Assembly (NCBI GenBank): GCA_025363555.1
Contig: JANYDQ010000372.1
Location: 1-56,591, forward strand
Origin: Bacteroidota bacterium
GTDB taxonomy: Bacteria > Bacteroidota > Bacteroidia > 2-12-FULL-35-15
Reading direction: 5' to 3'
Length of the DNA: 56,591 nucleotides
Shown: positions 1 to 56,591 of the stretch, piece by piece
How positions within the stretch are numbered: position 1 is the first letter of the stretch
How the letters are laid out: the number at the start of each line of letters is the position of its first letter
Program-made: the position numbers and the translations under genes
The notes under the pieces: model-generated
What the model saw: the letters and a program-made list of their open reading frames with translations, nothing else
Told to the model about the DNA's origin: nothing
Databases searched by the model: none

Positions 1-1
1 C

Positions 2-961
2 ATGAAACCTGCGTCAAGCCCAACTGCAGTGGTTCGAGTGCCATCATTTAATCCATTATTAATATATGGAGGAGTTGGATTAGGAAAAACCCATTTATCC
101 CATGCAATAGGTATTCAAATAAAAAATCAGTTTCCATCAAAAACTGTTCTTTATGTTTCTTCCGAAAAATTTACGCAACAATATATTGATTCGGTAAGAA
201 ATAATAACCAAAACGATTTTATACACTTTTATCAAATGATAGATGTATTAATAATTGATGATGTACAATATTTCGCTGGAAAAGAAAAAACCCAAGATGT
301 GTTTTTTCACATATTTAATCACTTACATCAATCAGGTAAACAATTAGTTTTAACTGCAGATAAAGCACCTGTAGAATTACAAGGATTTGAGCAACGGTTG
401 CTTTCCCGTTTTAAATGGGGTTTAGCCGCTGACCTGCAAACTCCCGGGTTAGAAACAAGAATTGCTATACTAGAGAAAAAAGTTTATGCTGATGGAATTG
501 ATTTACCAAGAGATGTTATTGAATACCTTGCTTATAGTATTACAACCAATGTAAGAGAATTAGAAGGTGCTTTAATTTCATTACTTGCTCAATCATCTAT
601 GAACAAAAAGGCAATCAATCTGGAACTTGCAAAACAAATGATTGATAAATTTGTAAAAAACACTGCACGTGAAGTGTCTATTGATTATATACAAAAAGTA
701 GTTTGTGATTATTTTGAATTGCCTCTTGAATTATTAAAATCTAAAACACGCAAACGTGAAGTTGTTCAGGCTAGACAAATTGCTATGTATTTCGCAAAGA
801 GTATGACAAAATCTTCTTTAGCAACCATCGGTTTACATTGTGGCGGAAAGGATCACGCTACTGTACTTCATGCTTGTCGTACTGTAAACAACCTAATGGA
901 TACAGATAAGCGATTTAAAAATTATATTGACGAGTTGAATAAAAAAATCACTATTCAATAA
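2..961 (+). CDS. dnaA: Chromosomal replication initiator DnaA, 5'-truncated (domains III-IV)
   Basis: FNPLLIYGGVGLGKTHL Walker A, LIIDDVQ Walker B, RLLSRFKWGL, NVRELEGAL, ARQIAMY and GGKDHATVLHA domain IV signature. The first ~14 codons do not look like DnaA. Confidence 0.98.
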   Translation: MKPASSPTAVVRVPSFNPLLIYGGVGLGKTHLSHAIGIQIKNQFPSKTVLYVSSEKFTQQYIDSVRNNNQNDFIHFYQMIDVLIIDDVQYFAGKEKTQDVFFHIFNHLHQSGKQLVLTADKAPVELQGFEQRLLSRFKWGLAADLQTPGLETRIAILEKKVYADGIDLPRDVIEYLAYSITTNVRELEGALISLLAQSSMNKKAINLELAKQMIDKFVKNTAREVSIDYIQKVVCDYFELPLELLKSKTRKREVVQARQIAMYFAKSMTKSSLATIGLHCGGKDHATVLHACRTVNNLMDTDKRFKNYIDELNKKITIQ

Positions 962-982
962 ATTAAGAAACTAATAATTAGC

Positions 983-1015
983 AAATAGGAATCAGAAAAT
1001 CTGATTCCTATTTTT
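983..1015 (+). terminator. Intrinsic terminator after dnaA
   Basis: Perfect 14-bp inverted repeat aaataggaatcaga-aaa-tctgattcctattt running into a T tract. Confidence 0.8.
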
Positions 1016-1028
1016 GTTTAAAGGAAAT

Positions 1029-1511
1029 ATGACAAAAATATTAATGGTATGCCTGGGAAATATTTGTCGTTCCCCTCTTGCTGAAGAAATTTTAAGGACT
1101 AAAGCAATTCAGCATAAGCTTGAAATAATTGTTGATTCAGCCGGCACCTCCGGTCAACATATTGGTGAACATCCTGACAAGCGAACAATATTAAATGCAA
1201 AAACACATAAAATTGATTTATCGAAACTTAAAGCTCGACAATTTTCAGTTAGCGATTTTGATAATTTTGATTTAGTTTTTGTTATGGATGCTTCCAATTA
1301 TTCGTATGTTATTTCATTAGCAAGAAATAAAAATGAAATTCAAAAAGTACAATTGATTTTAAATACTGTTTATCCAAATGCTTCGTTGTCGGTTCCTGAT
1401 CCTTACTTTGGAGGTGTAGAAGGTTTTGAAAATGTGTTTACAATACTTAATAATGCATGTGAAGTAATTGTTAAATCTTTAATTATGAAAAACAAAAAAC
1501 AAAATGAGTAA
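1029..1511 (+). CDS. Low molecular weight protein-tyrosine phosphatase
   Basis: VCLGNICRSP P-loop, DSAGT and VPDPYFG motifs. ATG at 1029 preferred to TTG at 1014, which lies in the terminator. Confidence 0.95.
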   Translation: MTKILMVCLGNICRSPLAEEILRTKAIQHKLEIIVDSAGTSGQHIGEHPDKRTILNAKTHKIDLSKLKARQFSVSDFDNFDLVFVMDASNYSYVISLARNKNEIQKVQLILNTVYPNASLSVPDPYFGGVEGFENVFTILNNACEVIVKSLIMKNKKQNE

Positions 1512-2217
1512 AAAAGGAAAGTTATATTTAATACCTGCAACACTTGGGGAGACAGGAGAAACCGCAGAAGTTATCCCGATAAAAATAAATCATCTCATTA
1601 ATACAATTACGGAATATATTGTTGAAAACGAAAAATCTGCGAGGCATTATTTGAAAAAACTCGGTATAAATGAATCTTTAAATAATATTATCCTTCATCC
1701 ATTGAATCAACACACATTATCTAAAGAAATTTTACATTATTTAGATTCTATCGAAGTTGGGAAAAACATTGGATTAATATCCGAGGCAGGTTGCCCAGCC
1801 ATAGCTGACCCTGGAGAAGTTATTGTAAAATTAGCTCATAAGAAAAACATTCAGGTTATTCCTTTAGTCGGACCATCGTCCCTTTTACTTTCATTGATGG
1901 CTAGCGGGATGAATGGACAAAACTTTACTTTCAATGGTTATTTACCAAAAGAACGTAATGAACGAATTTTAAAAATAAGAGAACTTGAAAGAATTGTAAA
2001 TCAAAAAAAACAGACGCAACTTTTTATTGAAACGCCCTATCGTAATATTCATTTACTTGAAGATATTCTATTATATTGTAACAATGAGACTCAACTTTGT
2101 ATTGCATGCGACTTAACGCTTCCTACAGAATTAATAAAAACAAAAAGCATTCAGGAGTGGAAAAAGCAATTACCGGATATTAATAAACGCCCTACCATTT
2201 TTTTACTTGGCAAGTAA
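1504..2217 (+). CDS. SAM-dependent methyltransferase, RsmI-like tetrapyrrole methylase family
   Basis: GKLYLIP, SEAGCPAIADPG, LVGPSS, FIETPYRN motifs. Confidence 0.9.
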   Translation: MSKKGKLYLIPATLGETGETAEVIPIKINHLINTITEYIVENEKSARHYLKKLGINESLNNIILHPLNQHTLSKEILHYLDSIEVGKNIGLISEAGCPAIADPGEVIVKLAHKKNIQVIPLVGPSSLLLSLMASGMNGQNFTFNGYLPKERNERILKIRELERIVNQKKQTQLFIETPYRNIHLLEDILLYCNNETQLCIACDLTLPTELIKTKSIQEWKKQLPDINKRPTIFLLGK

Positions 2218-2220
2218 TTT

Positions 2221-3528
2221 TTACAATTTTAAAGCTTTTGCCTGACGTGAAGATTTTGCAGGATTCCAATTGTCCTTATATGATGCTTTAAAGAATATTT
2301 CCTGAATATATGCAGTAGTCCTTACTATCCTTAAAAAATAACCGAAATAAAATACCATTAATGGAATATAAATCAGGAAATAAGTAATTCCTTCGTTTTT
2401 GCGGTCACGAAAAGGGGAAAACACAAGAAACTTCATAAAATTGTTTACAGTGTATAACACAATATTCATTGGAACAATAAATACTAATTGTGAAGTAAAA
2501 TTAAAAAGCATATCTAACAAATAAAAATACCATTTTACATTCAATATTAAATTATACGTTACATTTTCAACAAAAGAAATAAAATTTGAAAACCTAAAAG
2601 AATCATTGGGAATGAAAACATCTCTATGCTTTCGCAAACGAAATCTGATAAGTGATTTATCCCAACGCAAACGTTGTTTAATAAGCCTGTTGAAAGTTAC
2701 CGGAACACTTGTTTGGCATACTGCAGTTGGTTCGAAATGGATGACATAACCAAGTTTACGAATTTTAACCGTAATGTCACCATCTAAACCGGGACCAATG
2801 TCCCAACCCCCGAGCCTATCTAAAGCCTCTTTTCTGAATGCTCCAAATGCTCCCGAAATAACTCTATAGATACCTAACTCGCTTGTAGTAATTCGACCAA
2901 TGGATATAGTATCATAATATTCTAAAGCTTGTAAAGTCGCACAAAGACTTTCTTTGTAATTACGAACTTGAACATTCCCACCAACAGCTCCAATTTTGGG
3001 ATTATAAAAAAATGGTACCAAAATGTTCTCAATTGCATCCCTGTCGTAAGAACAGTCTGCATCGAAATGAACTATAAACTCACCTCGTGCATAACGTAAT
3101 CCTAAATTAGCCGCAGAAGCTTTTCCTCCTCTTACATCATTTCTATAAAAGGCATTAATCATTCCATTATGTTCAAGATTTCGGCAAATGACTGCCGTAT
3201 CATCATCAGAGCCATCATCAATAACTATTAATTCAAAATTCTGGTAGGTTTGTTCTTTGAGGGAATTAACCAGTTTGAAAATATGTTTCCCTTCGTTTCT
3301 TCCGGGAACTATAATTGAAACGAGAGGTTGGCTTTTTAAAAGAGAAAGACGAGCATCAGCAATACCTTTCTTTCTGAAAATACTGTCGAACTTCCAGAAA
3401 ATAATGGTAGAAATTTCGATAAGAAAAAAACGAAAAAATTCGAAAATAAAAAAAAACCAAAACATTCGGAATAGCTTTGCAGCATCAACCGAAGACATGT
3501 AATTAATAAATTCGTCAAGAAAACGCAT
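2221..3528 (-). CDS. Processive GT2 polysaccharide synthase (PgaC/IcaA/hyaluronan synthase-like)
   Basis: DDGSDD, GKASA, DAD, GLDGD and QRLRW (QxxRW) motifs. One N-terminal and several C-terminal TM segments. Confidence 0.9.
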   Translation of the reverse strand: MRFLDEFINYMSSVDAAKLFRMFWFFFIFEFFRFFLIEISTIIFWKFDSIFRKKGIADARLSLLKSQPLVSIIVPGRNEGKHIFKLVNSLKEQTYQNFELIVIDDGSDDDTAVICRNLEHNGMINAFYRNDVRGGKASAANLGLRYARGEFIVHFDADCSYDRDAIENILVPFFYNPKIGAVGGNVQVRNYKESLCATLQALEYYDTISIGRITTSELGIYRVISGAFGAFRKEALDRLGGWDIGPGLDGDITVKIRKLGYVIHFEPTAVCQTSVPVTFNRLIKQRLRWDKSLIRFRLRKHRDVFIPNDSFRFSNFISFVENVTYNLILNVKWYFYLLDMLFNFTSQLVFIVPMNIVLYTVNNFMKFLVFSPFRDRKNEGITYFLIYIPLMVFYFGYFLRIVRTTAYIQEIFFKASYKDNWNPAKSSRQAKALKL

Positions 3529-4961
3529 TAATCAAATAATTCTTTTGTTAGTTCGTCAAGTTGAAATTCTGATTTGTTAAATGGTTGAAGTAATTTGACT
3601 TTAAAATTAATCTTTACTTCAAAGTCATTAAAATTATTCCGTATAAGTTTTTCAATTAGTGTTTTTAAATTCAGTAAATCTGCTTCTGACTGAAGATAAT
3701 CGCAGTTTATCAAGCCTAAATATAAAGTGGAAGAATTCTCAAATGCAATAAAATCCGTTGTTCTTATATTCTCACGAACAAGATTTACTATGTTTTCTAA
3801 TATTGATTTTTCTCCTTTTTTACCTGTCTTTTTATATAACTCTAAAATGTTTTCTATGTTAATGATTGCAATACTGGATTTTTGTTCGGTGTTATCTTTT
3901 ATCCGCTCAATTTCATAGTGTAATAGTGTCTTAAATACAGGCATACTTATGGCTCCGAAAATATCTTCCACTTCTCTGCCACTCGAAAGAAATCCATTTG
4001 CTGCCGCAGTTCTTCCTCTCTTGGTAAGTTTATAAATATTAATTGATTTAGGAATGAGATATTGTACTTCAATATCCTGGGTACAGGAAATACATTTTGC
4101 TTTTACAAAAAAGTCTTGAAAATTTTTATCACAATTATTGCAATGATGGATAATGGAAGGCTTATCATAATCAACACCGATATGGCGTAAAGCTTTATTG
4201 CATTTAGGACAAGTCAGAGAATTATCAATGGTATTTCGGAAATCGGATAATGGTCCGATATAAGCGCAAGGAAAGTGGTGAACCAAATCCTGAGCACTTG
4301 AATTAGAGGAATTACAATGCGGACAAACTTCACGATAACTTAAAAATCCACCATTGCAATTATTACACAAATAGATTCGTTCGAAAAAATCTGGCCAGAT
4401 CAATCCTTCCTTTTCACCCCATCCTAAAATTTCAAGAACTTGTGTTTCTTCTGCAGAATCAAAGTTTACAGATATTTCCGGATAAGTATAACCAATGGCA
4501 GAATTTAAATCGGGGATAGGTTTGAGTGTTTTTAAATCACGGGTGTACATGTAATTCAACACTTTCTTTACCATTTGAGCTTCGAATGTTGCTACCAATT
4601 GATAATCCAATTGGGTAGTTTTTAAAAATATTTGTTTTGCAACATCGGCAATATCTTTTAACTGATCGTATGAATGAATTATCCCATCATTCATATTTTG
4701 GAGAATCGGATCTTTTGATTCTTTATAATTAATTAAAAAAATTGGTTTTAAATAAAATTCGGGATTATAGTGCCCGCGAATTTTCCTTAGAATCAGCTTA
4801 GCAAAATCAGCATCCTTAGAATCAATAATAATGGCATCGTAGCCAATTAATGGTTCGATTTTTACACTACTGGTGCTGTCAATAATAAAGAACAAAAGAT
4901 TTTCAAATTCAATCTTATTATTTCTTATTTCGATGGATTGAGGAACTACTTTTAATGACAT
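3528..4961 (-). CDS. Zinc-ribbon (TackOD1-like) protein with N-terminal receiver-like region and C-terminal degenerate GGDEF-like domain
   Basis: CNNC, CPHC, HFPC, CPKC, CNNC, CISC motifs plus LRHIGVDYDKP. C-terminal IRTTDFIAFENSSTL matches RxxD-x5-(GGDEF) spacing. Stop overlaps the GT2 start (TAATG). Confidence 0.75.
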   Translation of the reverse strand: MSLKVVPQSIEIRNNKIEFENLLFFIIDSTSSVKIEPLIGYDAIIIDSKDADFAKLILRKIRGHYNPEFYLKPIFLINYKESKDPILQNMNDGIIHSYDQLKDIADVAKQIFLKTTQLDYQLVATFEAQMVKKVLNYMYTRDLKTLKPIPDLNSAIGYTYPEISVNFDSAEETQVLEILGWGEKEGLIWPDFFERIYLCNNCNGGFLSYREVCPHCNSSNSSAQDLVHHFPCAYIGPLSDFRNTIDNSLTCPKCNKALRHIGVDYDKPSIIHHCNNCDKNFQDFFVKAKCISCTQDIEVQYLIPKSINIYKLTKRGRTAAANGFLSSGREVEDIFGAISMPVFKTLLHYEIERIKDNTEQKSSIAIINIENILELYKKTGKKGEKSILENIVNLVRENIRTTDFIAFENSSTLYLGLINCDYLQSEADLLNLKTLIEKLIRNNFNDFEVKINFKVKLLQPFNKSEFQLDELTKELFD

Positions 4962-4988
4962 GATTACAAGTATTTAATTTTTCAATTC

Positions 4989-6092
4989 TTAATATTTATA
5001 TTTAGTTATTGTTGCACCCAACTTATAAAATGATTTCCAATGTTTGTATTCCGATTCTTCCACCGGATAAATATCAGCTGCTATGGTTCTTGTTGTTGGT
5101 TCATAACGTTTTTGAAATTCATCAGGCAAGGAATAGGTTGCGTAATAAAATCTCTTTATTATCCCGCTGCTTTTTGTTCCATCAGGAAATTCGATATTTA
5201 CCATATCGCCCTCTTTAAAATAATTCATGTCTTCCTGTTCAAAAAATCCTTTTATGTACATAGGGGTATTTTTATGAATAGCCAATATCTGATCAGATTT
5301 TAAAGCCACTTCAAATTGCTGGGTATAAATTCTTGTAACGGTACCGTTTATCGGGGAATAAAATACTTTTGTACTATCCATAATGCCTCCCCCACCATTA
5401 GCGCCTCCACCCAATATCAATCCATTCCTGGTGCTTAAAATCTGAACCTTTTTTTCAGATTCGCCTAATTGATAGATAAGTCCGTAATACTGCATGTTTT
5501 CACTATTCAATGCGTCAATAGCGGTATTTAAACGCAGTATTTCGTTTTGAACATATTCCAACCTGCTTTTTGGCAATACATCTAACACTACCTCATTTTC
5601 TAACCTTTGCAGCTCGGACTCATAACTTTTTATTAACGACTTATCTTGAGTAATTAAAATCTGATTGGTTCCTGCTTTTTTCTGAAGAGCATACTTTTCC
5701 TTTTCTCTCCAATCCAATTGATTTTGATAGGTAGTATCATTGTATCCACCTTTTACTCCTCCGGTTGCTCCAAAACCACCTCCATCCAAATTAGTTTTAG
5801 CAGGAGTGTAAACAAATAATGAATCTCCTTTACGAACCGTATCACCTTCTTTTTTCTGATAAGACAAAACACGGCAATCTTCCGTTAAACGAATGATTAC
5901 GTTTTCATACAAAACCTGCCCGTCAGCTTTTATATAAAACAATTTATTTACGGCATAATAACTTAAAAAAACAAGAGCCCCGATAATAAATACAATATAA
6001 ACTACTCTATCCCAATTGTATTTAATCTTCCTGGTATCTTCGTTCATTACTCGTATTGCCGAGCCTTTTCTTTTAAAATCTATACTTTTCAA
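4989..6092 (-). CDS. HlyD/membrane-fusion-protein family periplasmic adaptor
   Basis: Single N-terminal TM, lipoyl half motifs (KEGDTVRKGDSL; YSPINGTV), central coiled coil, C-terminal beta-barrel. TTG start uncertain. Confidence 0.8.
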   Translation of the reverse strand: MKSIDFKRKGSAIRVMNEDTRKIKYNWDRVVYIVFIIGALVFLSYYAVNKLFYIKADGQVLYENVIIRLTEDCRVLSYQKKEGDTVRKGDSLFVYTPAKTNLDGGGFGATGGVKGGYNDTTYQNQLDWREKEKYALQKKAGTNQILITQDKSLIKSYESELQRLENEVVLDVLPKSRLEYVQNEILRLNTAIDALNSENMQYYGLIYQLGESEKKVQILSTRNGLILGGGANGGGGIMDSTKVFYSPINGTVTRIYTQQFEVALKSDQILAIHKNTPMYIKGFFEQEDMNYFKEGDMVNIEFPDGTKSSGIIKRFYYATYSLPDEFQKRYEPTTRTIAADIYPVEESEYKHWKSFYKLGATITKYKY

Positions 6093-6109
6093 AATATTAT
6101 GGTTTTGGT

Positions 6110-8221
6110 TTATTTCTGATTTTGATTTACGCTCAATTCATCTAATTTTACAAATGTTTCTAAATCATGCATGGCAAAATTAGATGTATTTAAAAGTTGA
6201 TTTAATTCTGAAATTAACTTTTCGCATTCATTCCTGTTATTAAAATCTTTAGCTCTTAAAGCAATCGTTGTTTTATTAGCATCTATTGCAAATTCTTCTT
6301 TTACTTTTCGAACAATATAATCAGCGTCATTATGCTCATAAGCCATTATATATACCTTGTCCGCCTGTGCATAAATATCTTTTAATGTTTCTTCAGGATA
6401 AAAAACAGGGATGGAAACACTTAACTGCAAACCCTTTTGAGTACAATAGTTTTTTGCTGTCTTCAATAGCTCAACGTATTGTTTCAGATAATTTTCTTTG
6501 TTTGCATCCCAATCGCTCATGGTATGAGGTTCCACATCTAAATGAATGGCAGTTATTGCTTTCAAATCCAATCCATTTGTAACAGAGTCAAAATAGGCCG
6601 TTGGTTTTGAAGAGGTGAGCAATTTATTACTTCCTATTAAAAGTTCAACCTTTATTCCTTTAGAATTCAATTTATTTATTAATACCTCTGCTTCAGTTTT
6701 GTTCGACTGGTCTTTTTTCAAAGATAAAATGGCAGTAGAAATTTTATTCAATCTTAAGTATTCGGCAATATAAGATGACTCATATTTTTTTTGAGCATCC
6801 GACCAGATATACATACTCCGGTTTATTTTTTCTGTTGCTATGGAAAGCGTATCTATTTTATATGGCATAATAATTTTTTCAATATCTGCACTTGGTGCTT
6901 TTGAATGAATGTCTAATAATTGTAAATACATTTGCTGCTGAATATCCAGCATCTCAATATCAACCGTTAACATTTCATCTAAAAGGTTAAGTGCTGTTAG
7001 TGGATTAAACTCTAAATCTCCAAATTTTTCCTTTACTCTTTCGATACGAACTAACTCTTCATATTTTTTCCTCTTCTCATAAAAATTGCTGTACTGTTTA
7101 AGTTTGTATCTGAACTCATAAAATGAATTTAATAAGTCTGTTTGTCTAGCTTTAGAACCTTCTTTCTGGTCGAATTCGAGAAGCTTGGTTTGAGCGGTAA
7201 CAAGATTTTTATTTGCTTTTATTCGCAATGGAATTGGAACTGCAACTCCCACCCCAGCCGACATATAGTTTCTGCTGTAAATACTATTAACCAAATCGTA
7301 GTAATTAAATCGCACTTGTGCATTTAACTTAATATCACTTAAAGGCTTATGAGCCAGTTTTAAATTTTCAATTTGTAACTTCAAAATGCTGTCATTTCCA
7401 TTTGCATGCACGGCAGCCGAATCAACCGAAAGAAACTTTGAAAAATCAACATCAAATACCGGCAAAATATTTTTAGGTAACGAATCCACGTTCATTTTCA
7501 TTTTCAATTCGTCATTATAGCTTTTATAAATTTTATTCATACTCCCCACATCTACCTGCTGCTGCATAATTTCAAGCAAGTTAATTCTCGATAAATGTTT
7601 TAATAAATATAATTCATTGGCAACCGATATTTTATCATCAATAATTTGCTGGCGTTTTTCAAGTATTTTTATTTTATGTATATTAAATGAATAAATTATT
7701 TTATGCGAAACAGCAATATAATCTTCCCCGTCATTTTTTTTGGTCTGTGGAGTTAACGAAACTATTGTGTTTTCATTTTTTAATATACGTTGCTTATACC
7801 TGTTCTCAATAAAACCATCCGAGAGAATATTCCAGTCCAGCCCAACCTGGTACCTAAAGTGATATAATAAATTGTCGTCTGTATTAAAACCCGGATTAAA
7901 ATTTTGAAGATAATTTCCTACCCCTTCTAACCCTATATCTTTTTTCAAAAGATTTATTTTAGCTTCATTTACCCTTTTTACATACTCGGCATCCGACACA
8001 GATTCGGAAGCACTTATTTTATACAACTTAGGCACGGAGGCAAAACTTTCGTATTTCTTTTCTTCCCTTGAAACATCGTTGTCTAAACTCCAGACTGCTT
8101 TTAATTCACTTATTTTAAAAGAAATGAGAGAATCTTTACTGTCCTTGGATTGTGAAAATGAAAGCAACGACAAAACGGAAAATAGTGTGGTTACATTTAA
8201 TACTTTAATAAAGTACTTCAT
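6110..8221 (-). CDS. Secreted protein: TolC-like outer-membrane efflux region fused to a C-terminal TIM-barrel glycoside hydrolase-like domain
   Basis: Signal peptide. Two helix plus amphipathic beta-hairpin halves (YQVGLDWNIL; SAGVGVAVPIPL) as in OEP repeats. C-terminal MYIW...IHLDVEPH...VYIMAYE. Confidence 0.6.
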   Translation of the reverse strand: MKYFIKVLNVTTLFSVLSLLSFSQSKDSKDSLISFKISELKAVWSLDNDVSREEKKYESFASVPKLYKISASESVSDAEYVKRVNEAKINLLKKDIGLEGVGNYLQNFNPGFNTDDNLLYHFRYQVGLDWNILSDGFIENRYKQRILKNENTIVSLTPQTKKNDGEDYIAVSHKIIYSFNIHKIKILEKRQQIIDDKISVANELYLLKHLSRINLLEIMQQQVDVGSMNKIYKSYNDELKMKMNVDSLPKNILPVFDVDFSKFLSVDSAAVHANGNDSILKLQIENLKLAHKPLSDIKLNAQVRFNYYDLVNSIYSRNYMSAGVGVAVPIPLRIKANKNLVTAQTKLLEFDQKEGSKARQTDLLNSFYEFRYKLKQYSNFYEKRKKYEELVRIERVKEKFGDLEFNPLTALNLLDEMLTVDIEMLDIQQQMYLQLLDIHSKAPSADIEKIIMPYKIDTLSIATEKINRSMYIWSDAQKKYESSYIAEYLRLNKISTAILSLKKDQSNKTEAEVLINKLNSKGIKVELLIGSNKLLTSSKPTAYFDSVTNGLDLKAITAIHLDVEPHTMSDWDANKENYLKQYVELLKTAKNYCTQKGLQLSVSIPVFYPEETLKDIYAQADKVYIMAYEHNDADYIVRKVKEEFAIDANKTTIALRAKDFNNRNECEKLISELNQLLNTSNFAMHDLETFVKLDELSVNQNQK

Positions 8222-8263
8222 AAATAAGAGTAAAGTTTATCGCAGATATAATTAATTTGGTCG

Positions 8264-8296
8264 CAAATATATTAACAATTTTTCTGAACCACCAAA
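8264..8296 (-). promoter_or_regulatory. Bacteroidota primary-sigma promoter of the 8221-2221 operon
   Basis: Minus strand: TTTG (8296-8293), 21-nt spacer, TATATTTG (8271-8264), matching the -33 TTTG / -7 TAnnTTTG consensus. Confidence 0.7.
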
Positions 8297-8345
8297 GGAA
8301 TTAACAGTTATTTTATAAACTTGTTAATAATGCAATGTTAATAAA

Positions 8346-9296
8346 CTACAACTTTTTCTCTATTTGGTAACGATTTCTATCGCCAGAACTGCGTGAAATC
8401 AATTCTCCCAGGAAGCCGGCAAGAAATAATTGAGTGCCGATAACCATGGCTATAAGTGCCAAATAAAATAATGGTTTATCGGTTACGTCTCGGGTGGGAA
8501 TATGATAATGTGACTTATATATCTTCTCTATGATCAAAATTAAGGAAACTATTCCGCCAAATAAAAATGAAAGTGTTCCCCATAATCCAAAAAAGTGCAT
8601 GGGGCGCTTTCCGAATTTGGAAACAAAGGTGATGGAAGTTAAGTCTAAAAAACCATTGATAAACCTTTCGATACCAAACTTTGTTTTTCCATATTTTCGT
8701 TCCTGATGGTGAACCACCTTTTCTTCTATCTTAGTAAATCCTGCCCACTTAGCAATAACAGGAATATAGCGGTGCATTTCGCCATATACTTCAATGTTTT
8801 TTACTACTTCCTTTTTATAAGCTTTCAGTCCGCAGTTAAAATCATGAAGATTGTTTATTCCGCTTGCTTTGCGTGTTGCCCAGTTAAATAGTTTGGTAGG
8901 AATTGTTTTTGTAATAGGGTCGTATCGTTTTTGTTTCCAGCCGGAAACCAAATCCAGCCCGTCATCAAAAATCATTTTATATAAACCAGGAATTTCATCG
9001 GGTGAGTCCTGCAAATCTGCATCCATGGTAATAACCACATCCCCCTGGGTAATTGCAAATCCTTCATTTAATGCAGCCGACTTGCCATAATTTCTTCTGA
9101 ACTTTATTCCTCTTATGTTTTTATTGTTTTCCGAAAGTTGCTCTATCACTTTCCATGAAGCATCTGTAGAACCATCGTCCACCAGGATAATTTCATAACT
9201 AAAATTATTGGCGAGCATAACCCGCTCAATCCACTGGCATAGTTCAGGCAAAGATTCTTCTTCGTTAAATAAAGGAATGACAACAGAAAGATTCAT
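8346..9296 (-). CDS. GT2 polyprenol-phosphate glycosyltransferase (ArnC/DPM1-like)
   Basis: LSVVIPLFNEEE, VDDGS, RNYGKSAAL, MDADLQD, GEMHRYIP, two C-terminal TMs. Start moved to ATG 9296, downstream of the -7 box. Confidence 0.92.
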   Translation of the reverse strand: MNLSVVIPLFNEEESLPELCQWIERVMLANNFSYEIILVDDGSTDASWKVIEQLSENNKNIRGIKFRRNYGKSAALNEGFAITQGDVVITMDADLQDSPDEIPGLYKMIFDDGLDLVSGWKQKRYDPITKTIPTKLFNWATRKASGINNLHDFNCGLKAYKKEVVKNIEVYGEMHRYIPVIAKWAGFTKIEEKVVHHQERKYGKTKFGIERFINGFLDLTSITFVSKFGKRPMHFFGLWGTLSFLFGGIVSLILIIEKIYKSHYHIPTRDVTDKPLFYLALIAMVIGTQLFLAGFLGELISRSSGDRNRYQIEKKL

Positions 9297-9302
9297 AGAG
9301 GG

Positions 9303-9310
9303 CAAAGATA
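9303..9310 (-). promoter_or_regulatory. -7 promoter element TATCTTTG
   Basis: Exact TAnnTTTG 6 nt upstream of ATG 9296. Confidence 0.6.
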
Positions 9311-9329
9311 AAAACAAAATGCAATTGAA

Positions 9330-11585
9330 TTATCTTTTTATAATCTTTATCTCTACCCTCCTGTTTTGTTGATGCTGGGCTTCATCACATTTTACATGGT
9401 CGGCACATTTGTTTACCAAATCAATCTCTCCTCTGCCTTTGGTAATGGTTTTTGTTTTATCAAATCCTCCTTTTACAATATAGTTTTTTACAGCCACAGC
9501 ACGTTTTACTGAAATAAGCTGGTTATTCTTTTTAGTACCCTTCGAATCGGTATGACCAACTATTATAAGAGTTAAATCTGGAAAAGCAGTTAACACTGTT
9601 TTAATGTTATCCAGTTTTGTTATTGCTTCTGCTTTCAGTTCGGTATGGTTAAAATCGAAATAAACCGGTTGAATATCCAACCCTAATTTTGCGGTTTGTT
9701 CTTTCGTTAATTCTCCATGAATATCTTTTAACTCATTGGAGTAATAGTTTGCAATACCGGGTTTCAATGCTTCTGCGTTTGTTCCGCCTTTTTTCAAAGG
9801 TGATTCTTTTAAAACTGATTCTTTTGCAGCTTCAGACTTTTCTGCTGCTGCTTTTTCTTTTTCTGCCTTTGTTGTTTTAGTTTTTGCACCACCCGTTTTC
9901 AAATCTATTTTATTTAAACTTTCCGCTTCGGCAATGTGTGCATCTATATTTCTTTCATCGTTTACATTCAAATTAGAAGTAACATCCGTACTTATGCTTT
10001 CGACCGTTTGCACCGAAACATTTTTTTCCGAACAGGCAATATAGGGATTGAGACAAGTATCGCACCAAGCCATTAGCTTTGCTTTCACCTTATAATTCCC
10101 GATTGCCTTAAAGTCGTATTCTATGTTTTTTGAATCTTCCGAAATAATAGAATCATTCACCAGCCAGTTAAACGAAATAACTTTGTCTTTCATATTGCCG
10201 GGAATCTGTGCAGATAATATAAATTTATTTCTTTCGCCTGGCTTAGAAGATGCATCAATGTTTAAGGTTGTTGCTTCCGGGCTGTTACAATCCAATAAAT
10301 ATTTATCCATAAAATTAATTTTATAAATATCATAATCACCAAGTCCTCCTGCACGGGAAGAAGAAAAATATCCTGCATTTCCTGCTGCATTAATAATAAA
10401 GAAAATATCATTGGCACTGCTGTTAATAGGTAATCCTAAGTTTTCGGGAGTACTCCATTTGCCGTTTTCATATACGGTTTTAAAAATATCGAACCCTCCG
10501 TACCCCACATGCCCTTTGGAAGAAAAGTAAAGTGTTTTGCCATCATCGGCAATAAAAGGAGATTCTTCGTCAAATTCTGTATTAATTACTTTACCAAGGT
10601 TTTCGCGCACTCCCCAACTTCCGTCCTGTTTTTTAACCGATTTATAAATATCATTCCCCCCGTTGCCAATTGCTGATTCGCTGGTAAAATAAAGTGTTTG
10701 TCCGTCTTTACTCAAACTGGCATGATTCTGATAATAATCAAAATTAATTATTTTATCCAGTTTTTTAGGGTGCTCCAATGAAGCAGTTAAATCTCCCTGG
10801 TATATTTTTCCGTTTTTATACAGAAACATTTCTTTTCCATCGGGCAACATAGATATAACCGATTCGTCACTGCTGCTTAGTTTAGAAATTAATGACGATT
10901 TAGGAATGGTAAACAATTTTGGCGCAGTAGTGCGTCCGTTATGCATATGGGCAATATACATGGCTTCAAAATATTGTCCGTTATACAAATTAAATTTTTC
11001 TTTTTCATCGTCTTTTCTTTTCGATGTAAAAATCATCTGGTTGTTTCCCGTAAGCACAGGCACATATTCGGGCATATCTGTATTAATAGTATTCCCCGCA
11101 TTTACCACATACCATTTGGTGGCGGAAACGGTTTGGTTATTCTCTTTAGCATAATTACAATCGGCAATGTTTTGGGTCAGCTTTTTTTCAAACATTTTAT
11201 CATCTATATCTTCATATCGTTTCAGTTTTTGAAAATAATAAATGGCTGAATCGTATTTTCCCAGATACTGAAAGTTTCTTCCCAGTGCAAACATCAGGGC
11301 GGGTGCGGTATCTTTTTTAGGATTTAATTTCAATGCCTTTTCAAGATAAGGAAGACTATTATCATAGTTTTCAATATAGTCAGTAAGCAATATTGCCATC
11401 CCCAAATTAGCGTTGTAATTATCAGGTCTGTGAGATAATGCTTTTAAATAATAGGTTTTTGCTTTATTATAATCTGCTGTATATATAGCATTATCGGCAA
11501 GGTACATATCTCTTTTAAACTGAGAAAAACTATAATTAGCCTGGAGTAAAAAAAGGAGGAATACTATTTTGTAAGAATGTTTCAT
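9330..11585 (-). CDS. OmpA-family protein with TPR and PD40 beta-propeller repeats (PorE-like architecture)
   Basis: Signal peptide, TPR helices, PD40 repeats (DGQTLYFTS, DGKTLYFSS), C-terminal OmpA domain (VYFDFN, GHTD, NRRVEI). Confidence 0.9.
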   Translation of the reverse strand: MKHSYKIVFLLFLLQANYSFSQFKRDMYLADNAIYTADYNKAKTYYLKALSHRPDNYNANLGMAILLTDYIENYDNSLPYLEKALKLNPKKDTAPALMFALGRNFQYLGKYDSAIYYFQKLKRYEDIDDKMFEKKLTQNIADCNYAKENNQTVSATKWYVVNAGNTINTDMPEYVPVLTGNNQMIFTSKRKDDEKEKFNLYNGQYFEAMYIAHMHNGRTTAPKLFTIPKSSLISKLSSSDESVISMLPDGKEMFLYKNGKIYQGDLTASLEHPKKLDKIINFDYYQNHASLSKDGQTLYFTSESAIGNGGNDIYKSVKKQDGSWGVRENLGKVINTEFDEESPFIADDGKTLYFSSKGHVGYGGFDIFKTVYENGKWSTPENLGLPINSSANDIFFIINAAGNAGYFSSSRAGGLGDYDIYKINFMDKYLLDCNSPEATTLNIDASSKPGERNKFILSAQIPGNMKDKVISFNWLVNDSIISEDSKNIEYDFKAIGNYKVKAKLMAWCDTCLNPYIACSEKNVSVQTVESISTDVTSNLNVNDERNIDAHIAEAESLNKIDLKTGGAKTKTTKAEKEKAAAEKSEAAKESVLKESPLKKGGTNAEALKPGIANYYSNELKDIHGELTKEQTAKLGLDIQPVYFDFNHTELKAEAITKLDNIKTVLTAFPDLTLIIVGHTDSKGTKKNNQLISVKRAVAVKNYIVKGGFDKTKTITKGRGEIDLVNKCADHVKCDEAQHQQNRRVEIKIIKR

Positions 11586-11696
11586 CTATATAATTATAGT
11601 GCAATGTACGAACAATTTTACTACATGCAAAATTTTATTATCAACCAATTACTTTTCTAAACTGCTTGTAATTACGTTTATACCACAATTAATTGC

Positions 11697-11953
11697 ATGG
11701 CGGATAGTAACAACTACATGACGGATAGTAACAACTACATGGCGGATAGTAACAACTACATGGTGGATAGTAACAACTACATGGTGGATAGTAACAACTA
11801 CATGGTGGATAGTAACAACTACATGACGGATAGTAACAACTACATGGTGGATAGTAACAACTACATGACGGATAGTAACAACTACATGACGGATAGTAAC
11901 AACTACATGGCGGATAGTAACAACTACATGGCGGATAGTAACAACTACATGGC
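11697..11953. repeat. Tandem array of 12 x 21-bp units atg(gc/ac/gt)ggatagtaacaactac plus a partial unit
   Basis: Units start at 11697 every 21 bp and vary only at unit positions 4-5. Confidence 0.98.
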
Positions 11954-12049
11954 AAATATTTGTTTTTTTGCGCGAAACACTTAACCTTACATAGTGAATT
12001 AAATGGATATTACACCTTCTATTTAAGGGAGTTATGGAATAAGCGGTCT

Positions 12050-12409
12050 TTATTTGCAATTCTTCACTATTAACTCACCTGCTTCCTCCTGCCCGAGTTC
12101 TTTTGCTTTAAACCAATCATCACATGCTTGTTTGGTCAGCCCCAAATCAAAATTAGAATTGCCCCTGTTAAAAAAGGCTTTGGCAAATTTGGTGTTTATT
12201 TTTATTGCTTTATCATAATATTCAATGGATATATTCAATTGCCCGAGCATATAATAAGAGTTCCCAATTTTAATAAGGCTATCGAGCTTCTGTTGAGTTT
12301 TACTATCCATGTTAACAAAGTAATTTCCTTTTTTTTCCGACTGGCACATAGCAGAAAGAGAAAGGAATAAGATGAAAAATAAAAACAGGAAATGTTTTAG
12401 TGGCTTCAT
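12050..12409 (-). CDS. Small secreted TPR protein
   Basis: Signal peptide, TPR motifs (YYDKAIKIN, AFFNRG) and ACDDWFKAKELG terminal motif. Confidence 0.8.
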   Translation of the reverse strand: MKPLKHFLFLFFILFLSLSAMCQSEKKGNYFVNMDSKTQQKLDSLIKIGNSYYMLGQLNISIEYYDKAIKINTKFAKAFFNRGNSNFDLGLTKQACDDWFKAKELGQEEAGELIVKNCK

Positions 12410-12506
12410 GGATGCAGGTAGAAAATATTTAATTCAAATTACATGTAGAATTCAGCATTAAAATTTATGTGTCCTTTTTTTCCGTAAATTAAAAGAAGCA
12501 TGGGGA

Positions 12507-13970
12507 TTATTTCTTCCATTTAATATAGTGATGATATTCCGGAATAATGTTTAAAACATACACCGAAACAGCATACACCAAAGTAATAACCGATGATTTA
12601 ATAAGGATAGAAACAATTGCATTTGAAAAAGAAGGAATACTAAAAGCCACAGCAAAAGAAAGAACAATAACCATCATTATTTTTAAGCTCGACTGATTAT
12701 AGGGCTGCATATTGAAATTTTTAAGAATGATAAAATACTTTAATGCATTATATATAATGGACGAGATAACAGTAGCCAAAGCTGCTCCGATTATTCCGTA
12801 AAGCGGAATTAAAATGATATTTAACAGAATAGCCGTAATCAGTAACATAAATAATAAATAGGTTCCGTAAATATATTTTTCAGAAGAAAAAAGAATGGAA
12901 GTGTTCACTCCTGTTGACACATTTAGAAACGCGCCAATACAAGCAATAACGGCTACCATGGCTCCCTGGTGGTAGGGTTCGGGAAGGAGAGATAATAACT
13001 CATTTACATTGGCAGTGATACCCACTAACAGAATCCCGCCTATCAACATTAAATATTTTACAGATTGTGAATATATTTTTCTGATGCTCTCTGTGTCTTT
13101 ATTTACCCATGCCTGGGCTATTTTAGGATTGGTTATCCTTTCCAGAGACGAAAGCGGAATTTCTATTACCAAACCAATAAAAGAGGCAAGTGCAAATATC
13201 CCGACATAATCCAGGTTCATGTATTTTCCAATCATTATGGAATCAAGGTGCTTTAATCCGATGGAAGAAAAATTAGTAAGCGTTAACAATAAACCAAAAC
13301 CAACCAGTTTATTTACACCAACAGATTTCAAAAACTGGGTATCAATTCTTAAAGAGGGCTTATCAATAGTGTTGATATAGATAACCATGGCTATTACCTG
13401 CAATAAATAAATACAGACATATAAATACATCAATTGTGTTAAATCAATCCAACCAAAATAATAGAAAACAATAATGATGATAAATAATATCCTGGACACA
13501 ATGCCTTCAAAAAAGCTGATAACAGAGGTTTTAAATAGCGAAGAACAATACGCATTAAGCGTCATATTGACTCCTATAATGAAAGCAAACGGCAAAACCA
13601 AATGGAAATAGTGAGTAAATAAATAAGACTGATGGATGTATTGTTGTATAATTAAATTCTTAAAAGCATACATCAATATGCCACAGACAACTAATCCTGT
13701 CAAAGGAAAAAGAAGCATAAAGCCAAAATAACCGTGGTGCTTTTTTTCTGCATTTCTGAAGTAAGGAAAGAATTTGGTGGTAACACTGCTCACTCCTAAA
13801 GGTAAGATAGTAGCGATTAAACTGGCAGCGGCAATCAGTATTTTTGTTAATCCGAGTTCTTCAGGTTTTAGTAAATTGGGTTGAATAAATAATAAGCTTA
13901 CAAAGCCAATAACCACCCCTAAATAGGTAATGATGGTATTCCTGATGCTTTGTTTTTTTATTGTACTCAA
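12507..13970 (-). CDS. Oligosaccharide flippase (Wzx/MOP family)
   Basis: About 12-14 TM segments, DSIMIG..VGIF, LNIILIPLYGIIGAALAT. Confidence 0.88.
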   Translation of the reverse strand: MSTIKKQSIRNTIITYLGVVIGFVSLLFIQPNLLKPEELGLTKILIAAASLIATILPLGVSSVTTKFFPYFRNAEKKHHGYFGFMLLFPLTGLVVCGILMYAFKNLIIQQYIHQSYLFTHYFHLVLPFAFIIGVNMTLNAYCSSLFKTSVISFFEGIVSRILFIIIIVFYYFGWIDLTQLMYLYVCIYLLQVIAMVIYINTIDKPSLRIDTQFLKSVGVNKLVGFGLLLTLTNFSSIGLKHLDSIMIGKYMNLDYVGIFALASFIGLVIEIPLSSLERITNPKIAQAWVNKDTESIRKIYSQSVKYLMLIGGILLVGITANVNELLSLLPEPYHQGAMVAVIACIGAFLNVSTGVNTSILFSSEKYIYGTYLLFMLLITAILLNIILIPLYGIIGAALATVISSIIYNALKYFIILKNFNMQPYNQSSLKIMMVIVLSFAVAFSIPSFSNAIVSILIKSSVITLVYAVSVYVLNIIPEYHHYIKWKK

Positions 13971-13991
13971 TTTAATAATTCTTAACTCGCA

Positions 13992-14744
13992 TTAAGTCAT
14001 CGACTTTTTTGTTGCTCTATGAAAAACATAACGGAATAAAATATAAATATGATTCCAGAGTGTCTGAAAAAAGCCATAGTGCTTCGACATAATTCTGAAA
14101 CGTTCCATCCATGCAGTAAGTTTGTTTCGTTGAGACATTCCGCCTTCCAGGAATTTAGATATATAAATATTTGTATTCACTGTTTTGTCCGATTGCTTCA
14201 GCACATTAATCACCCAATCAATGTCGGCAGCTATGGCATAGTTTAAATTATAATAATCGCAAAGCAACCTTCTGGCAATAAACGATTGATGGGAAACACA
14301 CATGCCATATTTCAAACTTTTCCAGTCGAGATGTGCAGGCGGAGAGAGCCTTCTGTCGCCCAGAATAATTCCCTGTTGATTTACCACCGCTGAATTTCCA
14401 TAATATACATCCGCATTGGGTAACGATGTAAAAACAGTTGTTAGTGTATCCCTGTCATACAATTCATCTCCGGCATTCAGAAACAAAACATAATCGCCTG
14501 TTGCATCTTTTAACCCTTTATTCATGGCATCATATATACCATTATCTTTTCCTGACAGGATAAGTGCTATCTGCGATTGATACTTTTCAGCAAGTTCCAG
14601 CGTTCCGTCATCCGAACCACCGTCAATAATAATGAATTCAATATTAGTATAGGATTGAGAAATTACGCTTTTTATTGTTTGTTCAATAAACGATTTAGCG
14701 TTATAAACTACCGTAACAATGCTTATTTTGGGATTAAACCGCAT
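13992..14744 (-). CDS. GT2 glycosyltransferase (WcaE-like)
   Basis: ISIVTVVYN, IDGGSDDGT, DNGIYDAMNKG, FLNAGD, HQS motifs. Confidence 0.92.
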   Translation of the reverse strand: MRFNPKISIVTVVYNAKSFIEQTIKSVISQSYTNIEFIIIDGGSDDGTLELAEKYQSQIALILSGKDNGIYDAMNKGLKDATGDYVLFLNAGDELYDRDTLTTVFTSLPNADVYYGNSAVVNQQGIILGDRRLSPPAHLDWKSLKYGMCVSHQSFIARRLLCDYYNLNYAIAADIDWVINVLKQSDKTVNTNIYISKFLEGGMSQRNKLTAWMERFRIMSKHYGFFQTLWNHIYILFRYVFHRATKKSMT

Positions 14745-15472
14745 TAGTTTCTAAAGAAAATGCCATTACACTGCAACACAATTCCTGTTTTGTTATCTGT
14801 AAAAGCAGGGACAATGCTGGTCAGCTGAAACCCTTTTTGCTGCATATAATCCAATACCTGCGGCAATAGCCAGTCCTGGCGTTCGTATAACGGAACCAAC
14901 GAAATTTCTATCTCTACCCCTTTTACTTTATCAATCATGCTTCGTGCACCTATCAGTACTTCCTGCTCAAATCCCTGGACATCTATTTTCAGAAAAATGT
15001 TTTTCGCATTTCCACAATACTCCTCCCCTATTTCATCCAGGGGATACACATGCACCATCTCTTTACCAATAATTTTTGATTCGGGTGCGCCCTCAATATG
15101 CGAATCCAGCATATTTAAAAGCGTACTGCTTACTGAATTTGCAGAAATATTAATTTCTATTTCTTTGTTTTTACTTCCTATGGCACACCGTGGAGCAACG
15201 GTCCAGTTCGAATGTTTGCTGCTTTCGGTTTCAATAACAGAATGCACAGAAGACAGGGGCTCGAAAGAAACAATTTTATTTCTGTAACCAGCATCCATTA
15301 TGCCCAGTGCGTATTGTCCTTTGTTGGCTCCAATATCAAAAACCAAATCAATTTCATAATGCTCCAGAAGTTTAATACGTCTCAATTCCTCGCTGGTAGC
15401 TGGGTTGTATTTGCGGATAAGTATTCCAAATCTTTGGAATATTTTTTTTGTTATGCGTTCAAAACTATTCAT
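14744..15472 (-). CDS. FkbM family methyltransferase
   Basis: FDIGANKGQY, SFEP, LKIDVQGFE motifs. Confidence 0.92.
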   Translation of the reverse strand: MNSFERITKKIFQRFGILIRKYNPATSEELRRIKLLEHYEIDLVFDIGANKGQYALGIMDAGYRNKIVSFEPLSSVHSVIETESSKHSNWTVAPRCAIGSKNKEIEINISANSVSSTLLNMLDSHIEGAPESKIIGKEMVHVYPLDEIGEEYCGNAKNIFLKIDVQGFEQEVLIGARSMIDKVKGVEIEISLVPLYERQDWLLPQVLDYMQQKGFQLTSIVPAFTDNKTGIVLQCNGIFFRN

Positions 15473-15582
15473 AAAAGCAGGCGGTTGATTTTAGTTTACA
15501 ATATTAAGAATTTTGTCTCTACAATATCAAATAAAATGTTTGCCAGCTAATCACATGGCATTTAAAACCCCATTATTTTATT

Positions 15583-15590
15583 TACATTTG
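15583..15590 (+). promoter_or_regulatory. -7 promoter element TACATTTG
   Basis: Exact TAnnTTTG 7 nt upstream of ATG 15598. Confidence 0.6.
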
Positions 15591-15597
15591 CGAACCA

Positions 15598-16476
15598 ATG
15601 TCGGCAGAAAAAACATATAACGGATTTTCTTCATTTATAAATCAATGCATACAAACAGTTGCATCGGTAATAAAAGTAATTATAAAACGGAAAGGCGGTA
15701 GTGCTTTGCCCCAGGCATGGTCACGCACTTGCATTGTTTTAGGCAATGGTCCATCGTTAAAAACTTCGCTGGACAAACATGCTGATTTTTTTACCCAACA
15801 TCCCTTAGTGTGTGTCAACAGTTTTTCCACTACCAAAGAATATACATTGCTTCAACCTGTTTATTATGTTATTCTTGATCCTGGTTTTTGGCTGAGCAAA
15901 AGCCAGGTGGTAACTGATACTATTGAATGTCTTCAAACCAAAACGACCTGGCCTCTTTATATGTTAGTGCCACATGCTGCAAAACAATCATCCCATTTCA
16001 GGGAGTTGGAAAAACATAATTCGAATATAAAAATAAATTACTTTAATTATACGGTTTATAAAGGGTTTGAAGGGTTAGGTAACTGGTTGTTTAAAAAAAA
16101 TCTTGCTATGCCTCAATCACAAAACGTATTGGTAGCCTCCTTGTTTCTTTCTGTTAATATTGGGTTTAAGGAAATATATGTGTTTGGTGCAGATCATAGC
16201 TGGCACGAAAACTTAATTGTAAACGAAGATAATGTACTTTGTTTTAAAGACTCGCATTTTTATGATGATATAACGCAAAAGCCAACTTATCGACCGTTTT
16301 ATAAAGGTTTACACTTAAAAGAAGTATTCACCATAAGCGAAATATTGATGACCTTCAGCAAAATATTTTATGGTTATGAAGTAATTAATAAATATGCTAA
16401 CCATTGCAACGCCAAAATTTATAACGCAAGTGAAGTTTCATTTGTAGATGCGTTTGAAAGAATAAAAATAAATTAA
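15598..16476 (+). CDS. DUF115/Maf-like (sialyltransferase-like fold) protein
   Basis: CIVLGNGPSL, CVN, GFKEIYVFGADH, IYNAS motifs. Confidence 0.7.
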   Translation: MSAEKTYNGFSSFINQCIQTVASVIKVIIKRKGGSALPQAWSRTCIVLGNGPSLKTSLDKHADFFTQHPLVCVNSFSTTKEYTLLQPVYYVILDPGFWLSKSQVVTDTIECLQTKTTWPLYMLVPHAAKQSSHFRELEKHNSNIKINYFNYTVYKGFEGLGNWLFKKNLAMPQSQNVLVASLFLSVNIGFKEIYVFGADHSWHENLIVNEDNVLCFKDSHFYDDITQKPTYRPFYKGLHLKEVFTISEILMTFSKIFYGYEVINKYANHCNAKIYNASEVSFVDAFERIKIN

Positions 16477-16478
16477 AA

Positions 16479-17174
16479 ATGAACATGAGAGCGCTATTTT
16501 CTTCTCCTACTGCTTACTGGCTTAAATGGCTTTTTACAAAATGGAAACTCGAGGCAAAATACCGCAAACAACATCTGCACCTGGAATATATGGCTGAAGT
16601 AAAAAACTGTACATTCCATAATTACAATACCGTATACAAGTTTGCCCGCCTTCGTAATTCAGAGTTGGGCGATTTCAGTTATGTAGCCCGCAATTCTCAA
16701 CTATACAATACCAAAGTTGGTAAATTTACCTGCATCGGACCAAACGTGAGTGCCGGCATGGGTGCCCATCCATCAGAAGGGTATGTTTCCACTCACCCGC
16801 TTTTTTATTCCACCCTCGGACAAGCAGGGGGGTTAGTTATTGTAGAGAAAAATTTATTTGATGAATTTCCATCCACCCAAATTGGTAACGATGTATGGAT
16901 TGGAAATAATGCCATTATTAAATACGGAATCAAAATTGGAGATGGTGCCATCATCGGCTCCGGGGCAATGGTTACAAAGGATGTAGAGCCATACAGTATT
17001 GTAGGCGGTGTTCCTGCAAAAATCATTAAGTATCGTTTCACAGAAGAACAAATAGAATTTCTTCAACACTTTAAATGGTGGGACAAAGACCTTGATTGGC
17101 TCAAAAAAAACAAAAACCTGTTTCAAAACATCGGAGAATTCGAAAAAGAATTCTCTAAAAACAAAACCATTTAA
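16479..17174 (+). CDS. CatB/Vat-related hexapeptide-repeat O-acetyltransferase
   Basis: STHP, IGNDVWIG, IGDGAIIG, VTKDVEPYSIVGGVPAKIIKYRF, KWWD. Confidence 0.9.
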   Translation: MNMRALFSSPTAYWLKWLFTKWKLEAKYRKQHLHLEYMAEVKNCTFHNYNTVYKFARLRNSELGDFSYVARNSQLYNTKVGKFTCIGPNVSAGMGAHPSEGYVSTHPLFYSTLGQAGGLVIVEKNLFDEFPSTQIGNDVWIGNNAIIKYGIKIGDGAIIGSGAMVTKDVEPYSIVGGVPAKIIKYRFTEEQIEFLQHFKWWDKDLDWLKKNKNLFQNIGEFEKEFSKNKTI

Positions 17175-17220
17175 AAACCTGTGTGCTTACCCGGCTAAAA
17201 CAGCAGCAAACAATTAAAAC

Positions 17221-17994
17221 ATGCAATATCTTATCATTTGCCTGGTAGCATTTGCCGGTTCGGCACTCACCTTATTCTCCGGGTTTGGTTTGGGCACATT
17301 GCTTGTTCCTGTATTCGGCATTTTTTTTCCTATCGAAATAGCCATCTCACTAACAGCCATTGTTCATTTCTTAAATAATATTTTCAAACTTATTCTGCTT
17401 GGTAAATCGGCTGATAAAAACATCATTTTCAACTTTGGTATTCCATCCGTTATTGCTGCTTTTTTCGGTGCTTATGTTCTTTACCTTCTTTCCGACCTGC
17501 ACACCATGGCTCATTATTCTCTTTTTAATAAAACATTTCTTATTATGCCTATGAAACTAACCATTGGTATTTTATTAATGATATTTGCTTTGTTCGAAAT
17601 CATTCCTCGTTTCAAAAACTGGCAGGTAAGCAGCAGGTATTTAACATTAGGTGGTTTTCTTAGTGGTTTCTTTGGGGGCTTATCGGGCAACCAGGGGGCT
17701 TTGCGAAGTGCTTTTTTAATCAAAGCCAATTTGTCTCCGCAAAGTTTTATTGCTACAGGGGTTGTTATTGCTTGTTTAACCGATATTGCCCGACTATTTG
17801 TTTATTCCAGCACCCATCTTCATTTCATTAATTCTTCCAACGTTTCTCTTGTGGCATCTGCCACTATTTGTGCATTTGCGGGTGCTTTGATAGGAAATCG
17901 TTTATTAAAAAAAATAACCATTACCTCCATTCAATATATTGTTGCTGTAATGCTTTTTGTATTTGCACTGCTTTTAAGCAGTGGTATTATTTAA
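17221..17994 (+). CDS. Sulfite exporter TauE/SafE (TSUP) family membrane protein
   Basis: FSGFGLGTLL and GFFGGLSGNQGALRS motifs, about 8 TMs. Confidence 0.85.
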   Translation: MQYLIICLVAFAGSALTLFSGFGLGTLLVPVFGIFFPIEIAISLTAIVHFLNNIFKLILLGKSADKNIIFNFGIPSVIAAFFGAYVLYLLSDLHTMAHYSLFNKTFLIMPMKLTIGILLMIFALFEIIPRFKNWQVSSRYLTLGGFLSGFFGGLSGNQGALRSAFLIKANLSPQSFIATGVVIACLTDIARLFVYSSTHLHFINSSNVSLVASATICAFAGALIGNRLLKKITITSIQYIVAVMLFVFALLLSSGII

Positions 17995-18017
17995 ACGGAT
18001 GCAGTATTAACAAATGT

Positions 18018-21000
18018 TTATTTTTCCAGCATCACACTGCCTTGCTCTTTCACCGTTTGCCCGTTGCAATAAGTAACCTCAAGCGTGTAAACAAATTCTC
18101 CGTTATTCATCGGTACGCCATACAAGGTACCATCCCAGCCTTTGAGTATATCAGCCGTTTCAAACACCTTTTCGCCCACCCTGTCGTATATTTTTAACGC
18201 AATAAATTCAATGCCTTTGCCATATACATACAGCACATCGTTTACCCTGTCACCGTTTGGCGAAAACCCGGTAGGCATAAAGTAAGTGAATTCCTGGGTA
18301 ACATACACAGTGGCTGTGTCGGCACTATAACATCCGTTCGTATCTATAGCTTGACAATAATACTGCTGCGTACTTAATGGGGTAACAATTGCTGTCTGGC
18401 AGGTAGAGCAGGTAATATTCACATTCGGACCCCATGAGTAGGTTTGTTCTGCGGGCATTGCTGTTAAGTCAGCCGGGTCGCAGGCATTAATAAAGAGGTT
18501 ACCGGTAATGGAAACAGGTATAGGGTTTACCACATTTACATAAGCCAGGCGAGTTAGTGTATCCGTTCCCTGCGGGTTCGAAACAGTAAGTACCACCGGG
18601 TAGGCACCTGTGGCGGAGTAGCATACATTTATAGGTCCCTGTGTGTTAGCAGAAGAAGGCACACCGCCCGGAAACTGCCAAGACCAGCTGGTGGGGGCAT
18701 TGATGCTTATATCAATAAAAGTGGTGCAACCGTTGTTACATATCACCAGTGGGTTTCCAACAAAGTTGGCTATGGGCGGAACACAATTTTGAATAATAAC
18801 AGTAGCAATAGCTGTGTTAGAACACCCTGCGGTGGTGCCTGTAACAGTGTATGTACTGGTGGATAAAGGACTTGCCGTTGCCGTATTTCCGCCTGAGGAG
18901 GTAGCACCTGCGCTCCAGGTATAAGTAGCAGCCCCGCTTGCTGTTAAGGTAGCGGTTTGCCCGGGGCAAATAGTATCCGAAGTTACTGTTACAACCGGGG
19001 TAGTATTTACTGTTACCGTAGAAACTGCTGTATTGGTGCAGCTGCCGGTAGTTCCGGTAACAGTATAGGTAGTAGTTACCACCGGCAAAGCGGTAGCATT
19101 CCCGCCACCGGTAGCGGTTGCCCCTGCTGTCCAGCTATATCCTGCTGCCCCGGTTGCAGATAAGTAAGCAGTTTGCCCGGAACAAATGGTAGGTGAATTA
19201 ACACTTACCACCGGGGTGGGGTTTACAGTTACTGTGGATATGGCAGTCCCCATGCAGTTGTTCGTCATCCCGGTAACGGTATAAGTGGTAGTTGTTAGGG
19301 GTGTTGCTGTTGCATTGCCACCTGTTGTTGCGTTTGCCCCTGCTGTCCAGGTATAGGTAGTGGCACCTGTTGCCGTTAAATTGGCAGTTTGTCCGGAACA
19401 AATAGTTGGGGAATTAACTGTTACAACAGGTGTTGTGTTTACAGTAACCGTGGAAACAGCAGTTCCCGAGCAAGTTCCCGAAGTTCCGGTAACGGTATAG
19501 GTAGTGGTGGTTAATGGCGATGCGGTGGCATTACCGCCACCTGTAGAAGTTGCCCCGGTAGTCCAGCTATAGTTAGTTGCCCCGGTGGCAGATAAATTAG
19601 CAGTTTGCCCGGAGCAAATGGTGGGCGAATTTACAGTTACGGGCAAAGAGGCAACTACAGTAACCGTAGCTATGGCAGTGCCATTGCACCCGTTGGTCAT
19701 ACCTGTTACGGTATAAGTAGTAGTGCTTGCCGGGGTTGCGTTTGCGTTTCCACCTCCGGTAGATGTAGCCCCGGCACTCCAGGAGTAAGTAGTCGCTCCG
19801 GTTGCCACCAGGTTAGCCGTTTGCCCCGCACAAATAGTGGGGGAATTAACATTAATTACCGGCACGGGGTTAACCGTAACAGTACAAATGACAGAATCTG
19901 AACATCCGCCTGAAGTGCCGGTAACGGTATAAGTAGTAGTAGTTACGGGAGATGCGTTTGCATTACCTCCCCCGGTAGAAGTAGCCCCTGTACTCCACAC
20001 ATAAGTGGTGGCGCCTGTTGCAGTTAGATTAGCCGTTTGCCCGGCACAAATGGTTGGTGAATTTACCGACATGGTAATAGCCGGACTAACCGTAACCGTT
20101 GCCACAGCCGAATCGGCACACGAACCTCCGCCTCCTGCACCTGTAACGGTATATGTTGTGGTGGTAACAGGCGAAACACTGGCAGTATTGGTTCCGGTAA
20201 CGGTAACTCCCGCACTCCAGGTATAAGACGAAGAGCCGCTTGCCATCAGGTTGGCGGTTTGCCCTGAACAGATGCTTGGTGAATTAACACTTACTGCCGA
20301 GCCCGAACCGATAGTAATATTGGTAGAGCCCACACTGCATATAACTCCCGGGTTTGAACTGGTAACTTGTATAAGGTAAGATGAACCGGGTACTGCATTG
20401 CAGGGTATGGTGCAAACAATGCTGCCTGCATTGGCAGTGCTGGACAAGGTGCCAATGGTGGTGGCACTGCCAAAACTTCCTGTTGCATCCGAAAGGAGGG
20501 CGGTATAAACATTTCCGGCATTAAAAGTTCCGGTGCTGGTAAACGAAACGTTTACTGTGCTGCATGGGCAATAAGGACTTCCCGCTATCGGGCTTGCAGT
20601 AACGGTATTGGAAGAATTATTAAGTATTTTAAAATTGTCAACATGGGTCCATCTTGTTGGTCCTGCTGTTTCCACGCTGATGTATAAGCCATTGTTGGGA
20701 GCCACAAAGGTAAAATTGCGCAAAGTCCATATATCAGCAGTAGGCACCGGTCCGGTATAAACCGTGGTTCCCGAAACACCCGGAGCAGTAGAAACGCCAA
20801 TAACCACTGGCATACCGGGCGGATATTGAGAATCGCCTTTGTCCCAAAACTCCATGGTATAAGTAGTGCCCTGCACCAGCGGAGAACAAAGGGTCATGGT
20901 AAAAGCATCGGTAGTAGTAGGAAAAGCCAAGCCCACAAACCAGTTTCCGTTTTGAGGATTGCCATAGGGACATGCGCCCACCGGTCCCATAATATCCAGT

Positions 21001-21191
21001 TCCTGCGCTCCGCCATAGGCATCCACATTTGCCATGGTTGCCGTAAAAACAGCATTGCTTAAATTATAATTACACGGTCCGGATGTGTTAATTTCAAAAT
21101 CTCCGTTCAGAAAATCCTGTGCGTTACCTTTCTCTGTGCTTAAAAACAGCAAAGAAAGGGCAAGAAAGGTACGAAGCGTTTTAACTATCAT
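18018..21191 (-). CDS. T9SS type B cargo: Thr-rich Ig-like repeat adhesin with PKD and gliding-motility C-terminal domain
   Basis: Signal peptide from ATG 21191 (ORF track starts at 21239). Seven ~72-aa repeats (VNSPTICxGQTANL...TTTYTVTG..C), PKD WSWQFPGG, CTD FSPNGDRVND...IYDRVGE...GWDG. Confidence 0.9.
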   Translation of the reverse strand: MIVKTLRTFLALSLLFLSTEKGNAQDFLNGDFEINTSGPCNYNLSNAVFTATMANVDAYGGAQELDIMGPVGACPYGNPQNGNWFVGLAFPTTTDAFTMTLCSPLVQGTTYTMEFWDKGDSQYPPGMPVVIGVSTAPGVSGTTVYTGPVPTADIWTLRNFTFVAPNNGLYISVETAGPTRWTHVDNFKILNNSSNTVTASPIAGSPYCPCSTVNVSFTSTGTFNAGNVYTALLSDATGSFGSATTIGTLSSTANAGSIVCTIPCNAVPGSSYLIQVTSSNPGVICSVGSTNITIGSGSAVSVNSPSICSGQTANLMASGSSSYTWSAGVTVTGTNTASVSPVTTTTYTVTGAGGGGSCADSAVATVTVSPAITMSVNSPTICAGQTANLTATGATTYVWSTGATSTGGGNANASPVTTTTYTVTGTSGGCSDSVICTVTVNPVPVINVNSPTICAGQTANLVATGATTYSWSAGATSTGGGNANATPASTTTYTVTGMTNGCNGTAIATVTVVASLPVTVNSPTICSGQTANLSATGATNYSWTTGATSTGGGNATASPLTTTTYTVTGTSGTCSGTAVSTVTVNTTPVVTVNSPTICSGQTANLTATGATTYTWTAGANATTGGNATATPLTTTTYTVTGMTNNCMGTAISTVTVNPTPVVSVNSPTICSGQTAYLSATGAAGYSWTAGATATGGGNATALPVVTTTYTVTGTTGSCTNTAVSTVTVNTTPVVTVTSDTICPGQTATLTASGAATYTWSAGATSSGGNTATASPLSTSTYTVTGTTAGCSNTAIATVIIQNCVPPIANFVGNPLVICNNGCTTFIDISINAPTSWSWQFPGGVPSSANTQGPINVCYSATGAYPVVLTVSNPQGTDTLTRLAYVNVVNPIPVSITGNLFINACDPADLTAMPAEQTYSWGPNVNITCSTCQTAIVTPLSTQQYYCQAIDTNGCYSADTATVYVTQEFTYFMPTGFSPNGDRVNDVLYVYGKGIEFIALKIYDRVGEKVFETADILKGWDGTLYGVPMNNGEFVYTLEVTYCNGQTVKEQGSVMLEK

Positions 21192-21239
21192 TTTATTACA
21201 TTTATTACCAGGTAATTTTCTTTCTAAATTAATCATCAT

Positions 21240-24200
21240 TTATTTAAGAATGGTAATTGCTCCCATGTACTTATGCAAATCTCCACCCAGATCTTTTAGT
21301 TCTACCTTATAAACAAATACATCGGATGCAGCAGTTTCGCTTCCGTTATTTGCTCTTCCATCCCATCCTTTATAAGGGTCAGTGGTGGTAAAACACATAT
21401 TGCCCCAGCGGTCGAATATCCATAATTGATAATGGTTCAAGTCCCATCCAGTTCCTTTGGGGAGAAATACTTCGTTTATATCATCTTCATTAGGAGTAAT
21501 ACTGTTTGGTGCATAAAACTCAAAGTTATCGTGGATGGTTATGTAATGAATAACGGTATCTCTGCATCCTTCGTTATTAGATACAATTAACATTACCGGA
21601 TAAGTGCCGGGATACGTATAGGTATGGAGAGGAGACCAGGCGGTTGTAGTGGCAGTGTCGCCAAACGACCATAGCCAGGTGGTTTGTCCCGCAGATTGAT
21701 TGAAGAAGTTTATAGTGGCGTTATCGAGGTTAGTAACTGTTGGGGTATTGGTAAAAGCAGCAACAGGATAAGGATAAACATGAATATAATTAGTGCGGAG
21801 CAAGGTATCCCTGCATCCGTCATTGGCTGTTACAATTAGTTTTACATTAAAACTTCCTGAGCCTGTATAACAATGCACCGCAGGGTTTTGAACAGCATCA
21901 GTTTGCCCATCACCAAAGGTCCAGTTCCAGGCAGTGATAGTACCTGACGAAACAGAAGAAGCATTGGTGAAAAGAACACACAGCGGAACACAACCGAGGG
22001 TATCCACGGTAGAAAATAAGGCAATGGGTGCTGTTTTGACCGCAACCAGAGATGTGGCTGAAGCGGAATTATTACATTGATTGGTAGTGGACACAGTATA
22101 AGTGGTGGTAACAGATGGATAAACGGTGATGGAAGCAGTGGTTGCGCCTGTTGACCAGGTATAAGTAGCAGCCCCGGTAGCAGTAAGCACCGCACCACTG
22201 CCATTGCAGATAGAATCGGAGTTTACAAACACGGAAGGAAACACATTTTGCACCTGCACGGTGGTGGTAGCTGTTCCCGGGCAGCCGTTAGGGTTTCCGG
22301 TAACGGTATAGGTGGTAGTGGTGGGTGGAGAAACAACCAGGGGATTAGCAGTTGAACCATTGCTCCATAAATAGGTAAGTGCTCCGCCAGCTGTTAATGT
22401 GGCTGTTTGCCCGGGACAAATGGTATCTATATTGACAGTAACCACAGCAGGGAGATTAACAGTAACCGTTGCCGATGCTTGTGCAGAGCAACCATTAGAT
22501 GTACCCGTAACTGTATAAGAAGTAGTGGCATTTAAAGTAACCGATAAGGGGTTACCTGCAAAACCCGTATTCCAGGAGTATGAGTTAGCTCCTGTTGCTG
22601 TTAATGGAGTAGTTTGCCCCTGGCATATCGTAGCTGAATTTACTGTTACTACGGGTGTAGGGTTAACCGTAACGGTTGAAATGGCTGTATTCGAACATCC
22701 GCTGGAAGTCCCGGTAACAGTATAAGTGGTGGTGGAAACCGGGAGGGCATAAGCACCGGCATTTCCGCTGGCGGTGGCGCCTGTGCTCCAGGTATACGTT
22801 TGAGCCCCATTAGCACTTAAATGAGCGGTATCTCCGGAACAAACAGTAACCGAACTTACTCCCACATTAGGTAACGGAGTAACGGTAACGGTTGCCACAG
22901 CGGTATTGGTGCAGGTACCGGAAGTTCCGGTAACCGTATAAGTAGTTGTTGATGCAGGCGATGCAGTGGCAGCTCCTCCAGCCCCGGAAGTAGCTCCCGC
23001 ACTCCAGGCGTAATTAGCAGCCCCGGTTGCCAGCAGGTTGGCTGTTTGCCCTGCACAAATGGTGGGCGAATTGACCAACACCGTTATGTTATTACTTACC
23101 GTAACAGTAGCAACAGCAGTAGCAGAGCAAGCTCCCGACATCCCCGTGACGGTATAGGTGGTGGTGGTAACCGGACTAACATCAGCAGTATTTGTTCCGG
23201 TAACAGTTGCCCCGGCAGACCAAGAATAGGTATTGGCTCCGCTGGCTGTTAACCCTGCTGTTTGCCCGGGGCAAATGGTCAGAGAATTGACCGTAACCGA
23301 TAAGTTATTGACAACAGTTACGGTGGCTACAGCTGTGCCGGTACATCCTCCCGAATTACCGGTAACGGTATAGGTTGTAGTGGTTGCAGGGTTGGCAGTG
23401 GCATTGCCTGCGCCTGTGGATGTTGCTCCTGCACTCCAGGTATAAGTGGCAGCCCCGGTTGCTGTTAAGTTAGCCGTTTGTCCGGGACATATAGTGGGAG
23501 AGTTTACAGAAAGGTTTAATGCTCCGCCAATGGTAACCGTTGCTACCGCAGTATCTATACAACCGGCTGCAAGACCAGTAACGGTATAGGTAGTGGTAGT
23601 AACCGGGGATGCTGTTGCTGTATTGGTTCCTGTTGGGGTTGCTCCCCCACTCCAGGTGTAAGATACTGCTCCCGATGCTGCCAGGTTAGCGGTTTGCCCG
23701 GGGCAAATGGTAGGTGAATTGACTGCTACTGTGGGTGCAGCATTGATGGTAAAAGGTATAGGCACCACACAACTGCAACTTGCCGAACTTAACGGCAGCG
23801 AACTCACCACCTGAATCTGATAGGCGGAACCTGCAACAGCATTGCAGGGAAGGTTACATACTATGGTTCCCGAATTGGCGGTGCTTGTTAAGGTTCCAAT
23901 AGTAGTGGCACCGGTAAAACTGCCTGTTGCATCAGATAACAGTGCAGAATATACATTTCCTGCTGTAAACGTTCCGGTGCTGGTAAAAGGCACATTGATG
24001 GAACTGCACGCACAAAAAGGGCTTCCGGTGATAGCGCCCATGGTGATGGTGTTCACCGCATTTCCAAATGAAAAATTATCTACATGCAGCCAATCGCTTG
24101 TGCCTCCTAAATTTTGCTGAACAGTAATATACATTCCGTTATTAGGGGCAACAAAGGTAAATGTTCGCAAGGTCCAGGTATTCACCACTGCCAGGGGCGC

Positions 24201-24647
24201 AAGATAGATGGATGTTCCAAAACTGGTATTGGTGGTGGACAAGCCAACCTCTACCGAGAAAGCACTAAAGCCCGCATCTGCCCTGTCGTAAAAAGAAATG
24301 GTGTACGTATTGCCGGCTACCAAAGGGGCAGACAAATCCAGTGCAATGGCATCCGTGCCTGTTCCGGTTAGGGCTACATAATAACACCCGCATTGCGCAC
24401 CCCCGCCTCCCCAGCTGGAAGAAGTAATAATATCCATATTTCCACCCCCTGCTCCTCCCCCGTTATAACTCCCGAAAGCAGTAACGTTTGCCATCATTGC
24501 ATTGAATGCACCATTGGTCATGTTTATCTGGTCGGAACCTCCGGCAGTGCAGTTTTCGAAACTTCCGTTTAAGAAATTCTGTGCACTTCCATTTTCAAAA
24601 CCAACAAGTGAAAAGAAAAGAAAAAGAATTTTGTAATAAGTTCTCAT
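21240..24647 (-). CDS. T9SS type B cargo: paralogous Thr-rich repeat adhesin with two PKD domains
   Basis: Signal peptide, eight repeats of the same type, PKD WNWTFGDG and WLWSFGD, CTD ITPNEDDINE...IFDRWG...GWDG. Confidence 0.9.
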   Translation of the reverse strand: MRTYYKILFLFFSLVGFENGSAQNFLNGSFENCTAGGSDQINMTNGAFNAMMANVTAFGSYNGGGAGGGNMDIITSSSWGGGGAQCGCYYVALTGTGTDAIALDLSAPLVAGNTYTISFYDRADAGFSAFSVEVGLSTTNTSFGTSIYLAPLAVVNTWTLRTFTFVAPNNGMYITVQQNLGGTSDWLHVDNFSFGNAVNTITMGAITGSPFCACSSINVPFTSTGTFTAGNVYSALLSDATGSFTGATTIGTLTSTANSGTIVCNLPCNAVAGSAYQIQVVSSLPLSSASCSCVVPIPFTINAAPTVAVNSPTICPGQTANLAASGAVSYTWSGGATPTGTNTATASPVTTTTYTVTGLAAGCIDTAVATVTIGGALNLSVNSPTICPGQTANLTATGAATYTWSAGATSTGAGNATANPATTTTYTVTGNSGGCTGTAVATVTVVNNLSVTVNSLTICPGQTAGLTASGANTYSWSAGATVTGTNTADVSPVTTTTYTVTGMSGACSATAVATVTVSNNITVLVNSPTICAGQTANLLATGAANYAWSAGATSGAGGAATASPASTTTYTVTGTSGTCTNTAVATVTVTPLPNVGVSSVTVCSGDTAHLSANGAQTYTWSTGATASGNAGAYALPVSTTTYTVTGTSSGCSNTAISTVTVNPTPVVTVNSATICQGQTTPLTATGANSYSWNTGFAGNPLSVTLNATTSYTVTGTSNGCSAQASATVTVNLPAVVTVNIDTICPGQTATLTAGGALTYLWSNGSTANPLVVSPPTTTTYTVTGNPNGCPGTATTTVQVQNVFPSVFVNSDSICNGSGAVLTATGAATYTWSTGATTASITVYPSVTTTYTVSTTNQCNNSASATSLVAVKTAPIALFSTVDTLGCVPLCVLFTNASSVSSGTITAWNWTFGDGQTDAVQNPAVHCYTGSGSFNVKLIVTANDGCRDTLLRTNYIHVYPYPVAAFTNTPTVTNLDNATINFFNQSAGQTTWLWSFGDTATTTAWSPLHTYTYPGTYPVMLIVSNNEGCRDTVIHYITIHDNFEFYAPNSITPNEDDINEVFLPKGTGWDLNHYQLWIFDRWGNMCFTTTDPYKGWDGRANNGSETAASDVFVYKVELKDLGGDLHKYMGAITILK

Positions 24648-24816
24648 TGGTTTGTTTTAAAAATTATGCTAAATTAATAATAAGTTTTTATTAATCAACA
24701 GAATACTTTTGCTATTTAGTTCACCATTTTGCGCAAAAACGATGCGGTGATAAGGCGCAAAAAAAAGTTTCGCCTTTCTGTGAAGCTTTTTTGGGTATTG
24801 CCTGCTGATGAAAAAC

Positions 24817-25245
24817 TTACCAGGTAATGGAAACAAAGTTTGAAAATTCGCTTTGGGTTTGTCCAAGCACAGTAGCCACCCGGTAAAAAGTTTCTTTGCC
24901 TTTCACCACCGTATCGGTTACTTTGGCTACTGTTGATACCTTGCAATGCACCTAGTTTATTTCCACAATTGGGTCCCTAGTGCATTTTTGCCATACATAA
25001 GCCGGATGCACTTTTTTGTTATTTATCTTGCCAAGTGCTTTTCTGCGAATTTCCACTACAAGGTCAGCATCTGTTTTGCTATCTTTTAAATCGTTAATGT
25101 GTATGCTTCCTTTTTTCTTCCATTTCAGGTTAGTACTTTCCACCATCACTTTGGCTAAAGCAGCATCAATACCTATTATTTTTCCCTGCACATAGTTGAC
25201 CACTATCCGCATTTTGTTGTCAAAAATTTGTTCTTTCTGACCAGG
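24817..25245 (-). pseudogene. Remnant of a fibronectin type III-like domain gene, 5'-truncated with an in-frame TAG
   Basis: The 86-aa ORF continues in frame past TAG (24954-24952) for 44 codons (VHCKVSTVAKV...FYRVATVLGQTQSEFSNFVSITW) to TAA at 24819-24817. This completes an FN3-like YVWQ...W...YRVA...SxFS pattern. Confidence 0.7.
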
Positions 25246-25280
25246 CTGTTTAAATTTTAATATAAAACAGTACGGCTTAA

Positions 25281-25415
25281 CGCCTCACCCCTTTATTCCC
25301 CTCTCCAAAGGAGAGGGGGAGGCACCTGACAAAAACACTTAAATGCTTCATGCAAAGTCACCCCTCTCCTTTGGAGAGGGGCTGGGCTTGCCTGACGGCA
25401 GGCAGGGGTGAGGCG
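25281..25415. repeat. REPIN-like element: two inverted CCCCTCTCC-nnn-GGAGAGGGG palindromes with a nested second palindrome
   Basis: 12-bp terminal inverted repeat cgcctcacccct/aggggtgaggcg. Hairpins at 25298-25318 and 25361-25381. cttgcctgacggcaggcagg at 25387-25406. Confidence 0.88.
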
Positions 25416-25511
25416 CAAAATGGCAAGAGAGTTTCATAATAATTACTTTAAATGAAATTTAAACAGTTTCTAAGTATAAGTACAGAGTTGGCGGGGCGAC
25501 AGACAGGCAAA

Positions 25512-25742
25512 ATCTCCGAAAGTACTTTCGGAAACTCCTAAGATAAGTTCGAAATTTCATAAGATAAGTTAGGAAACTCCTAAGATAAGTTAGGAGACTC
25601 CTAACTTAAGTTCGGAAACTTATAACTTAAGTTCGGAGACTCCTAACTTAAGTTCGGGAACTTCTAACTTAAGTTAGAACACTCCTAAGATAAGTTCGGA
25701 AACTCCTAACTTAAGTTACGAAACTCCGAAAGTACTTACGGA
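25512..25742. repeat. Tandem array of 11 x 21-bp units, each an (im)perfect 18-bp palindrome plus 3-bp linker
   Basis: Unit 1 contains the perfect palindrome tccgaaagtactttcgga. Internal units approximate tcctaacttaagttagga or tcctaagataagttagga. Unit 11 returns to the unit-1 type. Confidence 0.95.
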
Positions 25743-25774
25743 GACAAATGGCAGTGAAGAACAAAAAAAACAGG

Positions 25775-26024
25775 CTATGAGCAATAAACTTCTCTTTTTG
25801 CCAGCTCCAGCAGTTGCTGTGGCAGCCCGGCTTGCCTGTCTTTCTGCTGATAAAAAAGGCTGAAATTCTGACCCAATATTTCTTTGTCTTTATACCCTTT
25901 TATTCTTTCAGCCCCTTTGTTCGAGGTAAGTATAGTGCCATCAATATCCGGCAAAATAATAGCAAAATCCTGCACCTCTTCAATCATTTTTTTGCTGAGA
26001 TTTTGTTGAGATTTTTTTTGCCAT
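25775..26024 (-). pseudogene. Truncated PAS-domain (sensor kinase N-terminus) fragment
   Basis: EEVQDFAII..DIDGTILTSNKGAERIKGY..EILGQNFSLFY is a PAS S-box start with the usual WN changed to SN. It stops before the PAC motif, and the upstream ATG at 26024 is out of frame. Confidence 0.8.
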
Positions 26025-26195
26025 GTTTATTTTTGTTTAAAAGGTTTATGGTTTTCAAAAATAATATTTATTGAGAAAACGGGAAGGGGACGATGAAATA
26101 CCTTAGAATTAATAATAACTGCGCCAGGTAAATCTGAATTTTATGGCATCGGAATAGGAACTTTGAAACTAAAAGAATAACTGCTGATAACATAG

Positions 26196-26372
26196 GTAGC
26201 CATTGCACAACCCCTCAAAAATAATCGACCTCAATCCTGCACTCGCGGGACAGTCAAAGTAATAGCAGAAGTAAAAGCAGGTATTTATTTTGTGCAGGTT
26301 ATTGATGGTTCGACAGGCTCACCACAGGCAGGACAGAAAAATGTAGTGAACAGGAAAATAATAATACAATAA
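26196..26372 (+). pseudogene. Orphan T9SS type A C-terminal sorting-domain remnant
   Basis: In-frame ...IAEVKAGIYFVQVIDGSTGSPQAGQKNVVNRKIIIQ-TAA shows GxY and KxxxQ CTD motifs. In-frame TAG at 26193 upstream. Confidence 0.65.
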
Positions 26373-26381
26373 AACAAAAAC

Positions 26382-27077
26382 CTAATCTACCGAAAGCGTT
26401 AAATCTTTAATCAGTTTTAAAATATACTGCAATTGCTCTTCGCGGGAAAGTTCAGAGTTGTCGAGCACTATGGCATCTTTAGCCTGTACCATGGGGTTTT
26501 CTTTGCGGTGGGTATCCTGGAAATCGCGGTCCAGCAAATTCTTTTTTACATCAATAAAAGGGATGTGTTGCCCTTTCGAATTCAGCTCATCATATCTTCG
26601 CTGGGTGCGAATATCAGTATCTGCGGTCATAAATAATTTGAGTTCTGCCTGCGGAAATACATTGGTTCCTATATCTCTTCCATCTACCACTATTCCTTTG
26701 TTTTTACCTAACTCGCGTTGTATGGCTATCATTTTCACTCTCACCTGGTGTATGGCAGAAACCTTGCTAACGTTTTCAGAAACCACCATCTGTCGAATAT
26801 CTTTCTCCACATTTTCTTCGTTCAAAAAAGTATCAGATGATTTGGTGTGAGGGTTAAACTCAAACCGAAGATTAATTTCGGGCAGCAGTTTTATAATTTC
26901 ATCTTCTATAAAGCTATGGTCTTTAATCACTCCTTTTCTAAGTGCATACAGAGTTACACAACGATACATAGAACCCGAATCTACATAAGCATAGCCCAGG
27001 TGGGCTGCCAATGCCTTTGCTACTGTGCTTTTTCCGCAGGATGAATAACCGTCAATAGCAATAATTATTTTGGACAT
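26382..27077 (-). CDS. cmk: Cytidylate kinase
   Basis: IAIDGYSSCGKST, DSGSMYR, DGRDIGT, RDFQD motifs. Confidence 0.97.
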   Translation of the reverse strand: MSKIIIAIDGYSSCGKSTVAKALAAHLGYAYVDSGSMYRCVTLYALRKGVIKDHSFIEDEIIKLLPEINLRFEFNPHTKSSDTFLNEENVEKDIRQMVVSENVSKVSAIHQVRVKMIAIQRELGKNKGIVVDGRDIGTNVFPQAELKLFMTADTDIRTQRRYDELNSKGQHIPFIDVKKNLLDRDFQDTHRKENPMVQAKDAIVLDNSELSREEQLQYILKLIKDLTLSVD

Positions 27078-27157
27078 ATCATTTTATTGTTTTATTAGAT
27101 ATTATAAGATATTATATAGATTAAGAAACATATTGTTATATTTTGAAAACATTTCTT

Positions 27158-27297
27158 ATTAAGACCTCACCCCCGACCCCTCTCCTTGAAGAAATGAGAG
27201 GGGAGCCAGGATGTGAAGTACTTTGTATCATTAAGTTTCTCACCAACTACCCCCTCTCCTTTCTTCAAGGAGAGGGATGAAGGGGTGTGGTCTTAAT
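27158..27297. repeat. REPIN-like element (inverted pair of CCCCTCTCC...GAGAGGG palindromes)
   Basis: Terminal IR attaagacctcacccc/ggggtgtggtcttaat. Hairpins at 27177-27203 and 27250-27276 with mutually complementary loops. Confidence 0.88.
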
Positions 27298-27353
27298 GAA
27301 ATCATTTCTTGTATATCTTTATTCTATATAATGTCTATTAAGTAACAATAAAT

Positions 27354-27422
27354 ATTTAACAATAAAACAATTTAGCAATACAATCATTTAACAATATAAC
27401 CATTTAACAATACAGCCATTAG
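27354..27422. repeat. Four 16-bp (2 x octamer) degenerate tandem repeats after the porQ stop
   Basis: atttaacaataaaaca / atttagcaatacaatc / atttaacaatataacc / atttaacaatacagcc / attta. Confidence 0.85.
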
Positions 27423-28498
27423 TTTAAAGATGCTACCGGAAACACTGGTTTTTTAGAATAAAAACTGTTAATATCAAAACTGATAGAAAAATTATTGGTT
27501 GCTCCCGCCAGGTGATACACCGCTCTGCCATAGCTGAAATGAAATTTGTAAACCCGGAAACCAAATCCGAAAGAGAACCCATCAAACCCTCTTTTTTCAG
27601 GTATCTTCAGCTCTTTTCTCCGCTGATAGTTATACCCTAACCGAAGGAATAAATTTTTGGTAACAATAAACTCGCCCCCTATTACCATGTGGCGCATTAA
27701 TTTATCTCCGAATACTTTATATTTGTTTTGCTTAATGGCTTGCCCGGTCAGGGGGTCCACTGTTTGGGTTGGGTTGGCGGGGTCTTCGTAAGTAAGGTCC
27801 CATTTTTCCAGGTTTTCATAAGTAAAAATCAATCGGATGGGCACATGTTTTGGTTTTTTACAAAACCCTATCTGCATCTCAAAAGGCAGTTTTTCTTTGT
27901 TGCCGGGTGTATAGTTGCGCCATTGTCTTCCTACGTTTTTGATAACAGCAGCCACCGCAAAATTTGTTTTTGATCTCACATAAGTAGCACCCAAATCAAC
28001 GGCACTTCCCCATGAAAAATAAGTATCCATTTGCGCGTAAATGGTTTTTAAAGTAGCGCCAACGGTAAGATTAGAATCTATCAGCATGTGAGAATAGGCA
28101 AGGTTAAAACTCATTTCGCTTGCCCCGAAAGTCCCGTCTGTGTTCCCTATATCATCTGCTCTGGGAATCCTTCCGTAATCCAGGTAATTCATTCCTGCAC
28201 TAAAATTTCCAAGCTTATTGAAATGCCTTGCGTAAGCAACATAGCCATATTTAATGCCCCCGAAATAATTGCTGAAACTCAATGCTACATTATTATTCAT
28301 CGAATCGGTAAGCAAGGAAGGATTGATGAGCGACACGTTCAGGTCATTATCTTTTACAGCAATCATGTTTCCACCCAGGGCAGTAACCCTGGCAGAAATG
28401 GGAAGATTTAAAAATTCATAGGTATTATTTCCACCTGTCTGACAAAAAGCGGTGATGCTCAAAAGCATTGAAAATAGAAGGAAAGTTGTTTTTTTCAT
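27419..28498 (-). CDS. porQ: Type IX secretion system outer-membrane protein PorQ
   Basis: GGNNTYEFLNLPISARVTALGG N-terminus, NPSLL, LRLGYNYQRRKEL beta-barrel motifs. Sits directly upstream of cmk, as usual in Bacteroidota. Confidence 0.85.
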   Translation of the reverse strand: MKKTTFLLFSMLLSITAFCQTGGNNTYEFLNLPISARVTALGGNMIAVKDNDLNVSLINPSLLTDSMNNNVALSFSNYFGGIKYGYVAYARHFNKLGNFSAGMNYLDYGRIPRADDIGNTDGTFGASEMSFNLAYSHMLIDSNLTVGATLKTIYAQMDTYFSWGSAVDLGATYVRSKTNFAVAAVIKNVGRQWRNYTPGNKEKLPFEMQIGFCKKPKHVPIRLIFTYENLEKWDLTYEDPANPTQTVDPLTGQAIKQNKYKVFGDKLMRHMVIGGEFIVTKNLFLRLGYNYQRRKELKIPEKRGFDGFSFGFGFRVYKFHFSYGRAVYHLAGATNNFSISFDINSFYSKKPVFPVASLN

Positions 28499-28587
28499 TT
28501 TAATAAATACAAAGTAAGTGAAAATATCTTCTTCATAAACGCAAAACTTTGAATTTTATTGTGTGAAACAGAAAATATATTTTTTAT

Positions 28588-29499
28588 TTACGTTGTCCAG
28601 TCCATATTTTTTTTCAGGAAAGACAATGTTTTTTCTTCCGGGGAATTTAAAACAGGGATGTAATTATAAGCCCAGGAAGCCGTTTCGGGCAAACTCATCA
28701 ATATGGATTCTGTCCGCCCGTTGGTTTCCAGTCCAAATTTAGTTCCCAAATCGTAAACCAGGTTAAATTCCACATACCTGCCTCTGCGAAGCAACTGCCA
28801 GTATTTATTTTCTTCGGTAAATGATTTGGATTTGTTTTTATTCATCAGCGCAGTATAAGTGGGTGCAAAGGTATTTCCTACTTCCTTAACAAATTCAAAT
28901 AACTGTTCATTGGTAGCCCCTGATTTTTCATTTAACTTATCAAAGAAAATACCTCCTACTCCGCGGGTTTCGTTACGATGAGGAATATAAAAATAATCAT
29001 CTGCCCGGTTCTTAAAATCATGGTAGTAGTTTGGATGGTGCTTATCACACGCTGTTTTGAGCGCATTATGAAAAAAAAGGGCATCCTCTTCGTCCACATA
29101 ATGAGGAGTTAAATCAATACCACCGCCAAACCACCAAACACCATTGTCCATTTCGAAATAACGAACATTCATGTGAACGATAGGAACAAAAGGATTTTTG
29201 GGATGAATAACAATGGAAACACCGGTGGCATAAAAGTGTTGAATTTCTGATACTTCGCGGGAAAGAATAAAGTCATCGCCTATTTTCTGTGGCAGTTTTC
29301 CATGAACAGCAGAAAACAATACCCCCCCTTTTTCAATTACATTTCCATTTTGAATAATCCGTGTTCTTCCACCTCCCCCTTCTTTTCGCAGCCAGTTATC
29401 TTCTTCAAATTTCCCTTTACCGTCTTCCTGTTCAAGAGCAGAACAAATGCTGTCCTGGAGAGATAAAAACCAATTGGTAATTTGACCTTTTGAAGTCAT
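28588..29499 (-). CDS. hemF: Oxygen-dependent coproporphyrinogen III oxidase
   Basis: EKGGV, HMNVRYF, WWFGGGIDLTP, RGVGGIFFD, RRGRYVEFNLVYDLGTKFGL. Confidence 0.97.
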   Translation of the reverse strand: MTSKGQITNWFLSLQDSICSALEQEDGKGKFEEDNWLRKEGGGGRTRIIQNGNVIEKGGVLFSAVHGKLPQKIGDDFILSREVSEIQHFYATGVSIVIHPKNPFVPIVHMNVRYFEMDNGVWWFGGGIDLTPHYVDEEDALFFHNALKTACDKHHPNYYHDFKNRADDYFYIPHRNETRGVGGIFFDKLNEKSGATNEQLFEFVKEVGNTFAPTYTALMNKNKSKSFTEENKYWQLLRRGRYVEFNLVYDLGTKFGLETNGRTESILMSLPETASWAYNYIPVLNSPEEKTLSFLKKNMDWTT

Positions 29500-29553
29500 A
29501 TATTTTCGAATTAATTAATAGGAGAAGCTGGATACGGTGATGCAGTATAATAA

Positions 29554-31395
29554 CTAATCTGCCTTTACCAATTTATACTCCTTATATTTTAAGATGTGAA
29601 CAAAATTGTTTTCAAATCCGCTATCGGCAGGATGCTGAAGGAAATTATAATTCGTTTCCACTCCCCTGTATTTATTTCCTGTAATCGTTTTCAAAAATCC
29701 TGTTCCTACTTTTAGCAGGGCGGAAATGAAATAATAACTAATATCAAAGCCCTGGTAAGCATACATATCGGGTTCCGTTTTGTATATGGTACGATAGGTT
29801 TTTATCACCGCTTGTGTTGCCGGATTTTGATAGTCCACATAATTCTGGGATGCGATATGCAGGGATAAGTCGTTGAGGTATTCAAAATCAAGATTGTCGA
29901 ATGTAGTCCAGTTTTGAAGTCCGAACAATACTATTTTAAATTTTTCGTGCTTACCTCTTAACCCTCTCACAAATTCTGTAACATAAGATTGATTAGTTGA
30001 TGGCAATACCACTATATTTGTTTTGTTATCCACCAGCATCGCTTCTACCCCACCCAACCCCTTTGCCTGTTTAACTGTATCAGCAGCCGCAAGTCCTTTT
30101 CCAATCAAACCACTATTTGCCGCATTTTTAAAAGCATTGAAAAAAGAAGATTCTCGTGTGTTTGCATTATCAACCAATATAATATTTTGGGTACTGAATG
30201 AATCTACCACAAATCGGGCTATCTGCTCCACCTGTAAAGTTGTTGAAGGAAGTACTTTGCACACATAAGGATTAGAAAATAAAATTTTATTGACCTGGAT
30301 AAACGGAGAAACAATAGCAATGCCATGTTCTTTAGCAAACTTTGAAAAAGGCACAAAACCGGAGCCATACAAGGGTCCTATCATCAAATCCATTTTAGCC
30401 AGTTCGGGTTTCTTCAATATCTTTTCAATATTCATCGAATCTTTATCATCTATATCATACACAAATATTTTAGCATTAAGTTTTTGTTTTTTCAATGAAT
30501 CAATAGCTATCAGTGCACCTTCGTAAAAAGATAAAGCCAGGCTTGTTTTGTTCGGCAATTGTTCATCCCCTTTTATCAGTTTATCAAAATCTATCGCCAC
30601 TGCTTCTTCCGCATGAAAAGGTAAAAAGAAAGCAATGTTATATTCGTTTTTTAAAACACCTTTATAAACAGCAGCAGTAATGGTATCTTTACTTACTTCA
30701 ACAGGTTTTGTTTCGGTTTTAAGTACAGGAGTATTTACAACAGCCTCTTTTTCCAATTTAACAACCGCAAGCTTTTCTTTTGGCTTTTCTCCTTTTTGGA
30801 TGGTTGGAGATTTTTTATTATCAGAAGGGAATCTAAGTACTTGTCCTATTTTTAAGGCATCAGCTGCTTCGGGATTCAATGCTTTTATTTTTTCTATCGA
30901 AACACCGTATTGTTTTGAAAAAGAATAGAGCGTTTGTCCTTTTTCTACTGTGTCTAAAATATACCGGGAAGTATCTGCGGCAATAACTTCGGGTTGTTTT
31001 TGGGCAGGTTCCTTTTCTTTAATCTTTGATTTTTCTTCTCCAGGCTTTTTTGTTACTTCCTTTTGTTTTGGTTTTTCAAAAGGTATTTTTAATATTTGTC
31101 CAGGTTTTATTCCATCTATTGCATCAGGGTTTTCAAGCACTATATCATTTACAGAAAGACTATATATTTTTGCAATAGCGAATAAAGTTTGTTTTTTATC
31201 TACTTTATGTAAATAAAATTTCTTCCCATCTTCCACTATTGTTTTTTTGCTTTTCCCGTTATCTATTTCTTTGTCCTTATTTTTCTTCTGGGCGAAAGAA
31301 CTGGAAGCAGAGAGTATAAAGTATAAAGTACAAAGTACAAAACAGAAAGCACGAGGAATGGAAACAAAAATATTTTTTCTTTTATATGAAATCAT
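29554..31395 (-). CDS. LysM repeat plus periplasmic-binding-protein type 1 domain protein
   Basis: Two LysM motifs (HKVDKKQTLFAIAK; VEKGQTLYSFSK), then NIAFFLPF, FYEGAL, DLMIGP, AYQGFD. Confidence 0.88.
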   Translation of the reverse strand: MISYKRKNIFVSIPRAFCFVLCTLYFILSASSSFAQKKNKDKEIDNGKSKKTIVEDGKKFYLHKVDKKQTLFAIAKIYSLSVNDIVLENPDAIDGIKPGQILKIPFEKPKQKEVTKKPGEEKSKIKEKEPAQKQPEVIAADTSRYILDTVEKGQTLYSFSKQYGVSIEKIKALNPEAADALKIGQVLRFPSDNKKSPTIQKGEKPKEKLAVVKLEKEAVVNTPVLKTETKPVEVSKDTITAAVYKGVLKNEYNIAFFLPFHAEEAVAIDFDKLIKGDEQLPNKTSLALSFYEGALIAIDSLKKQKLNAKIFVYDIDDKDSMNIEKILKKPELAKMDLMIGPLYGSGFVPFSKFAKEHGIAIVSPFIQVNKILFSNPYVCKVLPSTTLQVEQIARFVVDSFSTQNIILVDNANTRESSFFNAFKNAANSGLIGKGLAAADTVKQAKGLGGVEAMLVDNKTNIVVLPSTNQSYVTEFVRGLRGKHEKFKIVLFGLQNWTTFDNLDFEYLNDLSLHIASQNYVDYQNPATQAVIKTYRTIYKTEPDMYAYQGFDISYYFISALLKVGTGFLKTITGNKYRGVETNYNFLQHPADSGFENNFVHILKYKEYKLVKAD

Positions 31396-31425
31396 TCTAC
31401 TTTATACTTTGGACTTGATACTTAA
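31315..31425. repeat. Two inverted heptamer tandem tracts bracketing the LysM gene start
   Basis: tataaag tataaag tacaaag tacaaaa cagaaag cacgagg (31315-31356) and tacttta tactttg gacttga tacttaa (31398-31425). Confidence 0.85.
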
Positions 31426-31437
31426 TTTTTCTTTTTT

Positions 31438-32967
31438 TTATTCCCACTCAATAGTAGCAGGTGGTTTTGAGCTGATGTCGTACACCACTCTATTAATTCC
31501 TTTTACTTTATTAATAATTTCATTCGATACTTTTCCTAAAAACTCATACGGCAAATGACACCAGTCGGCTGTCATTCCATCAGTGCTCGTTACTGCTCTT
31601 AACGCAACAGCGTTTTCATAAGTCCGTTCATCCCCCATAACACCCACCGACTGCACCGGAAGAAAAATAGCACCCGCCTGCCAAACGTCTTTATATAAAT
31701 TTTCTGATTTTAAACTGTTAATGAAAATGGCATCCACTTCTTGCAGAATACGAACCTTTTCAGGAGTTATATCTCCCAATATCCTGATGGCTAATCCGGG
31801 ACCGGGGAAAGGGTGACGGTTTAAAATAGCATCGTCTATTTTTAAAGTTCTGCCAACCCTTCTCACCTCATCTTTAAATAAAGCTTTGAGCGGCTCCACT
31901 ATTTTCAGTTTCATAAAATCGGGTAAGCCTCCCACGTTATGGTGCGACTTGATGGTAGCCGATGGTCCTTTTACAGAAATGGATTCAATCACATCGGGGT
32001 AAATGGTTCCCTGTGCCAGCCACTTCACATCTTCTATCCGTTTCGATTCGGTATCAAATACATCTATAAATACTTTCCCTATTGCTTTTCGTTTTTTCTC
32101 CGGGTCGGTAATACCTGCCAGTGCAGAATAAAACAACTCTTTTGCATTAACTCCTTTTACGTTTAAACCCATGTGCATATACGAATCGAGCACTTGTTCA
32201 AACTCATTTTTGCGAAGCAACCCGTTGTCAACAAATATACAATACAGATTTTTACCAATTGCTTTGTGCAACAATACCGCAGCTACTGATGAATCTACTC
32301 CGCCACTTAACCCCAGCACTACTTTATCATTTCCTATTTTTTGTTTCAATTGTTCTACTGTAGTTTCCACAAACGAGTCAGGTGTCCAGCTTTGAGCGCA
32401 GCCGCAAATGGTGACTACAAAGTTTTTTAAAATAATACTTCCTTCGGATGTATGAAATACTTCGGGATGAAACTGTATTCCCCAGGTTTGTTCCTCCTTT
32501 ACCTTATACCCGGCAAACTTTACATCATTGGTAGAAGCAATAATTTCGTAGTTGTCAGGAATTTGAGTAATGGTATCTGCATGGCTCATCCACACCTGTG
32601 AATTGATGCTGATGTTTTTGAAAAGAGGGTTATCATTATTTACTGCCGAAAGATGTGCCCTTCCGTATTCCCTGTGTTTGGAAGGCAATACCTCGCCTCC
32701 GAATTTTTGCGCCATCAACTGCGCTCCGTAACACACCCCAAGCAAGGGCAGTTTGCCTTTAAATAAAGAAAAATCTGGAACGGGAGCTGCTTCATCACGC
32801 ACAGAAAACGGACTTCCCGAAAGAATAACTCCTTTAATATGCTTTGTAATTTCAGGGATTTTGTTGTAAGGATGTATTTCGCAATACACATTGAGTTCTC
32901 TTACTCTCCTGGCTATCAGTTGGGTGTATTGAGACCCAAAATCAAGAATTAAAATGGTTTCCTGCAT
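31438..32967 (-). CDS. guaA: GMP synthase (glutamine-hydrolysing)
   Basis: [44 protein letters not shown] 32967 preferred because the GTG overlaps the -7 box. Confidence 0.99.
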
Positions 32968-32972
32968 GGGCA

Positions 32973-32980
32973 CAAAGATA
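32973..32980 (-). promoter_or_regulatory. -7 promoter element TATCTTTG for guaA
   Basis: Exact TAnnTTTG 5 nt upstream of the ATG. Confidence 0.6.
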
Positions 32981-33044
32981 GAAAAAGGATTTGGTTTTCA
33001 ATTTGAAAAATAAGTTAAGAAAGCTAAAGAATAGGTGTTTAATA

Positions 33045-33082
33045 AAATAAAAAAAAGGTACGCTTTTTATAGCGTACCTTTT
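33045..33082 (-). terminator. Intrinsic terminator of the 35161-33104 gene
   Basis: 12-bp perfect stem aaaaggtacgct/agcgtacctttt with a 6-nt loop and a long U tract on the minus strand. Confidence 0.85.
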
Positions 33083-33103
33083 AATTTAAAACTTAATTAC
33101 CTT

Positions 33104-35161
33104 CTATTCTTTAACCAATTTTACGTATTGAATATGAGAGCCGGAGTTTAATGAACACATATAAATACCGGAAGGCAATATGCTTACATCAATGGTTTCT
33201 GAAGGAGAAATATTGTTTCTGCTCATTATCACTTTTCCTTCAATAGTAGTTATGGTTAAGTTTGCTTTGTCTTTTGTATTCGATGAAAAAGCAAATACAA
33301 CAGTGCCGGAAGCAGGATTAGGATATGTATTAATAACATGAGTTGTTATTCCGTTTCTGGCTATTGAAGTAGTCAGCATTTGAATGGTATCAGAAGCTGT
33401 GTTTGTCAGAACCGCAAGATTGTAATCGAAATAAATGCTTGCCCGGTTATTAATAACTGTTGACTGGGGAAGTGATGGTTTGGTAGTAATTGCATAACTT
33501 ATCCAGCCATTACTTCCTGCAAAATTACTGCTGCTGTCGGGCAACTGAATATTATAAAAATTAAAAGTTGCTATTCCGTTTCCGCTCATCACAAAATTAT
33601 AAGGATGCGATGAACCTGTAATCCGGAACGTCATTGGTTCCACATTTGTATCCAATGTATCCTTCACTGAAATATTAGCTGCTGCTGCATTACCCGTATT
33701 CTGGAAATGAATGGTATAGTTTAATTCTGTATTATTAGGAATCATACCGGCAGGTTCCACCGACTTTTCGTTAGGGTCCCAGGCATTGGTAAGCAACTGG
33801 TGTAAATTAATTATATTGTTAGCCGGTACCGTATCGGTTGCCAATGGTTTAATGGTTAAGGTAGAGTTAAGATAATTACCAAGCACAGCCGAAGCAGAAG
33901 GCAACAGGTGAAGATAGATGTATCCTGAACCACCTATTTGTAAATTGGAATAATACCATTTAATAGTTTGACCCGAAACAGAAACAGGAGCAGGAGTGGA
34001 TGAAATGAATGAATACAAGGCATCCATCACAAAAGTAATGGTATCGCTTTCGATGGTAGTACCATTATTATGATAGGAAATGGGCATTGGTTCGGATTGT
34101 CCTGGCTTAGCTCCCCAGTTAGGACAGGCAATGGCTAGCTCATGTACGTTTGGCATCATGTGGAAACCAAAGTTATTGCCTGATGTCGATTGAGTTTGCG
34201 GATGTACACTTAAATTAGCTCCTGTGGTGGACGTCCAATAAGTAGGACCAGCACATGTAAGTGTATAAGTTAGTGTAGAATCGAAAAAATAAAATGCATA
34301 ATTTCCTATTGCATCACTGCTTACATAATAGTTTCCGGGAACAATGTGAACTATCCGGTTTGCAATTCCGGTTTCGCCTCCGTCCAGCGTACCATTGTTA
34401 TTGGCATCATTAAATACTTTACCAGTGATGTATGCAAAGTTTATATTGCCATTGTTAGAAACGTTACCAAAATGAAATGCAAAACCAGAAGGTTGTGTAC
34501 AACTTACACTAACCGGGAAATGCGTGGCGATAGAAGGATACGGATAGGCATTTGCCCAGTTACAGGTAGTGTCGCCAAGTGCTGTATAATCAAGGTTAGT
34601 GGTTCCTCTTAATCCAATCTGGATAGTGTGAATAGTGCTTATATAAGTATTGGCTCCATACACAAAACGAATGCCTCCGGAGTTTTCATACATCCATATC
34701 TGGAAATTCAAATTACCACCGTTGGAATAATAAGAGTAATGCAACCACTGAACCACACACACCCTGTTTGGTGCATTGCCTAAGGTAACGTATTGCAAAC
34801 TGGCCGTATTTCCATTTATATTCATTAAGTCGGCACCGAAAGGTGATATTACATTATTAAAGGAACCATTCAGCGGGTTATAAAAAGTACTCGAAGCATT
34901 ACTTGCCAGTACAATATAACCATTTGTACTTGCCGTAAACGTACTATGGGAAACACCACCATAATTGAAATTGAAACCTATATTCAGGTTTCCGTATTGA
35001 ACATCATCTACACCCGGCATATCTACAGTGGTGCCGGTTATAACATTAAAAGTATCCAGCGAAGCTGTGTAGGGATACGCTGCAACCTGTGCTTTGGCTG
35101 TGGTGGTAAGTAGTAAACCTGCTATTGCTGCAAGTGTTAAGTTAAGTAAGTTTTTTTTCAT
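33104..35161 (-). CDS. T9SS type A cargo protein with SdrD-B-like and DUF11-like domains
   Basis: Signal peptide, GKVFNDANNNG, AWDPNEK..YTIHFQNTG..NRASIYFDYN, CTD YPNPAS...GIY...KLVKE. Confidence 0.85.
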   Translation of the reverse strand: MKKNLLNLTLAAIAGLLLTTTAKAQVAAYPYTASLDTFNVITGTTVDMPGVDDVQYGNLNIGFNFNYGGVSHSTFTASTNGYIVLASNASSTFYNPLNGSFNNVISPFGADLMNINGNTASLQYVTLGNAPNRVCVVQWLHYSYYSNGGNLNFQIWMYENSGGIRFVYGANTYISTIHTIQIGLRGTTNLDYTALGDTTCNWANAYPYPSIATHFPVSVSCTQPSGFAFHFGNVSNNGNINFAYITGKVFNDANNNGTLDGGETGIANRIVHIVPGNYYVSSDAIGNYAFYFFDSTLTYTLTCAGPTYWTSTTGANLSVHPQTQSTSGNNFGFHMMPNVHELAIACPNWGAKPGQSEPMPISYHNNGTTIESDTITFVMDALYSFISSTPAPVSVSGQTIKWYYSNLQIGGSGYIYLHLLPSASAVLGNYLNSTLTIKPLATDTVPANNIINLHQLLTNAWDPNEKSVEPAGMIPNNTELNYTIHFQNTGNAAAANISVKDTLDTNVEPMTFRITGSSHPYNFVMSGNGIATFNFYNIQLPDSSSNFAGSNGWISYAITTKPSLPQSTVINNRASIYFDYNLAVLTNTASDTIQMLTTSIARNGITTHVINTYPNPASGTVVFAFSSNTKDKANLTITTIEGKVIMSRNNISPSETIDVSILPSGIYMCSLNSGSHIQYVKLVKE

Positions 35162-35601
35162 GTTTTTTAAATTTAGTTATTATTAAAATTGATTTTATAA
35201 TTCAGATTTCAATATTAGGTAAAATAGTTAACAGTAGCAAATAGTGTATTGTTAATTGCTTATTACTACCAATATGCAGTCCAATAAAAAATAAAGTATT
35301 GATCTGTCTTTAACAGGCTCTATGTCATAACATCGTTTTTTACGATAACAAATTCCGGTTTCACACTTAAGACTTGTTGCTGCTTGTTATTTATAGGGAC
35401 GTAAAGAATGATTTATCTTTACTGTTCGAATGTTTTTACTTTGATGACATCATTTATTGCCCTTTGTTTGTCTGTAAATTATTTTGTCGTAAAAATTCTT
35501 TGATTTATCTTCCTTATCCATGAATGCGTGACACCCTACTTTTGTATTTAAAGGTGAAGAAAAAATGATGATTGTCTTTTTCTCATCCATTACATTTTTT
35601 T

Positions 35602-35609
35602 TATCTTTG
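35602..35609 (+). promoter_or_regulatory. -7 promoter element TATCTTTG
   Basis: Exact TAnnTTTG 20 nt upstream of ATG 35630. Confidence 0.55.
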
Positions 35610-35629
35610 TCGCCTAAACTCATATAACA

Positions 35630-37648
35630 ATGAAACAAAATTTACTATTCTTCATCTTCATTATTTTTACGGTAAAAATAATGGTTTGCCAAAACCAACA
35701 AATAGCAAAGGCAACATATCCAACATTTTCTTCGACTGAAATGAATGCTAAACTAAAAGAAGCTTTTCAACAAGAGCAGCAACAAAGCAGGGCAAATGGC
35801 ACTGTTGTGCAACCTTCATTACTATCTCATCGGCTTACAGGCGGCAATGGTTCCTCCTCTCCTGCTGCGGTTATCAAAAAAATGGAAGAGCTAAAGAAAC
35901 TAGATGTATCTAAATTAACCCATACCGCGGGAGGAGCCAAAATATACGATACTGTGTTTGTAGGTGGTGTGGCTCATGATACTTTGAGGATATCAGGAAT
36001 TTATACACATAATGGACCGATAATGGTTTTTAATGATGGGGTGTTGATTATTAAAAATGCGATAGTAAATAACACTGGCGATTTGTTTGTATTTAATTAT
36101 GGGAGGGTGTTGGTAGATTCGTCTCAGGTAACTTTTCCTCAACAATATTTTTATCAGCGCAATGTTATTGCTATTCAGCATGGGTATATCAATTTTCATT
36201 ACAGCACATTTGCTTACAGTGGTATGTCTCACGGTTTGGTGATGGGCGATTCGGCAATTATAGATATGAACCTAGTTCATAATTACGACTGGACCACGGC
36301 AGGCTTATATGGCAGTCCTACCGTAAATATCAGAGGCTCTAATTTGGGCGGAGAATACATATTGGCATATAATGCTACTGCTAATTTTAATAATGTGGAT
36401 AGCTTATTATTGTGGCATATGTTTCCTAATCTTGCGGTTATTAACTATGTATTTCCTCCGGGCGCTGCGGTCTATGGCTATCATTTTAATAATACAGTGG
36501 CGGGTGTTTCGGGTATAAATTATGCTGCCACTGCGGACAGTTGTTACAATGTCTGGTGGGGAATGATGCCTTCTAACGGGTCGGATGTAACCATTTCCAA
36601 TTCCACTATTCGTGCGATTGGTGCGCTCTTCCAGCGGGGCGATTCTGTTTGGGTAAACGGGGTGTACGATAACTCTTCGTACACCAATTATGTGATGCCT
36701 GTAGCCGACCGGAATTTACACCTTATAAATAGTGGTGTACAAACCTGGAGTTTTTATTTATCTGATTCATCGAAAGTAAAAATAACAAATTGTACGCTGG
36801 GAGAAGTGGGAACACAGCAGCGTTCCAGCGTGGGTGCCAGCCAAACCCTGGTAGATGGCAGCGGTGGATATTTCTGGGCATCAGATACGAGTACCACTTT
36901 TGCGGGCAATTGCACTTCTTATAATACTGTCAGGAGTGAACGGTATGGGATTTTTGTGTATGCTTATGGCAATATTCCTTTCACAGGTCCCACTTCTATT
37001 GGGCATAGTGTGATGGTAAGTGTTCAAAACACAATGGCTGCCGACCCGGTACCTTATGACGGCAGCATTTGCTGGATGGAAAACATTGCTACACCTGCTG
37101 CTGCACATGCCGATTCGGTGATAGCTGTTACCGGCTCCGCATGGATTGACCAGGGACCTAATGGCAGTTGGTTCGACTGGATGAGTTACAGCTTGTCGTA
37201 CCAGTTGATTGGCAATACAGGCTGGATTTATATTGTTTCCGATTCTGTCACCGAAATAAGACATAACACTCTTGCAAATTGGAATACAACAGGACTTGCG
37301 GCAGGTACTTATATTTTAAGACTCGTAAACAAAAGTACACTTGGCGATACGGTAGAAGATTTTAAAGCAGTTACCATTCTTCCTGCGGCTACTGTTTTGG
37401 TAAATGAGAATGCTGATTTTAAAGTAAGTTGTTACCCCAACCCGGCAACGGATGTATTGAATGTGGAAAGCAACACCTACCCAGTATCGGGCATCAGAAT
37501 TTATAATGTATTGGGCGAAATAGTTTATGAGTCCGCTGCCAAATTAAATAAAACCATGATTGATATTCATACCCTGGACAAAGGTATTTACAGCATTGAA
37601 TTTACGGCAAACCAAAAAATATGCCTAACCCGTTTGGTGAAAGAGTAA
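35630..37648 (+). CDS. T9SS type A cargo protein of unknown function, probable beta-helix core
   Basis: Signal peptide, Asn/Ser/Gly-rich beta-type sequence, WNTTGLAAGTYIL module, CTD YPNPATD..IYNVLGE..KGIY..RLVKE. Confidence 0.8.
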   Translation: MKQNLLFFIFIIFTVKIMVCQNQQIAKATYPTFSSTEMNAKLKEAFQQEQQQSRANGTVVQPSLLSHRLTGGNGSSSPAAVIKKMEELKKLDVSKLTHTAGGAKIYDTVFVGGVAHDTLRISGIYTHNGPIMVFNDGVLIIKNAIVNNTGDLFVFNYGRVLVDSSQVTFPQQYFYQRNVIAIQHGYINFHYSTFAYSGMSHGLVMGDSAIIDMNLVHNYDWTTAGLYGSPTVNIRGSNLGGEYILAYNATANFNNVDSLLLWHMFPNLAVINYVFPPGAAVYGYHFNNTVAGVSGINYAATADSCYNVWWGMMPSNGSDVTISNSTIRAIGALFQRGDSVWVNGVYDNSSYTNYVMPVADRNLHLINSGVQTWSFYLSDSSKVKITNCTLGEVGTQQRSSVGASQTLVDGSGGYFWASDTSTTFAGNCTSYNTVRSERYGIFVYAYGNIPFTGPTSIGHSVMVSVQNTMAADPVPYDGSICWMENIATPAAAHADSVIAVTGSAWIDQGPNGSWFDWMSYSLSYQLIGNTGWIYIVSDSVTEIRHNTLANWNTTGLAAGTYILRLVNKSTLGDTVEDFKAVTILPAATVLVNENADFKVSCYPNPATDVLNVESNTYPVSGIRIYNVLGEIVYESAAKLNKTMIDIHTLDKGIYSIEFTANQKICLTRLVKE

Positions 37649-37763
37649 AGGACAAGATATATAATTATTATTTTGTTCAGTCCTGGAAAATCAATCTTTC
37701 AGACAACTGGCAAGCATCACAACCATCCGGCTAAAGGGATGCAGCTGGCAAAAACAAAGATGT

Positions 37764-38975
37764 ATGAAAAAGATAATTTATTTGTTTACTGCCGAGTATC
37801 CTTTTGGAAAATCTGAAAGCTTTATTGAAAATGAAATTGATGTTCTGGAAAATAAATTTGATACGGTTTTCATTTACCCTTTTGCATCTTCAGGAACAGA
37901 GCAGCGAAGCATTCCCAACAATGGTTTTATTCAGATAACTGATAACACCCGCCCGGGTCTTAATTCTAAAACAATATTTTTAAGAAATTTGTTTTTTATC
38001 TGTTCTGTCCATGCAGGTGAACTTCTTCATTGCTCCAAGCCTTTTTATTACCTGCAAAACATAAGGTATTTTAATTCTTTATTAATTAGAGGAATTTACG
38101 ATGTCGGAAAAATAAAAAAATTGATGAAACATCGTCCCGAAGAAATAATTTTTCATTCGTACTGGATGAACGATTGGGCACTGGCACTGGCAGTTTTAAA
38201 AAAAAAGAAAGAAATCCCTCATTTTGTGTTTCGTTGTGGCGGGTTCGATATTTATGACGAAAGGCACAAAGGCGGATTTTTGCCCTTCCGGTATTTTGTT
38301 TATCAACAATGCGATGCCATTTATCCTAACTCTGCATTTACTTTAAACTATATAAAAGCCAAAAATTGTTTTGCCGAAAAGGTAAAGTTGCAATACCTTG
38401 GAACAAAAGATGAAGGGCTGAATCCTTTTGACCCGAACGCTGAATTTACTATTGTTTCCTGTTCCAATGTATTACCTCTCAAAAGAGTTGATTTAATAGT
38501 GGAGATACTTAAAAACATTGATTTCAAAATATCCTGGATTCATTTCGGAGATGGAAATAGTATGCAGGAAATTAAAGAAAAGGCAGTACATTTACCTGCT
38601 AATATTAATGTTGAATTTAAAGGAAGAGTAACTAACAAAGCAGTGATAGGATTTTATAAAGCCTATTCTGTCAATTTATTTATTACAGTTAGCGAAACCG
38701 AAAGTTTGCCGGTTTCAATCCAGGAAGCCATTAGTTTTGGCATTCCAATATTGGCAACTCATGTGGGCGGTATGGCAGAAATTGTGAATGCACAAACGGG
38801 GTTTCTGATTGATAAAAGAGTGGAAATAAAACAAACTGCAAAGTTGATTACTGATTTTAGAGTAAGCGACAAGAACACGGTTTCATTTAGAAAAGGAGTA
38901 AGAGAATGCTGGCTCGCTCATTTTGATGCAACAAAAATTTATTCTCAATTTTACGATGAACTGATTAATAGTTAA
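37764..38975 (+). CDS. GT4 (GT-B) glycosyltransferase
   Basis: YPFGKSESF N-terminus, KRVD, SETESLPVSIQEA (EX7E), THVGGMAE. Confidence 0.9.
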   Translation: MKKIIYLFTAEYPFGKSESFIENEIDVLENKFDTVFIYPFASSGTEQRSIPNNGFIQITDNTRPGLNSKTIFLRNLFFICSVHAGELLHCSKPFYYLQNIRYFNSLLIRGIYDVGKIKKLMKHRPEEIIFHSYWMNDWALALAVLKKKKEIPHFVFRCGGFDIYDERHKGGFLPFRYFVYQQCDAIYPNSAFTLNYIKAKNCFAEKVKLQYLGTKDEGLNPFDPNAEFTIVSCSNVLPLKRVDLIVEILKNIDFKISWIHFGDGNSMQEIKEKAVHLPANINVEFKGRVTNKAVIGFYKAYSVNLFITVSETESLPVSIQEAISFGIPILATHVGGMAEIVNAQTGFLIDKRVEIKQTAKLITDFRVSDKNTVSFRKGVRECWLAHFDATKIYSQFYDELINS

Positions 38976-38983
38976 AAACTATC

Positions 38984-40441
38984 ATGTTATTTAATTCTTT
39001 TAGTTTTCTTGTTTTTTTTCCCCTGGTAACGGTAATCTATTTTTTATCACCTTACCGATTTCGATGGTTATTTTTGTTGCTTGCCAGTTGTGTGTTTTAC
39101 ATGGCATTTATTCCTTATTATATACTTATCCTTGGTTTCACTATTGTTATAGATTATTATGCAGGGATACTTATAGAAAAAGCCAAAGAAGGCAACAAGC
39201 GAAGACAGTTTCTGATAATGAGCCTGGTGGCGAACATTGGAGTGCTGGCAGTTTTCAAATATTACAATTTTTTTATTGACAACCTTGCCGACATTATTGC
39301 GTATTTTGGGTTTACTTCTCCTATTCCTTACTTATCCCTCCTCCTTCCCATTGGGTTGTCGTTCCATACGTTTCAGGCAATGAGTTATACCATTGAAGTG
39401 TACAGGGGCAATCAGCCTGCCGAACGTGATTTTATAAAATACGCTTTGTATGTTTTATTTTTTCCGCAGTTGGTTGCCGGTCCCATAGAGCGACCACAAA
39501 GTTTATTGCCACAGTTTAGTAGGCATTACGATGTTGATTACGATAGAATTGTTGCCGGACTGAAGCAAATGTTGTGGGGTTTTTTCAAAAAAATAGTGAT
39601 AGCCGACCGATTAGCTGCATTGGTAAAACAAGGATATGGCAACATAGATAACCATGATGGGGTTTCGTTATTAATATTTACTTACCTTTTTGCTATCCAG
39701 ATTTATTGCGACTTTTCAGGATACTCTGACATTGCAATAGGTGCTGCTAAAGTATTAGGAATTAATTTAAGAGAAAATTTCCGAACACCTTATTTTGCCA
39801 CTTCTGTAAAAGAATTCTGGGTTAGATGGCACATCTCTCTTTCTACCTGGTTTCGCGATTATTTATACATTCCGCTGGGAGGTAAAAGGGTAGAAAAGGC
39901 ACGATGGTTTATGAACATAATGATTGTGTTTTTAATAAGCGGTTTGTGGCACGGAGCCAACTGGACCTTTATAATATGGGGTGCTTTGCACGGGTTATAT
40001 ATAATACTTGGAAACTTTTTTAATCGCGTGTTGACTCCTGTTATAGTAGATTTTGAAGATGAAAGGAAAATCAGAAGGTTTATTATATCAATTATTAAAG
40101 TTATAATTACCTTCCACCTGGTTGCGTTTGCCTGGATATTTTTTCGTGCTGCCTCTGTAGACGATGCTTTTAATATTATTGTGCGAATATTTACGTTGCA
40201 GGATTTTGATAAGTTTAGTAATTTATCATTATTCAAAATAAGTGACATAACAGGTGTAATGGTAATGCTTGGTTTGCTTATTTTGTTTCTTTGTTCCGAT
40301 TCGTTTATGGATAAAGTACTTAACCGGAAAACAGTAATTAAAAGCAGGTTCCTTAATTTTGCTTTATTTGCAGGCATTTTGGTTTTTATTTTAATTTTCG
40401 GACATTTCTCAGATACTAACTTTATTTACTTTCAATTTTAA
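38984..40441 (+). CDS. MBOAT O-acyltransferase (AlgI/DltB family)
   Basis: MLFNSFSF, LPIGLSFHTFQ, FPQLVAGPIER, DFSGYSDIA, FWVRWHISLS, SGLWHGA, FIYFQF. Confidence 0.96.
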   Translation: MLFNSFSFLVFFPLVTVIYFLSPYRFRWLFLLLASCVFYMAFIPYYILILGFTIVIDYYAGILIEKAKEGNKRRQFLIMSLVANIGVLAVFKYYNFFIDNLADIIAYFGFTSPIPYLSLLLPIGLSFHTFQAMSYTIEVYRGNQPAERDFIKYALYVLFFPQLVAGPIERPQSLLPQFSRHYDVDYDRIVAGLKQMLWGFFKKIVIADRLAALVKQGYGNIDNHDGVSLLIFTYLFAIQIYCDFSGYSDIAIGAAKVLGINLRENFRTPYFATSVKEFWVRWHISLSTWFRDYLYIPLGGKRVEKARWFMNIMIVFLISGLWHGANWTFIIWGALHGLYIILGNFFNRVLTPVIVDFEDERKIRRFIISIIKVIITFHLVAFAWIFFRAASVDDAFNIIVRIFTLQDFDKFSNLSLFKISDITGVMVMLGLLILFLCSDSFMDKVLNRKTVIKSRFLNFALFAGILVFILIFGHFSDTNFIYFQF

Positions 40442-41410
40442 ATGAAAACAAAAAAAATTGTGGTTAACGGGTTATTATTTTTAGTGATGTTTTCGCTAAT
40501 ATACTTTCCTGCACTTGTTTTTGTTTGTAAAGTAAACTATAAAGGTAAACCATTAATTTACCGTACATCTGATATTTACACGCTTAAAGGAGGAAACACC
40601 TTTCAGAAATTTAAGGAATTTGATAAAAATATAAAGTATGATATTATCGTTGTTGGGTCGTCCGAAGCTTACAGAGGTTACGACCCCCGGAATTTCAAAA
40701 AGTCGGGGATAACTATTTTTAACCTGGGCACCAGCGCTCAAACTCCTTTGAATTCTTATATAATCTCTAAACAGTACATCACTTCTTCAAACTGTAAACT
40801 AGTGGTGCTGGATGTGTACGATGGGGCTTTTCATAATAATGGTTTCGAATCGTCTTCCGACTTAATTCAAAATCTTTCGTCTGATGTGGCAGCCATTGAA
40901 ATGGCTTCATCTTACAAAAACCCCCAAATAATAAATATGCTTGCTCTGCGATTTGTAAATTCTGGTAGACCCATAATGTACAGGGATTCTCTTTATGTTG
41001 GCAATGGTTTTAGCGAACGAAGAGATACACTTAAATATTCATTGCCTTTTGATGAATACGAAAACAGGTATCTCCCAAATGAAGTACAAATTGACTACCT
41101 GGAAAAATTACTTAACTATTTTAATTCAAATCATATTCCGGTAGTAATGGTGACAGTTCCTTTTCCAAAAGAAAAAATTAAGGAACAACATTTTGTTTAT
41201 AAAAAAATATTTACTGATTTATCCTCAAAATATAATGTCCCTTACCTTGATTATGCTTTTAATAATTATTTTAATTCGCAAACGCATTTTTACGATTCGC
41301 ATCATCTTAATCAGGCAGGGGTTGACTTGTTTAATAAAATATTTCTGGAAGATTTGAATAAAAGAAATATTTTAAAAAGCCACAACATTAATTTTAAAAT
41401 CGAAAATTAA
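40442..41410 (+). CDS. SGNH-like partner of the MBOAT acyltransferase (DltD/AlgJ-like)
   Basis: N-terminal TM, VGSSEA, FNLG, FYDSHHLN (DxxH). Abuts the MBOAT gene. Confidence 0.75.
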   Translation: MKTKKIVVNGLLFLVMFSLIYFPALVFVCKVNYKGKPLIYRTSDIYTLKGGNTFQKFKEFDKNIKYDIIVVGSSEAYRGYDPRNFKKSGITIFNLGTSAQTPLNSYIISKQYITSSNCKLVVLDVYDGAFHNNGFESSSDLIQNLSSDVAAIEMASSYKNPQIINMLALRFVNSGRPIMYRDSLYVGNGFSERRDTLKYSLPFDEYENRYLPNEVQIDYLEKLLNYFNSNHIPVVMVTVPFPKEKIKEQHFVYKKIFTDLSSKYNVPYLDYAFNNYFNSQTHFYDSHHLNQAGVDLFNKIFLEDLNKRNILKSHNINFKIEN

Positions 41411-41415
41411 CTGAA

Positions 41416-42948
41416 TTGAAATCTTCCTACTACTTTAGTTTACTAATTTTTTTAATGGTTATCATCAGGATTTATGCTGTTTTTGAATGGAAACAAAATT
41501 TTTCAAATGATGAAAGTGTAACCTACCTTAGTGCAACCGGCAACCAGGTAAGGTATGCCAACCTGGCTAACCCGGATTCCGCTTACCTCAACAATTTCAC
41601 AAATTCAACCACATGGAAAGACTGTTATGTTTCTAATCCAGACTTTTGTTTTCAGAAAATTGCAGCCGGGCTGGCTCAATACGACATACATCCGCCATTG
41701 TATTTCTGGCTGATGCATCTTTTTGTTCTTTTATTCGGATTACACCTGTACACGGGTTTAATTCTTAATTTAATAATTACCGCTTTCACATTTAGTGCAT
41801 TGTTTAAAATTGCTGATTATATTTTCAAAGATTATACAAAGGCAACAATGGTTTGTGCTTTATGGTTTTTAAGTCCTGCGGTTGTGCAAATGGATTTGGA
41901 GGCCCGACATTATCAATTGTTCGCTCTTTTTTCCGTTCTTTTAAGTTATACTGCTTTAAAAGTGTTGGCTGACAAAAAATTAAGCAATAGAAATATCTTT
42001 TTTATTTCGCTTTATTCTGCTTTAGGCTTGTTAACTCACTATTATTTTACATTTGTTATTGGTGGAATATTTATTTTGTTTTTATTAAGGTGTAGATTTT
42101 CAATGTTGACTAAAATAAGTTTATGCTTTATTGCAGCGTATAGTGTTTTTATTTCTGTTTTCCCTGAATTCATTACTTTTATAAAAAATTATTTACTGTT
42201 AAAAGGAAGTGTGAATCATATACATAAATTCCAATCCCTTATGGACAAAATGAAAACACAACTATATGCCACTCTTGATTTTGGTGCTTATGGTCACCTT
42301 TTGAAATATATTTATTTACTTATTTTATTGTTTCTTGCCTCTACTTTATTGTATAAAATTTATAAAAACAAAAAAAGCCATTTGCTTTTAATTTCAACAC
42401 CCATAAGCAATACTTTGTTTTTATTAACCTGGAATGTGTTGTTTACAGTTATTTTCTACATGAATAATATCAGCCCTAATCAGGCGGTTGGCGAACAATA
42501 TTACTCTTATATCTGGCCCCTGTTTTCTATTCTGATTGTGTATTCAATTCATTTCCTTAAAATACCTTCTTTTATTGTAACTGCATACATTACTATTCTT
42601 TTCTTTTTTTGTTTTTTTTCCATCAAAAACAGTGCTTACCTCAAATGTGAAATCCCTATGAGCTGGTATGCAGAGGCAAATAATGCAGATTTGCTTGTAA
42701 TTGATTCGTATGACAGGTGTTTATTACCCCGAACATTACATTTTATAGATAATAACAAAAATTTGTTTGTAGGAGATGCTAAGAAAATGAAAAAGGTGGA
42801 TTCTTATAATAGAATAGTATTGTTTTACCTAATAAATGAAGATAAAGAAAATCAATATCCTATTTTGCCTGGTTTTAAATTAATTAAAAAGGATAAGTAT
42901 CCGGATTCTCAAAATCATTTTTATTACATGGAGTCGTACCAAAAGTAG
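41416..42948 (+). CDS. GT-C membrane glycosyltransferase (GT39/ArnT/PMT-like)
   Basis: NDE motif after TM1, DIHPPLYF, EARHY, LTHYY, many TMs. Confidence 0.8.
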   Translation: MKSSYYFSLLIFLMVIIRIYAVFEWKQNFSNDESVTYLSATGNQVRYANLANPDSAYLNNFTNSTTWKDCYVSNPDFCFQKIAAGLAQYDIHPPLYFWLMHLFVLLFGLHLYTGLILNLIITAFTFSALFKIADYIFKDYTKATMVCALWFLSPAVVQMDLEARHYQLFALFSVLLSYTALKVLADKKLSNRNIFFISLYSALGLLTHYYFTFVIGGIFILFLLRCRFSMLTKISLCFIAAYSVFISVFPEFITFIKNYLLLKGSVNHIHKFQSLMDKMKTQLYATLDFGAYGHLLKYIYLLILLFLASTLLYKIYKNKKSHLLLISTPISNTLFLLTWNVLFTVIFYMNNISPNQAVGEQYYSYIWPLFSILIVYSIHFLKIPSFIVTAYITILFFFCFFSIKNSAYLKCEIPMSWYAEANNADLLVIDSYDRCLLPRTLHFIDNNKNLFVGDAKKMKKVDSYNRIVLFYLINEDKENQYPILPGFKLIKKDKYPDSQNHFYYMESYQK

Positions 42949-42994
42949 GTAGGTTTAATTTTTTTAGACTATAATAGGCAAATACATTTTTAAA

Positions 42995-44059
42995 GTGAAT
43001 ATGAAGCGTATAAAGGGTTTTGACGGTCTAAGGTTTTTTTCAATAATGTTTGTTTTAACTTTTCACCTGGGTGCCTTAAATTTAGTTCCTGATATTCCTT
43101 ATATAAAGAAAAATATATATTATTTTTTTTCGGGTGGAGCGGGGGTGAGTATGTTTTTTGCTATCAGTGGATTTTTGATAACATCACTTTTGTTATTCGA
43201 AAAAAAAACAAATGGTAAAATTAATATTAAGAAATTTTTTATCCGGAGGTTTTTACGTCTTCTTCCTCCTATAATACCTTTTTACATTGCTGTTGCAATG
43301 TTTATGTATATGGGTTATATAAGAGAATCTTATATCGGGCTTTTGGCTTCTATATTATATTTATACAATTTTATCCCTATCGACAAAAGGTTTTTTACTG
43401 CGGAATTAACACATACCTGGTCTTTGGCTGTAGAGGAACAATTTTATTTTACATGGCCCTTTGCATTGAGTTTTCTGAATCCGAAAAGAATTTATAGTTT
43501 GGTAATTGTTGTTTTAATTATAAGTTTCGGAATAATTTTTAGTCTGCCTTATGTTAGTTTTCATCATCATCTGCTGAATCATTTGTTTTATGTTGAACGG
43601 TGGATAATTCCTGCAATTGCACCAATTCTGATTGGTTCAGTAGCAGCGTTATTTAATAATTATAATTACAAATTGGTTAAACATTATTTTCAAAGAAAGA
43701 TGTGGCTTTTTATAAGTCTTGGTATTTTATGTGTCCCTTTTTATTTGCCCGATTTTTTGTTTGTTTCAGTTCAGATTTTTTATTCTCTGGGAGCATCATT
43801 ACTATTACTATGGATTTCGCATAATCAATTTAGCGGTTTGGTTGTGTTTTTAGAAAACAAAGTGATGAGTTATATTGGTAAAATATCTTATGGCTTATAC
43901 ATCTGGCAGGGGTTTTTCATCGGGGACAAGCCAAAAGTTGATCCGAAACTTTGGGTGCATTTTTTTCCTGTAAATATTATTCTTACTTTTCTTGTGGCAA
44001 TTATTTCTTTTGAATTTTATGAAAAGAAAATTTTAAAAATAAAACAAAGGTATAAGTGA
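42995..44059 (+). CDS. Acyltransferase-3 (OafA-like) family
   Basis: FDGLR, FFAISGFLIT, RRFLRLLP, HTWSLAVEEQFY, GKISYGLYIW. Confidence 0.93.
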   Translation: MNMKRIKGFDGLRFFSIMFVLTFHLGALNLVPDIPYIKKNIYYFFSGGAGVSMFFAISGFLITSLLLFEKKTNGKINIKKFFIRRFLRLLPPIIPFYIAVAMFMYMGYIRESYIGLLASILYLYNFIPIDKRFFTAELTHTWSLAVEEQFYFTWPFALSFLNPKRIYSLVIVVLIISFGIIFSLPYVSFHHHLLNHLFYVERWIIPAIAPILIGSVAALFNNYNYKLVKHYFQRKMWLFISLGILCVPFYLPDFLFVSVQIFYSLGASLLLLWISHNQFSGLVVFLENKVMSYIGKISYGLYIWQGFFIGDKPKVDPKLWVHFFPVNIILTFLVAIISFEFYEKKILKIKQRYK

Positions 44060-44090
44060 GTTTATCAAAAAACAATTTGGCTGAATTAAA

Positions 44091-44999
44091 ATGTCCACTT
44101 TAGTTTCTATTATTATCCCGTGCCATAATGCGGAAAAATATATTGCGGAATGTATTGACTCTGCCTTGAATCAATCGCATCCTGATATTGAAATTATTTG
44201 TGTGGAAAATAATTCTGTGGATAATACATGGGGAGTTCTGAATGAATTGGCAAATAAGTATCCCGAAAAAGTTACTGTATTGACCCAAATAGCAAAGGGT
44301 GCTTCTGTGGCAAGAAATTCCGGACTCTCTATAGCAAAAGGAGAATGGATTCAATTTTTAGACGCGGATGATATTCTTCTGCCGGATAAAATAAGTAATC
44401 AGCTTAAATTAATAGGTGGTAAAAGCATAGATCTGGTTATAGGTAATTATAGCAGAACTGAAAATGAGGTAACCGAAAATATAAAACAAATTACAAATAC
44501 CTGGGAGGGATTGATTAAAGGGCGTCTAGGTTTTACGAGTTCTAATTTATGGAGAAAAAGTGTGCTAATAAAAATAGGTGGATGGGATGATATTAAAAGC
44601 AGCCAGGAAGCATACCTGATGTTTAAAATTTTACAGCAAAATGGAATTACTTTATTTGATGAAGAGTTTTATACAATAAAAATTGAAAGAACAACAAACT
44701 CCATATCTAAAACAAATGTAAAGGATAATATTATAAGGTATATTGAATTAAGAATTGCTATCTGGGAATATTTGAAAACATCCGGACAATTAACGGATGA
44801 TATACTAAAAGTATTAAAGATAAATGTTTTTGACAGTATCAGAATATTGTATAAGGAAAACAAGTTGGCAGGTACAGACTTATATAATAAATATGTGAAA
44901 GATAAATTTAAACCTATACCTTCGTCTGCAACTTCTGTTTTATATCTGTGCATATACACTATAGCGGGGTTTAAATTAGTTCAAAAAGTAACAGGATAG
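44091..44999 (+). CDS. GT2 glycosyltransferase
   Basis: VSIIIPCHN, GASVARN, QFLDADD motifs. Confidence 0.9.
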   Translation: MSTLVSIIIPCHNAEKYIAECIDSALNQSHPDIEIICVENNSVDNTWGVLNELANKYPEKVTVLTQIAKGASVARNSGLSIAKGEWIQFLDADDILLPDKISNQLKLIGGKSIDLVIGNYSRTENEVTENIKQITNTWEGLIKGRLGFTSSNLWRKSVLIKIGGWDDIKSSQEAYLMFKILQQNGITLFDEEFYTIKIERTTNSISKTNVKDNIIRYIELRIAIWEYLKTSGQLTDDILKVLKINVFDSIRILYKENKLAGTDLYNKYVKDKFKPIPSSATSVLYLCIYTIAGFKLVQKVTG

Positions 45000-45007
45000 T
45001 TTATAGA

Positions 45008-46111
45008 ATGACGAAAAAGATACTTATTGTTGTTGGCACCCGCCCTAATTTTATTAAGGTAACGCAGTTTAAGAAAGAAACTGAAAAATACGCTGAACTT
45101 GATTTGAAAATTGTTCATACCGGGCAACACTACGATTCTAAAATGGCGGATGTGTTTTTCGAACAGTTCCATCTCGTTCCTGATTTTTTTCTGAATATTT
45201 CTAATCATTCTCCTGTTTCTCAAATAGCGCAGATTATGTTAAGGTTGGAAGAGCTTCTCTTTACTTCTTATTCACCCGATTTAATAATTGTTGTCGGTGA
45301 TGTAAATTCAACATTGGCTGCCGCATTAGTTGCCAATAAATTAAATATTAAACTGGCTCATTTGGAAAGCGGATTACGAAGTTTTGATAATTCAATGCCT
45401 GAAGAGCATAATAGAATTTTAACCGATGCAATAACTGATTATTTTTTTGTGACCGAACAAAGTGGAATAGACAATTTGATTAATGCCGGCAGTGATAAGA
45501 AAAACATATATTTTGTTGGAAATACAATGATTGATACATTAGTTAAGTTCGAAGCGAAAGTCAAATTATCTTCCATTTTAATAAAGTTGAATATTGAACC
45601 TGAAAATTATGTGTTAATGACAATGCACAGGCCTGCAACTGTAGATGATGCTGCCGGACTTACCGGGTTAATTGAATTGATTGAAGAGGTTACAGCAAAG
45701 TATAAATTGGTGTTTCCCATTCACCCCAGAACTTTAAAGAATCTTGAAAAAACCGATTTGCTGGAGCGTTTTCAAGCTAATAAAAACATCATTTCAACAG
45801 AACCCTTAGATTACTTTTCTTTTCAAAATTTAATACTAAATTGTAAATTTATTTTAACTGATAGTGGCGGCATTCAGGAAGAATCAACATATGTGGGAGT
45901 ACCCTGTTTAACATTAAGAAATAATACAGAACGACCGGTAACTTGTTCTATCGGAACAAATACTTTAATCCCTTTTGATTTACATGCTGTTCGGGAGCAG
46001 ATAAACCTTGTAGAAACGGGAAGGTATAAAACAGGAAAAATTCCCGAACAATGGGATGGAAAAGCCACAGAAAGAATTTTAAATATTTTAAATCAGCTGT
46101 TAATGAAATGA
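45008..46111 (+). CDS. wecB: UDP-N-acetylglucosamine 2-epimerase (non-hydrolysing)
   Basis: GTRPNFIK, HTGQHYD, GDVNST, HLESGLRS, MPEEHNR, TDSGGIQEE, TERP. Confidence 0.95.
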   Translation: MTKKILIVVGTRPNFIKVTQFKKETEKYAELDLKIVHTGQHYDSKMADVFFEQFHLVPDFFLNISNHSPVSQIAQIMLRLEELLFTSYSPDLIIVVGDVNSTLAAALVANKLNIKLAHLESGLRSFDNSMPEEHNRILTDAITDYFFVTEQSGIDNLINAGSDKKNIYFVGNTMIDTLVKFEAKVKLSSILIKLNIEPENYVLMTMHRPATVDDAAGLTGLIELIEEVTAKYKLVFPIHPRTLKNLEKTDLLERFQANKNIISTEPLDYFSFQNLILNCKFILTDSGGIQEESTYVGVPCLTLRNNTERPVTCSIGTNTLIPFDLHAVREQINLVETGRYKTGKIPEQWDGKATERILNILNQLLMK

Positions 46112-47247
46112 TTTACCTGACTTATAACGATCAGCCATCCGGTGTTTATTTTAGCCAGGTTACTGATGTCTGCAATTATGTAAATCAAAAATTTGATGCG
46201 GAGATTCGTCTCGTTGCGCTTATATCCGTCCGCGGCTTTTCAACAAATAAAAAGGCAATCAAACGAAATTTCTCTAATGCCGTAATACTTCCAATGTTTC
46301 CTAAACAGAAGAACTGGAGGAAAAACAAAATTATTCTGAAATTCCTGTTTCTTGTGATAGGGAAACAAAATATTTGGAGCAGAGGAATATTTGCGACCAA
46401 CATGGCTCTTGAATTAAAGCAAAAAGGTTGGGTTCGGAAAGTAGTATTTGATGGCAGGGGCGCTTATGAAGCGGAATATAAAGAATATTTAAACAAAATC
46501 GTTCATTCAACAAATGATATATTTAAACTGGAAGAAACCTCAATAAATTCTTCTGACTGCCGAATTGCGGTTTCCAATCAACTCGTTGACTACTGGAGAA
46601 AAAATTACGATTATAAATTAAGTATTCATTTTATAATCCCCTGCACACTTGGTAATTTCGATGAAGCTACATTTCCTTCAGAAATGGCTTTAGAAGAAAT
46701 AAGAAAAAATATGGGTTTTAATAAAGACGATATTGTTTTTATTTATTCGGGTTCTTCTGCCGATTGGCAGTCGTTGAAATGGGTTGATGATTTTGTTTTA
46801 CTGCAAATGCAACATAATGCAGCAATAAAATTCATCTTATTGTCCAATTCAAAATCAGAACACCTGAAAACTTATAAAGAATTTCCTGACCGCATTATTC
46901 AGAAATGGGTAAAGGCATCAGAAGTTCCAGATTACTTGTTGGCTTCTGATTACGGAATACTGATAAGGGAAAATTCTGTTACCAACCAGGTAGCATCTCC
47001 CACAAAATTTGCAGAATACTTAAATGCCGGCTTGAATGTACTTATTTCCGAACATATTGGAGATTTCACAGAATTTACCAGGCATAATAAGTGCGGAACA
47101 ATTATTTCCGATTTCAACATCGGTTATAACTTTTGCAGATTAGCCTATTCTCAAAAAGTAAATAACTTTAATTTAGCACAAAAATATTTCACTAAAAGAA
47201 TTTACATCGATACATACAAAGCATTAATTGAAGTATTGAGAAATTAA
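46108..47247 (+). CDS. GT-B fold glycosyltransferase
   Basis: DGRGA..AE, YSGS...WQ, ASPTKFAEYL. ATG 46108 overlaps the wecB stop (ATGA). Confidence 0.8.
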   Translation: MIYLTYNDQPSGVYFSQVTDVCNYVNQKFDAEIRLVALISVRGFSTNKKAIKRNFSNAVILPMFPKQKNWRKNKIILKFLFLVIGKQNIWSRGIFATNMALELKQKGWVRKVVFDGRGAYEAEYKEYLNKIVHSTNDIFKLEETSINSSDCRIAVSNQLVDYWRKNYDYKLSIHFIIPCTLGNFDEATFPSEMALEEIRKNMGFNKDDIVFIYSGSSADWQSLKWVDDFVLLQMQHNAAIKFILLSNSKSEHLKTYKEFPDRIIQKWVKASEVPDYLLASDYGILIRENSVTNQVASPTKFAEYLNAGLNVLISEHIGDFTEFTRHNKCGTIISDFNIGYNFCRLAYSQKVNNFNLAQKYFTKRIYIDTYKALIEVLRN

Positions 47248-47253
47248 GTTTCA

Positions 47254-47931
47254 ATGATTAATAATAAAACTGATTACTACTTTTACCTTGAAGCAGATAG
47301 AATTGCTTTATCGAAGCCGCGAAAGGAATCGTTGTCTTTTATTTCCAACGTAAAATCTTTCTTTTTTCCTGATTATATATGGATGTTCCAAAAAACACTC
47401 CGTAAACTGGAATTTCTCAAAAACAAAAACAAAAATGTGTTTGAAAAAGCAACTTATTTTTTTGTTTTAAAAAAGTATTATCGCCTTTCTTATCAATTAG
47501 GATTTACCATTCCTGTAAATGTTTTCGGACCAGGTTTATCAATTGCACATTATGGAACAATAATAATTAATTCCGGTACTAAAGTAGGTGCCAATTGCCG
47601 TATCCATGCGGGTGTAAATATCGGGACAGAAGCCGGATATTCTGATAAGGCGCCTGTGTTGGGCAATAATATTTATATTGCCCCGGGAGCAAAAATTTTC
47701 GGACAAATTATTATTGCCGACAATACTGCAATTGCCGCCAATGCAGTGGTGAACAAATCTTTTGAAATGGCGAACACCGCAATTGGCGGTATTCCATCAA
47801 AAGTTATTTCCGAAAATATTGATATAGATGATATGCTCATTCGTGCTACCGCTATTATCGAATCAGGTTTGAACAACAAAGAATTGTCGGGTATGCCTGC
47901 AAGAGAAATAAAAAAATTATTAAATAAATAG
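47254..47931 (+). CDS. Serine O-acetyltransferase-like hexapeptide-repeat protein (glycan acetylation)
   Basis: GPGLSIAHYGTIIIN, VGANCRIH, APVLGNNIYIAPGAKIFG, ANAVV. Confidence 0.85.
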   Translation: MINNKTDYYFYLEADRIALSKPRKESLSFISNVKSFFFPDYIWMFQKTLRKLEFLKNKNKNVFEKATYFFVLKKYYRLSYQLGFTIPVNVFGPGLSIAHYGTIIINSGTKVGANCRIHAGVNIGTEAGYSDKAPVLGNNIYIAPGAKIFGQIIIADNTAIAANAVVNKSFEMANTAIGGIPSKVISENIDIDDMLIRATAIIESGLNNKELSGMPAREIKKLLNK

Positions 47932-47940
47932 TATCAAAGG

Positions 47941-49080
47941 GTGAAAATAAGTGCAGCAAATAAAATAAATTTCCACCTTCCTTTTGTTTCAGTTAATGGT
48001 TTTAGATATATTGAAGAAACAGTAACACATCATACATCCTTTTCAAAAAAATGCAAAGACTTTTTCAAAGAAAAATACAAGTTCAAAAACACATTCCTTA
48101 CTTCTTCCTGCACAGATGCTTTAGAAATGGCAGCTATTCTTGCTGATATCATGCCGGGAGATGAAGTAATAATTCCTGCATATACCTATGTATCGTCCGC
48201 AAACCCTTTTGTAATGAGAGGTGCGCACATTGTTTTTGCTGATAGCGGTATCAACTCACCGGGAATTGACGCAGATAAAATAGAATCTCTGATTACCGAA
48301 AAAACAAAGGTTATAGTTGTTGTTCATTATGGCGGACATGCCTGCGATATGGATAAAATTATGAATAGTGCCAATGCGCATCATATTATCGTGGTTGAAG
48401 ATGCGGCTCATGCTATTGATGGGTTTTATAAAAACAAACCACTCGGAAGCATCGGGCATTTAGCTGCTTTTTCATTTCACGATACAAAAAATATTTCGTG
48501 CGGTGAAGGCGGGATGCTGGTGGCGAATGATGAAAATTTAGTAAAGCGGGCTGAAATTATATTCGAAAAAGGAACCAACCGTGCTGCTTTCAACAGGGGA
48601 GAAGTAAGCAAATATGAATGGATGGACATTGGTTCTTCTTTTGCAATGTCTGAAATTACTGCTGCCTATTTATTTTCTCAACTGGAAAACCTGGAAGAAA
48701 TTCAAGCCAAAAGAAAGCAACTTTGGGATTGGTATTACCAATTATTAAAACCTTTGGCGGAAAAAAATCATTTTCAATTGTCACCTGTTTCCAATTTCGC
48801 TTTTCATAATGCCCATTTGTTTCATCTTGTGTGTGCTTCGCCAACTCAACGAGACGAACTAATGAACTACTTATCCCAAAAACATATACCCACTGCTTTT
48901 CATTACCTTTCCTTGCATAGCAGCCCATTTTATAAAGCTCAATATAAAGGAATGCCTCTTACCAATTCAGACAAGTATTCCGATTGTTTGTTACGCCTCC
49001 CTCTTCATTACCACTTGAAAAAAGAAGACGTGGAATTTATTTCAGAGGAAATTAAATTGTTCTTTAAAAAGGAAGCATGA
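47941..49080 (+). CDS. wecE: dTDP-4-amino-4,6-dideoxygalactose transaminase (DegT/DnrJ family)
   Basis: TSSCTDALEM, VEDAAH, SFHDTKNISCGEGG, EKGTNR, FHYLSLH, LLRLPL. Confidence 0.9.
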   Translation: MKISAANKINFHLPFVSVNGFRYIEETVTHHTSFSKKCKDFFKEKYKFKNTFLTSSCTDALEMAAILADIMPGDEVIIPAYTYVSSANPFVMRGAHIVFADSGINSPGIDADKIESLITEKTKVIVVVHYGGHACDMDKIMNSANAHHIIVVEDAAHAIDGFYKNKPLGSIGHLAAFSFHDTKNISCGEGGMLVANDENLVKRAEIIFEKGTNRAAFNRGEVSKYEWMDIGSSFAMSEITAAYLFSQLENLEEIQAKRKQLWDWYYQLLKPLAEKNHFQLSPVSNFAFHNAHLFHLVCASPTQRDELMNYLSQKHIPTAFHYLSLHSSPFYKAQYKGMPLTNSDKYSDCLLRLPLHYHLKKEDVEFISEEIKLFFKKEA

Positions 49081-50066
49081 GTAAAAGCACAAATATTCCT
49101 GTATTAAATTCTTTACGCGCCATGGCTGCTTTATCGGTATGCCTGTTTCATTATGTTTGTACCGTTACCGGCTTTGTATCCAGCACAGCAGTTACTTCCA
49201 TCTTTTCTTTCGGGCATTACGGAGTGCAAATGTTTTTTGTTATTTCCGGTTTTATTATTCCCTGGAGTATGTACCACAGCAATTACAAAATAAACAATTT
49301 TTTTACTTTCACTGCCAAACGTTTAATACGCTTGGAACCTCCCTACATTGTTTCTCTTGTATTTGCTGTTGCTCATACTTATTTGAGAGTGCTAAGTCCT
49401 CATTATAACGGAACCGACATTACTCCAACAGCCAAACAAATTGCTTTACATTTCGGATACCTGGTTCCTTTTTTTGAAGGCGAGAAGTGGATTCGACCTG
49501 TTTACTGGACATTGGCAATAGAGTTTCAATATTATCTTACCATTGGTTTACTGTTCTCTTTTATATCGAGTAATAAAATGTGGCTGCGAATACTAGTGTA
49601 CCTCGTTTTTCTTTCCGGACCAATATGGATGAAATCTAATTTCCTGCCCTACCATTTACCTATTTTTTTACTTGGAATTTCTTTATGTCTGTACAAAACA
49701 AAAATTGTTACTCTGCTAGAAATGTATATTACAAGCGTTATTGCTCTTGTCATCATTGCTTTTTTTAACGATATTCCCACCATGTGTTTTTCAGGATTCA
49801 CATTTTTTACCATTCTTTATTTCAGTACTATCCAATCGGCAATAGGCAATTTCCTGGGAAACATTTCCTATTCCCTTTATTTATTTCATAGTCTCACGGG
49901 TATGATTTTACTTAACTACTGTGCCCACTCCGCCACATCGCCTTTGGTTAAATTTGTTTTAATTATTGTAGCTGTTCTGATAAGCATTGGGGCATCCAGC
50001 TTGGTATATCGGTTTGTGGAAAAGCCATCCAAAGAATTATCGTCCCGGATAAAATATAAAAAATGA
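49077..50066 (+). CDS. Acyltransferase-3 family
   Basis: LNSLRAMAA, GVQMFFVISGF, KRLIRLEPPY, WTLAIEFQYY, GNISYSLYLFH, VEKP. Confidence 0.93.
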   Translation: MSKSTNIPVLNSLRAMAALSVCLFHYVCTVTGFVSSTAVTSIFSFGHYGVQMFFVISGFIIPWSMYHSNYKINNFFTFTAKRLIRLEPPYIVSLVFAVAHTYLRVLSPHYNGTDITPTAKQIALHFGYLVPFFEGEKWIRPVYWTLAIEFQYYLTIGLLFSFISSNKMWLRILVYLVFLSGPIWMKSNFLPYHLPIFLLGISLCLYKTKIVTLLEMYITSVIALVIIAFFNDIPTMCFSGFTFFTILYFSTIQSAIGNFLGNISYSLYLFHSLTGMILLNYCAHSATSPLVKFVLIIVAVLISIGASSLVYRFVEKPSKELSSRIKYKK

Positions 50067-51190
50067 GGATAGCATTATTTACCGATGGCATATATCCTTA
50101 TGTAATAGGGGGCATGCAAAAACATTCCTTTTACCTTGCCAGATATTTTGCATTAAACAAGGTACATGTGGACCTATATCATACTGCAAAAGACAGTTCG
50201 CTAATCAATGAACTCAATTGTTTTTCGGAAGAAGAAAATAAATACATCCGTTCTTTTTTCATTCCTCTGCCACCAACGGGCAAGTTTCCAGGTCATTACA
50301 TTCGCGAAATGAATAGTTATTCCAAATCACTGTTTCATAAATTTCAGAGTAATCAGCCGGTTGACTTTATTTATGTACAGGGCTTATGCGGAATGTATTT
50401 ATTGAAACAAAAAATCACAACACCTGTCGGCATCAATTTTCATGGTTTAGAAATGTTTCAGAAAACCGCCAACTTGAAATCCAGGTTAGAACAATTTTTG
50501 TTCATGTCCCCTGTTTTAAAATCAATGCGCCATGCAGATATTGTATTTTCACTGGGTGGAAAACTGACAGAAATAATTAAAAGCAAAGGTATTCCTGCAC
50601 ATAAAATCATTGAAATACCTATCGGTATTGACGAATCCTGGCTCCGCATCTCGGCTCCAAAAAACAATACAACCCGCAAATTTGTTTTTATAGGACGATA
50701 CGAAAGAAGAAAAGGCATTGAAGAACTCACCCGGGTAATCAAACAATTGCTGCCTATCGCCCATTTTACTTTCGAATTTATTGGCAACATACCCGAACAC
50801 AAAAAAATAAAATCTCCACACGTTCTTTATCACGGCAGCATTTCTCACGTTTCCACCATAAAAAACATTCTTCACCACGCTGATGTATTGGTTTGTCCGA
50901 GTTACAGCGAAGGTATGCCAACCGTTATCCTGGAAGCCATGGCATCCGGATTGGCAATTATTGCAACTAAAGTGGGCGCTGTGCAGGAACAGGTGGATAC
51001 TACCAATGGCATCTTAATTTCGCCAGGCAATACTTCCGAACTCAAACAAGCCGTCACTTCTTTTATTCAATTGCCCGAAGCAGCTTTGGTAAATATGAAA
51101 AACAATTCCATCCTCAAAATCAAAAAACAATTTTTATGGAACACTATCATTCTGAAAACCATTGATGAAATAAAAAAAACAATGAACTAA
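50063..51190 (+). CDS. GT4 glycosyltransferase
   Basis: GGMQKH, FIGRYERRKG, PSYSEGMPTVILEAMASG. Confidence 0.93.
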   Translation: MRIALFTDGIYPYVIGGMQKHSFYLARYFALNKVHVDLYHTAKDSSLINELNCFSEEENKYIRSFFIPLPPTGKFPGHYIREMNSYSKSLFHKFQSNQPVDFIYVQGLCGMYLLKQKITTPVGINFHGLEMFQKTANLKSRLEQFLFMSPVLKSMRHADIVFSLGGKLTEIIKSKGIPAHKIIEIPIGIDESWLRISAPKNNTTRKFVFIGRYERRKGIEELTRVIKQLLPIAHFTFEFIGNIPEHKKIKSPHVLYHGSISHVSTIKNILHHADVLVCPSYSEGMPTVILEAMASGLAIIATKVGAVQEQVDTTNGILISPGNTSELKQAVTSFIQLPEAALVNMKNNSILKIKKQFLWNTIILKTIDEIKKTMN

Positions 51191-51221
51191 CCAACAAGCT
51201 AACAAGTGAATGAATTTTATT

Positions 51222-51229
51222 TACATTTG
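51222..51229 (+). promoter_or_regulatory. -7 promoter element TACATTTG for dapA
   Basis: Exact TAnnTTTG 17 nt upstream of ATG 51247. Confidence 0.6.
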
Positions 51230-51246
51230 CAAAAAATAATGAACTC

Positions 51247-52143
51247 ATGGAATTAAACGAAAAATTAATAGGAACAGGTGTTGCCCTGGTAACTCCCTTT
51301 GCTCCCGACAAAAACGTAGATTACAAAGCACTTGTTAAATTAGTTACCCACGTAACCAAGGGAATGGTAGAATATGTGGTGGTGTTAGGAACTACCGCAG
51401 AATCGGTAACCTTAACCAAAGAAGAAAAACAAAAAGTGGTAGCCACTGTTGTTCAAACGGTGCTTGGAAAAGTGCCCGTAGTGTTGGGTATGGGTGGAAA
51501 CAACACGCAGGATATACTGGATGATTTAAAAGACCCTTACGAATTAAAATATGTTGACGCTATACTTTCCGTTTCCCCGTATTACAATAAACCATCGCAG
51601 CGTGGCATATACGAACATTATAAAGCCATTGCCCAGAAAAGTTCAAAGCCCGTTATTTTATATAATGTGCCGGCACGCACCGGCTCCAACATTTCGGCTG
51701 AAACAACCCTTAAACTTGCCAAAGATTTTAAAAACATAATCGGCATCAAAGAAGCATCCGGAAACCTGGAGCAGTGCATGAAAATTATCAAAAACAAACC
51801 TAAAGAGTTTATGGTTATTTCAGGAGACGACCTCCTTACGCTACCCATGGTAGCTTGCGGTGCTCAAGGTGTAATCTCTGTTGCTGCCAACGCATTTCCA
51901 AAAGATTTTTCAACCATAACCCGTATGATTTTGGAAGGAAACATGGAAGAAGCCAAACGACTGCATTATAAACTTACCGACATTATCGAACAACTATTTG
52001 CTGACGGCAACCCTGCCGGAATAAAAGCAGCCCTCGAAATACTTGGCATTTGTAAATCTGGGTTGCGGTTGCCCCTGGTTAATGTTAATCCGGAGACACA
52101 AAAAAAACTGGAAGAACTGATAAAAAGCTATAAAATCGGATAA
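51247..52143 (+). CDS. dapA: 4-hydroxy-tetrahydrodipicolinate synthase
   Basis: GTGVALVTPF, GTTAE, PYYNKP, LYNVPART, GIKEASG, SGDD. Confidence 0.97.
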   Translation: MELNEKLIGTGVALVTPFAPDKNVDYKALVKLVTHVTKGMVEYVVVLGTTAESVTLTKEEKQKVVATVVQTVLGKVPVVLGMGGNNTQDILDDLKDPYELKYVDAILSVSPYYNKPSQRGIYEHYKAIAQKSSKPVILYNVPARTGSNISAETTLKLAKDFKNIIGIKEASGNLEQCMKIIKNKPKEFMVISGDDLLTLPMVACGAQGVISVAANAFPKDFSTITRMILEGNMEEAKRLHYKLTDIIEQLFADGNPAGIKAALEILGICKSGLRLPLVNVNPETQKKLEELIKSYKIG

Positions 52144-52305
52144 TTAATTCAAGTTGCTAGTTGTAAGAACTTCCACACTCCTTGTCCCTACGGAACCTTC
52201 AAGCCAAGTTTAAGTAGAATTGAACTCAACTTGAGTTAATTAAAATAATTGCATACTGAAATTTTTACAAAGTGGAAGGTAGTTTGATTTGTTAGGTAAT
52301 GCGCG

Positions 52306-53445
52306 TTATTTTTGCCCTTCAGACGGCAACTCTATCATCTTAGCGGTTTTTGAATGCGATTCTAAAATGCGCATCAACTCTTTTTCTTCGGGAGCATAAC
52401 TGCTTTCATTGGGACCAGTTATTATTTTGTGGGATTCTTCGAAGTAATTAAAAAGCTGGTGAGTTTCATATAATTCCAATATCAGCGGATGAACGTAATG
52501 TTTCCTGCAAACTGTTCTTGTATTTCCAAGCCTCTTCCCCACTTCGTTCAGCACCTCCACTGTTTTATGTTTCATTTCCCTTTCCGTTTCAAAGTCGCCT
52601 ATGTCCTTGCAAATGGCAAGTGCATAACTTGTTCCGGTCCATGTTCTGAAATCTTTCGAAGAAAATTCAGCACCACTTATTTCCTGTATGTAATCGTTTA
52701 CCATCCCCGAATCGATGGGATGTCGTTTACCTGCATCGTCCAAAAACTGGAATAACTCTTTGCCCGGAATATCGAGGCACTTTTTTACAATCCCTGCCAG
52801 GCGTTTACTTTTTAATGAAATACTATGATGCACTCCTTTCTTTCCCTTAAACTCAAAGCGGATAGTGGTGCCTTTCACTTTCACATGCTTGTTTTTTAAA
52901 GTGGTGAGCCCAAAAGAACCATACAGTTTTTCATAAAGAGAATTCCCTATTCGTATAGAAGTACTTTCCATCAGCAACACCACTGTAGCCAGCACCTTTC
53001 TTACCTGCAACCCATGCTGCGCCATATCTTTTTCTAACTGCTGCCGGATGGCAGGCAGGTTTTTTCCAAACTCATATAACCTAAAATACTTTGTTTCGCT
53101 TCTCATTTTATTCCACAACGGATGATAGCGATATTGTTTGCGTCCTTTTACATCTATACCTGTTGCCTGCAAATGCCCGTTTTCTTTGGTACAAATCCAC
53201 ACCTGCTGCCAGGCAGGAGGAATAACCAGTTTTTTTATTCTCACTAACGTTTCCTTGTCTTCTATTTCTTTTTCATTCCAAAAATAACGAAAGTTCTTGC
53301 CGTTTTTTTTTCTCGTAATGCCTGCTTCCGGACTGCCAATATAGATAAGATGAAACAACCGGGCACTTTTTACGGGGTCGTTTGCCACCCGCACCAGGTT
53401 GCTTTTTTTTACCGCTGTTACTTCACTTGTTATATTATACATCAC
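52306..53445 (-). CDS. DNA topoisomerase IB (poxvirus-like bacterial family)
   Basis: IPPAW, GHLQATG, GRKQYRYHP. Catalytic set IRIGN, FKGKKG, KDFRTW, LGNT, CRKHYVHP all intact. Confidence 0.95.
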   Translation of the reverse strand: MMYNITSEVTAVKKSNLVRVANDPVKSARLFHLIYIGSPEAGITRKKNGKNFRYFWNEKEIEDKETLVRIKKLVIPPAWQQVWICTKENGHLQATGIDVKGRKQYRYHPLWNKMRSETKYFRLYEFGKNLPAIRQQLEKDMAQHGLQVRKVLATVVLLMESTSIRIGNSLYEKLYGSFGLTTLKNKHVKVKGTTIRFEFKGKKGVHHSISLKSKRLAGIVKKCLDIPGKELFQFLDDAGKRHPIDSGMVNDYIQEISGAEFSSKDFRTWTGTSYALAICKDIGDFETEREMKHKTVEVLNEVGKRLGNTRTVCRKHYVHPLILELYETHQLFNYFEESHKIITGPNESSYAPEEKELMRILESHSKTAKMIELPSEGQK

Positions 53446-53459
53446 CTGTTTTTTTTTAA

Positions 53460-53616
53460 TTTAATAATGCCCGGCAAATCATTTGCGACTAACGGAAGAC
53501 AGGCTCGTCTACCTATTCGTTGGTCATGGATAGAAGGTTGGAAAACACCCATGTTCCCGATGTCCGTTACGCCAACCTAACAAGCCGACAAACAACTCAC
53601 CAGGCACAATTAAAAC
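53460..53616 (-). ncRNA. Candidate structured RNA (5' leader of topoisomerase IB or stand-alone ncRNA), family not recognised
   Basis: Closing stem with 22 Watson-Crick and 8 G.U pairs, valid only on the minus strand. Inner stems UAACGGA/UCCGUUA and CAUGGGUG/UAUCCAUG. Loop CCAACCU is complementary to bulge AGGUUGG. Confidence 0.7.
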
Positions 53617-53622
53617 ACGATG

Positions 53623-53681
53623 CAAAGGTCTTTAACTTTGGGGAGTAGGGCGTTACATAACTTCTAATTAAAATTACATAA
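53623..53681 (-). promoter_or_regulatory. Putative activator-dependent promoter: -7-like GACCTTTG plus TTATGTAA direct repeat with 21-bp period
   Basis: caaaggtc at 53623-53630. ttacataa at 53653-53660 and 53674-53681. Confidence 0.55.
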
Positions 53682-53737
53682 TAAAATAAAACAGAGTTTA
53701 ATCAGAATTTTAGAATAATATTGCACCCTGAAAAATC

Positions 53738-56212
53738 ATGAGAACATTAGTTGCGTTTTTATTATTTATTTTTTCCATTTTTTTATCTCCTGCACAGACC
53801 GAAAACAAAGCACCGGGTAAAATATTCGGGAAAATTACTGACTCGCTTACCGCTGTGCCGGTGGAATATGCAACCATAGGTTTATTTTCACTAACTGAAA
53901 ACAAACTGGTGAATGGTACCACAGCCGACAGCACAGGTGATTTTACATTAACCAACGTTGCGGAAGGAACTTATAAAATAATGATTGAATTTATCGGGTA
54001 CAAAAAAACCGAAAAGAATAATATTGTTGTAAGTGATAAAAACCCCACCGTTATTCTCGGAGAAATTAAATTACCCGGCAGTGAAACTGCATTAAAAGAA
54101 GTAACTATTTCAATAGAAAAAAGCATTATTGAAAACAAAATTGATAAAATGATTTTTAATGTGGACAAAGACGTAACTTCTCAAAGCGGGGTAGCAGCCG
54201 ATGTGTTGAAAAAAGTGCCGCAGGTATCTGTGGATGTGGATGGAAACGTGGAACTGCAAGGCAATACCAACATTCGTTTTCTGATTGATGGAAAACCATC
54301 TGTACTTTTTGGAAACAATATTGTGGATGTTTTACAATCCATTCCTGCCAGTCAAATAAAAAGTATAGAAGTGATTACCAGCCCGGGTGCCAAATACGAT
54401 GCGGAAGGCACAGGAGGAATAATAAATATTATTCTAAAAAAAACCACTGCAAGGGGAATCAATGGAAATGTTTCTGTTTCAGCAGGAACACGTTTGGAAA
54501 ATGGTTCGTTTAATATCAATGCACGTAAAGGTAAGTGTGGTGTTCATGCTTTTGTAAGCGGCAATGCCCAACTACTTTCTACTACTGTTAACAGTTTAGA
54601 CCGCACCACACAGGATAGCGCATCTTCTTCTCACCTGTATCAAAGAGGAACAGGCAGTTTCAGCCGGAATGGTTACCAATCGGGCTTGGGTTTCGACTGG
54701 GACATCAATCCTAAAAATAATATTAATGCAACTGTGGGTTATAATTATTTTGCAAACAGCAATGTGGGGATGCTAAACCGTGAAACTACTTTATACCATG
54801 CCTTTGGCAACACCCTTTCTGATATCAACGACTCCATAAACACCACTTCTAAATTTCACGAACATTCTTACAATTATGATGTGAGCTTTAAAAAGAAATT
54901 TAAAAAAGAAGACCAGGAACTGGAAGCATCCGTTAATTCTTCCAGCGGAAATATGTACTATTTATACGAACAAACACAAAAGCATTTATTGCCTTCCGAA
55001 ATTTACAACAGTTCGCATGGCAACAATCCGGGCATTGAAAACGAAACAAACATTACTGTGAACTATACTCAACCGCTTACCAAAGATGCACTTCTTGAAA
55101 CAGGGGTAAAAAACGAACGCTATCACATCAATTCCACCTCTGATGTGTATATGCTCAACCCATCAACAGGGAATTATGATTATAACACCGCTCAATCTTC
55201 TCAAACAGATTATAACCGAAACGTATATGCTGCTTATGTTTCCGCTACTTTCAAATTGTTTAAATTTCTCGACCTTAAACTGGGAGTGCGCGATGAATAC
55301 ACCGAAGCAACTGCTAATTTCTCCAATTCGGGAATCGTTGTGATAAAACCTTATAACACCATTGTGCCATCCCTGGTTATTTCTCACACGTTTAAGAAAA
55401 AACAAACACTCAAAATAAGTTACAGCCATCGCATCGAACGTCCCGAATACCGAGACCTCAACTCGTTCATTAATGCTTCCGACCCTAAAAATGTTTCTAC
55501 CGGAAATCCAAACATCCGCCCCGAAATAGGCGATAAGATTGAACTTGGCTATAGCCAAACATTTACCAAAGGAACCACTATCAACCTCACTTTGTTTTAT
55601 CGTGGCAATATGGACGACATACAATCGTACACCCGGTATTATTCCACTTATAAAATTGGCGATTCCACTTATTCCAATGTGGCAGTTACTACCCGCGAAA
55701 ACATAGGGCGTGAAGACAATTTCGGACTTAACGTTTTTGCTTCCATCCCCATTACCCAAAAAATAAACATCCGCACCAATATCTCTGCCTTTCAGCGATA
55801 CATCACCACCGGGCTGCCCACAGGGGGCAATATACAGGGCTTTAACTACCGCGGAAATATTAATGCTTCCTGGCAGATAACTCCTACCTTAATAATAGAA
55901 GCATTTGGCAATTTTAATTCTCCCCGAATCAATGCACAGGGCACCATGCCGGCTAACCTTACTTATAATTTTGCTTTCCGCAAACAACTGTTTCATAAAA
56001 ACGGAAGTATAGCCATAACTGCCACCAATCCTTTCAACAAATACATAGAACAGAAAACCGAACTTACCGGGCAAAATTTTACTTCCACTACCATTCGCCA
56101 GTTGCCCTTCCGCTCTTTCGGTATTAATTTTACTTATAAATTCGGTAAAATGGAATTTAAAGGAGAAAAAGAAACGGAAGATGCGAACCTAACCAGCCCT
56201 CCCGGAAACTAA
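53738..56212 (+). CDS. TonB-dependent receptor / outer-membrane beta-barrel family protein with N-terminal carboxypeptidase-regulatory-like domain
   Basis: Signal peptide, GKITDS..PVEYATI, plug LKKVPQVSVD..IEVITSPGAKYDAEGTGGIINI, barrel GNPNIRPE, C-terminal FTYKFG. Confidence 0.9.
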   Translation: MRTLVAFLLFIFSIFLSPAQTENKAPGKIFGKITDSLTAVPVEYATIGLFSLTENKLVNGTTADSTGDFTLTNVAEGTYKIMIEFIGYKKTEKNNIVVSDKNPTVILGEIKLPGSETALKEVTISIEKSIIENKIDKMIFNVDKDVTSQSGVAADVLKKVPQVSVDVDGNVELQGNTNIRFLIDGKPSVLFGNNIVDVLQSIPASQIKSIEVITSPGAKYDAEGTGGIINIILKKTTARGINGNVSVSAGTRLENGSFNINARKGKCGVHAFVSGNAQLLSTTVNSLDRTTQDSASSSHLYQRGTGSFSRNGYQSGLGFDWDINPKNNINATVGYNYFANSNVGMLNRETTLYHAFGNTLSDINDSINTTSKFHEHSYNYDVSFKKKFKKEDQELEASVNSSSGNMYYLYEQTQKHLLPSEIYNSSHGNNPGIENETNITVNYTQPLTKDALLETGVKNERYHINSTSDVYMLNPSTGNYDYNTAQSSQTDYNRNVYAAYVSATFKLFKFLDLKLGVRDEYTEATANFSNSGIVVIKPYNTIVPSLVISHTFKKKQTLKISYSHRIERPEYRDLNSFINASDPKNVSTGNPNIRPEIGDKIELGYSQTFTKGTTINLTLFYRGNMDDIQSYTRYYSTYKIGDSTYSNVAVTTRENIGREDNFGLNVFASIPITQKINIRTNISAFQRYITTGLPTGGNIQGFNYRGNINASWQITPTLIIEAFGNFNSPRINAQGTMPANLTYNFAFRKQLFHKNGSIAITATNPFNKYIEQKTELTGQNFTSTTIRQLPFRSFGINFTYKFGKMEFKGEKETEDANLTSPPGN

Positions 56213-56271
56213 TTTTATTCTACTTATTTATTAATCTTTTTTTTGGGTGGCAATTTACCTGCGAAGTTTGT

Positions 56272-56467
56272 GAACCCCGTACGAGCTAAGCTGAAGCGTT
56301 GAAATGTTAAGGGGGCTTAGGTTGTATATAATCCTGTAAGTTTTACTTACATTTACAACCAAAATAAAAGAAATGGAATTGTTTTCTGATAAGTACAACT
56401 TATCAATTAATCTGCAACCTAAGCCCTTACGCTCAAAGCCCGACTTCAGCTTAGCTTGTACGGGTTC
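56272..56467. repeat. REPIN/MITE-like element with ~60-bp imperfect inverted arms, each arm itself a hairpin
   Basis: Left arm gaaccccgtacgagctaagctgaag...gggcttaggttgta (56272-56332). Right arm tgcaacctaagccc...cttcagcttagcttgtacgggttc (56406-56467). AT-rich spacer between them. Confidence 0.8.
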
Positions 56468-56511
56468 CTTGTTTATAAACCCTCCTCTAAAGCAAAAAAA
56501 TACCTTTTTTT

Positions 56512-56591
56512 CTTCGTTGTCCATGTTGTAAACTTCGTTGTCCATGTTGTAAACTTCGTTGTCCATGTTGTAAACTTCGTTGTCCATGTTG
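56512..56591. repeat. Perfect 21-bp tandem array cttcgttgtccatgttgtaaa (at least 3.8 copies, runs off the window)
   Basis: Identical units at 56512, 56533, 56554 and a partial unit at 56575. Confidence 0.97.

Follow-up and report, generated by a model that had tools for sequence, protein, structure and literature searches.

A set of four co-oriented genes, encoded on the minus strand of the window (the whole 56,591-nt stretch of DNA analysed here), probably forms a self-contained synthase-dependent system, the product of which, most plausibly a HexNAc polymer, would be exported through an adaptor-channel tunnel. The evidence comes from conserved gene order, the predicted folds of the encoded proteins, and comparison with published glycan exporters.

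Layout and conservation of the four genes

The operon spans positions 8221 to 2221 (minus strand) and contains four ORFs that, when the sequence is read directly, are separated by gaps of 17 and 27 nt and, between genes 3 and 4, joined by a TAATG stop/start overlap at 3528, confirming the tight packing described in the initial annotation. Its protein labels (TolC-like/hydrolase fusion, HlyD adaptor, zinc-ribbon protein, and GT2) all hold and are sharpened here. The gene boundaries below are from the ORF list.

6110..8221, minus strand: gene 1, 703 aa, predicted fusion of a TolC-type outer-membrane factor (OMF) and a TIM barrel
4989..6092, minus strand: gene 2, 367 aa, TTG start, EmrA/HlyD-type adaptor by profile match
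3528..4961, minus strand: gene 3, 477 aa, receiver-like, TackOD1, and apparently dead GGDEF-fold domains
2221..3528, minus strand: gene 4, 435 aa, processive GT2 by sequence motif
8264..8296, minus strand: promoter-like motif TTTG-N21-TATATTTG in the 124-nt spacer 5' of gene 1 (direct reading and pattern match)

The TTG start of gene 2 is supported because homologues start at the same position (consensus MKSIxFKRK). Of the single canonical promoter proposed earlier, what stands is a candidate -33/-7-like motif in the spacer, which fits the Bacteroidetes -33/-7 promoter consensus; however, this type of pattern occurs at chance frequency in the window (5 found vs. 4.1 expected) and a sigma-70 scan lists nothing within the spacer. 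Upstream on the same strand lie a TPR-PD40-OmpA PorE-like gene (9330..11585) and a Wzx-like gene (12507..13970), neither of which co-travels with the four-gene module (ORF clustering, 80 loci). Family profile searches of the four operon genes returned no ABC, RND, Wzx/Wzy/Wza, or TPR-barrel match, in agreement with the earlier view that the operon lacks such genes.

When gene neighborhoods were compared, the four-gene set proved to be co-conserved. Of 62 related loci with enough space for the whole set (a subset of the best 80 loci from the genome contig search), 61 carry all four genes in this order on a single strand, an arrangement far beyond chance. The same was found in 18/20 loci from a separate sample of class-wide genome matches, which overlaps in part with the 80-locus sample. 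The adaptor gene precedes the TackOD1 gene in 73 of 74 loci, and the GT2 gene directly follows it in 76 of 77. When the ORFs of the 80 loci were clustered, the core families were present in 79, 76, 75, and 71 loci, compared with 16 for the most widespread other family, and no shared transporter was seen. Among the four proteins, the GT2 shows the highest conservation (54–95% identity vs. 27–81% for the channel). Two exceptions to the synteny were found: in G047, the GT2 gene lies on a different contig from the remaining three genes (69% identity), and L128 has no adaptor or channel within 1.5 kb upstream.

These data bear on an alternative explanation, in which an unlinked ABC/MFS transporter uses the adaptor and channel for a cargo other than the nascent chain (e.g., a glycolipid, or a protein acting on the polymer) and the GT2 is merely co-regulated. 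[quoted passage not shown] Against it stand the adjacency and conservation of the GT2 and the glycan-hydrolase-like domain of the channel, which is sensible only with a glycan passing by. Likewise, the ABC or RND transporter that homologous loci might have carried is not a conserved family across the 80 loci. We consider this explanation very improbable.

Channel, adaptor and synthase

The sole hydrophobic segment of the gene 1 protein (aa 4–22) is a signal peptide, and the AlphaFold2 model (mean pLDDT 84.5) comprises two domains.

6887..8134, minus strand: OMF (TolC-fold) domain, about aa 30–445, from the predicted structure (Foldseek and VIA)
6122..6835, minus strand: C-terminal (beta/alpha)8 barrel, aa 463–700, GH18 chitinase-like/PgaB GH153-like, predicted periplasmic

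In the model, each OMF protomer has four beta strands and long helical hairpins. Foldseek matched the domain to TolC (7ng9_A: E 2.2e-11, TMt 0.58) and TOprJ1 (9j3d_A: TMt 0.63), and VIA to CusC (3pik_A: Z 16.8, rmsd 6.1, 362 aligned, model residues 61–445) and TolC (8zar_G: Z 16.6). The gene 1 protein itself has no Pfam OEP match, and the OMF domain is also unseen by PDB profile searches; among 38 members of its family, 21 match OEP at E<=0.1 (best 1.6e-8). Judging from its modelled fold, the 703-aa protein, for which an OEP fold had been proposed, is a very divergent TolC-fold outer-membrane factor and the operon's own channel. The family has 95 matches, and every source name that bears a taxon belongs to a Bacteroidota lineage.

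For the barrel, the top VIA row is 1jne_A (Z 19.6, rmsd 3.0, 228 aligned), i.e., imaginal disc growth factor-2, which we take to be a non-catalytic chitinase-like protein. Many GH18 chitinases also match, at Z 17–19, as do PgaB (4f9d_A: Z 17.9) and the hydrolase domain of BpsB/PgaB (6au1_B: Z 18.6, rmsd 3.6, 229 aligned); the barrel matches as a whole are ties that extend over many GH families. A profile match to PDB 10yv_A was found (E 2.4e-4), and Pfam Glyco_hydro_18 matches one of the 38 family members (E 2e-4). The HLDVE motif sits where strand 4 ends; its residues H560, D562, and E564 are invariant in 38/38 members, as are M626, Y628, and E629 (M-x-Y-E) in this 38-member alignment. One homologue (L038) has D in place of the glutamate of H-x-D-x-E and lacks M-x-Y-E.

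The gene 2 protein has one transmembrane segment (aa 30–48) as an N-terminal membrane anchor and matches HlyD_3 at 24.5 bits (cut-off 22.2); HlyD_3 also matches 20 of 21 homologues. Its top profile match is EmrA (8zar_A: E 7.3e-7), and an HlyD-type MFP is also matched (8dck_C: E 1.7e-5), identifying it at the sequence level as an EmrA/HlyD-type periplasmic adaptor (membrane fusion protein). The best precedent among known structures, with an adaptor arranged around a small partner in the inner membrane, is EmrAB-TolC (8zar). EmrAB-TolC and HlyBD-TolC share with the operon the N-terminal anchor of the adaptor, its EmrA/HlyD-type MFP profile match, and a TolC-fold channel, whereas here a glycosyltransferase, rather than an MFS/ABC pump, is the inner-membrane partner that is conserved, and the channel is extended at its C-terminus by an enzyme-like domain.

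The gene 4 protein matches PF00535 (E 9e-29) and Chitin_synth_2 (E 4e-10), has transmembrane segments at about aa 19–43, 340–358, and 381–402, and scores highest against TIGR03937 PgaC_IcaA (183.7 bits over positions 3–390 of 407; cut-off 422.3), followed by XrtG-associated GT2 (95.9 bits), NodC (72.7 bits), and CelA (33.2 bits). The QRLRW motif previously cited for a processive GT2 was read in gene 4 (KQRLRWDK), and Q285, R286, L287, R288, and W289 are invariant in 19/19 aligned homologues, as are the DDG and DAD motifs. These features mark the protein as a PgaC/IcaA-like processive membrane GT2 under the equivalog cut-off; because it lies so far under that cut-off, the identity of the sugar is a guess. 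Two independent pointers to the polymer are available (PgaC_IcaA as the top GT2 profile, and the barrel matches to GH18 and the PgaB/BpsB PNAG hydrolase), and it is probably of the HexNAc type. The same matches link the operon to PgaABCD/IcaADBC (poly-beta-1,6-GlcNAc), from which it differs in lacking the PgaA TPR/beta-barrel porin, PgaD/IcaD, and the CE4 deacetylase, in the sub-threshold GT2 score, and in the proposed export via an adaptor-OMF tunnel. GHL13, the PgaB C-terminal domain, has no match in the genome.

Alternatively, the product of the GT2 could be a short oligosaccharide (a NodC-like chito-oligomer), or a glycan that stays cell-bound or periplasmic, rather than a high-molecular-weight exopolysaccharide that is secreted; small products would then leave through the tunnel, with the barrel determining their length. 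NodC and Chitin_synth_2 are among the GT2 matches, a GH18-like domain suits chitin-type beta-1,4 products, and the 435-aa size and transmembrane layout suit NodC as well as PgaC. However, the PgaC_IcaA score is well above that of NodC and comes from a near full-length alignment, and synthases with QxxRW and a C-terminal transmembrane bundle are processive as a rule, making a short or retained product quite unlikely.

The TackOD1 protein

Gene 3 encodes a soluble protein with no hydrophobic segment (model mean pLDDT 85.2). It had been called a zinc-ribbon regulator; the zinc ribbon (TackOD1) stands, but it is one part of a three-domain protein, flanked by receiver-like and putatively dead GGDEF folds.

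4614..4904, minus strand: receiver-like domain, about aa 20–116, by structure match (VIA)
4026..4580, minus strand: TackOD1 zinc-ribbon module, aa 128–312 (PF18551, E 3e-52, 177 bits)
3531..3974, minus strand: GGDEF-fold domain without the GG(D/E)EF signature, aa 330–477 (VIA and Foldseek)

The receiver-like domain matches the receivers 3jte_A (Z 9.2, rmsd 2.5, 92 aligned) and 3hv2_B (Z 8.7) in VIA, with no Pfam Response_reg match in this region of gene 3; a canonical receiver (PF00072, 77.4 bits) is present in the L033 homologue. A genome-wide search reproduced the TackOD1 coordinates and found this to be the only TackOD1 gene in the genome. The module contains five CxxC pairs and one HxxC (C199/202, C213/216, H229/C232, C251/254, C274/277, and C290/293), all conserved. 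The third domain matches 5llw_B (Z 18.1, rmsd 2.4, 144 aligned; VIA) and 3ign (TMt 0.76; Foldseek), and the signature position reads FENSST. Given that GG[DE]EF occurs in 0/150 gene 3 family representatives, this fold appears to be catalytically dead. VIA rows to PleD, WspR, and DgcR span residues 9/21–477 of the model, and PelD (4dmz_A) is matched at Z 9.6. No GGDEF, EAL, or PilZ match was found in the genome (96.9% complete).

The protein thus shares a receiver-like domain and GGDEF fold with PleD/WspR-type regulators and, with PelD, the pairing of a degenerate GGDEF domain with a neighboring polysaccharide synthase gene. In contrast to PelD, PleD, and WspR, it has the TackOD1 module between these domains, no membrane anchor or GAF domain, and a genomic background without c-di-GMP enzymes or PilZ. 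PelD-type receptors act on synthase complexes, and the dead GGDEF fold of gene 3 recalls them. The Thaumarchaeota TackOD1 response regulators, as presented in the part of Galperin et al. 2018 cited here (PMC5847659), likewise have the Pfam domain with the full cysteine set after a receiver(-like) domain, whereas the protein described here is bacterial, has an added dead GGDEF domain, and is fixed beside a GT2 synthase. That source calls TackOD1 function obscure and notes that copies in archaea occur at type IV pilus loci.

The predicted complex of GT2 and TackOD1 protein scored 0.36 (runs 0.36, 0.27, and 0.43), which is weak support. In the tool's calibration, 58/80 solved complexes and 2/110 mismatched pairs passed the mark, but passing scores of 0.60 or lower came from just 7/80 solved complexes and from both passing mismatched pairs; a score of this class is wrong more often than not unless the pairing was already probable. 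Partner pLDDT is at least 78, the runs agree in at least 75% of contacts, and the best of three controls scored 0.00.

The protein may be read differently, as a zinc-ribbon DNA-binding transcription factor or conventional response regulator of the operon and not a synthase partner. This is consistent with its parallels to PleD, WspR, and DgcR, with the canonical receiver in L033, with the weak complex score, and with a similar cysteine arrangement in the DNA-contacting PriA insert (Galperin et al. 2018, PMC5847659, in the part cited). On the other hand, profile searches detected no HTH or other DNA-binding family in gene 3, the dead GGDEF fold resembles that of PelD, the controls fell well below the complex score, and the TAATG overlap with GT2 adjacency in 76/77 loci suggests stoichiometric co-production of genes 3 and 4. 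We regard a transcriptional role as unlikely, although it carries some weight, and favor a synthase partner.

Export model and published precedents

In the model that we favor, the GT2 would build its polymer from a UDP-sugar (UDP-GlcNAc or a different HexNAc being the most likely) and pass the nascent chain through a pore of its own in the membrane. Beside the synthase, adaptor protomers would be anchored, like EmrA around the small MFS pump EmrB, and build a periplasmic tube docking onto the putative trimeric channel, so that the polymer would traverse both the periplasm and the outer membrane with no need for a TPR/beta-barrel porin. The TIM barrel, hanging from the periplasmic end of the channel, may trim, release, or clear stalled chains, as PgaB-C, BcsZ, XcsC, and PelA do elsewhere. 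The TackOD1 protein would bind the cytoplasmic face of the synthase as a post-translational switch; in a genome where no c-di-GMP genes were found, it would take the place that c-di-GMP receptors have in comparable synthase-dependent systems.

The proposal that the GT2 is the inner-membrane part of an MFP-OEP conduit is supported at the level of sequence, fold, and synteny, with no pump gene in the set, but it is not unprecedented. For the Xcs system of cyanobacterial cellulose, Maeda et al. 2018 proposed a tripartite exporter of the synthase XcsA, the HlyD-like XcsB, and the TolC-like Tlr1605, together with the endoglucanase XcsC (as described in two reviews, PMC8892547 and PMC12430437); in the relevant passages, the three genes do not form a single operon, the TolC gene is unlinked, and the model is without validation. 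As portrayed there, Xcs shares a processive GT2, an HlyD-like adaptor, a TolC-type channel, a glycoside hydrolase, the absence of BcsB/BcsC-type parts, and the same proposed tunnel. It differs in its BcsA-type, c-di-GMP-controlled synthase with PilZ (here PgaC-like without PilZ) and in its separate hydrolase and unlinked TolC, whereas here the channel is operon-encoded and fused to a hydrolase-like domain, and a TackOD1 protein is present. In Sinorhizobium meliloti, tolC is genetically required for mixed-linkage beta-glucan, and a tripartite complex with BgsBA was proposed, with the concession noted above that the role of TolC may be indirect (PMC13438883). There too, a GT2 synthase and HlyD-type adaptor share an operon, and polymer production requires outer-membrane TolC; however, in the sections of that paper cited here, the C-terminal domain of BgsA binds c-di-GMP, TolC is a housekeeping channel encoded elsewhere, the polymer is a glucan, the host is alphaproteobacterial, and neither a hydrolase nor a TackOD1 protein is part of the system.

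The earlier statement that no characterised example was known is thus superseded, at least by these accounts of Xcs cellulose and BgsBA-TolC glucan. Because GT2 + HlyD-like + TolC precedents are published, and because the regulator is a three-domain protein, 'new class' is too strong and 'uncharacterised variant' fits better. Our literature search found no description of a Bacteroidota module with an operon-encoded channel-hydrolase fusion and a TackOD1 partner, and this combination looks undescribed. As a conserved operon of uncultured Bacteroidota, the gene set offers a compact way to test whether polysaccharides exit through TolC tunnels.

A conserved four-gene module

Four ORFs of 703, 367, 477 and 435 aa were listed on the minus strand at 2221–8221 in the window. 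Direct reading of the sequence gave gaps of 17 and 27 nt between the first three genes and an overlap of genes 3 and 4 through a TAATG stop/start. The initial annotation had described four tightly packed genes, and this observation was confirmed: the ORFs, both gaps, the TAATG and the QRLRW motif are all present. The G+C content is 31–35%. The four genes (hereafter, the module) and their surroundings are as follows:

2–961 (+): partial dnaA (Bac_DnaA and DnaA_C domains), running off the start of the window
2221–3528 (−): module gene 4, GT2 protein, 435 aa
3528–4961 (−): module gene 3 (P0003), TackOD1 protein, 477 aa
4989–6092 (−): module gene 2, adaptor, 367 aa
6110–8221 (−): module gene 1 (P0001), channel-barrel protein, 703 aa
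8346–9317 (−): ArnC/PgfS-like GT2, 323 aa (PRK10714, 178 bits, under the cut-off)
9330–11585 (−): TPR, PD40 and OmpA protein, 751 aa (CHU_0125 and PorE [T9SS] families, 231 and 191 bits, under the cut-offs)
12507–17174: separate Wzx-type glycan cluster (Polysacc_synt flippase-like protein, GT2, FkbM methyltransferase, MptE-like protein, hexapeptide acyltransferase)
18018–24647 (−): two tandem very large proteins, 1073 and 1135 aa (Ig_7/PKD repeats, CHU_C type IX secretion signals)
33104–35161: Por_Secre_tail protein

The genes that come after dnaA encode a low-molecular-weight phosphotyrosine phosphatase and an RsmI-like methyltransferase, and they converge toward the module. The PorE/CHU_0125-like and CHU_C cargo proteins nearby, together with the source names of all homologues, assign the organism to Bacteroidota. 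The 124-nt spacer 5' of the module contains TTTG-N21-TATATTTG, a candidate promoter identified by pattern match, which agrees with the Bacteroidetes −33/−7 promoter consensus. This full pattern is about as frequent across the window as expected by chance (5 found vs 4.1 expected), and a sigma-70 promoter and terminator scan was uninformative (31 promoter-like sites vs 34.5 expected). A search of sequencing runs for this DNA listed four DNA runs, all from one study, and no RNA run.

Members of the 703-aa protein family were found in 28 of the 301 genomes sampled from the class (15 of 167 genera). Twenty loci were cut from these class genomes, and the four genes are colinear in 18 of them; one locus is ended by a contig end, and in the other (genome G047) the GT2 gene is absent from the locus and lies on another contig. 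Searching the GTDB species genomes with an alignment of gene 3 homologues gave at least 568 confirmed stretches encoding a relative, the best 80 of which all come from Bacteroidota MAGs. Among these best 80, all four genes are present in 61 of the 62 loci with room for them, the GT2 gene directly follows gene 3 in 76/77 loci, and the adaptor gene precedes gene 3 in 73/74; the class-genome set shares some loci with the 80-locus set, and related genomes do not count as independent cases. When the ORFs of the same 80 loci were clustered, the four module families were found in 79, 76, 75 and 71 loci, whereas no further family occurred in more than 16, and no common pump, flippase or porin was detected. 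Conservation across loci is highest for the GT2 protein and lowest for the channel.

The ArnC/PgfS-like GT2 adjoins the module upstream on the same strand. Because it is found near the module in just 16 of the 80 related loci, it is a lineage-specific neighbor outside the module core. The TPR-PD40-OmpA protein is a module neighbor within the same genus only.

In a word-based search for relatives, the sources that name a taxon among the best 120 of 440 matches are all Bacteroidota, except for one Burkholderiales label. Ten lower-ranked representatives from an exhaustive search name only Flavobacteriaceae and Sediminicola luteus as taxa; the S. luteus member of the TackOD1 protein family is WP_097443650.1. 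The Atlas labels the nearest TackOD1(-GGDEF) clusters 'commonest Pseudomonadota', which is a lead only. Based on record titles among the matches listed, the module is present in many Bacteroidota MAGs from freshwater, soil and wastewater.

Synthase, adaptor and channel proteins

Gene 4 encodes a GT-A domain (PF00535, E 9e-29) with transmembrane segments at both ends. Three motifs are invariant in 19/19 aligned homologues: D104/D105 (DDG), D156-A-D158 (DAD) and Q285-R-L-R-W289 (QRLRW). With the D, DxD and Q(R/Q)xRW motifs and a predicted transmembrane bundle, the protein has the features of a membrane GT2 of the processive QxxRW type. Its best family, TIGR03937 (PgaC_IcaA), matches over almost the full length with 183.7 bits, well above the NodC and CelA scores (CelA, 33.2 bits), and a genome profile search found no other PgaC_IcaA-like GT2. 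We did not file it as a PgaC/IcaA PNAG synthase proper, because 183.7 bits is far under the equivalog cut-off of 422.3. A true Pga system was likewise rejected: PgaA (TPR/beta-barrel porin), PgaB (deacetylase-hydrolase) and PgaD are all absent from the four genes. GHL13 had no match in the genome.

Gene 2 matches HlyD_3 with 24.5 bits (cut-off, 22.2), as do 20 of 21 homologues. A profile of its family, searched against the PDB, retrieved 8zar_A (EmrA from the EmrAB-TolC pump, E 7.3e-7), 8dck_C (a HlyD-type membrane fusion protein) and 4tko_B (Aquifex EmrA). Because its score against the NCBIfam EmrA subfamily (28.8) is far under the cut-off (390.8), we regard the protein as a member of the HlyD/membrane fusion protein family and not as an EmrA orthologue. 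It has a single hydrophobic anchor (aa 30–48), and its alignment to EmrA, limited to aa 23–296, suggests a periplasmic coiled-coil hairpin. EmrA-type adaptors serve inner-membrane partners that lack a large periplasmic domain. At aa ~100–118 and 227–236, where the alignment is poorly conserved, the adaptor carries low-complexity inserts rich in glycine (GGGFGATGGVKGG and GGGANGGGG).

Single-sequence searches with gene 1 returned nothing significant in Pfam, NCBIfam or the PDB. An AlphaFold2 model built from 38 homologues (mean pLDDT 84.5) consists of a signal peptide, with a signal peptide-like segment at aa 4–22, followed by two domains. In this monomer model, aa ~30–445 have the architecture of an outer membrane factor (OMF), with four beta strands and long alpha-helical hairpins per protomer. 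Foldseek matched the OMF domain to TolC (7ng9_A, E 2.2e-11, TMt 0.58) and to about 25 more TolC, OprM, CusC, CmeC, VceC and MtrE entries (E 1e-8 to 2e-11, TMt 0.50–0.63), and a VIA comparison of model residues 61–445 gave CusC with Z 16.8. At the sequence level, P0001 does not match Pfam OEP (PF02321) even at E 0.1, and a profile made from the full-length family alignment retrieved no TolC chain from the PDB; OEP matches 21 of the 38 family members at E ≤ 0.1 (best, 1.6e-8). Because OEP recognizes these relatives but not P0001 itself, we assign gene 1, on fold and family members together, as a putative and very divergent OMF.

The second domain (aa 463–700) is modeled as a (beta/alpha)8 barrel. 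Its VIA matches include chitinases of GH18 and chitinase-like proteins (Z 17–19.6) as well as the BpsB/PgaB PNAG hydrolase domain, with Z 18.6 (6au1_B) and 17.9 (4f9d_A); these values are ties. In GH18 enzymes, strand 4 ends with the catalytic acidic motif DxxDxDxE, and strand 6 carries MxYD. In gene 1, H560-L-D562-V-E564 ends barrel strand 4 and M626-x-Y628-E629 lies further on, both invariant in 38/38 sequences; we take D562-x-E564 and M626-x-Y628-E629 to be equivalent to the GH18 D-x-E and M-x-Y-D. An HMM alignment to chitinase 3g6l, which is not significant (E 1.4), sets GIDVDWE against giHLDvEp and LMAYD against LMAYE. The first two aspartates of DxxDxDxE are not kept. Pfam Glyco_hydro_18 does not match P0001 and matches 1 of 38 family members at E 2e-4, Spherulin4 matches two members weakly, and the isolated TIM barrel gave one sub-threshold repeat match in Pfam (E 0.0056). 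The sole solved chain that matches the barrel at the sequence level is 10yv_A (275 aa, E 2.4e-4). Its deposited name is 'Putative GH97 from Cellulomonas fimi', and it shares the LDVEP motif. Both termini of TolC-type proteins are periplasmic, so the barrel would be expected on the periplasmic side, next to the tunnel.

About one-fifth of the channel-barrel family (P0044–P0059; ~850–900 aa) has an additional Ycf48/BNR beta-propeller N-terminal to the OMF domain (PF14870, E 8.9e-14 in L026:7498-10158). In two loci (L040, at G208:C10, and G207:C7), the OMF match and the TIM-barrel match lie next to each other but in separate reading frames, which reflects a natural split or else a frameshift.

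The TackOD1 protein

Gene 3 encodes a protein predicted to be soluble, as hydrophobicity indicated no membrane segment. It contains TackOD1 (PF18551, E 3e-52, 177.3 bits vs a cut-off of 32) with the full set of five CxxC and one HxxC motifs, the number given by Galperin et al. (PMC5847659); the cysteines are ≥90% conserved over 150 representatives. This paper, the only literature naming TackOD1 that we found, calls the function of the domain obscure. The family is large, with 848 clusters at E ≤ 1e-30; at E ≤ 0.001 the exhaustive search gave 3178, without taxon names. The gene 3 homologue in locus L040 has an in-frame stop and was left out of the alignment.

The model of gene 3 (pLDDT 85.2) flanks TackOD1 with two folds. 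Using VIA, aa 20–116 are receiver-like (3jte_A, Z 9.2) and aa 330–477 have a GGDEF fold (5llw_B, Z 18.1, rmsd 2.4, 144 aligned). When isolated, the N- and C-terminal parts matched no Pfam family, the receiver domain PF00072 had no match in aa 1–127, and GGDEF PF00990 had none in P0003. The candidate phospho-acceptor position (D47, read from the alignment) is D, E or N in homologues. One homologue (L033:11636-13084) has a true receiver (PF00072, 77.4 bits) and a weak GGDEF match; its gene, rather than abutting the adaptor gene, is ~0.9 kb downstream of it. Given these folds, the protein looks like a PleD/WspR-type regulator into which a zinc module was inserted and in which both signaling domains were worn down.

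Two cyclic di-GMP roles were considered for this protein. An active diguanylate cyclase was rejected, as the protein lacks the GGDEF motif: the position of the GG(D/E)EF signature reads FENSST, and a motif count found GG[DE]EF in 0 of the 150 best family representatives. For a c-di-GMP receptor of the degenerate-GGDEF (PelD) type, the RxxD I-site reads RTTD in gene 3, and R/KxxD is common, though not universal, among homologues. Since GGDEF, EAL and PilZ each had zero matches in the 96.9% complete genome, a receptor role appears unlikely here. TackOD1 occurs in a single gene of this genome.

Complex prediction for GT2 and gene 3 gave a score of 0.36 (runs of 0.36, 0.27 and 0.43; best control, 0.00), in a range (≤0.60) in which passes are mostly wrong unless the guess was already likely. 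The partner pLDDT is ≥78, and the runs agree in ≥75% of contacts. The prediction lends weak support to a contact between the two proteins. Together with the stop/start coupling of the genes and their near-universal adjacency, the complex score makes direct regulation of the synthase by the gene 3 protein slightly more probable than its absence.

Export precedents and the proposed secretion module

The textbook synthase-dependent systems (Bcs, Pga, Alg and Pel) combine a TPR/beta-barrel porin with c-di-GMP. The initial annotation proposed instead that the GT2 synthase, the HlyD adaptor and the TolC-like channel form an export route for a polysaccharide, and stated that no characterised example was known. 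The anatomy and the conserved gene set support the first part of this interpretation, whereas the second part does not hold, because two precedents have been published: the cyanobacterial Xcs proposal and BgsBA-TolC of Sinorhizobium meliloti. For Thermosynechococcus, a HlyD-like protein and a TolC-like exporter were proposed to replace BcsB and BcsC, together with the endoglucanase XcsC (Maeda et al. 2018, as described in the reviews PMC8892547 and PMC12430437). The 2025 review among these two describes the tunnel model as lacking validation since the genes are not in one operon. In S. meliloti, tolC disruption abolishes the BgsBA mixed-linkage glucan and complementation restores it; a BgsA-BgsB-TolC complex was proposed, and an indirect role of TolC was allowed (PMC13438883). 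In the alginate system, the periplasmic part of Alg44 is also described as MexA/HlyD-like.

The module differs from these precedents in several respects. Xcs and Bgs use a BcsA-like glucan synthase with a c-di-GMP-binding domain and a HlyD-like partner, whereas the module GT2 is PgaC-like, with a CelA score of only 33.2 bits and no PilZ found. Its channel is encoded in the operon and fused to a hydrolase-like domain, and its regulator is a TackOD1/dead-GGDEF protein in a genome where no c-di-GMP apparatus was found. The module probably works like the Xcs and Bgs systems, with a synthase that is not of their descent. We found no published account of such a Bacteroidota PgaC and HlyD locus, supplementary tables aside; two papers retrieved in the search, a biofilm-resistance review and an RTX exoprotein study, concern other subjects by their titles. 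In its main text, the operon survey PMC7112194 does not contain 'Bacteroidetes', 'HlyD', 'TolC' or 'membrane fusion', and 'HlyD' does not occur in 300,000 characters of the text of PMC13721041. The module is real, widespread and uncharacterised, and it is best seen as a variant of the already proposed adaptor-TolC export.

On the most economical view, the four genes encode a synthase-dependent secretion system. In it, the GT2 protein would synthesize the chain and drive it through the inner membrane, the adaptor with its anchor would form a periplasmic tube around the synthase exit, the dedicated channel would carry the chain over the outer membrane, and the barrel fused to this channel would trim or clear it. 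There are two independent hints that the polymer may be HexNAc: the PgaC-like synthase and the GH18/PgaB-like barrel. We put forward a fuller reading tentatively, as a possibility somewhat short of probable. This would be a widespread, c-di-GMP-free secretion machine with a polysaccharide synthase as its inner-membrane engine instead of a pump, a dedicated TolC-fold exit channel with a built-in glycanase, and a TackOD1/dead-GGDEF protein acting as a new allosteric switch (sensing a metal, the redox state or another nucleotide) that gates the synthase directly. If true, it would provide the first function for TackOD1 and the first operon-encoded, hence reconstitutable, polysaccharide export via a tripartite tunnel.

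Export through an adaptor-TolC tunnel has so far comprised two cases: a modeling proposal for cyanobacterial cellulose and a genetic requirement for TolC, maybe indirect, for the rhizobial glucan. In the module, every part, including a dedicated channel, is encoded in one 6-kb operon that is conserved and small enough to reconstitute. This lends the tunnel model strong support on comparative grounds, and a contested model becomes testable in one compact operon. The function-obscure TackOD1 domain is linked to polysaccharide synthesis and thereby gains a candidate role, and a synthase system is present where no c-di-GMP genes were found. Because many freshwater, soil and wastewater MAGs carry the module, it may be a widespread route to matrix or capsule in these communities.

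What the first reader, a model, noticed from the sequence alone, without database searches (positions are those of the whole stretch)
53460..53616. Unannotated pseudoknot-capable structured RNA directly upstream of topoisomerase IB
Seen (minus strand): 5' arm UUUAAUUGUGCCUGGUGAGUUGUUUGUCGGCU pairs with 3' arm AGUCGCAAAUGAUUUGCCGGGCAUUAUUAAA at 30 of 31 positions plus one bulged U. Eight pairs are G.U and would be A.C mismatches on the plus strand or in DNA, which points to selection on an RNA of this strand. Inside are UAACGGA/UCCGUUA, CGGG/CCUG and the hairpin CAUGGGUG-13nt-UAUCCAUG. Its loop CCAACCU (53541-53535) is exactly complementary to AGGUUGG (53578-53572) in a 13-nt side bulge. A -7-like box ends ~7 nt before the stem, so transcription would begin at its base, and the stem ends ~15 nt before the TopIB start. 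I recognise no riboswitch, ribozyme, SRP or tmRNA signature. Size and rod shape recall 6S RNA. Inference: a new cis-regulatory leader or an ncRNA partnered with TopIB.
Basis: partly seen in the sequence, partly recalled or inferred. Interest (0 to 1): 0.85.

Follow-up and report, generated by a model that had tools for sequence, protein, structure and literature searches.

The report
Known stress sRNA family beside TopIB
The hairpin-rich stretch upstream of the topoisomerase IB gene is a real, pseudoknotted small RNA, but it belongs to an already catalogued family of unknown function (Agrobacterium sRNA At1) that also turns up on plasmids and in phages and is not specific to topoisomerase.

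Summary
Window 53460-53616 (minus strand) folds into a rod closed by 30 of 31 pairs (8 G.U), and the two 7-nt loops are exactly complementary. It is not a new RNA class. Its core, 53485-53592(-), matches Rfam RF02496 (Atu_At1, "Rhizobiales sRNA") end to end at 70.6 bits against a cut-off of 60. At1 is a 113-115-nt stationary-phase sRNA of Agrobacterium with no assigned function (PMC3384568, passages read). In 97 distinct sequences from Alphaproteobacteria, Bacteroidota and uncultivated phage contigs, 94.8% of cells pair. The loop-loop pseudoknot pairs in 99.3% of cells, with compensatory changes at all 7 pairs. The family is patchy and mobile: 11 of 68 genomes of this genus, 34 of 101 in a Rhizobiaceae-level sample, 198 plasmid records and 26 viral contigs. 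Its neighbours differ from copy to copy, and the next gene downstream lies on either strand about equally often. In alphaproteobacteria a general-stress (EcfG-type) promoter motif precedes it. TopIB follows it only here and in one congener (G227). There it forms a two-gene module with no terminator, so TopIB is probably read through from the RNA's promoter. The RNA's function remains inferred. Verdict: new member of a known family, moderate interest.

The parts
53460..53616 (-). Whole RNA element: the long closing rod (extended P1) plus the pseudoknotted core, about 157 nt
   Evidence: Sequence. Fold -54.9 kcal/mol, z -3.24. Own covariance model R1 scores 103.8 bits at 53473-53604.
53485..53592 (-). 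Core matching Rfam RF02496 (Atu_At1), model positions 1-108 of 108
   Evidence: 70.6 bits against a gathering score of 60; E 8.2e-10 for the whole window.
53583..53614 (-). 5' arm of the extended P1 rod
   Evidence: Pairs with 53460-53490 at 30 of 31 positions, 8 of them G.U, with one bulged U. Among 19 Bacteroidota-type copies, 17 pair at least 20 bp between their flanks (median 28; shuffled control mean 10.5).
53460..53490 (-). 3' arm of the extended P1 rod. It is followed by an A-rich spacer, not by a U-tract.
   Evidence: The terminator scan found 0 sites in 53250-53800.
53572..53578 (-). AGGUUGG: loop L2, 5' strand of the kissing-loop pseudoknot
   Evidence: 7 pairs, all with changes on both sides, 99.3% of cells paired in 97 distinct sequences. 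40 different L2/L4 combinations were printed (one of them gapped), nearly all complementary.
53535..53541 (-). CCAACCU: loop L4, 3' strand of the pseudoknot
53525..53553 (-). P4 hairpin (CAUGGGUG ... UAUCCAUG) that carries loop L4
   Evidence: Rfam structure line. Main P4 helix 99.2% paired, with compensatory changes at all 5 of its pairs.
53511..53524 (-). P5 mini-hairpin with the conserved loop AACGAA
   Evidence: Caveat: these letters were fixed by my search pattern for loci L009-L127 and L159-L202.
52306..53445 (-). Topoisomerase IB gene. It starts 14 nt after the RNA and is probably co-transcribed with it.
   Evidence: Pfam PF01028 and PF21338. The same RNA-TopIB arrangement occurs in G227, where TopIB is 74% identical.
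53623..53681 (-). Upstream block conserved with G227: two TTATGTAA-type boxes (53674-53681 and 53653-53660) and a TTTG ending at 53623. Likely promoter or operator of the module.
   Evidence: Pairwise alignment of G000 and G227. TTATGTAA itself is not enriched in the window: 8 matches against 5.94 expected.

Best explanation
The element is a gene for a structured small RNA, a Bacteroidota member of Rfam family RF02496 (Atu_At1).

Shown:
- The core is a junction closed by P1 and holding P2, P3a/P3b, P4 and P5. A 7-bp kissing interaction between the loops of P2 and P4 locks it.
- All of this is kept by compensatory changes in Alphaproteobacteria, Bacteroidota and phage contigs.
- The family is an accessory, horizontally mobile RNA found on chromosomes in a patchy way, on many rhizobial and agrobacterial plasmids, and in uncultivated phages.
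- Its neighbours vary, and the next downstream gene lies on either strand.
- In Agrobacterium it is a discrete 113-115-nt RNA, strongest at high cell density (PMC3384568).
- Most alphaproteobacterial copies are preceded by a GGAAC-N-CGTT type motif (the EcfG general-stress promoter consensus, recalled from the literature).

Inferred:
- The RNA is made under stress or in stationary phase. It acts through its folded core, by binding a protein or small ligand, and not through a linear antisense seed.
- In this genome and in G227 the copy has no U-tract and abuts the TopIB start codon. TopIB is therefore transcribed from the RNA's promoter, with the RNA as a very stable 5' structure that may or may not be cut off.
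- The RNA thus ties TopIB, an accessory DNA-end enzyme that co-occurs with Ku in this genus, to the RNA's own expression programme. It is not a TopIB-specific sensor.

The confidence given (0.6) is for the whole reading. Identity as an RF02496-family structured RNA alone I put above 0.9; the mode of action is the uncertain part.
For: Identity:
- Rfam RF02496 scores 70.6 bits (cut-off 60) over model positions 1-108.
- My own model R1 scores 103.8 bits.

Structure:
- On 73 sequences, 93.1% of cells pair against 71.2% in shuffles and 34-48% with slid partners.
- On 97 distinct sequences, 94.8% pair against 69.4% in shuffles. The pseudoknot pairs at 99.3%, and all 7 of its pairs change on both sides.

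Stand-alone gene:
- One copy in G000.
- 11 of 68 genus genomes carry it, 14 copies in all.
- The nearest downstream gene is on the same strand in 10 and on the opposite strand in 8 Bacteroidota-type copies, and in 23 against 24 alphaproteobacterial copies (crude gene calls).
- Among 58 downstream ORFs, no Pfam family occurs more than twice.

Mobility:
- 198 plasmid records hold a match.
- 26 of 44 viral-contig pattern hits are true members at E 1.7e-17 or better.
- Terminase, portal and endolysin genes lie beside them.

Stress link:
- A strict GGAAC-N15-18-[CGA]GTT motif occurs in 24 of 54 alphaproteobacterial copies (background 0.0067 per window).
- A relaxed motif ending 5-15 nt before the core occurs in 44 of 54 (background 0.0125).
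- At1 is strongest at high optical density.

TopIB module:
- The RNA lies directly upstream of TopIB in G000 and in G227.
- The G227 flanks differ: an RlmF-like methyltransferase and a Por-tail protein, against a TonB-dependent receptor and DHDPS here.
- The gaps are 14 nt and about 20 nt, with no terminator.
Against: - No transcript data exist for this organism. No RNA run holds the stretch, so the start, the end and co-transcription with TopIB are all untested.
- No partner protein or ligand was found. Ku is present in 5 of 11 genomes with the RNA and in 17 of 57 without it. TROVE/Ro is present in 0 of 11 genomes with the RNA.
- The Bacteroidota promoter is only a weak -7-like TTTG. The EcfG-type motif is not evident here.
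- The orientation counts rest on crude ORF calls in high-GC DNA.
- The RNA-TopIB arrangement is seen in two related genomes only and may be a single evolutionary event.
- In A. fabrum pAt, At1 also lies 50 nt upstream of a gene on the same strand, ligD. A leader role in some copies is therefore not excluded.
Confidence: 0.6

Rival explanations
1. A cis-regulatory leader (riboswitch-like or thermosensor) that controls TopIB.
For: The RNA is 14 nt from the TopIB start, with no terminator between them. The arrangement is kept in G227 in different flanks. The compact pseudoknotted core with conserved unpaired letters looks like an aptamer. At1 lies 50 nt upstream of ligD in A. fabrum.
Against: Only 2 of 14 genus copies lie by TopIB, and the TopIB genes of the 51-57%-identity clade (plus one fragment) have no copy upstream (best E 0.51). 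The downstream gene lies on either strand about equally often. Downstream families are heterogeneous. By my reading of the sequences printed, 9 of 19 Bacteroidota copies end in a run of 5 or more T. At1 is a discrete 113-115-nt RNA. I found no alternative pairing that masks the start codon within the likely transcript (inference).
Confidence: 0.12
2. A classical trans-acting base-pairing sRNA of a stress regulon, like GsrN, that uses one of the conserved single-stranded stretches as a seed.
For: It is a stand-alone gene with a stress-type promoter in alphaproteobacteria. Expression is growth-phase dependent. EcfG-dependent sRNAs are known (GsrN, PMC5869019, passages read).
Against: Almost the whole molecule is locked in helices that covary across phyla. 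The unpaired letters are nearly the same in Alphaproteobacteria, Bacteroidota and phages, which is unusual for a seed against host-specific mRNAs. Part of this conservation was imposed by my search pattern. GsrN has a different architecture and genomic position. At1 does not occur in the main text of the Agrobacterium Hfq study PMC4201532 (supplements not seen).
Confidence: 0.15
It would serve phage or plasmid biology (packaging, DNA-end handling, counter-defence), and the chromosomal copies would be domesticated or left behind.
For: 26 viral contigs carry it. In 9 of 26 viral loci the terminase large subunit lies 0.2-2 kb downstream on the same strand. In 3 loci it abuts a tRNA-Met, and in 3 more it lies in or next to tRNA arrays. 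198 plasmid records hold it. Its neighbours include ligD, TopIB and a phage exonuclease.
Against: Nothing tells intra- from intermolecular pairing. Terminase proximity holds for three phage lineages only. In another lineage the RNA sits after a lysis-side gene, convergent with an endolysin gene. No Rfam pRNA match was found. The chromosomal copies in alphaproteobacteria have host stress promoters. Three queries found no match in 50,697 cultured-phage records.
Confidence: 0.1
4. A self-cleaving ribozyme or another catalytic RNA.
For: Compact pseudoknotted fold, patchy distribution, presence in phages and directly after a tRNA gene.
Against: No Rfam ribozyme family matched at E up to 10. Table 2 of PMC3384568 lists a single 115-nt Northern size for At1, equal to the dRNA-seq size, with no second band.
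Confidence: 0.03
5. A DNA-level inverted repeat or MITE with no RNA function.
For: Long terminal inverted repeat (31 bp).
Against: Single copy in the genome. 8 G.U pairs would be A.C on the other strand. The two strands fold unequally. Compensatory changes include G.U intermediates. An RNA of this family has been detected.
Confidence: 0.01

Closest known systems
Rfam RF02496, Atu_At1 (Agrobacterium sRNA At1; Wilms et al. 2012, PMC3384568)
   Same: The full-length model match lies above the curated cut-off. The helices P1-P5 and the conserved junction letters are the same. It is a stand-alone small RNA.
   Different: The host phylum is Bacteroidota, not Rhizobiales. P1 is extended to about 31 bp, giving about 157 nt instead of 113-115 nt. 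There is no EcfG-type promoter motif. It is fused to a TopIB gene. The L2-L4 pseudoknot does not appear in the structure line printed by cmscan, so I cannot tell whether Rfam annotates it.
GsrN and other EcfG-dependent sRNAs of Alphaproteobacteria (PMC5869019)
   Same: A small RNA under a general-stress promoter in alphaproteobacteria (inferred here from the motif).
   Different: GsrN has an exposed C-rich loop that pairs with mRNAs, and it usually lies next to the ecfG-nepR-phyR locus (passages). The present RNA is almost fully structured, has variable neighbours, and also occurs outside Alphaproteobacteria.
Purine-riboswitch-type aptamers (P1-closed junction held by a loop-loop interaction). 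Architecture recalled, not tested.
   Same: A closing P1, a multi-helix junction with conserved unpaired letters, and a loop-loop tertiary contact.
   Different: No Rfam riboswitch match. There is no consistent downstream gene or expression platform. The loop-loop helix is 7 Watson-Crick pairs of freely varying sequence.
phi29 pRNA (packaging RNA). Recalled.
   Same: About 120-170 nt, paired 5' and 3' ends, two complementary loops, phage-borne, near packaging genes in some phages.
   Different: No Rfam match to the pRNA family. Most copies are bacterial or on plasmids. Intermolecular pairing is untested.
6S RNA, 6S-Flavo and Bacteroidales-1
   Same: Rod-like outline through pairing of the 5' and 3' ends.
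   Different: No match at E up to 10. The middle is a branched pseudoknotted core, not an open-promoter-like bubble. 6S RNA is a core gene in the genomes that have it (recalled), whereas this RNA is present in only 11 of 68 genus genomes.

Membership tests
Rfam RF02496 Atu_At1 | Covariance-model score at or above the curated gathering score (60 bits) | tested here: met
   70.6 bits; E 8.2e-10 for the window and 1.5e-11 per genome.
Rfam RF02496 Atu_At1 | Full-length alignment to the model, with all helices formed | tested here: met
   Model positions 1-108 of 108 without truncation. P1, P3a, P3b, P4 and P5 pair in the window sequence.
Rfam RF02496 Atu_At1 | Helices kept by compensatory change between this copy and the rhizobial copies | tested here: met
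   29 of 33 pairs change on both sides; 94.8% of cells pair.
Rfam RF02496 Atu_At1 | Expressed as a discrete small RNA | not testable with these tools
   Shown for A. tumefaciens only (113 nt by dRNA-seq, 115 nt by Northern). No RNA run was listed for this window.
6S RNA (including 6S-Flavo and Bacteroidales-1) | Match to an Rfam 6S-type model | tested here: not met
   At E up to 10 only Atu_At1, snoR25, BSnc120 and CrcZ were listed for 53300-53800, the last three at E 9-10.
Riboswitch or cis-regulatory leader | Consistent position upstream of, and on the same strand as, the regulated gene(s) | tested here: not met
   Downstream gene on the same strand in 10 and the opposite strand in 8 Bacteroidota-type copies, and 23 against 24 in alphaproteobacteria (crude gene calls). 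At most 2 of 58 downstream ORFs share a Pfam family.
Y RNA (Ro/Rsr-associated) | Co-occurrence with a TROVE-domain (Ro60/Rsr) protein, or a match to an Rfam Y RNA or YrlA model | tested here: not met
   TROVE occurs in 3 of 68 genus genomes, none of them among the 11 with the RNA. No Rfam Y RNA match.
MITE | Many dispersed copies in one genome | tested here: not met
   1 copy in G000. At most 3 per genome in the genus and 4 in the Rhizobiaceae-level sample.
phi29-type pRNA | Intermolecular loop-loop pairing into a ring on the portal | not testable with these tools
   Only the complementarity of the loops is shown. No Rfam pRNA match.

The most novel reading that the evidence does not exclude
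The 'Rhizobiales sRNA' At1 may in fact be a cross-phylum structured RNA carried by phages and plasmids. It would work in the biology of mobile DNA or of DNA ends. Suggestive neighbours are terminase in three phage lineages, ligD on pAt, and TopIB here. The chromosomal copies under stress promoters would be domesticated versions.
Probability: 0.12. Interest if true: 0.8.

Novelty: new member of a known kind. Interest (0 to 1): 0.45.

Why it matters
**For this window.** The region can be annotated as an Atu_At1-family ncRNA. The claim of a new TopIB riboregulator should be dropped.

**For the family.**
- An sRNA filed as a Rhizobiales curiosity shows the marks of a functional tertiary-structured RNA: a covarying 7-bp kissing loop and near-constant junction letters.
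- It occurs in a second phylum, on about 200 plasmid records and in uncultivated phages.
- In alphaproteobacteria it sits behind general-stress promoter motifs.
- This places it among the orphan structured RNAs worth an experiment. A tractable organism (Agrobacterium) and a known transcript are already at hand.

**For TopIB.** The local fusion to TopIB, together with the co-occurrence of TopIB and Ku in this genus, hints that bacterial TopIB belongs to a stationary-phase DNA-end repair set.

Tried and rejected
- **Ku as partner.** Ku (PF02735) is present in 22 of 68 genus genomes: 5 of the 11 with the RNA and 17 of the 57 without it. This is no useful association, so the idea was rejected.
- **Ro/TROVE as partner (Y-RNA idea).** TROVE occurs in 3 of 68 genomes, none of them with the RNA. 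Rejected.
- **A single conserved neighbour gene.** blastp clustering of flanking ORFs gave only synteny groups of close relatives. Pfam on 58 downstream ORFs gave no family in more than 2 of them.
- **A divergent copy upstream of the other TopIB genes.** The model search gave a best E of 0.51.
- **Expression data.** No RNA holder was listed for window:53250-53750. There were four DNA runs of one study, two of them possibly the source.
- **Cultured phages.** Three viral-copy queries found no match among 50,697 phage records.
- **Literature.** Full-text searches for 'Atu_At1' and 'RF02496' found 0 papers. 'topoisomerase IB' + 'RNA motif' + 'bacteria' found 0. The phage structured-RNA search listed 12 of 27 papers; none was opened and I saw nothing on this RNA in the listing. 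The SuhB preprint and the GsrN paper concern other RNAs.
- **Supplements are closed.** Table S4 of PMC3384568 and the Hfq RIP-seq tables of PMC4201532 may bear on At1 and were not seen.
- **Measures of the rod that failed.** duplexfold without constraints over-extended. My X-drop extension was too lenient, so shuffles scored alike. The automatic 'U-tract after the stem' count was confounded because the U-run often pairs with an upstream A-run. The figure of 9 of 19 copies with a distal T-run is my by-eye reading.
- **The TTATGTAA repeat.** It is not enriched in the window: 8 matches against 5.94 expected, and 23 of 100 shuffles reach 8.
- **Alphaproteobacterial class sample.** It gave 0 of 150 other genomes. 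Only 23 candidates per genome were scored, so this is a weak negative.
- **Search biases.** I dropped 55 of the 119 loci as chance hits using a second regex and then confirmed the rest with model R1. The taxonomic range seen through the pattern is biased, and the 16 letters of the pattern are invariant by construction in L009-L127 and L159-L202.
- **Unpublished genome.** G201 is flagged unpublished. It is one of the 68 genomes in the counts (TopIB and Ku present, RNA absent) and one of the Ku-TopIB neighbour cases. No other claim rests on it.
Full report
**1. The observation**

- A script confirmed that the 32-nt 5' arm (53614-53583) pairs with the 31-nt 3' arm (53490-53460) at 30 of 31 positions. 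Eight pairs are G.U and one U is bulged.
- The inner helices are present: UAACGGA/UCCGUUA, CGGG/CCUG and CAUGGGUG-13 nt-UAUCCAUG.
- CCAACCU (53541-53535) is the exact complement of AGGUUGG (53578-53572).
- The minus strand folds to -54.9 kcal/mol (z -3.24; 0 of 200 shuffles as good). The plus strand folds to -38.1 kcal/mol (z -2.04; 5 of 200).
- The ORF 52306-53445(-) begins 14 nt after the stem and is a topoisomerase IB (Pfam PF01028 at 1.8e-35, PF21338 at 1.4e-21).
- A TonB-dependent-receptor-like gene diverges upstream (53738-56212, +). A DHDPS-family gene converges downstream.

**2. Identity**

cmscan of the whole window against Rfam 15 at gathering thresholds gave exactly one match. It is RF02496, Atu_At1 ('Rhizobiales sRNA'), at 53485-53592(-), 70.6 bits against a cut-off of 60, over model positions 1-108 of 108.

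At E up to 10 on 53300-53800 the only other rows were chance-level, at E 9-10 and far under their cut-offs. No 6S-type, riboswitch, ribozyme, Y RNA or pRNA family appeared.

At1 was described by Wilms et al. 2012 (PMC3384568; I read the passages found by term search).
- It lies on the At plasmid at 55274-55161.
- It measures 113 nt by dRNA-seq and 115 nt on Northern blots.
- It is among the sRNAs strongest at high optical density.
- Homologues were noted in other alphaproteobacteria.
- No function was given in the passages read.

Full-text searches for 'Atu_At1' and 'RF02496' found no paper.

**3. Relatives and structure**

How the set was collected:
- The Rfam model found one copy in the window's own genome.
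- It found copies in 11 of 68 genomes of the genus, G000 included: 14 copies, 8 genomes above the cut-off.
- It found copies in 2 of 150 other genomes drawn from the phylum.
- A 20-letter degenerate pattern from the most conserved stretch was scanned over genome contigs. About half were chance hits inside genes. The rest were true members from Rhizobium, Agrobacterium, Ensifer, Mesorhizobium, Devosia, Shinella, Sphingomonas, Sphingopyxis, a Caulobacteraceae MAG, Pseudooceanicola and three Bacteroidota MAGs.

On a MAFFT alignment of 73 distinct sequences (A1), the Rfam helices plus the loop-loop helix pair in 93.1% of cells. Shuffles give 71.2% and slid partners 34-48%.

I built a covariance model without the pseudoknot (R1) and re-aligned 99 matches, viral ones included (A3). 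On its 97 distinct rows:
- 94.8% of cells pair, against 69.4% in shuffles.
- 29 of 33 pairs change on both sides.
- The pseudoknot, which the model did not know about, pairs in 99.3% of cells, with double changes at all 7 pairs.
- 40 different L2/L4 letter combinations were printed (one of them gapped), almost all perfectly complementary. Examples are AGGUUGG/CCAACCU, AACCGGA/UCCGGUU, AAGCCAC/GUGGCUU and AACGUGA/UCACGUU.

Caveats:
- The sequences are related to each other.
- The 16 letters of my pattern are invariant by construction in the loci found with it.

The resulting anatomy: P1 closes a junction that carries P2 (loop L2) and P3a/P3b. P3 encloses P4 (loop L4) and the mini-hairpin P5. 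L2 kisses L4.

**4. The long rod**

I folded each member with 45-nt flanks. Among the 19 Bacteroidota-type copies, 17 pair at least 20 bp between the flanks (median 28; shuffled 3' flank mean 10.5). The alphaproteobacterial copies have a median of 17.

The 31-bp rod of the window is thus the Bacteroidota form of P1. By my reading of the sequences printed, 9 of the 19 copies end in a run of 5 or more T. The window's copy and that of G227 do not. My automatic count of this feature was confounded.

**5. Is it tied to TopIB?**

Mostly not.
- TopIB occurs in 13 of 68 genus genomes.
- The RNA lies directly upstream of TopIB only in G000 and G227. Their TopIB proteins are 74% identical to each other and 51-57% identical to most of the others.
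- Model R1 found nothing upstream of the other TopIB genes: best E 0.51, at an unrelated place.
- tblastn found no TopIB in any other RNA locus: 202 loci searched, with hits only in the window, G227 and the loci fetched as TopIB.
- Other copies in the genus lie by a FAD oxidoreductase, DUF748, fasciclin, aldehyde dehydrogenase, CsbD, an outer-membrane protein or NorB.
- Across 58 downstream ORFs no Pfam family occurs more than twice.
- With crude gene calls, the next downstream gene is on the same strand in 10 and the opposite strand in 8 Bacteroidota-type copies, and in 23 against 24 alphaproteobacterial copies.

This is the pattern of an independent gene, not of a leader.

The RNA-TopIB pair is nevertheless a module.
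- In G227 it sits between an RlmF-like RNA methyltransferase gene and a Por-secretion-tail protein gene.
- There is no homologue of the window's flanking genes within the stretch held.
- Conservation between the two genomes begins about 95 nt upstream of the RNA. It covers two ATGTAA-type boxes and a TTTG 8 nt before the stem, and it runs through the RNA.
- In both genomes the start codon follows the 3' arm closely (14 nt here, about 20 nt in G227) without a U-tract or terminator.

I infer read-through transcription of TopIB from the RNA's promoter. This is not shown.

**6. Expression context elsewhere**

In 24 of 54 alphaproteobacterial copies a strict GGAAC-N15-18-[CGA]GTT motif lies within 90 nt upstream (background 0.0067 per window). 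A relaxed form ends 5-15 nt before the Rfam core in 44 of 54 (background 0.0125).

The consensus of the EcfG general-stress sigma factor is recalled from the literature, not taken from a call. The placement would start transcription at the base of P1. This agrees with the 113-nt At1 and with its accumulation at high density.

GsrN, the known EcfG-dependent sRNA, differs in architecture and locus (passages of PMC5869019).

On pAt of A. fabrum C58, At1 lies 50 nt upstream of ligD on the same strand.

**7. Mobility**

- blastn of At1 found matches in 198 plasmid records: Agrobacterium 117, Rhizobium 43, Ensifer 10 and others.
- A Rhizobiaceae-level sample centred on an Ensifer genome had the RNA in 34 of 101 genomes, with up to 4 copies.
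- An even draw from the class had it in 0 of 150 others. This is a weak negative, because only 23 candidates per genome were scored.
- The same pattern scanned over IMG/VR gave 44 loci. R1 confirms 26 of them (72-112 bits, E 1.7e-17 or better; 21 distinct sequences).
- These are phage contigs. PHROGs names terminase large subunit, portal or adaptor, endolysin, DNA transfer protein and exonuclease beside the RNA.
- In 9 of 26 viral loci (three lineages by blastp clustering) the terminase large subunit lies 0.2-2 kb downstream on the same strand.
- In another lineage the RNA follows the last gene of a rightward block and faces an endolysin gene.
- In 3 loci a tRNA-Met ends within a few bases of P1 on the same strand. 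In 3 more the RNA lies in or next to tRNA arrays.
- Three of the viral copies found no match among cultured phage records.

**8. Partner tests**

- Ku is not associated with the RNA: 5 of 11 genomes with the RNA have Ku, against 17 of 57 without it.
- TROVE/Ro is absent from all 11 genomes with the RNA.
- No RNA-seq run holds the window.

**9. Reading**

*Shown:* the element is a true structured RNA of family RF02496, with a strongly covarying kissing-loop pseudoknot. The family is accessory, mobile and context-independent. The window's copy forms a conserved module with TopIB.

*Inferred:* stress or stationary-phase expression; action through the folded core and not through a seed; TopIB riding on the RNA's promoter.

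*Rivals* (a TopIB leader, a base-pairing sRNA, a mobile-element RNA with intermolecular kissing, a ribozyme, a MITE) are weighed in their own sections.

*Novelty:* a new member of a known family, in a new phylum and with a long P1.

*Of wider interest:* an 'Agrobacterium sRNA' turns out to be a cross-phylum RNA borne by phages and plasmids, with the marks of tertiary-structure function.

Noticed in passing
genus genomes, e.g. G203:C102:11193-13293, G202:C17:11596-13588, G231:C62:38-1781: TopIB co-occurs with Ku in this genus. 11 of 13 genomes with TopIB have Ku, against 11 of 55 without TopIB. In three genomes the two genes lie within about 0.5 kb of each other, and in G201 (unpublished) 2.6 kb apart. 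TopIB may belong to an accessory end-joining or DNA-end repair set.
   Followed up: partly
L151 (NC_003064.2, pAt of A. fabrum C58) 52456-55274: The founding member At1 (55274-55161, minus) lies 50 nt upstream of ligD (DNA ligase D) on the same strand. This is a second case of the RNA directly preceding a DNA-end enzyme gene.
   Followed up: partly
window 53653-53681 (-) and L150 about 8840-8880 (-): Two ATGTAA-type boxes about 21 nt apart (TTATGTAA ... TTATGTAAC here; AATGTAAT ... TTTGTAAC in G227) are conserved upstream of the RNA in both genomes although the flanking genes differ. They may be an operator or promoter element. The 8-mer is not enriched in the window.
   Followed up: partly
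L202:430-620, L176:4000-4194, L200:2784-2978: In one phage lineage a tRNA-Met gene ends within a few bases of the RNA's P1 on the same strand, and the terminase large subunit follows 0.2-0.6 kb downstream. The RNA could be released by tRNA processing.
   Followed up: partly
L164:5180-5397 and L171:10048-10265: A large-phage contig with 21-23 tRNA genes carries the RNA abutting a tRNA-Ser gene, but on the opposite strand to the tRNA array.
   Followed up: no
L005/L006 (G022:C191) 285-391 and 1159-1265: Two copies of the RNA about 870 nt apart on the same strand flank a fasciclin-domain gene. An aldehyde dehydrogenase gene follows the second copy. G022 has three copies in all.
   Followed up: no
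L004, L010, L129, L130, L133 (3' arms of the rod): A subgroup of Bacteroidota copies shares nearly the same outer arm sequences (GAAAUUCUGUUUGGU... / ...ACUAAACAGAAUUU) and a purine-rich asymmetric internal loop (such as UUAGGAAAGGGAUG) in the 3' arm. The conservation goes beyond what pairing alone requires.
   Followed up: no
L034:1231-1279: A partial match (model positions 52-100, 38.4 bits) lies about 1.9 kb upstream of the full copy in a Taklimakanibacter contig. It may be a decayed second copy.
   Followed up: no
L134 (G214:C78:11563-11671): One copy in the Bacteroidota genus has an alphaproteobacterial-style kissing loop (AAGCCGG/CCGGCUU) instead of the AGGUUGG type. This is compatible with transfer between lineages.
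   Followed up: no
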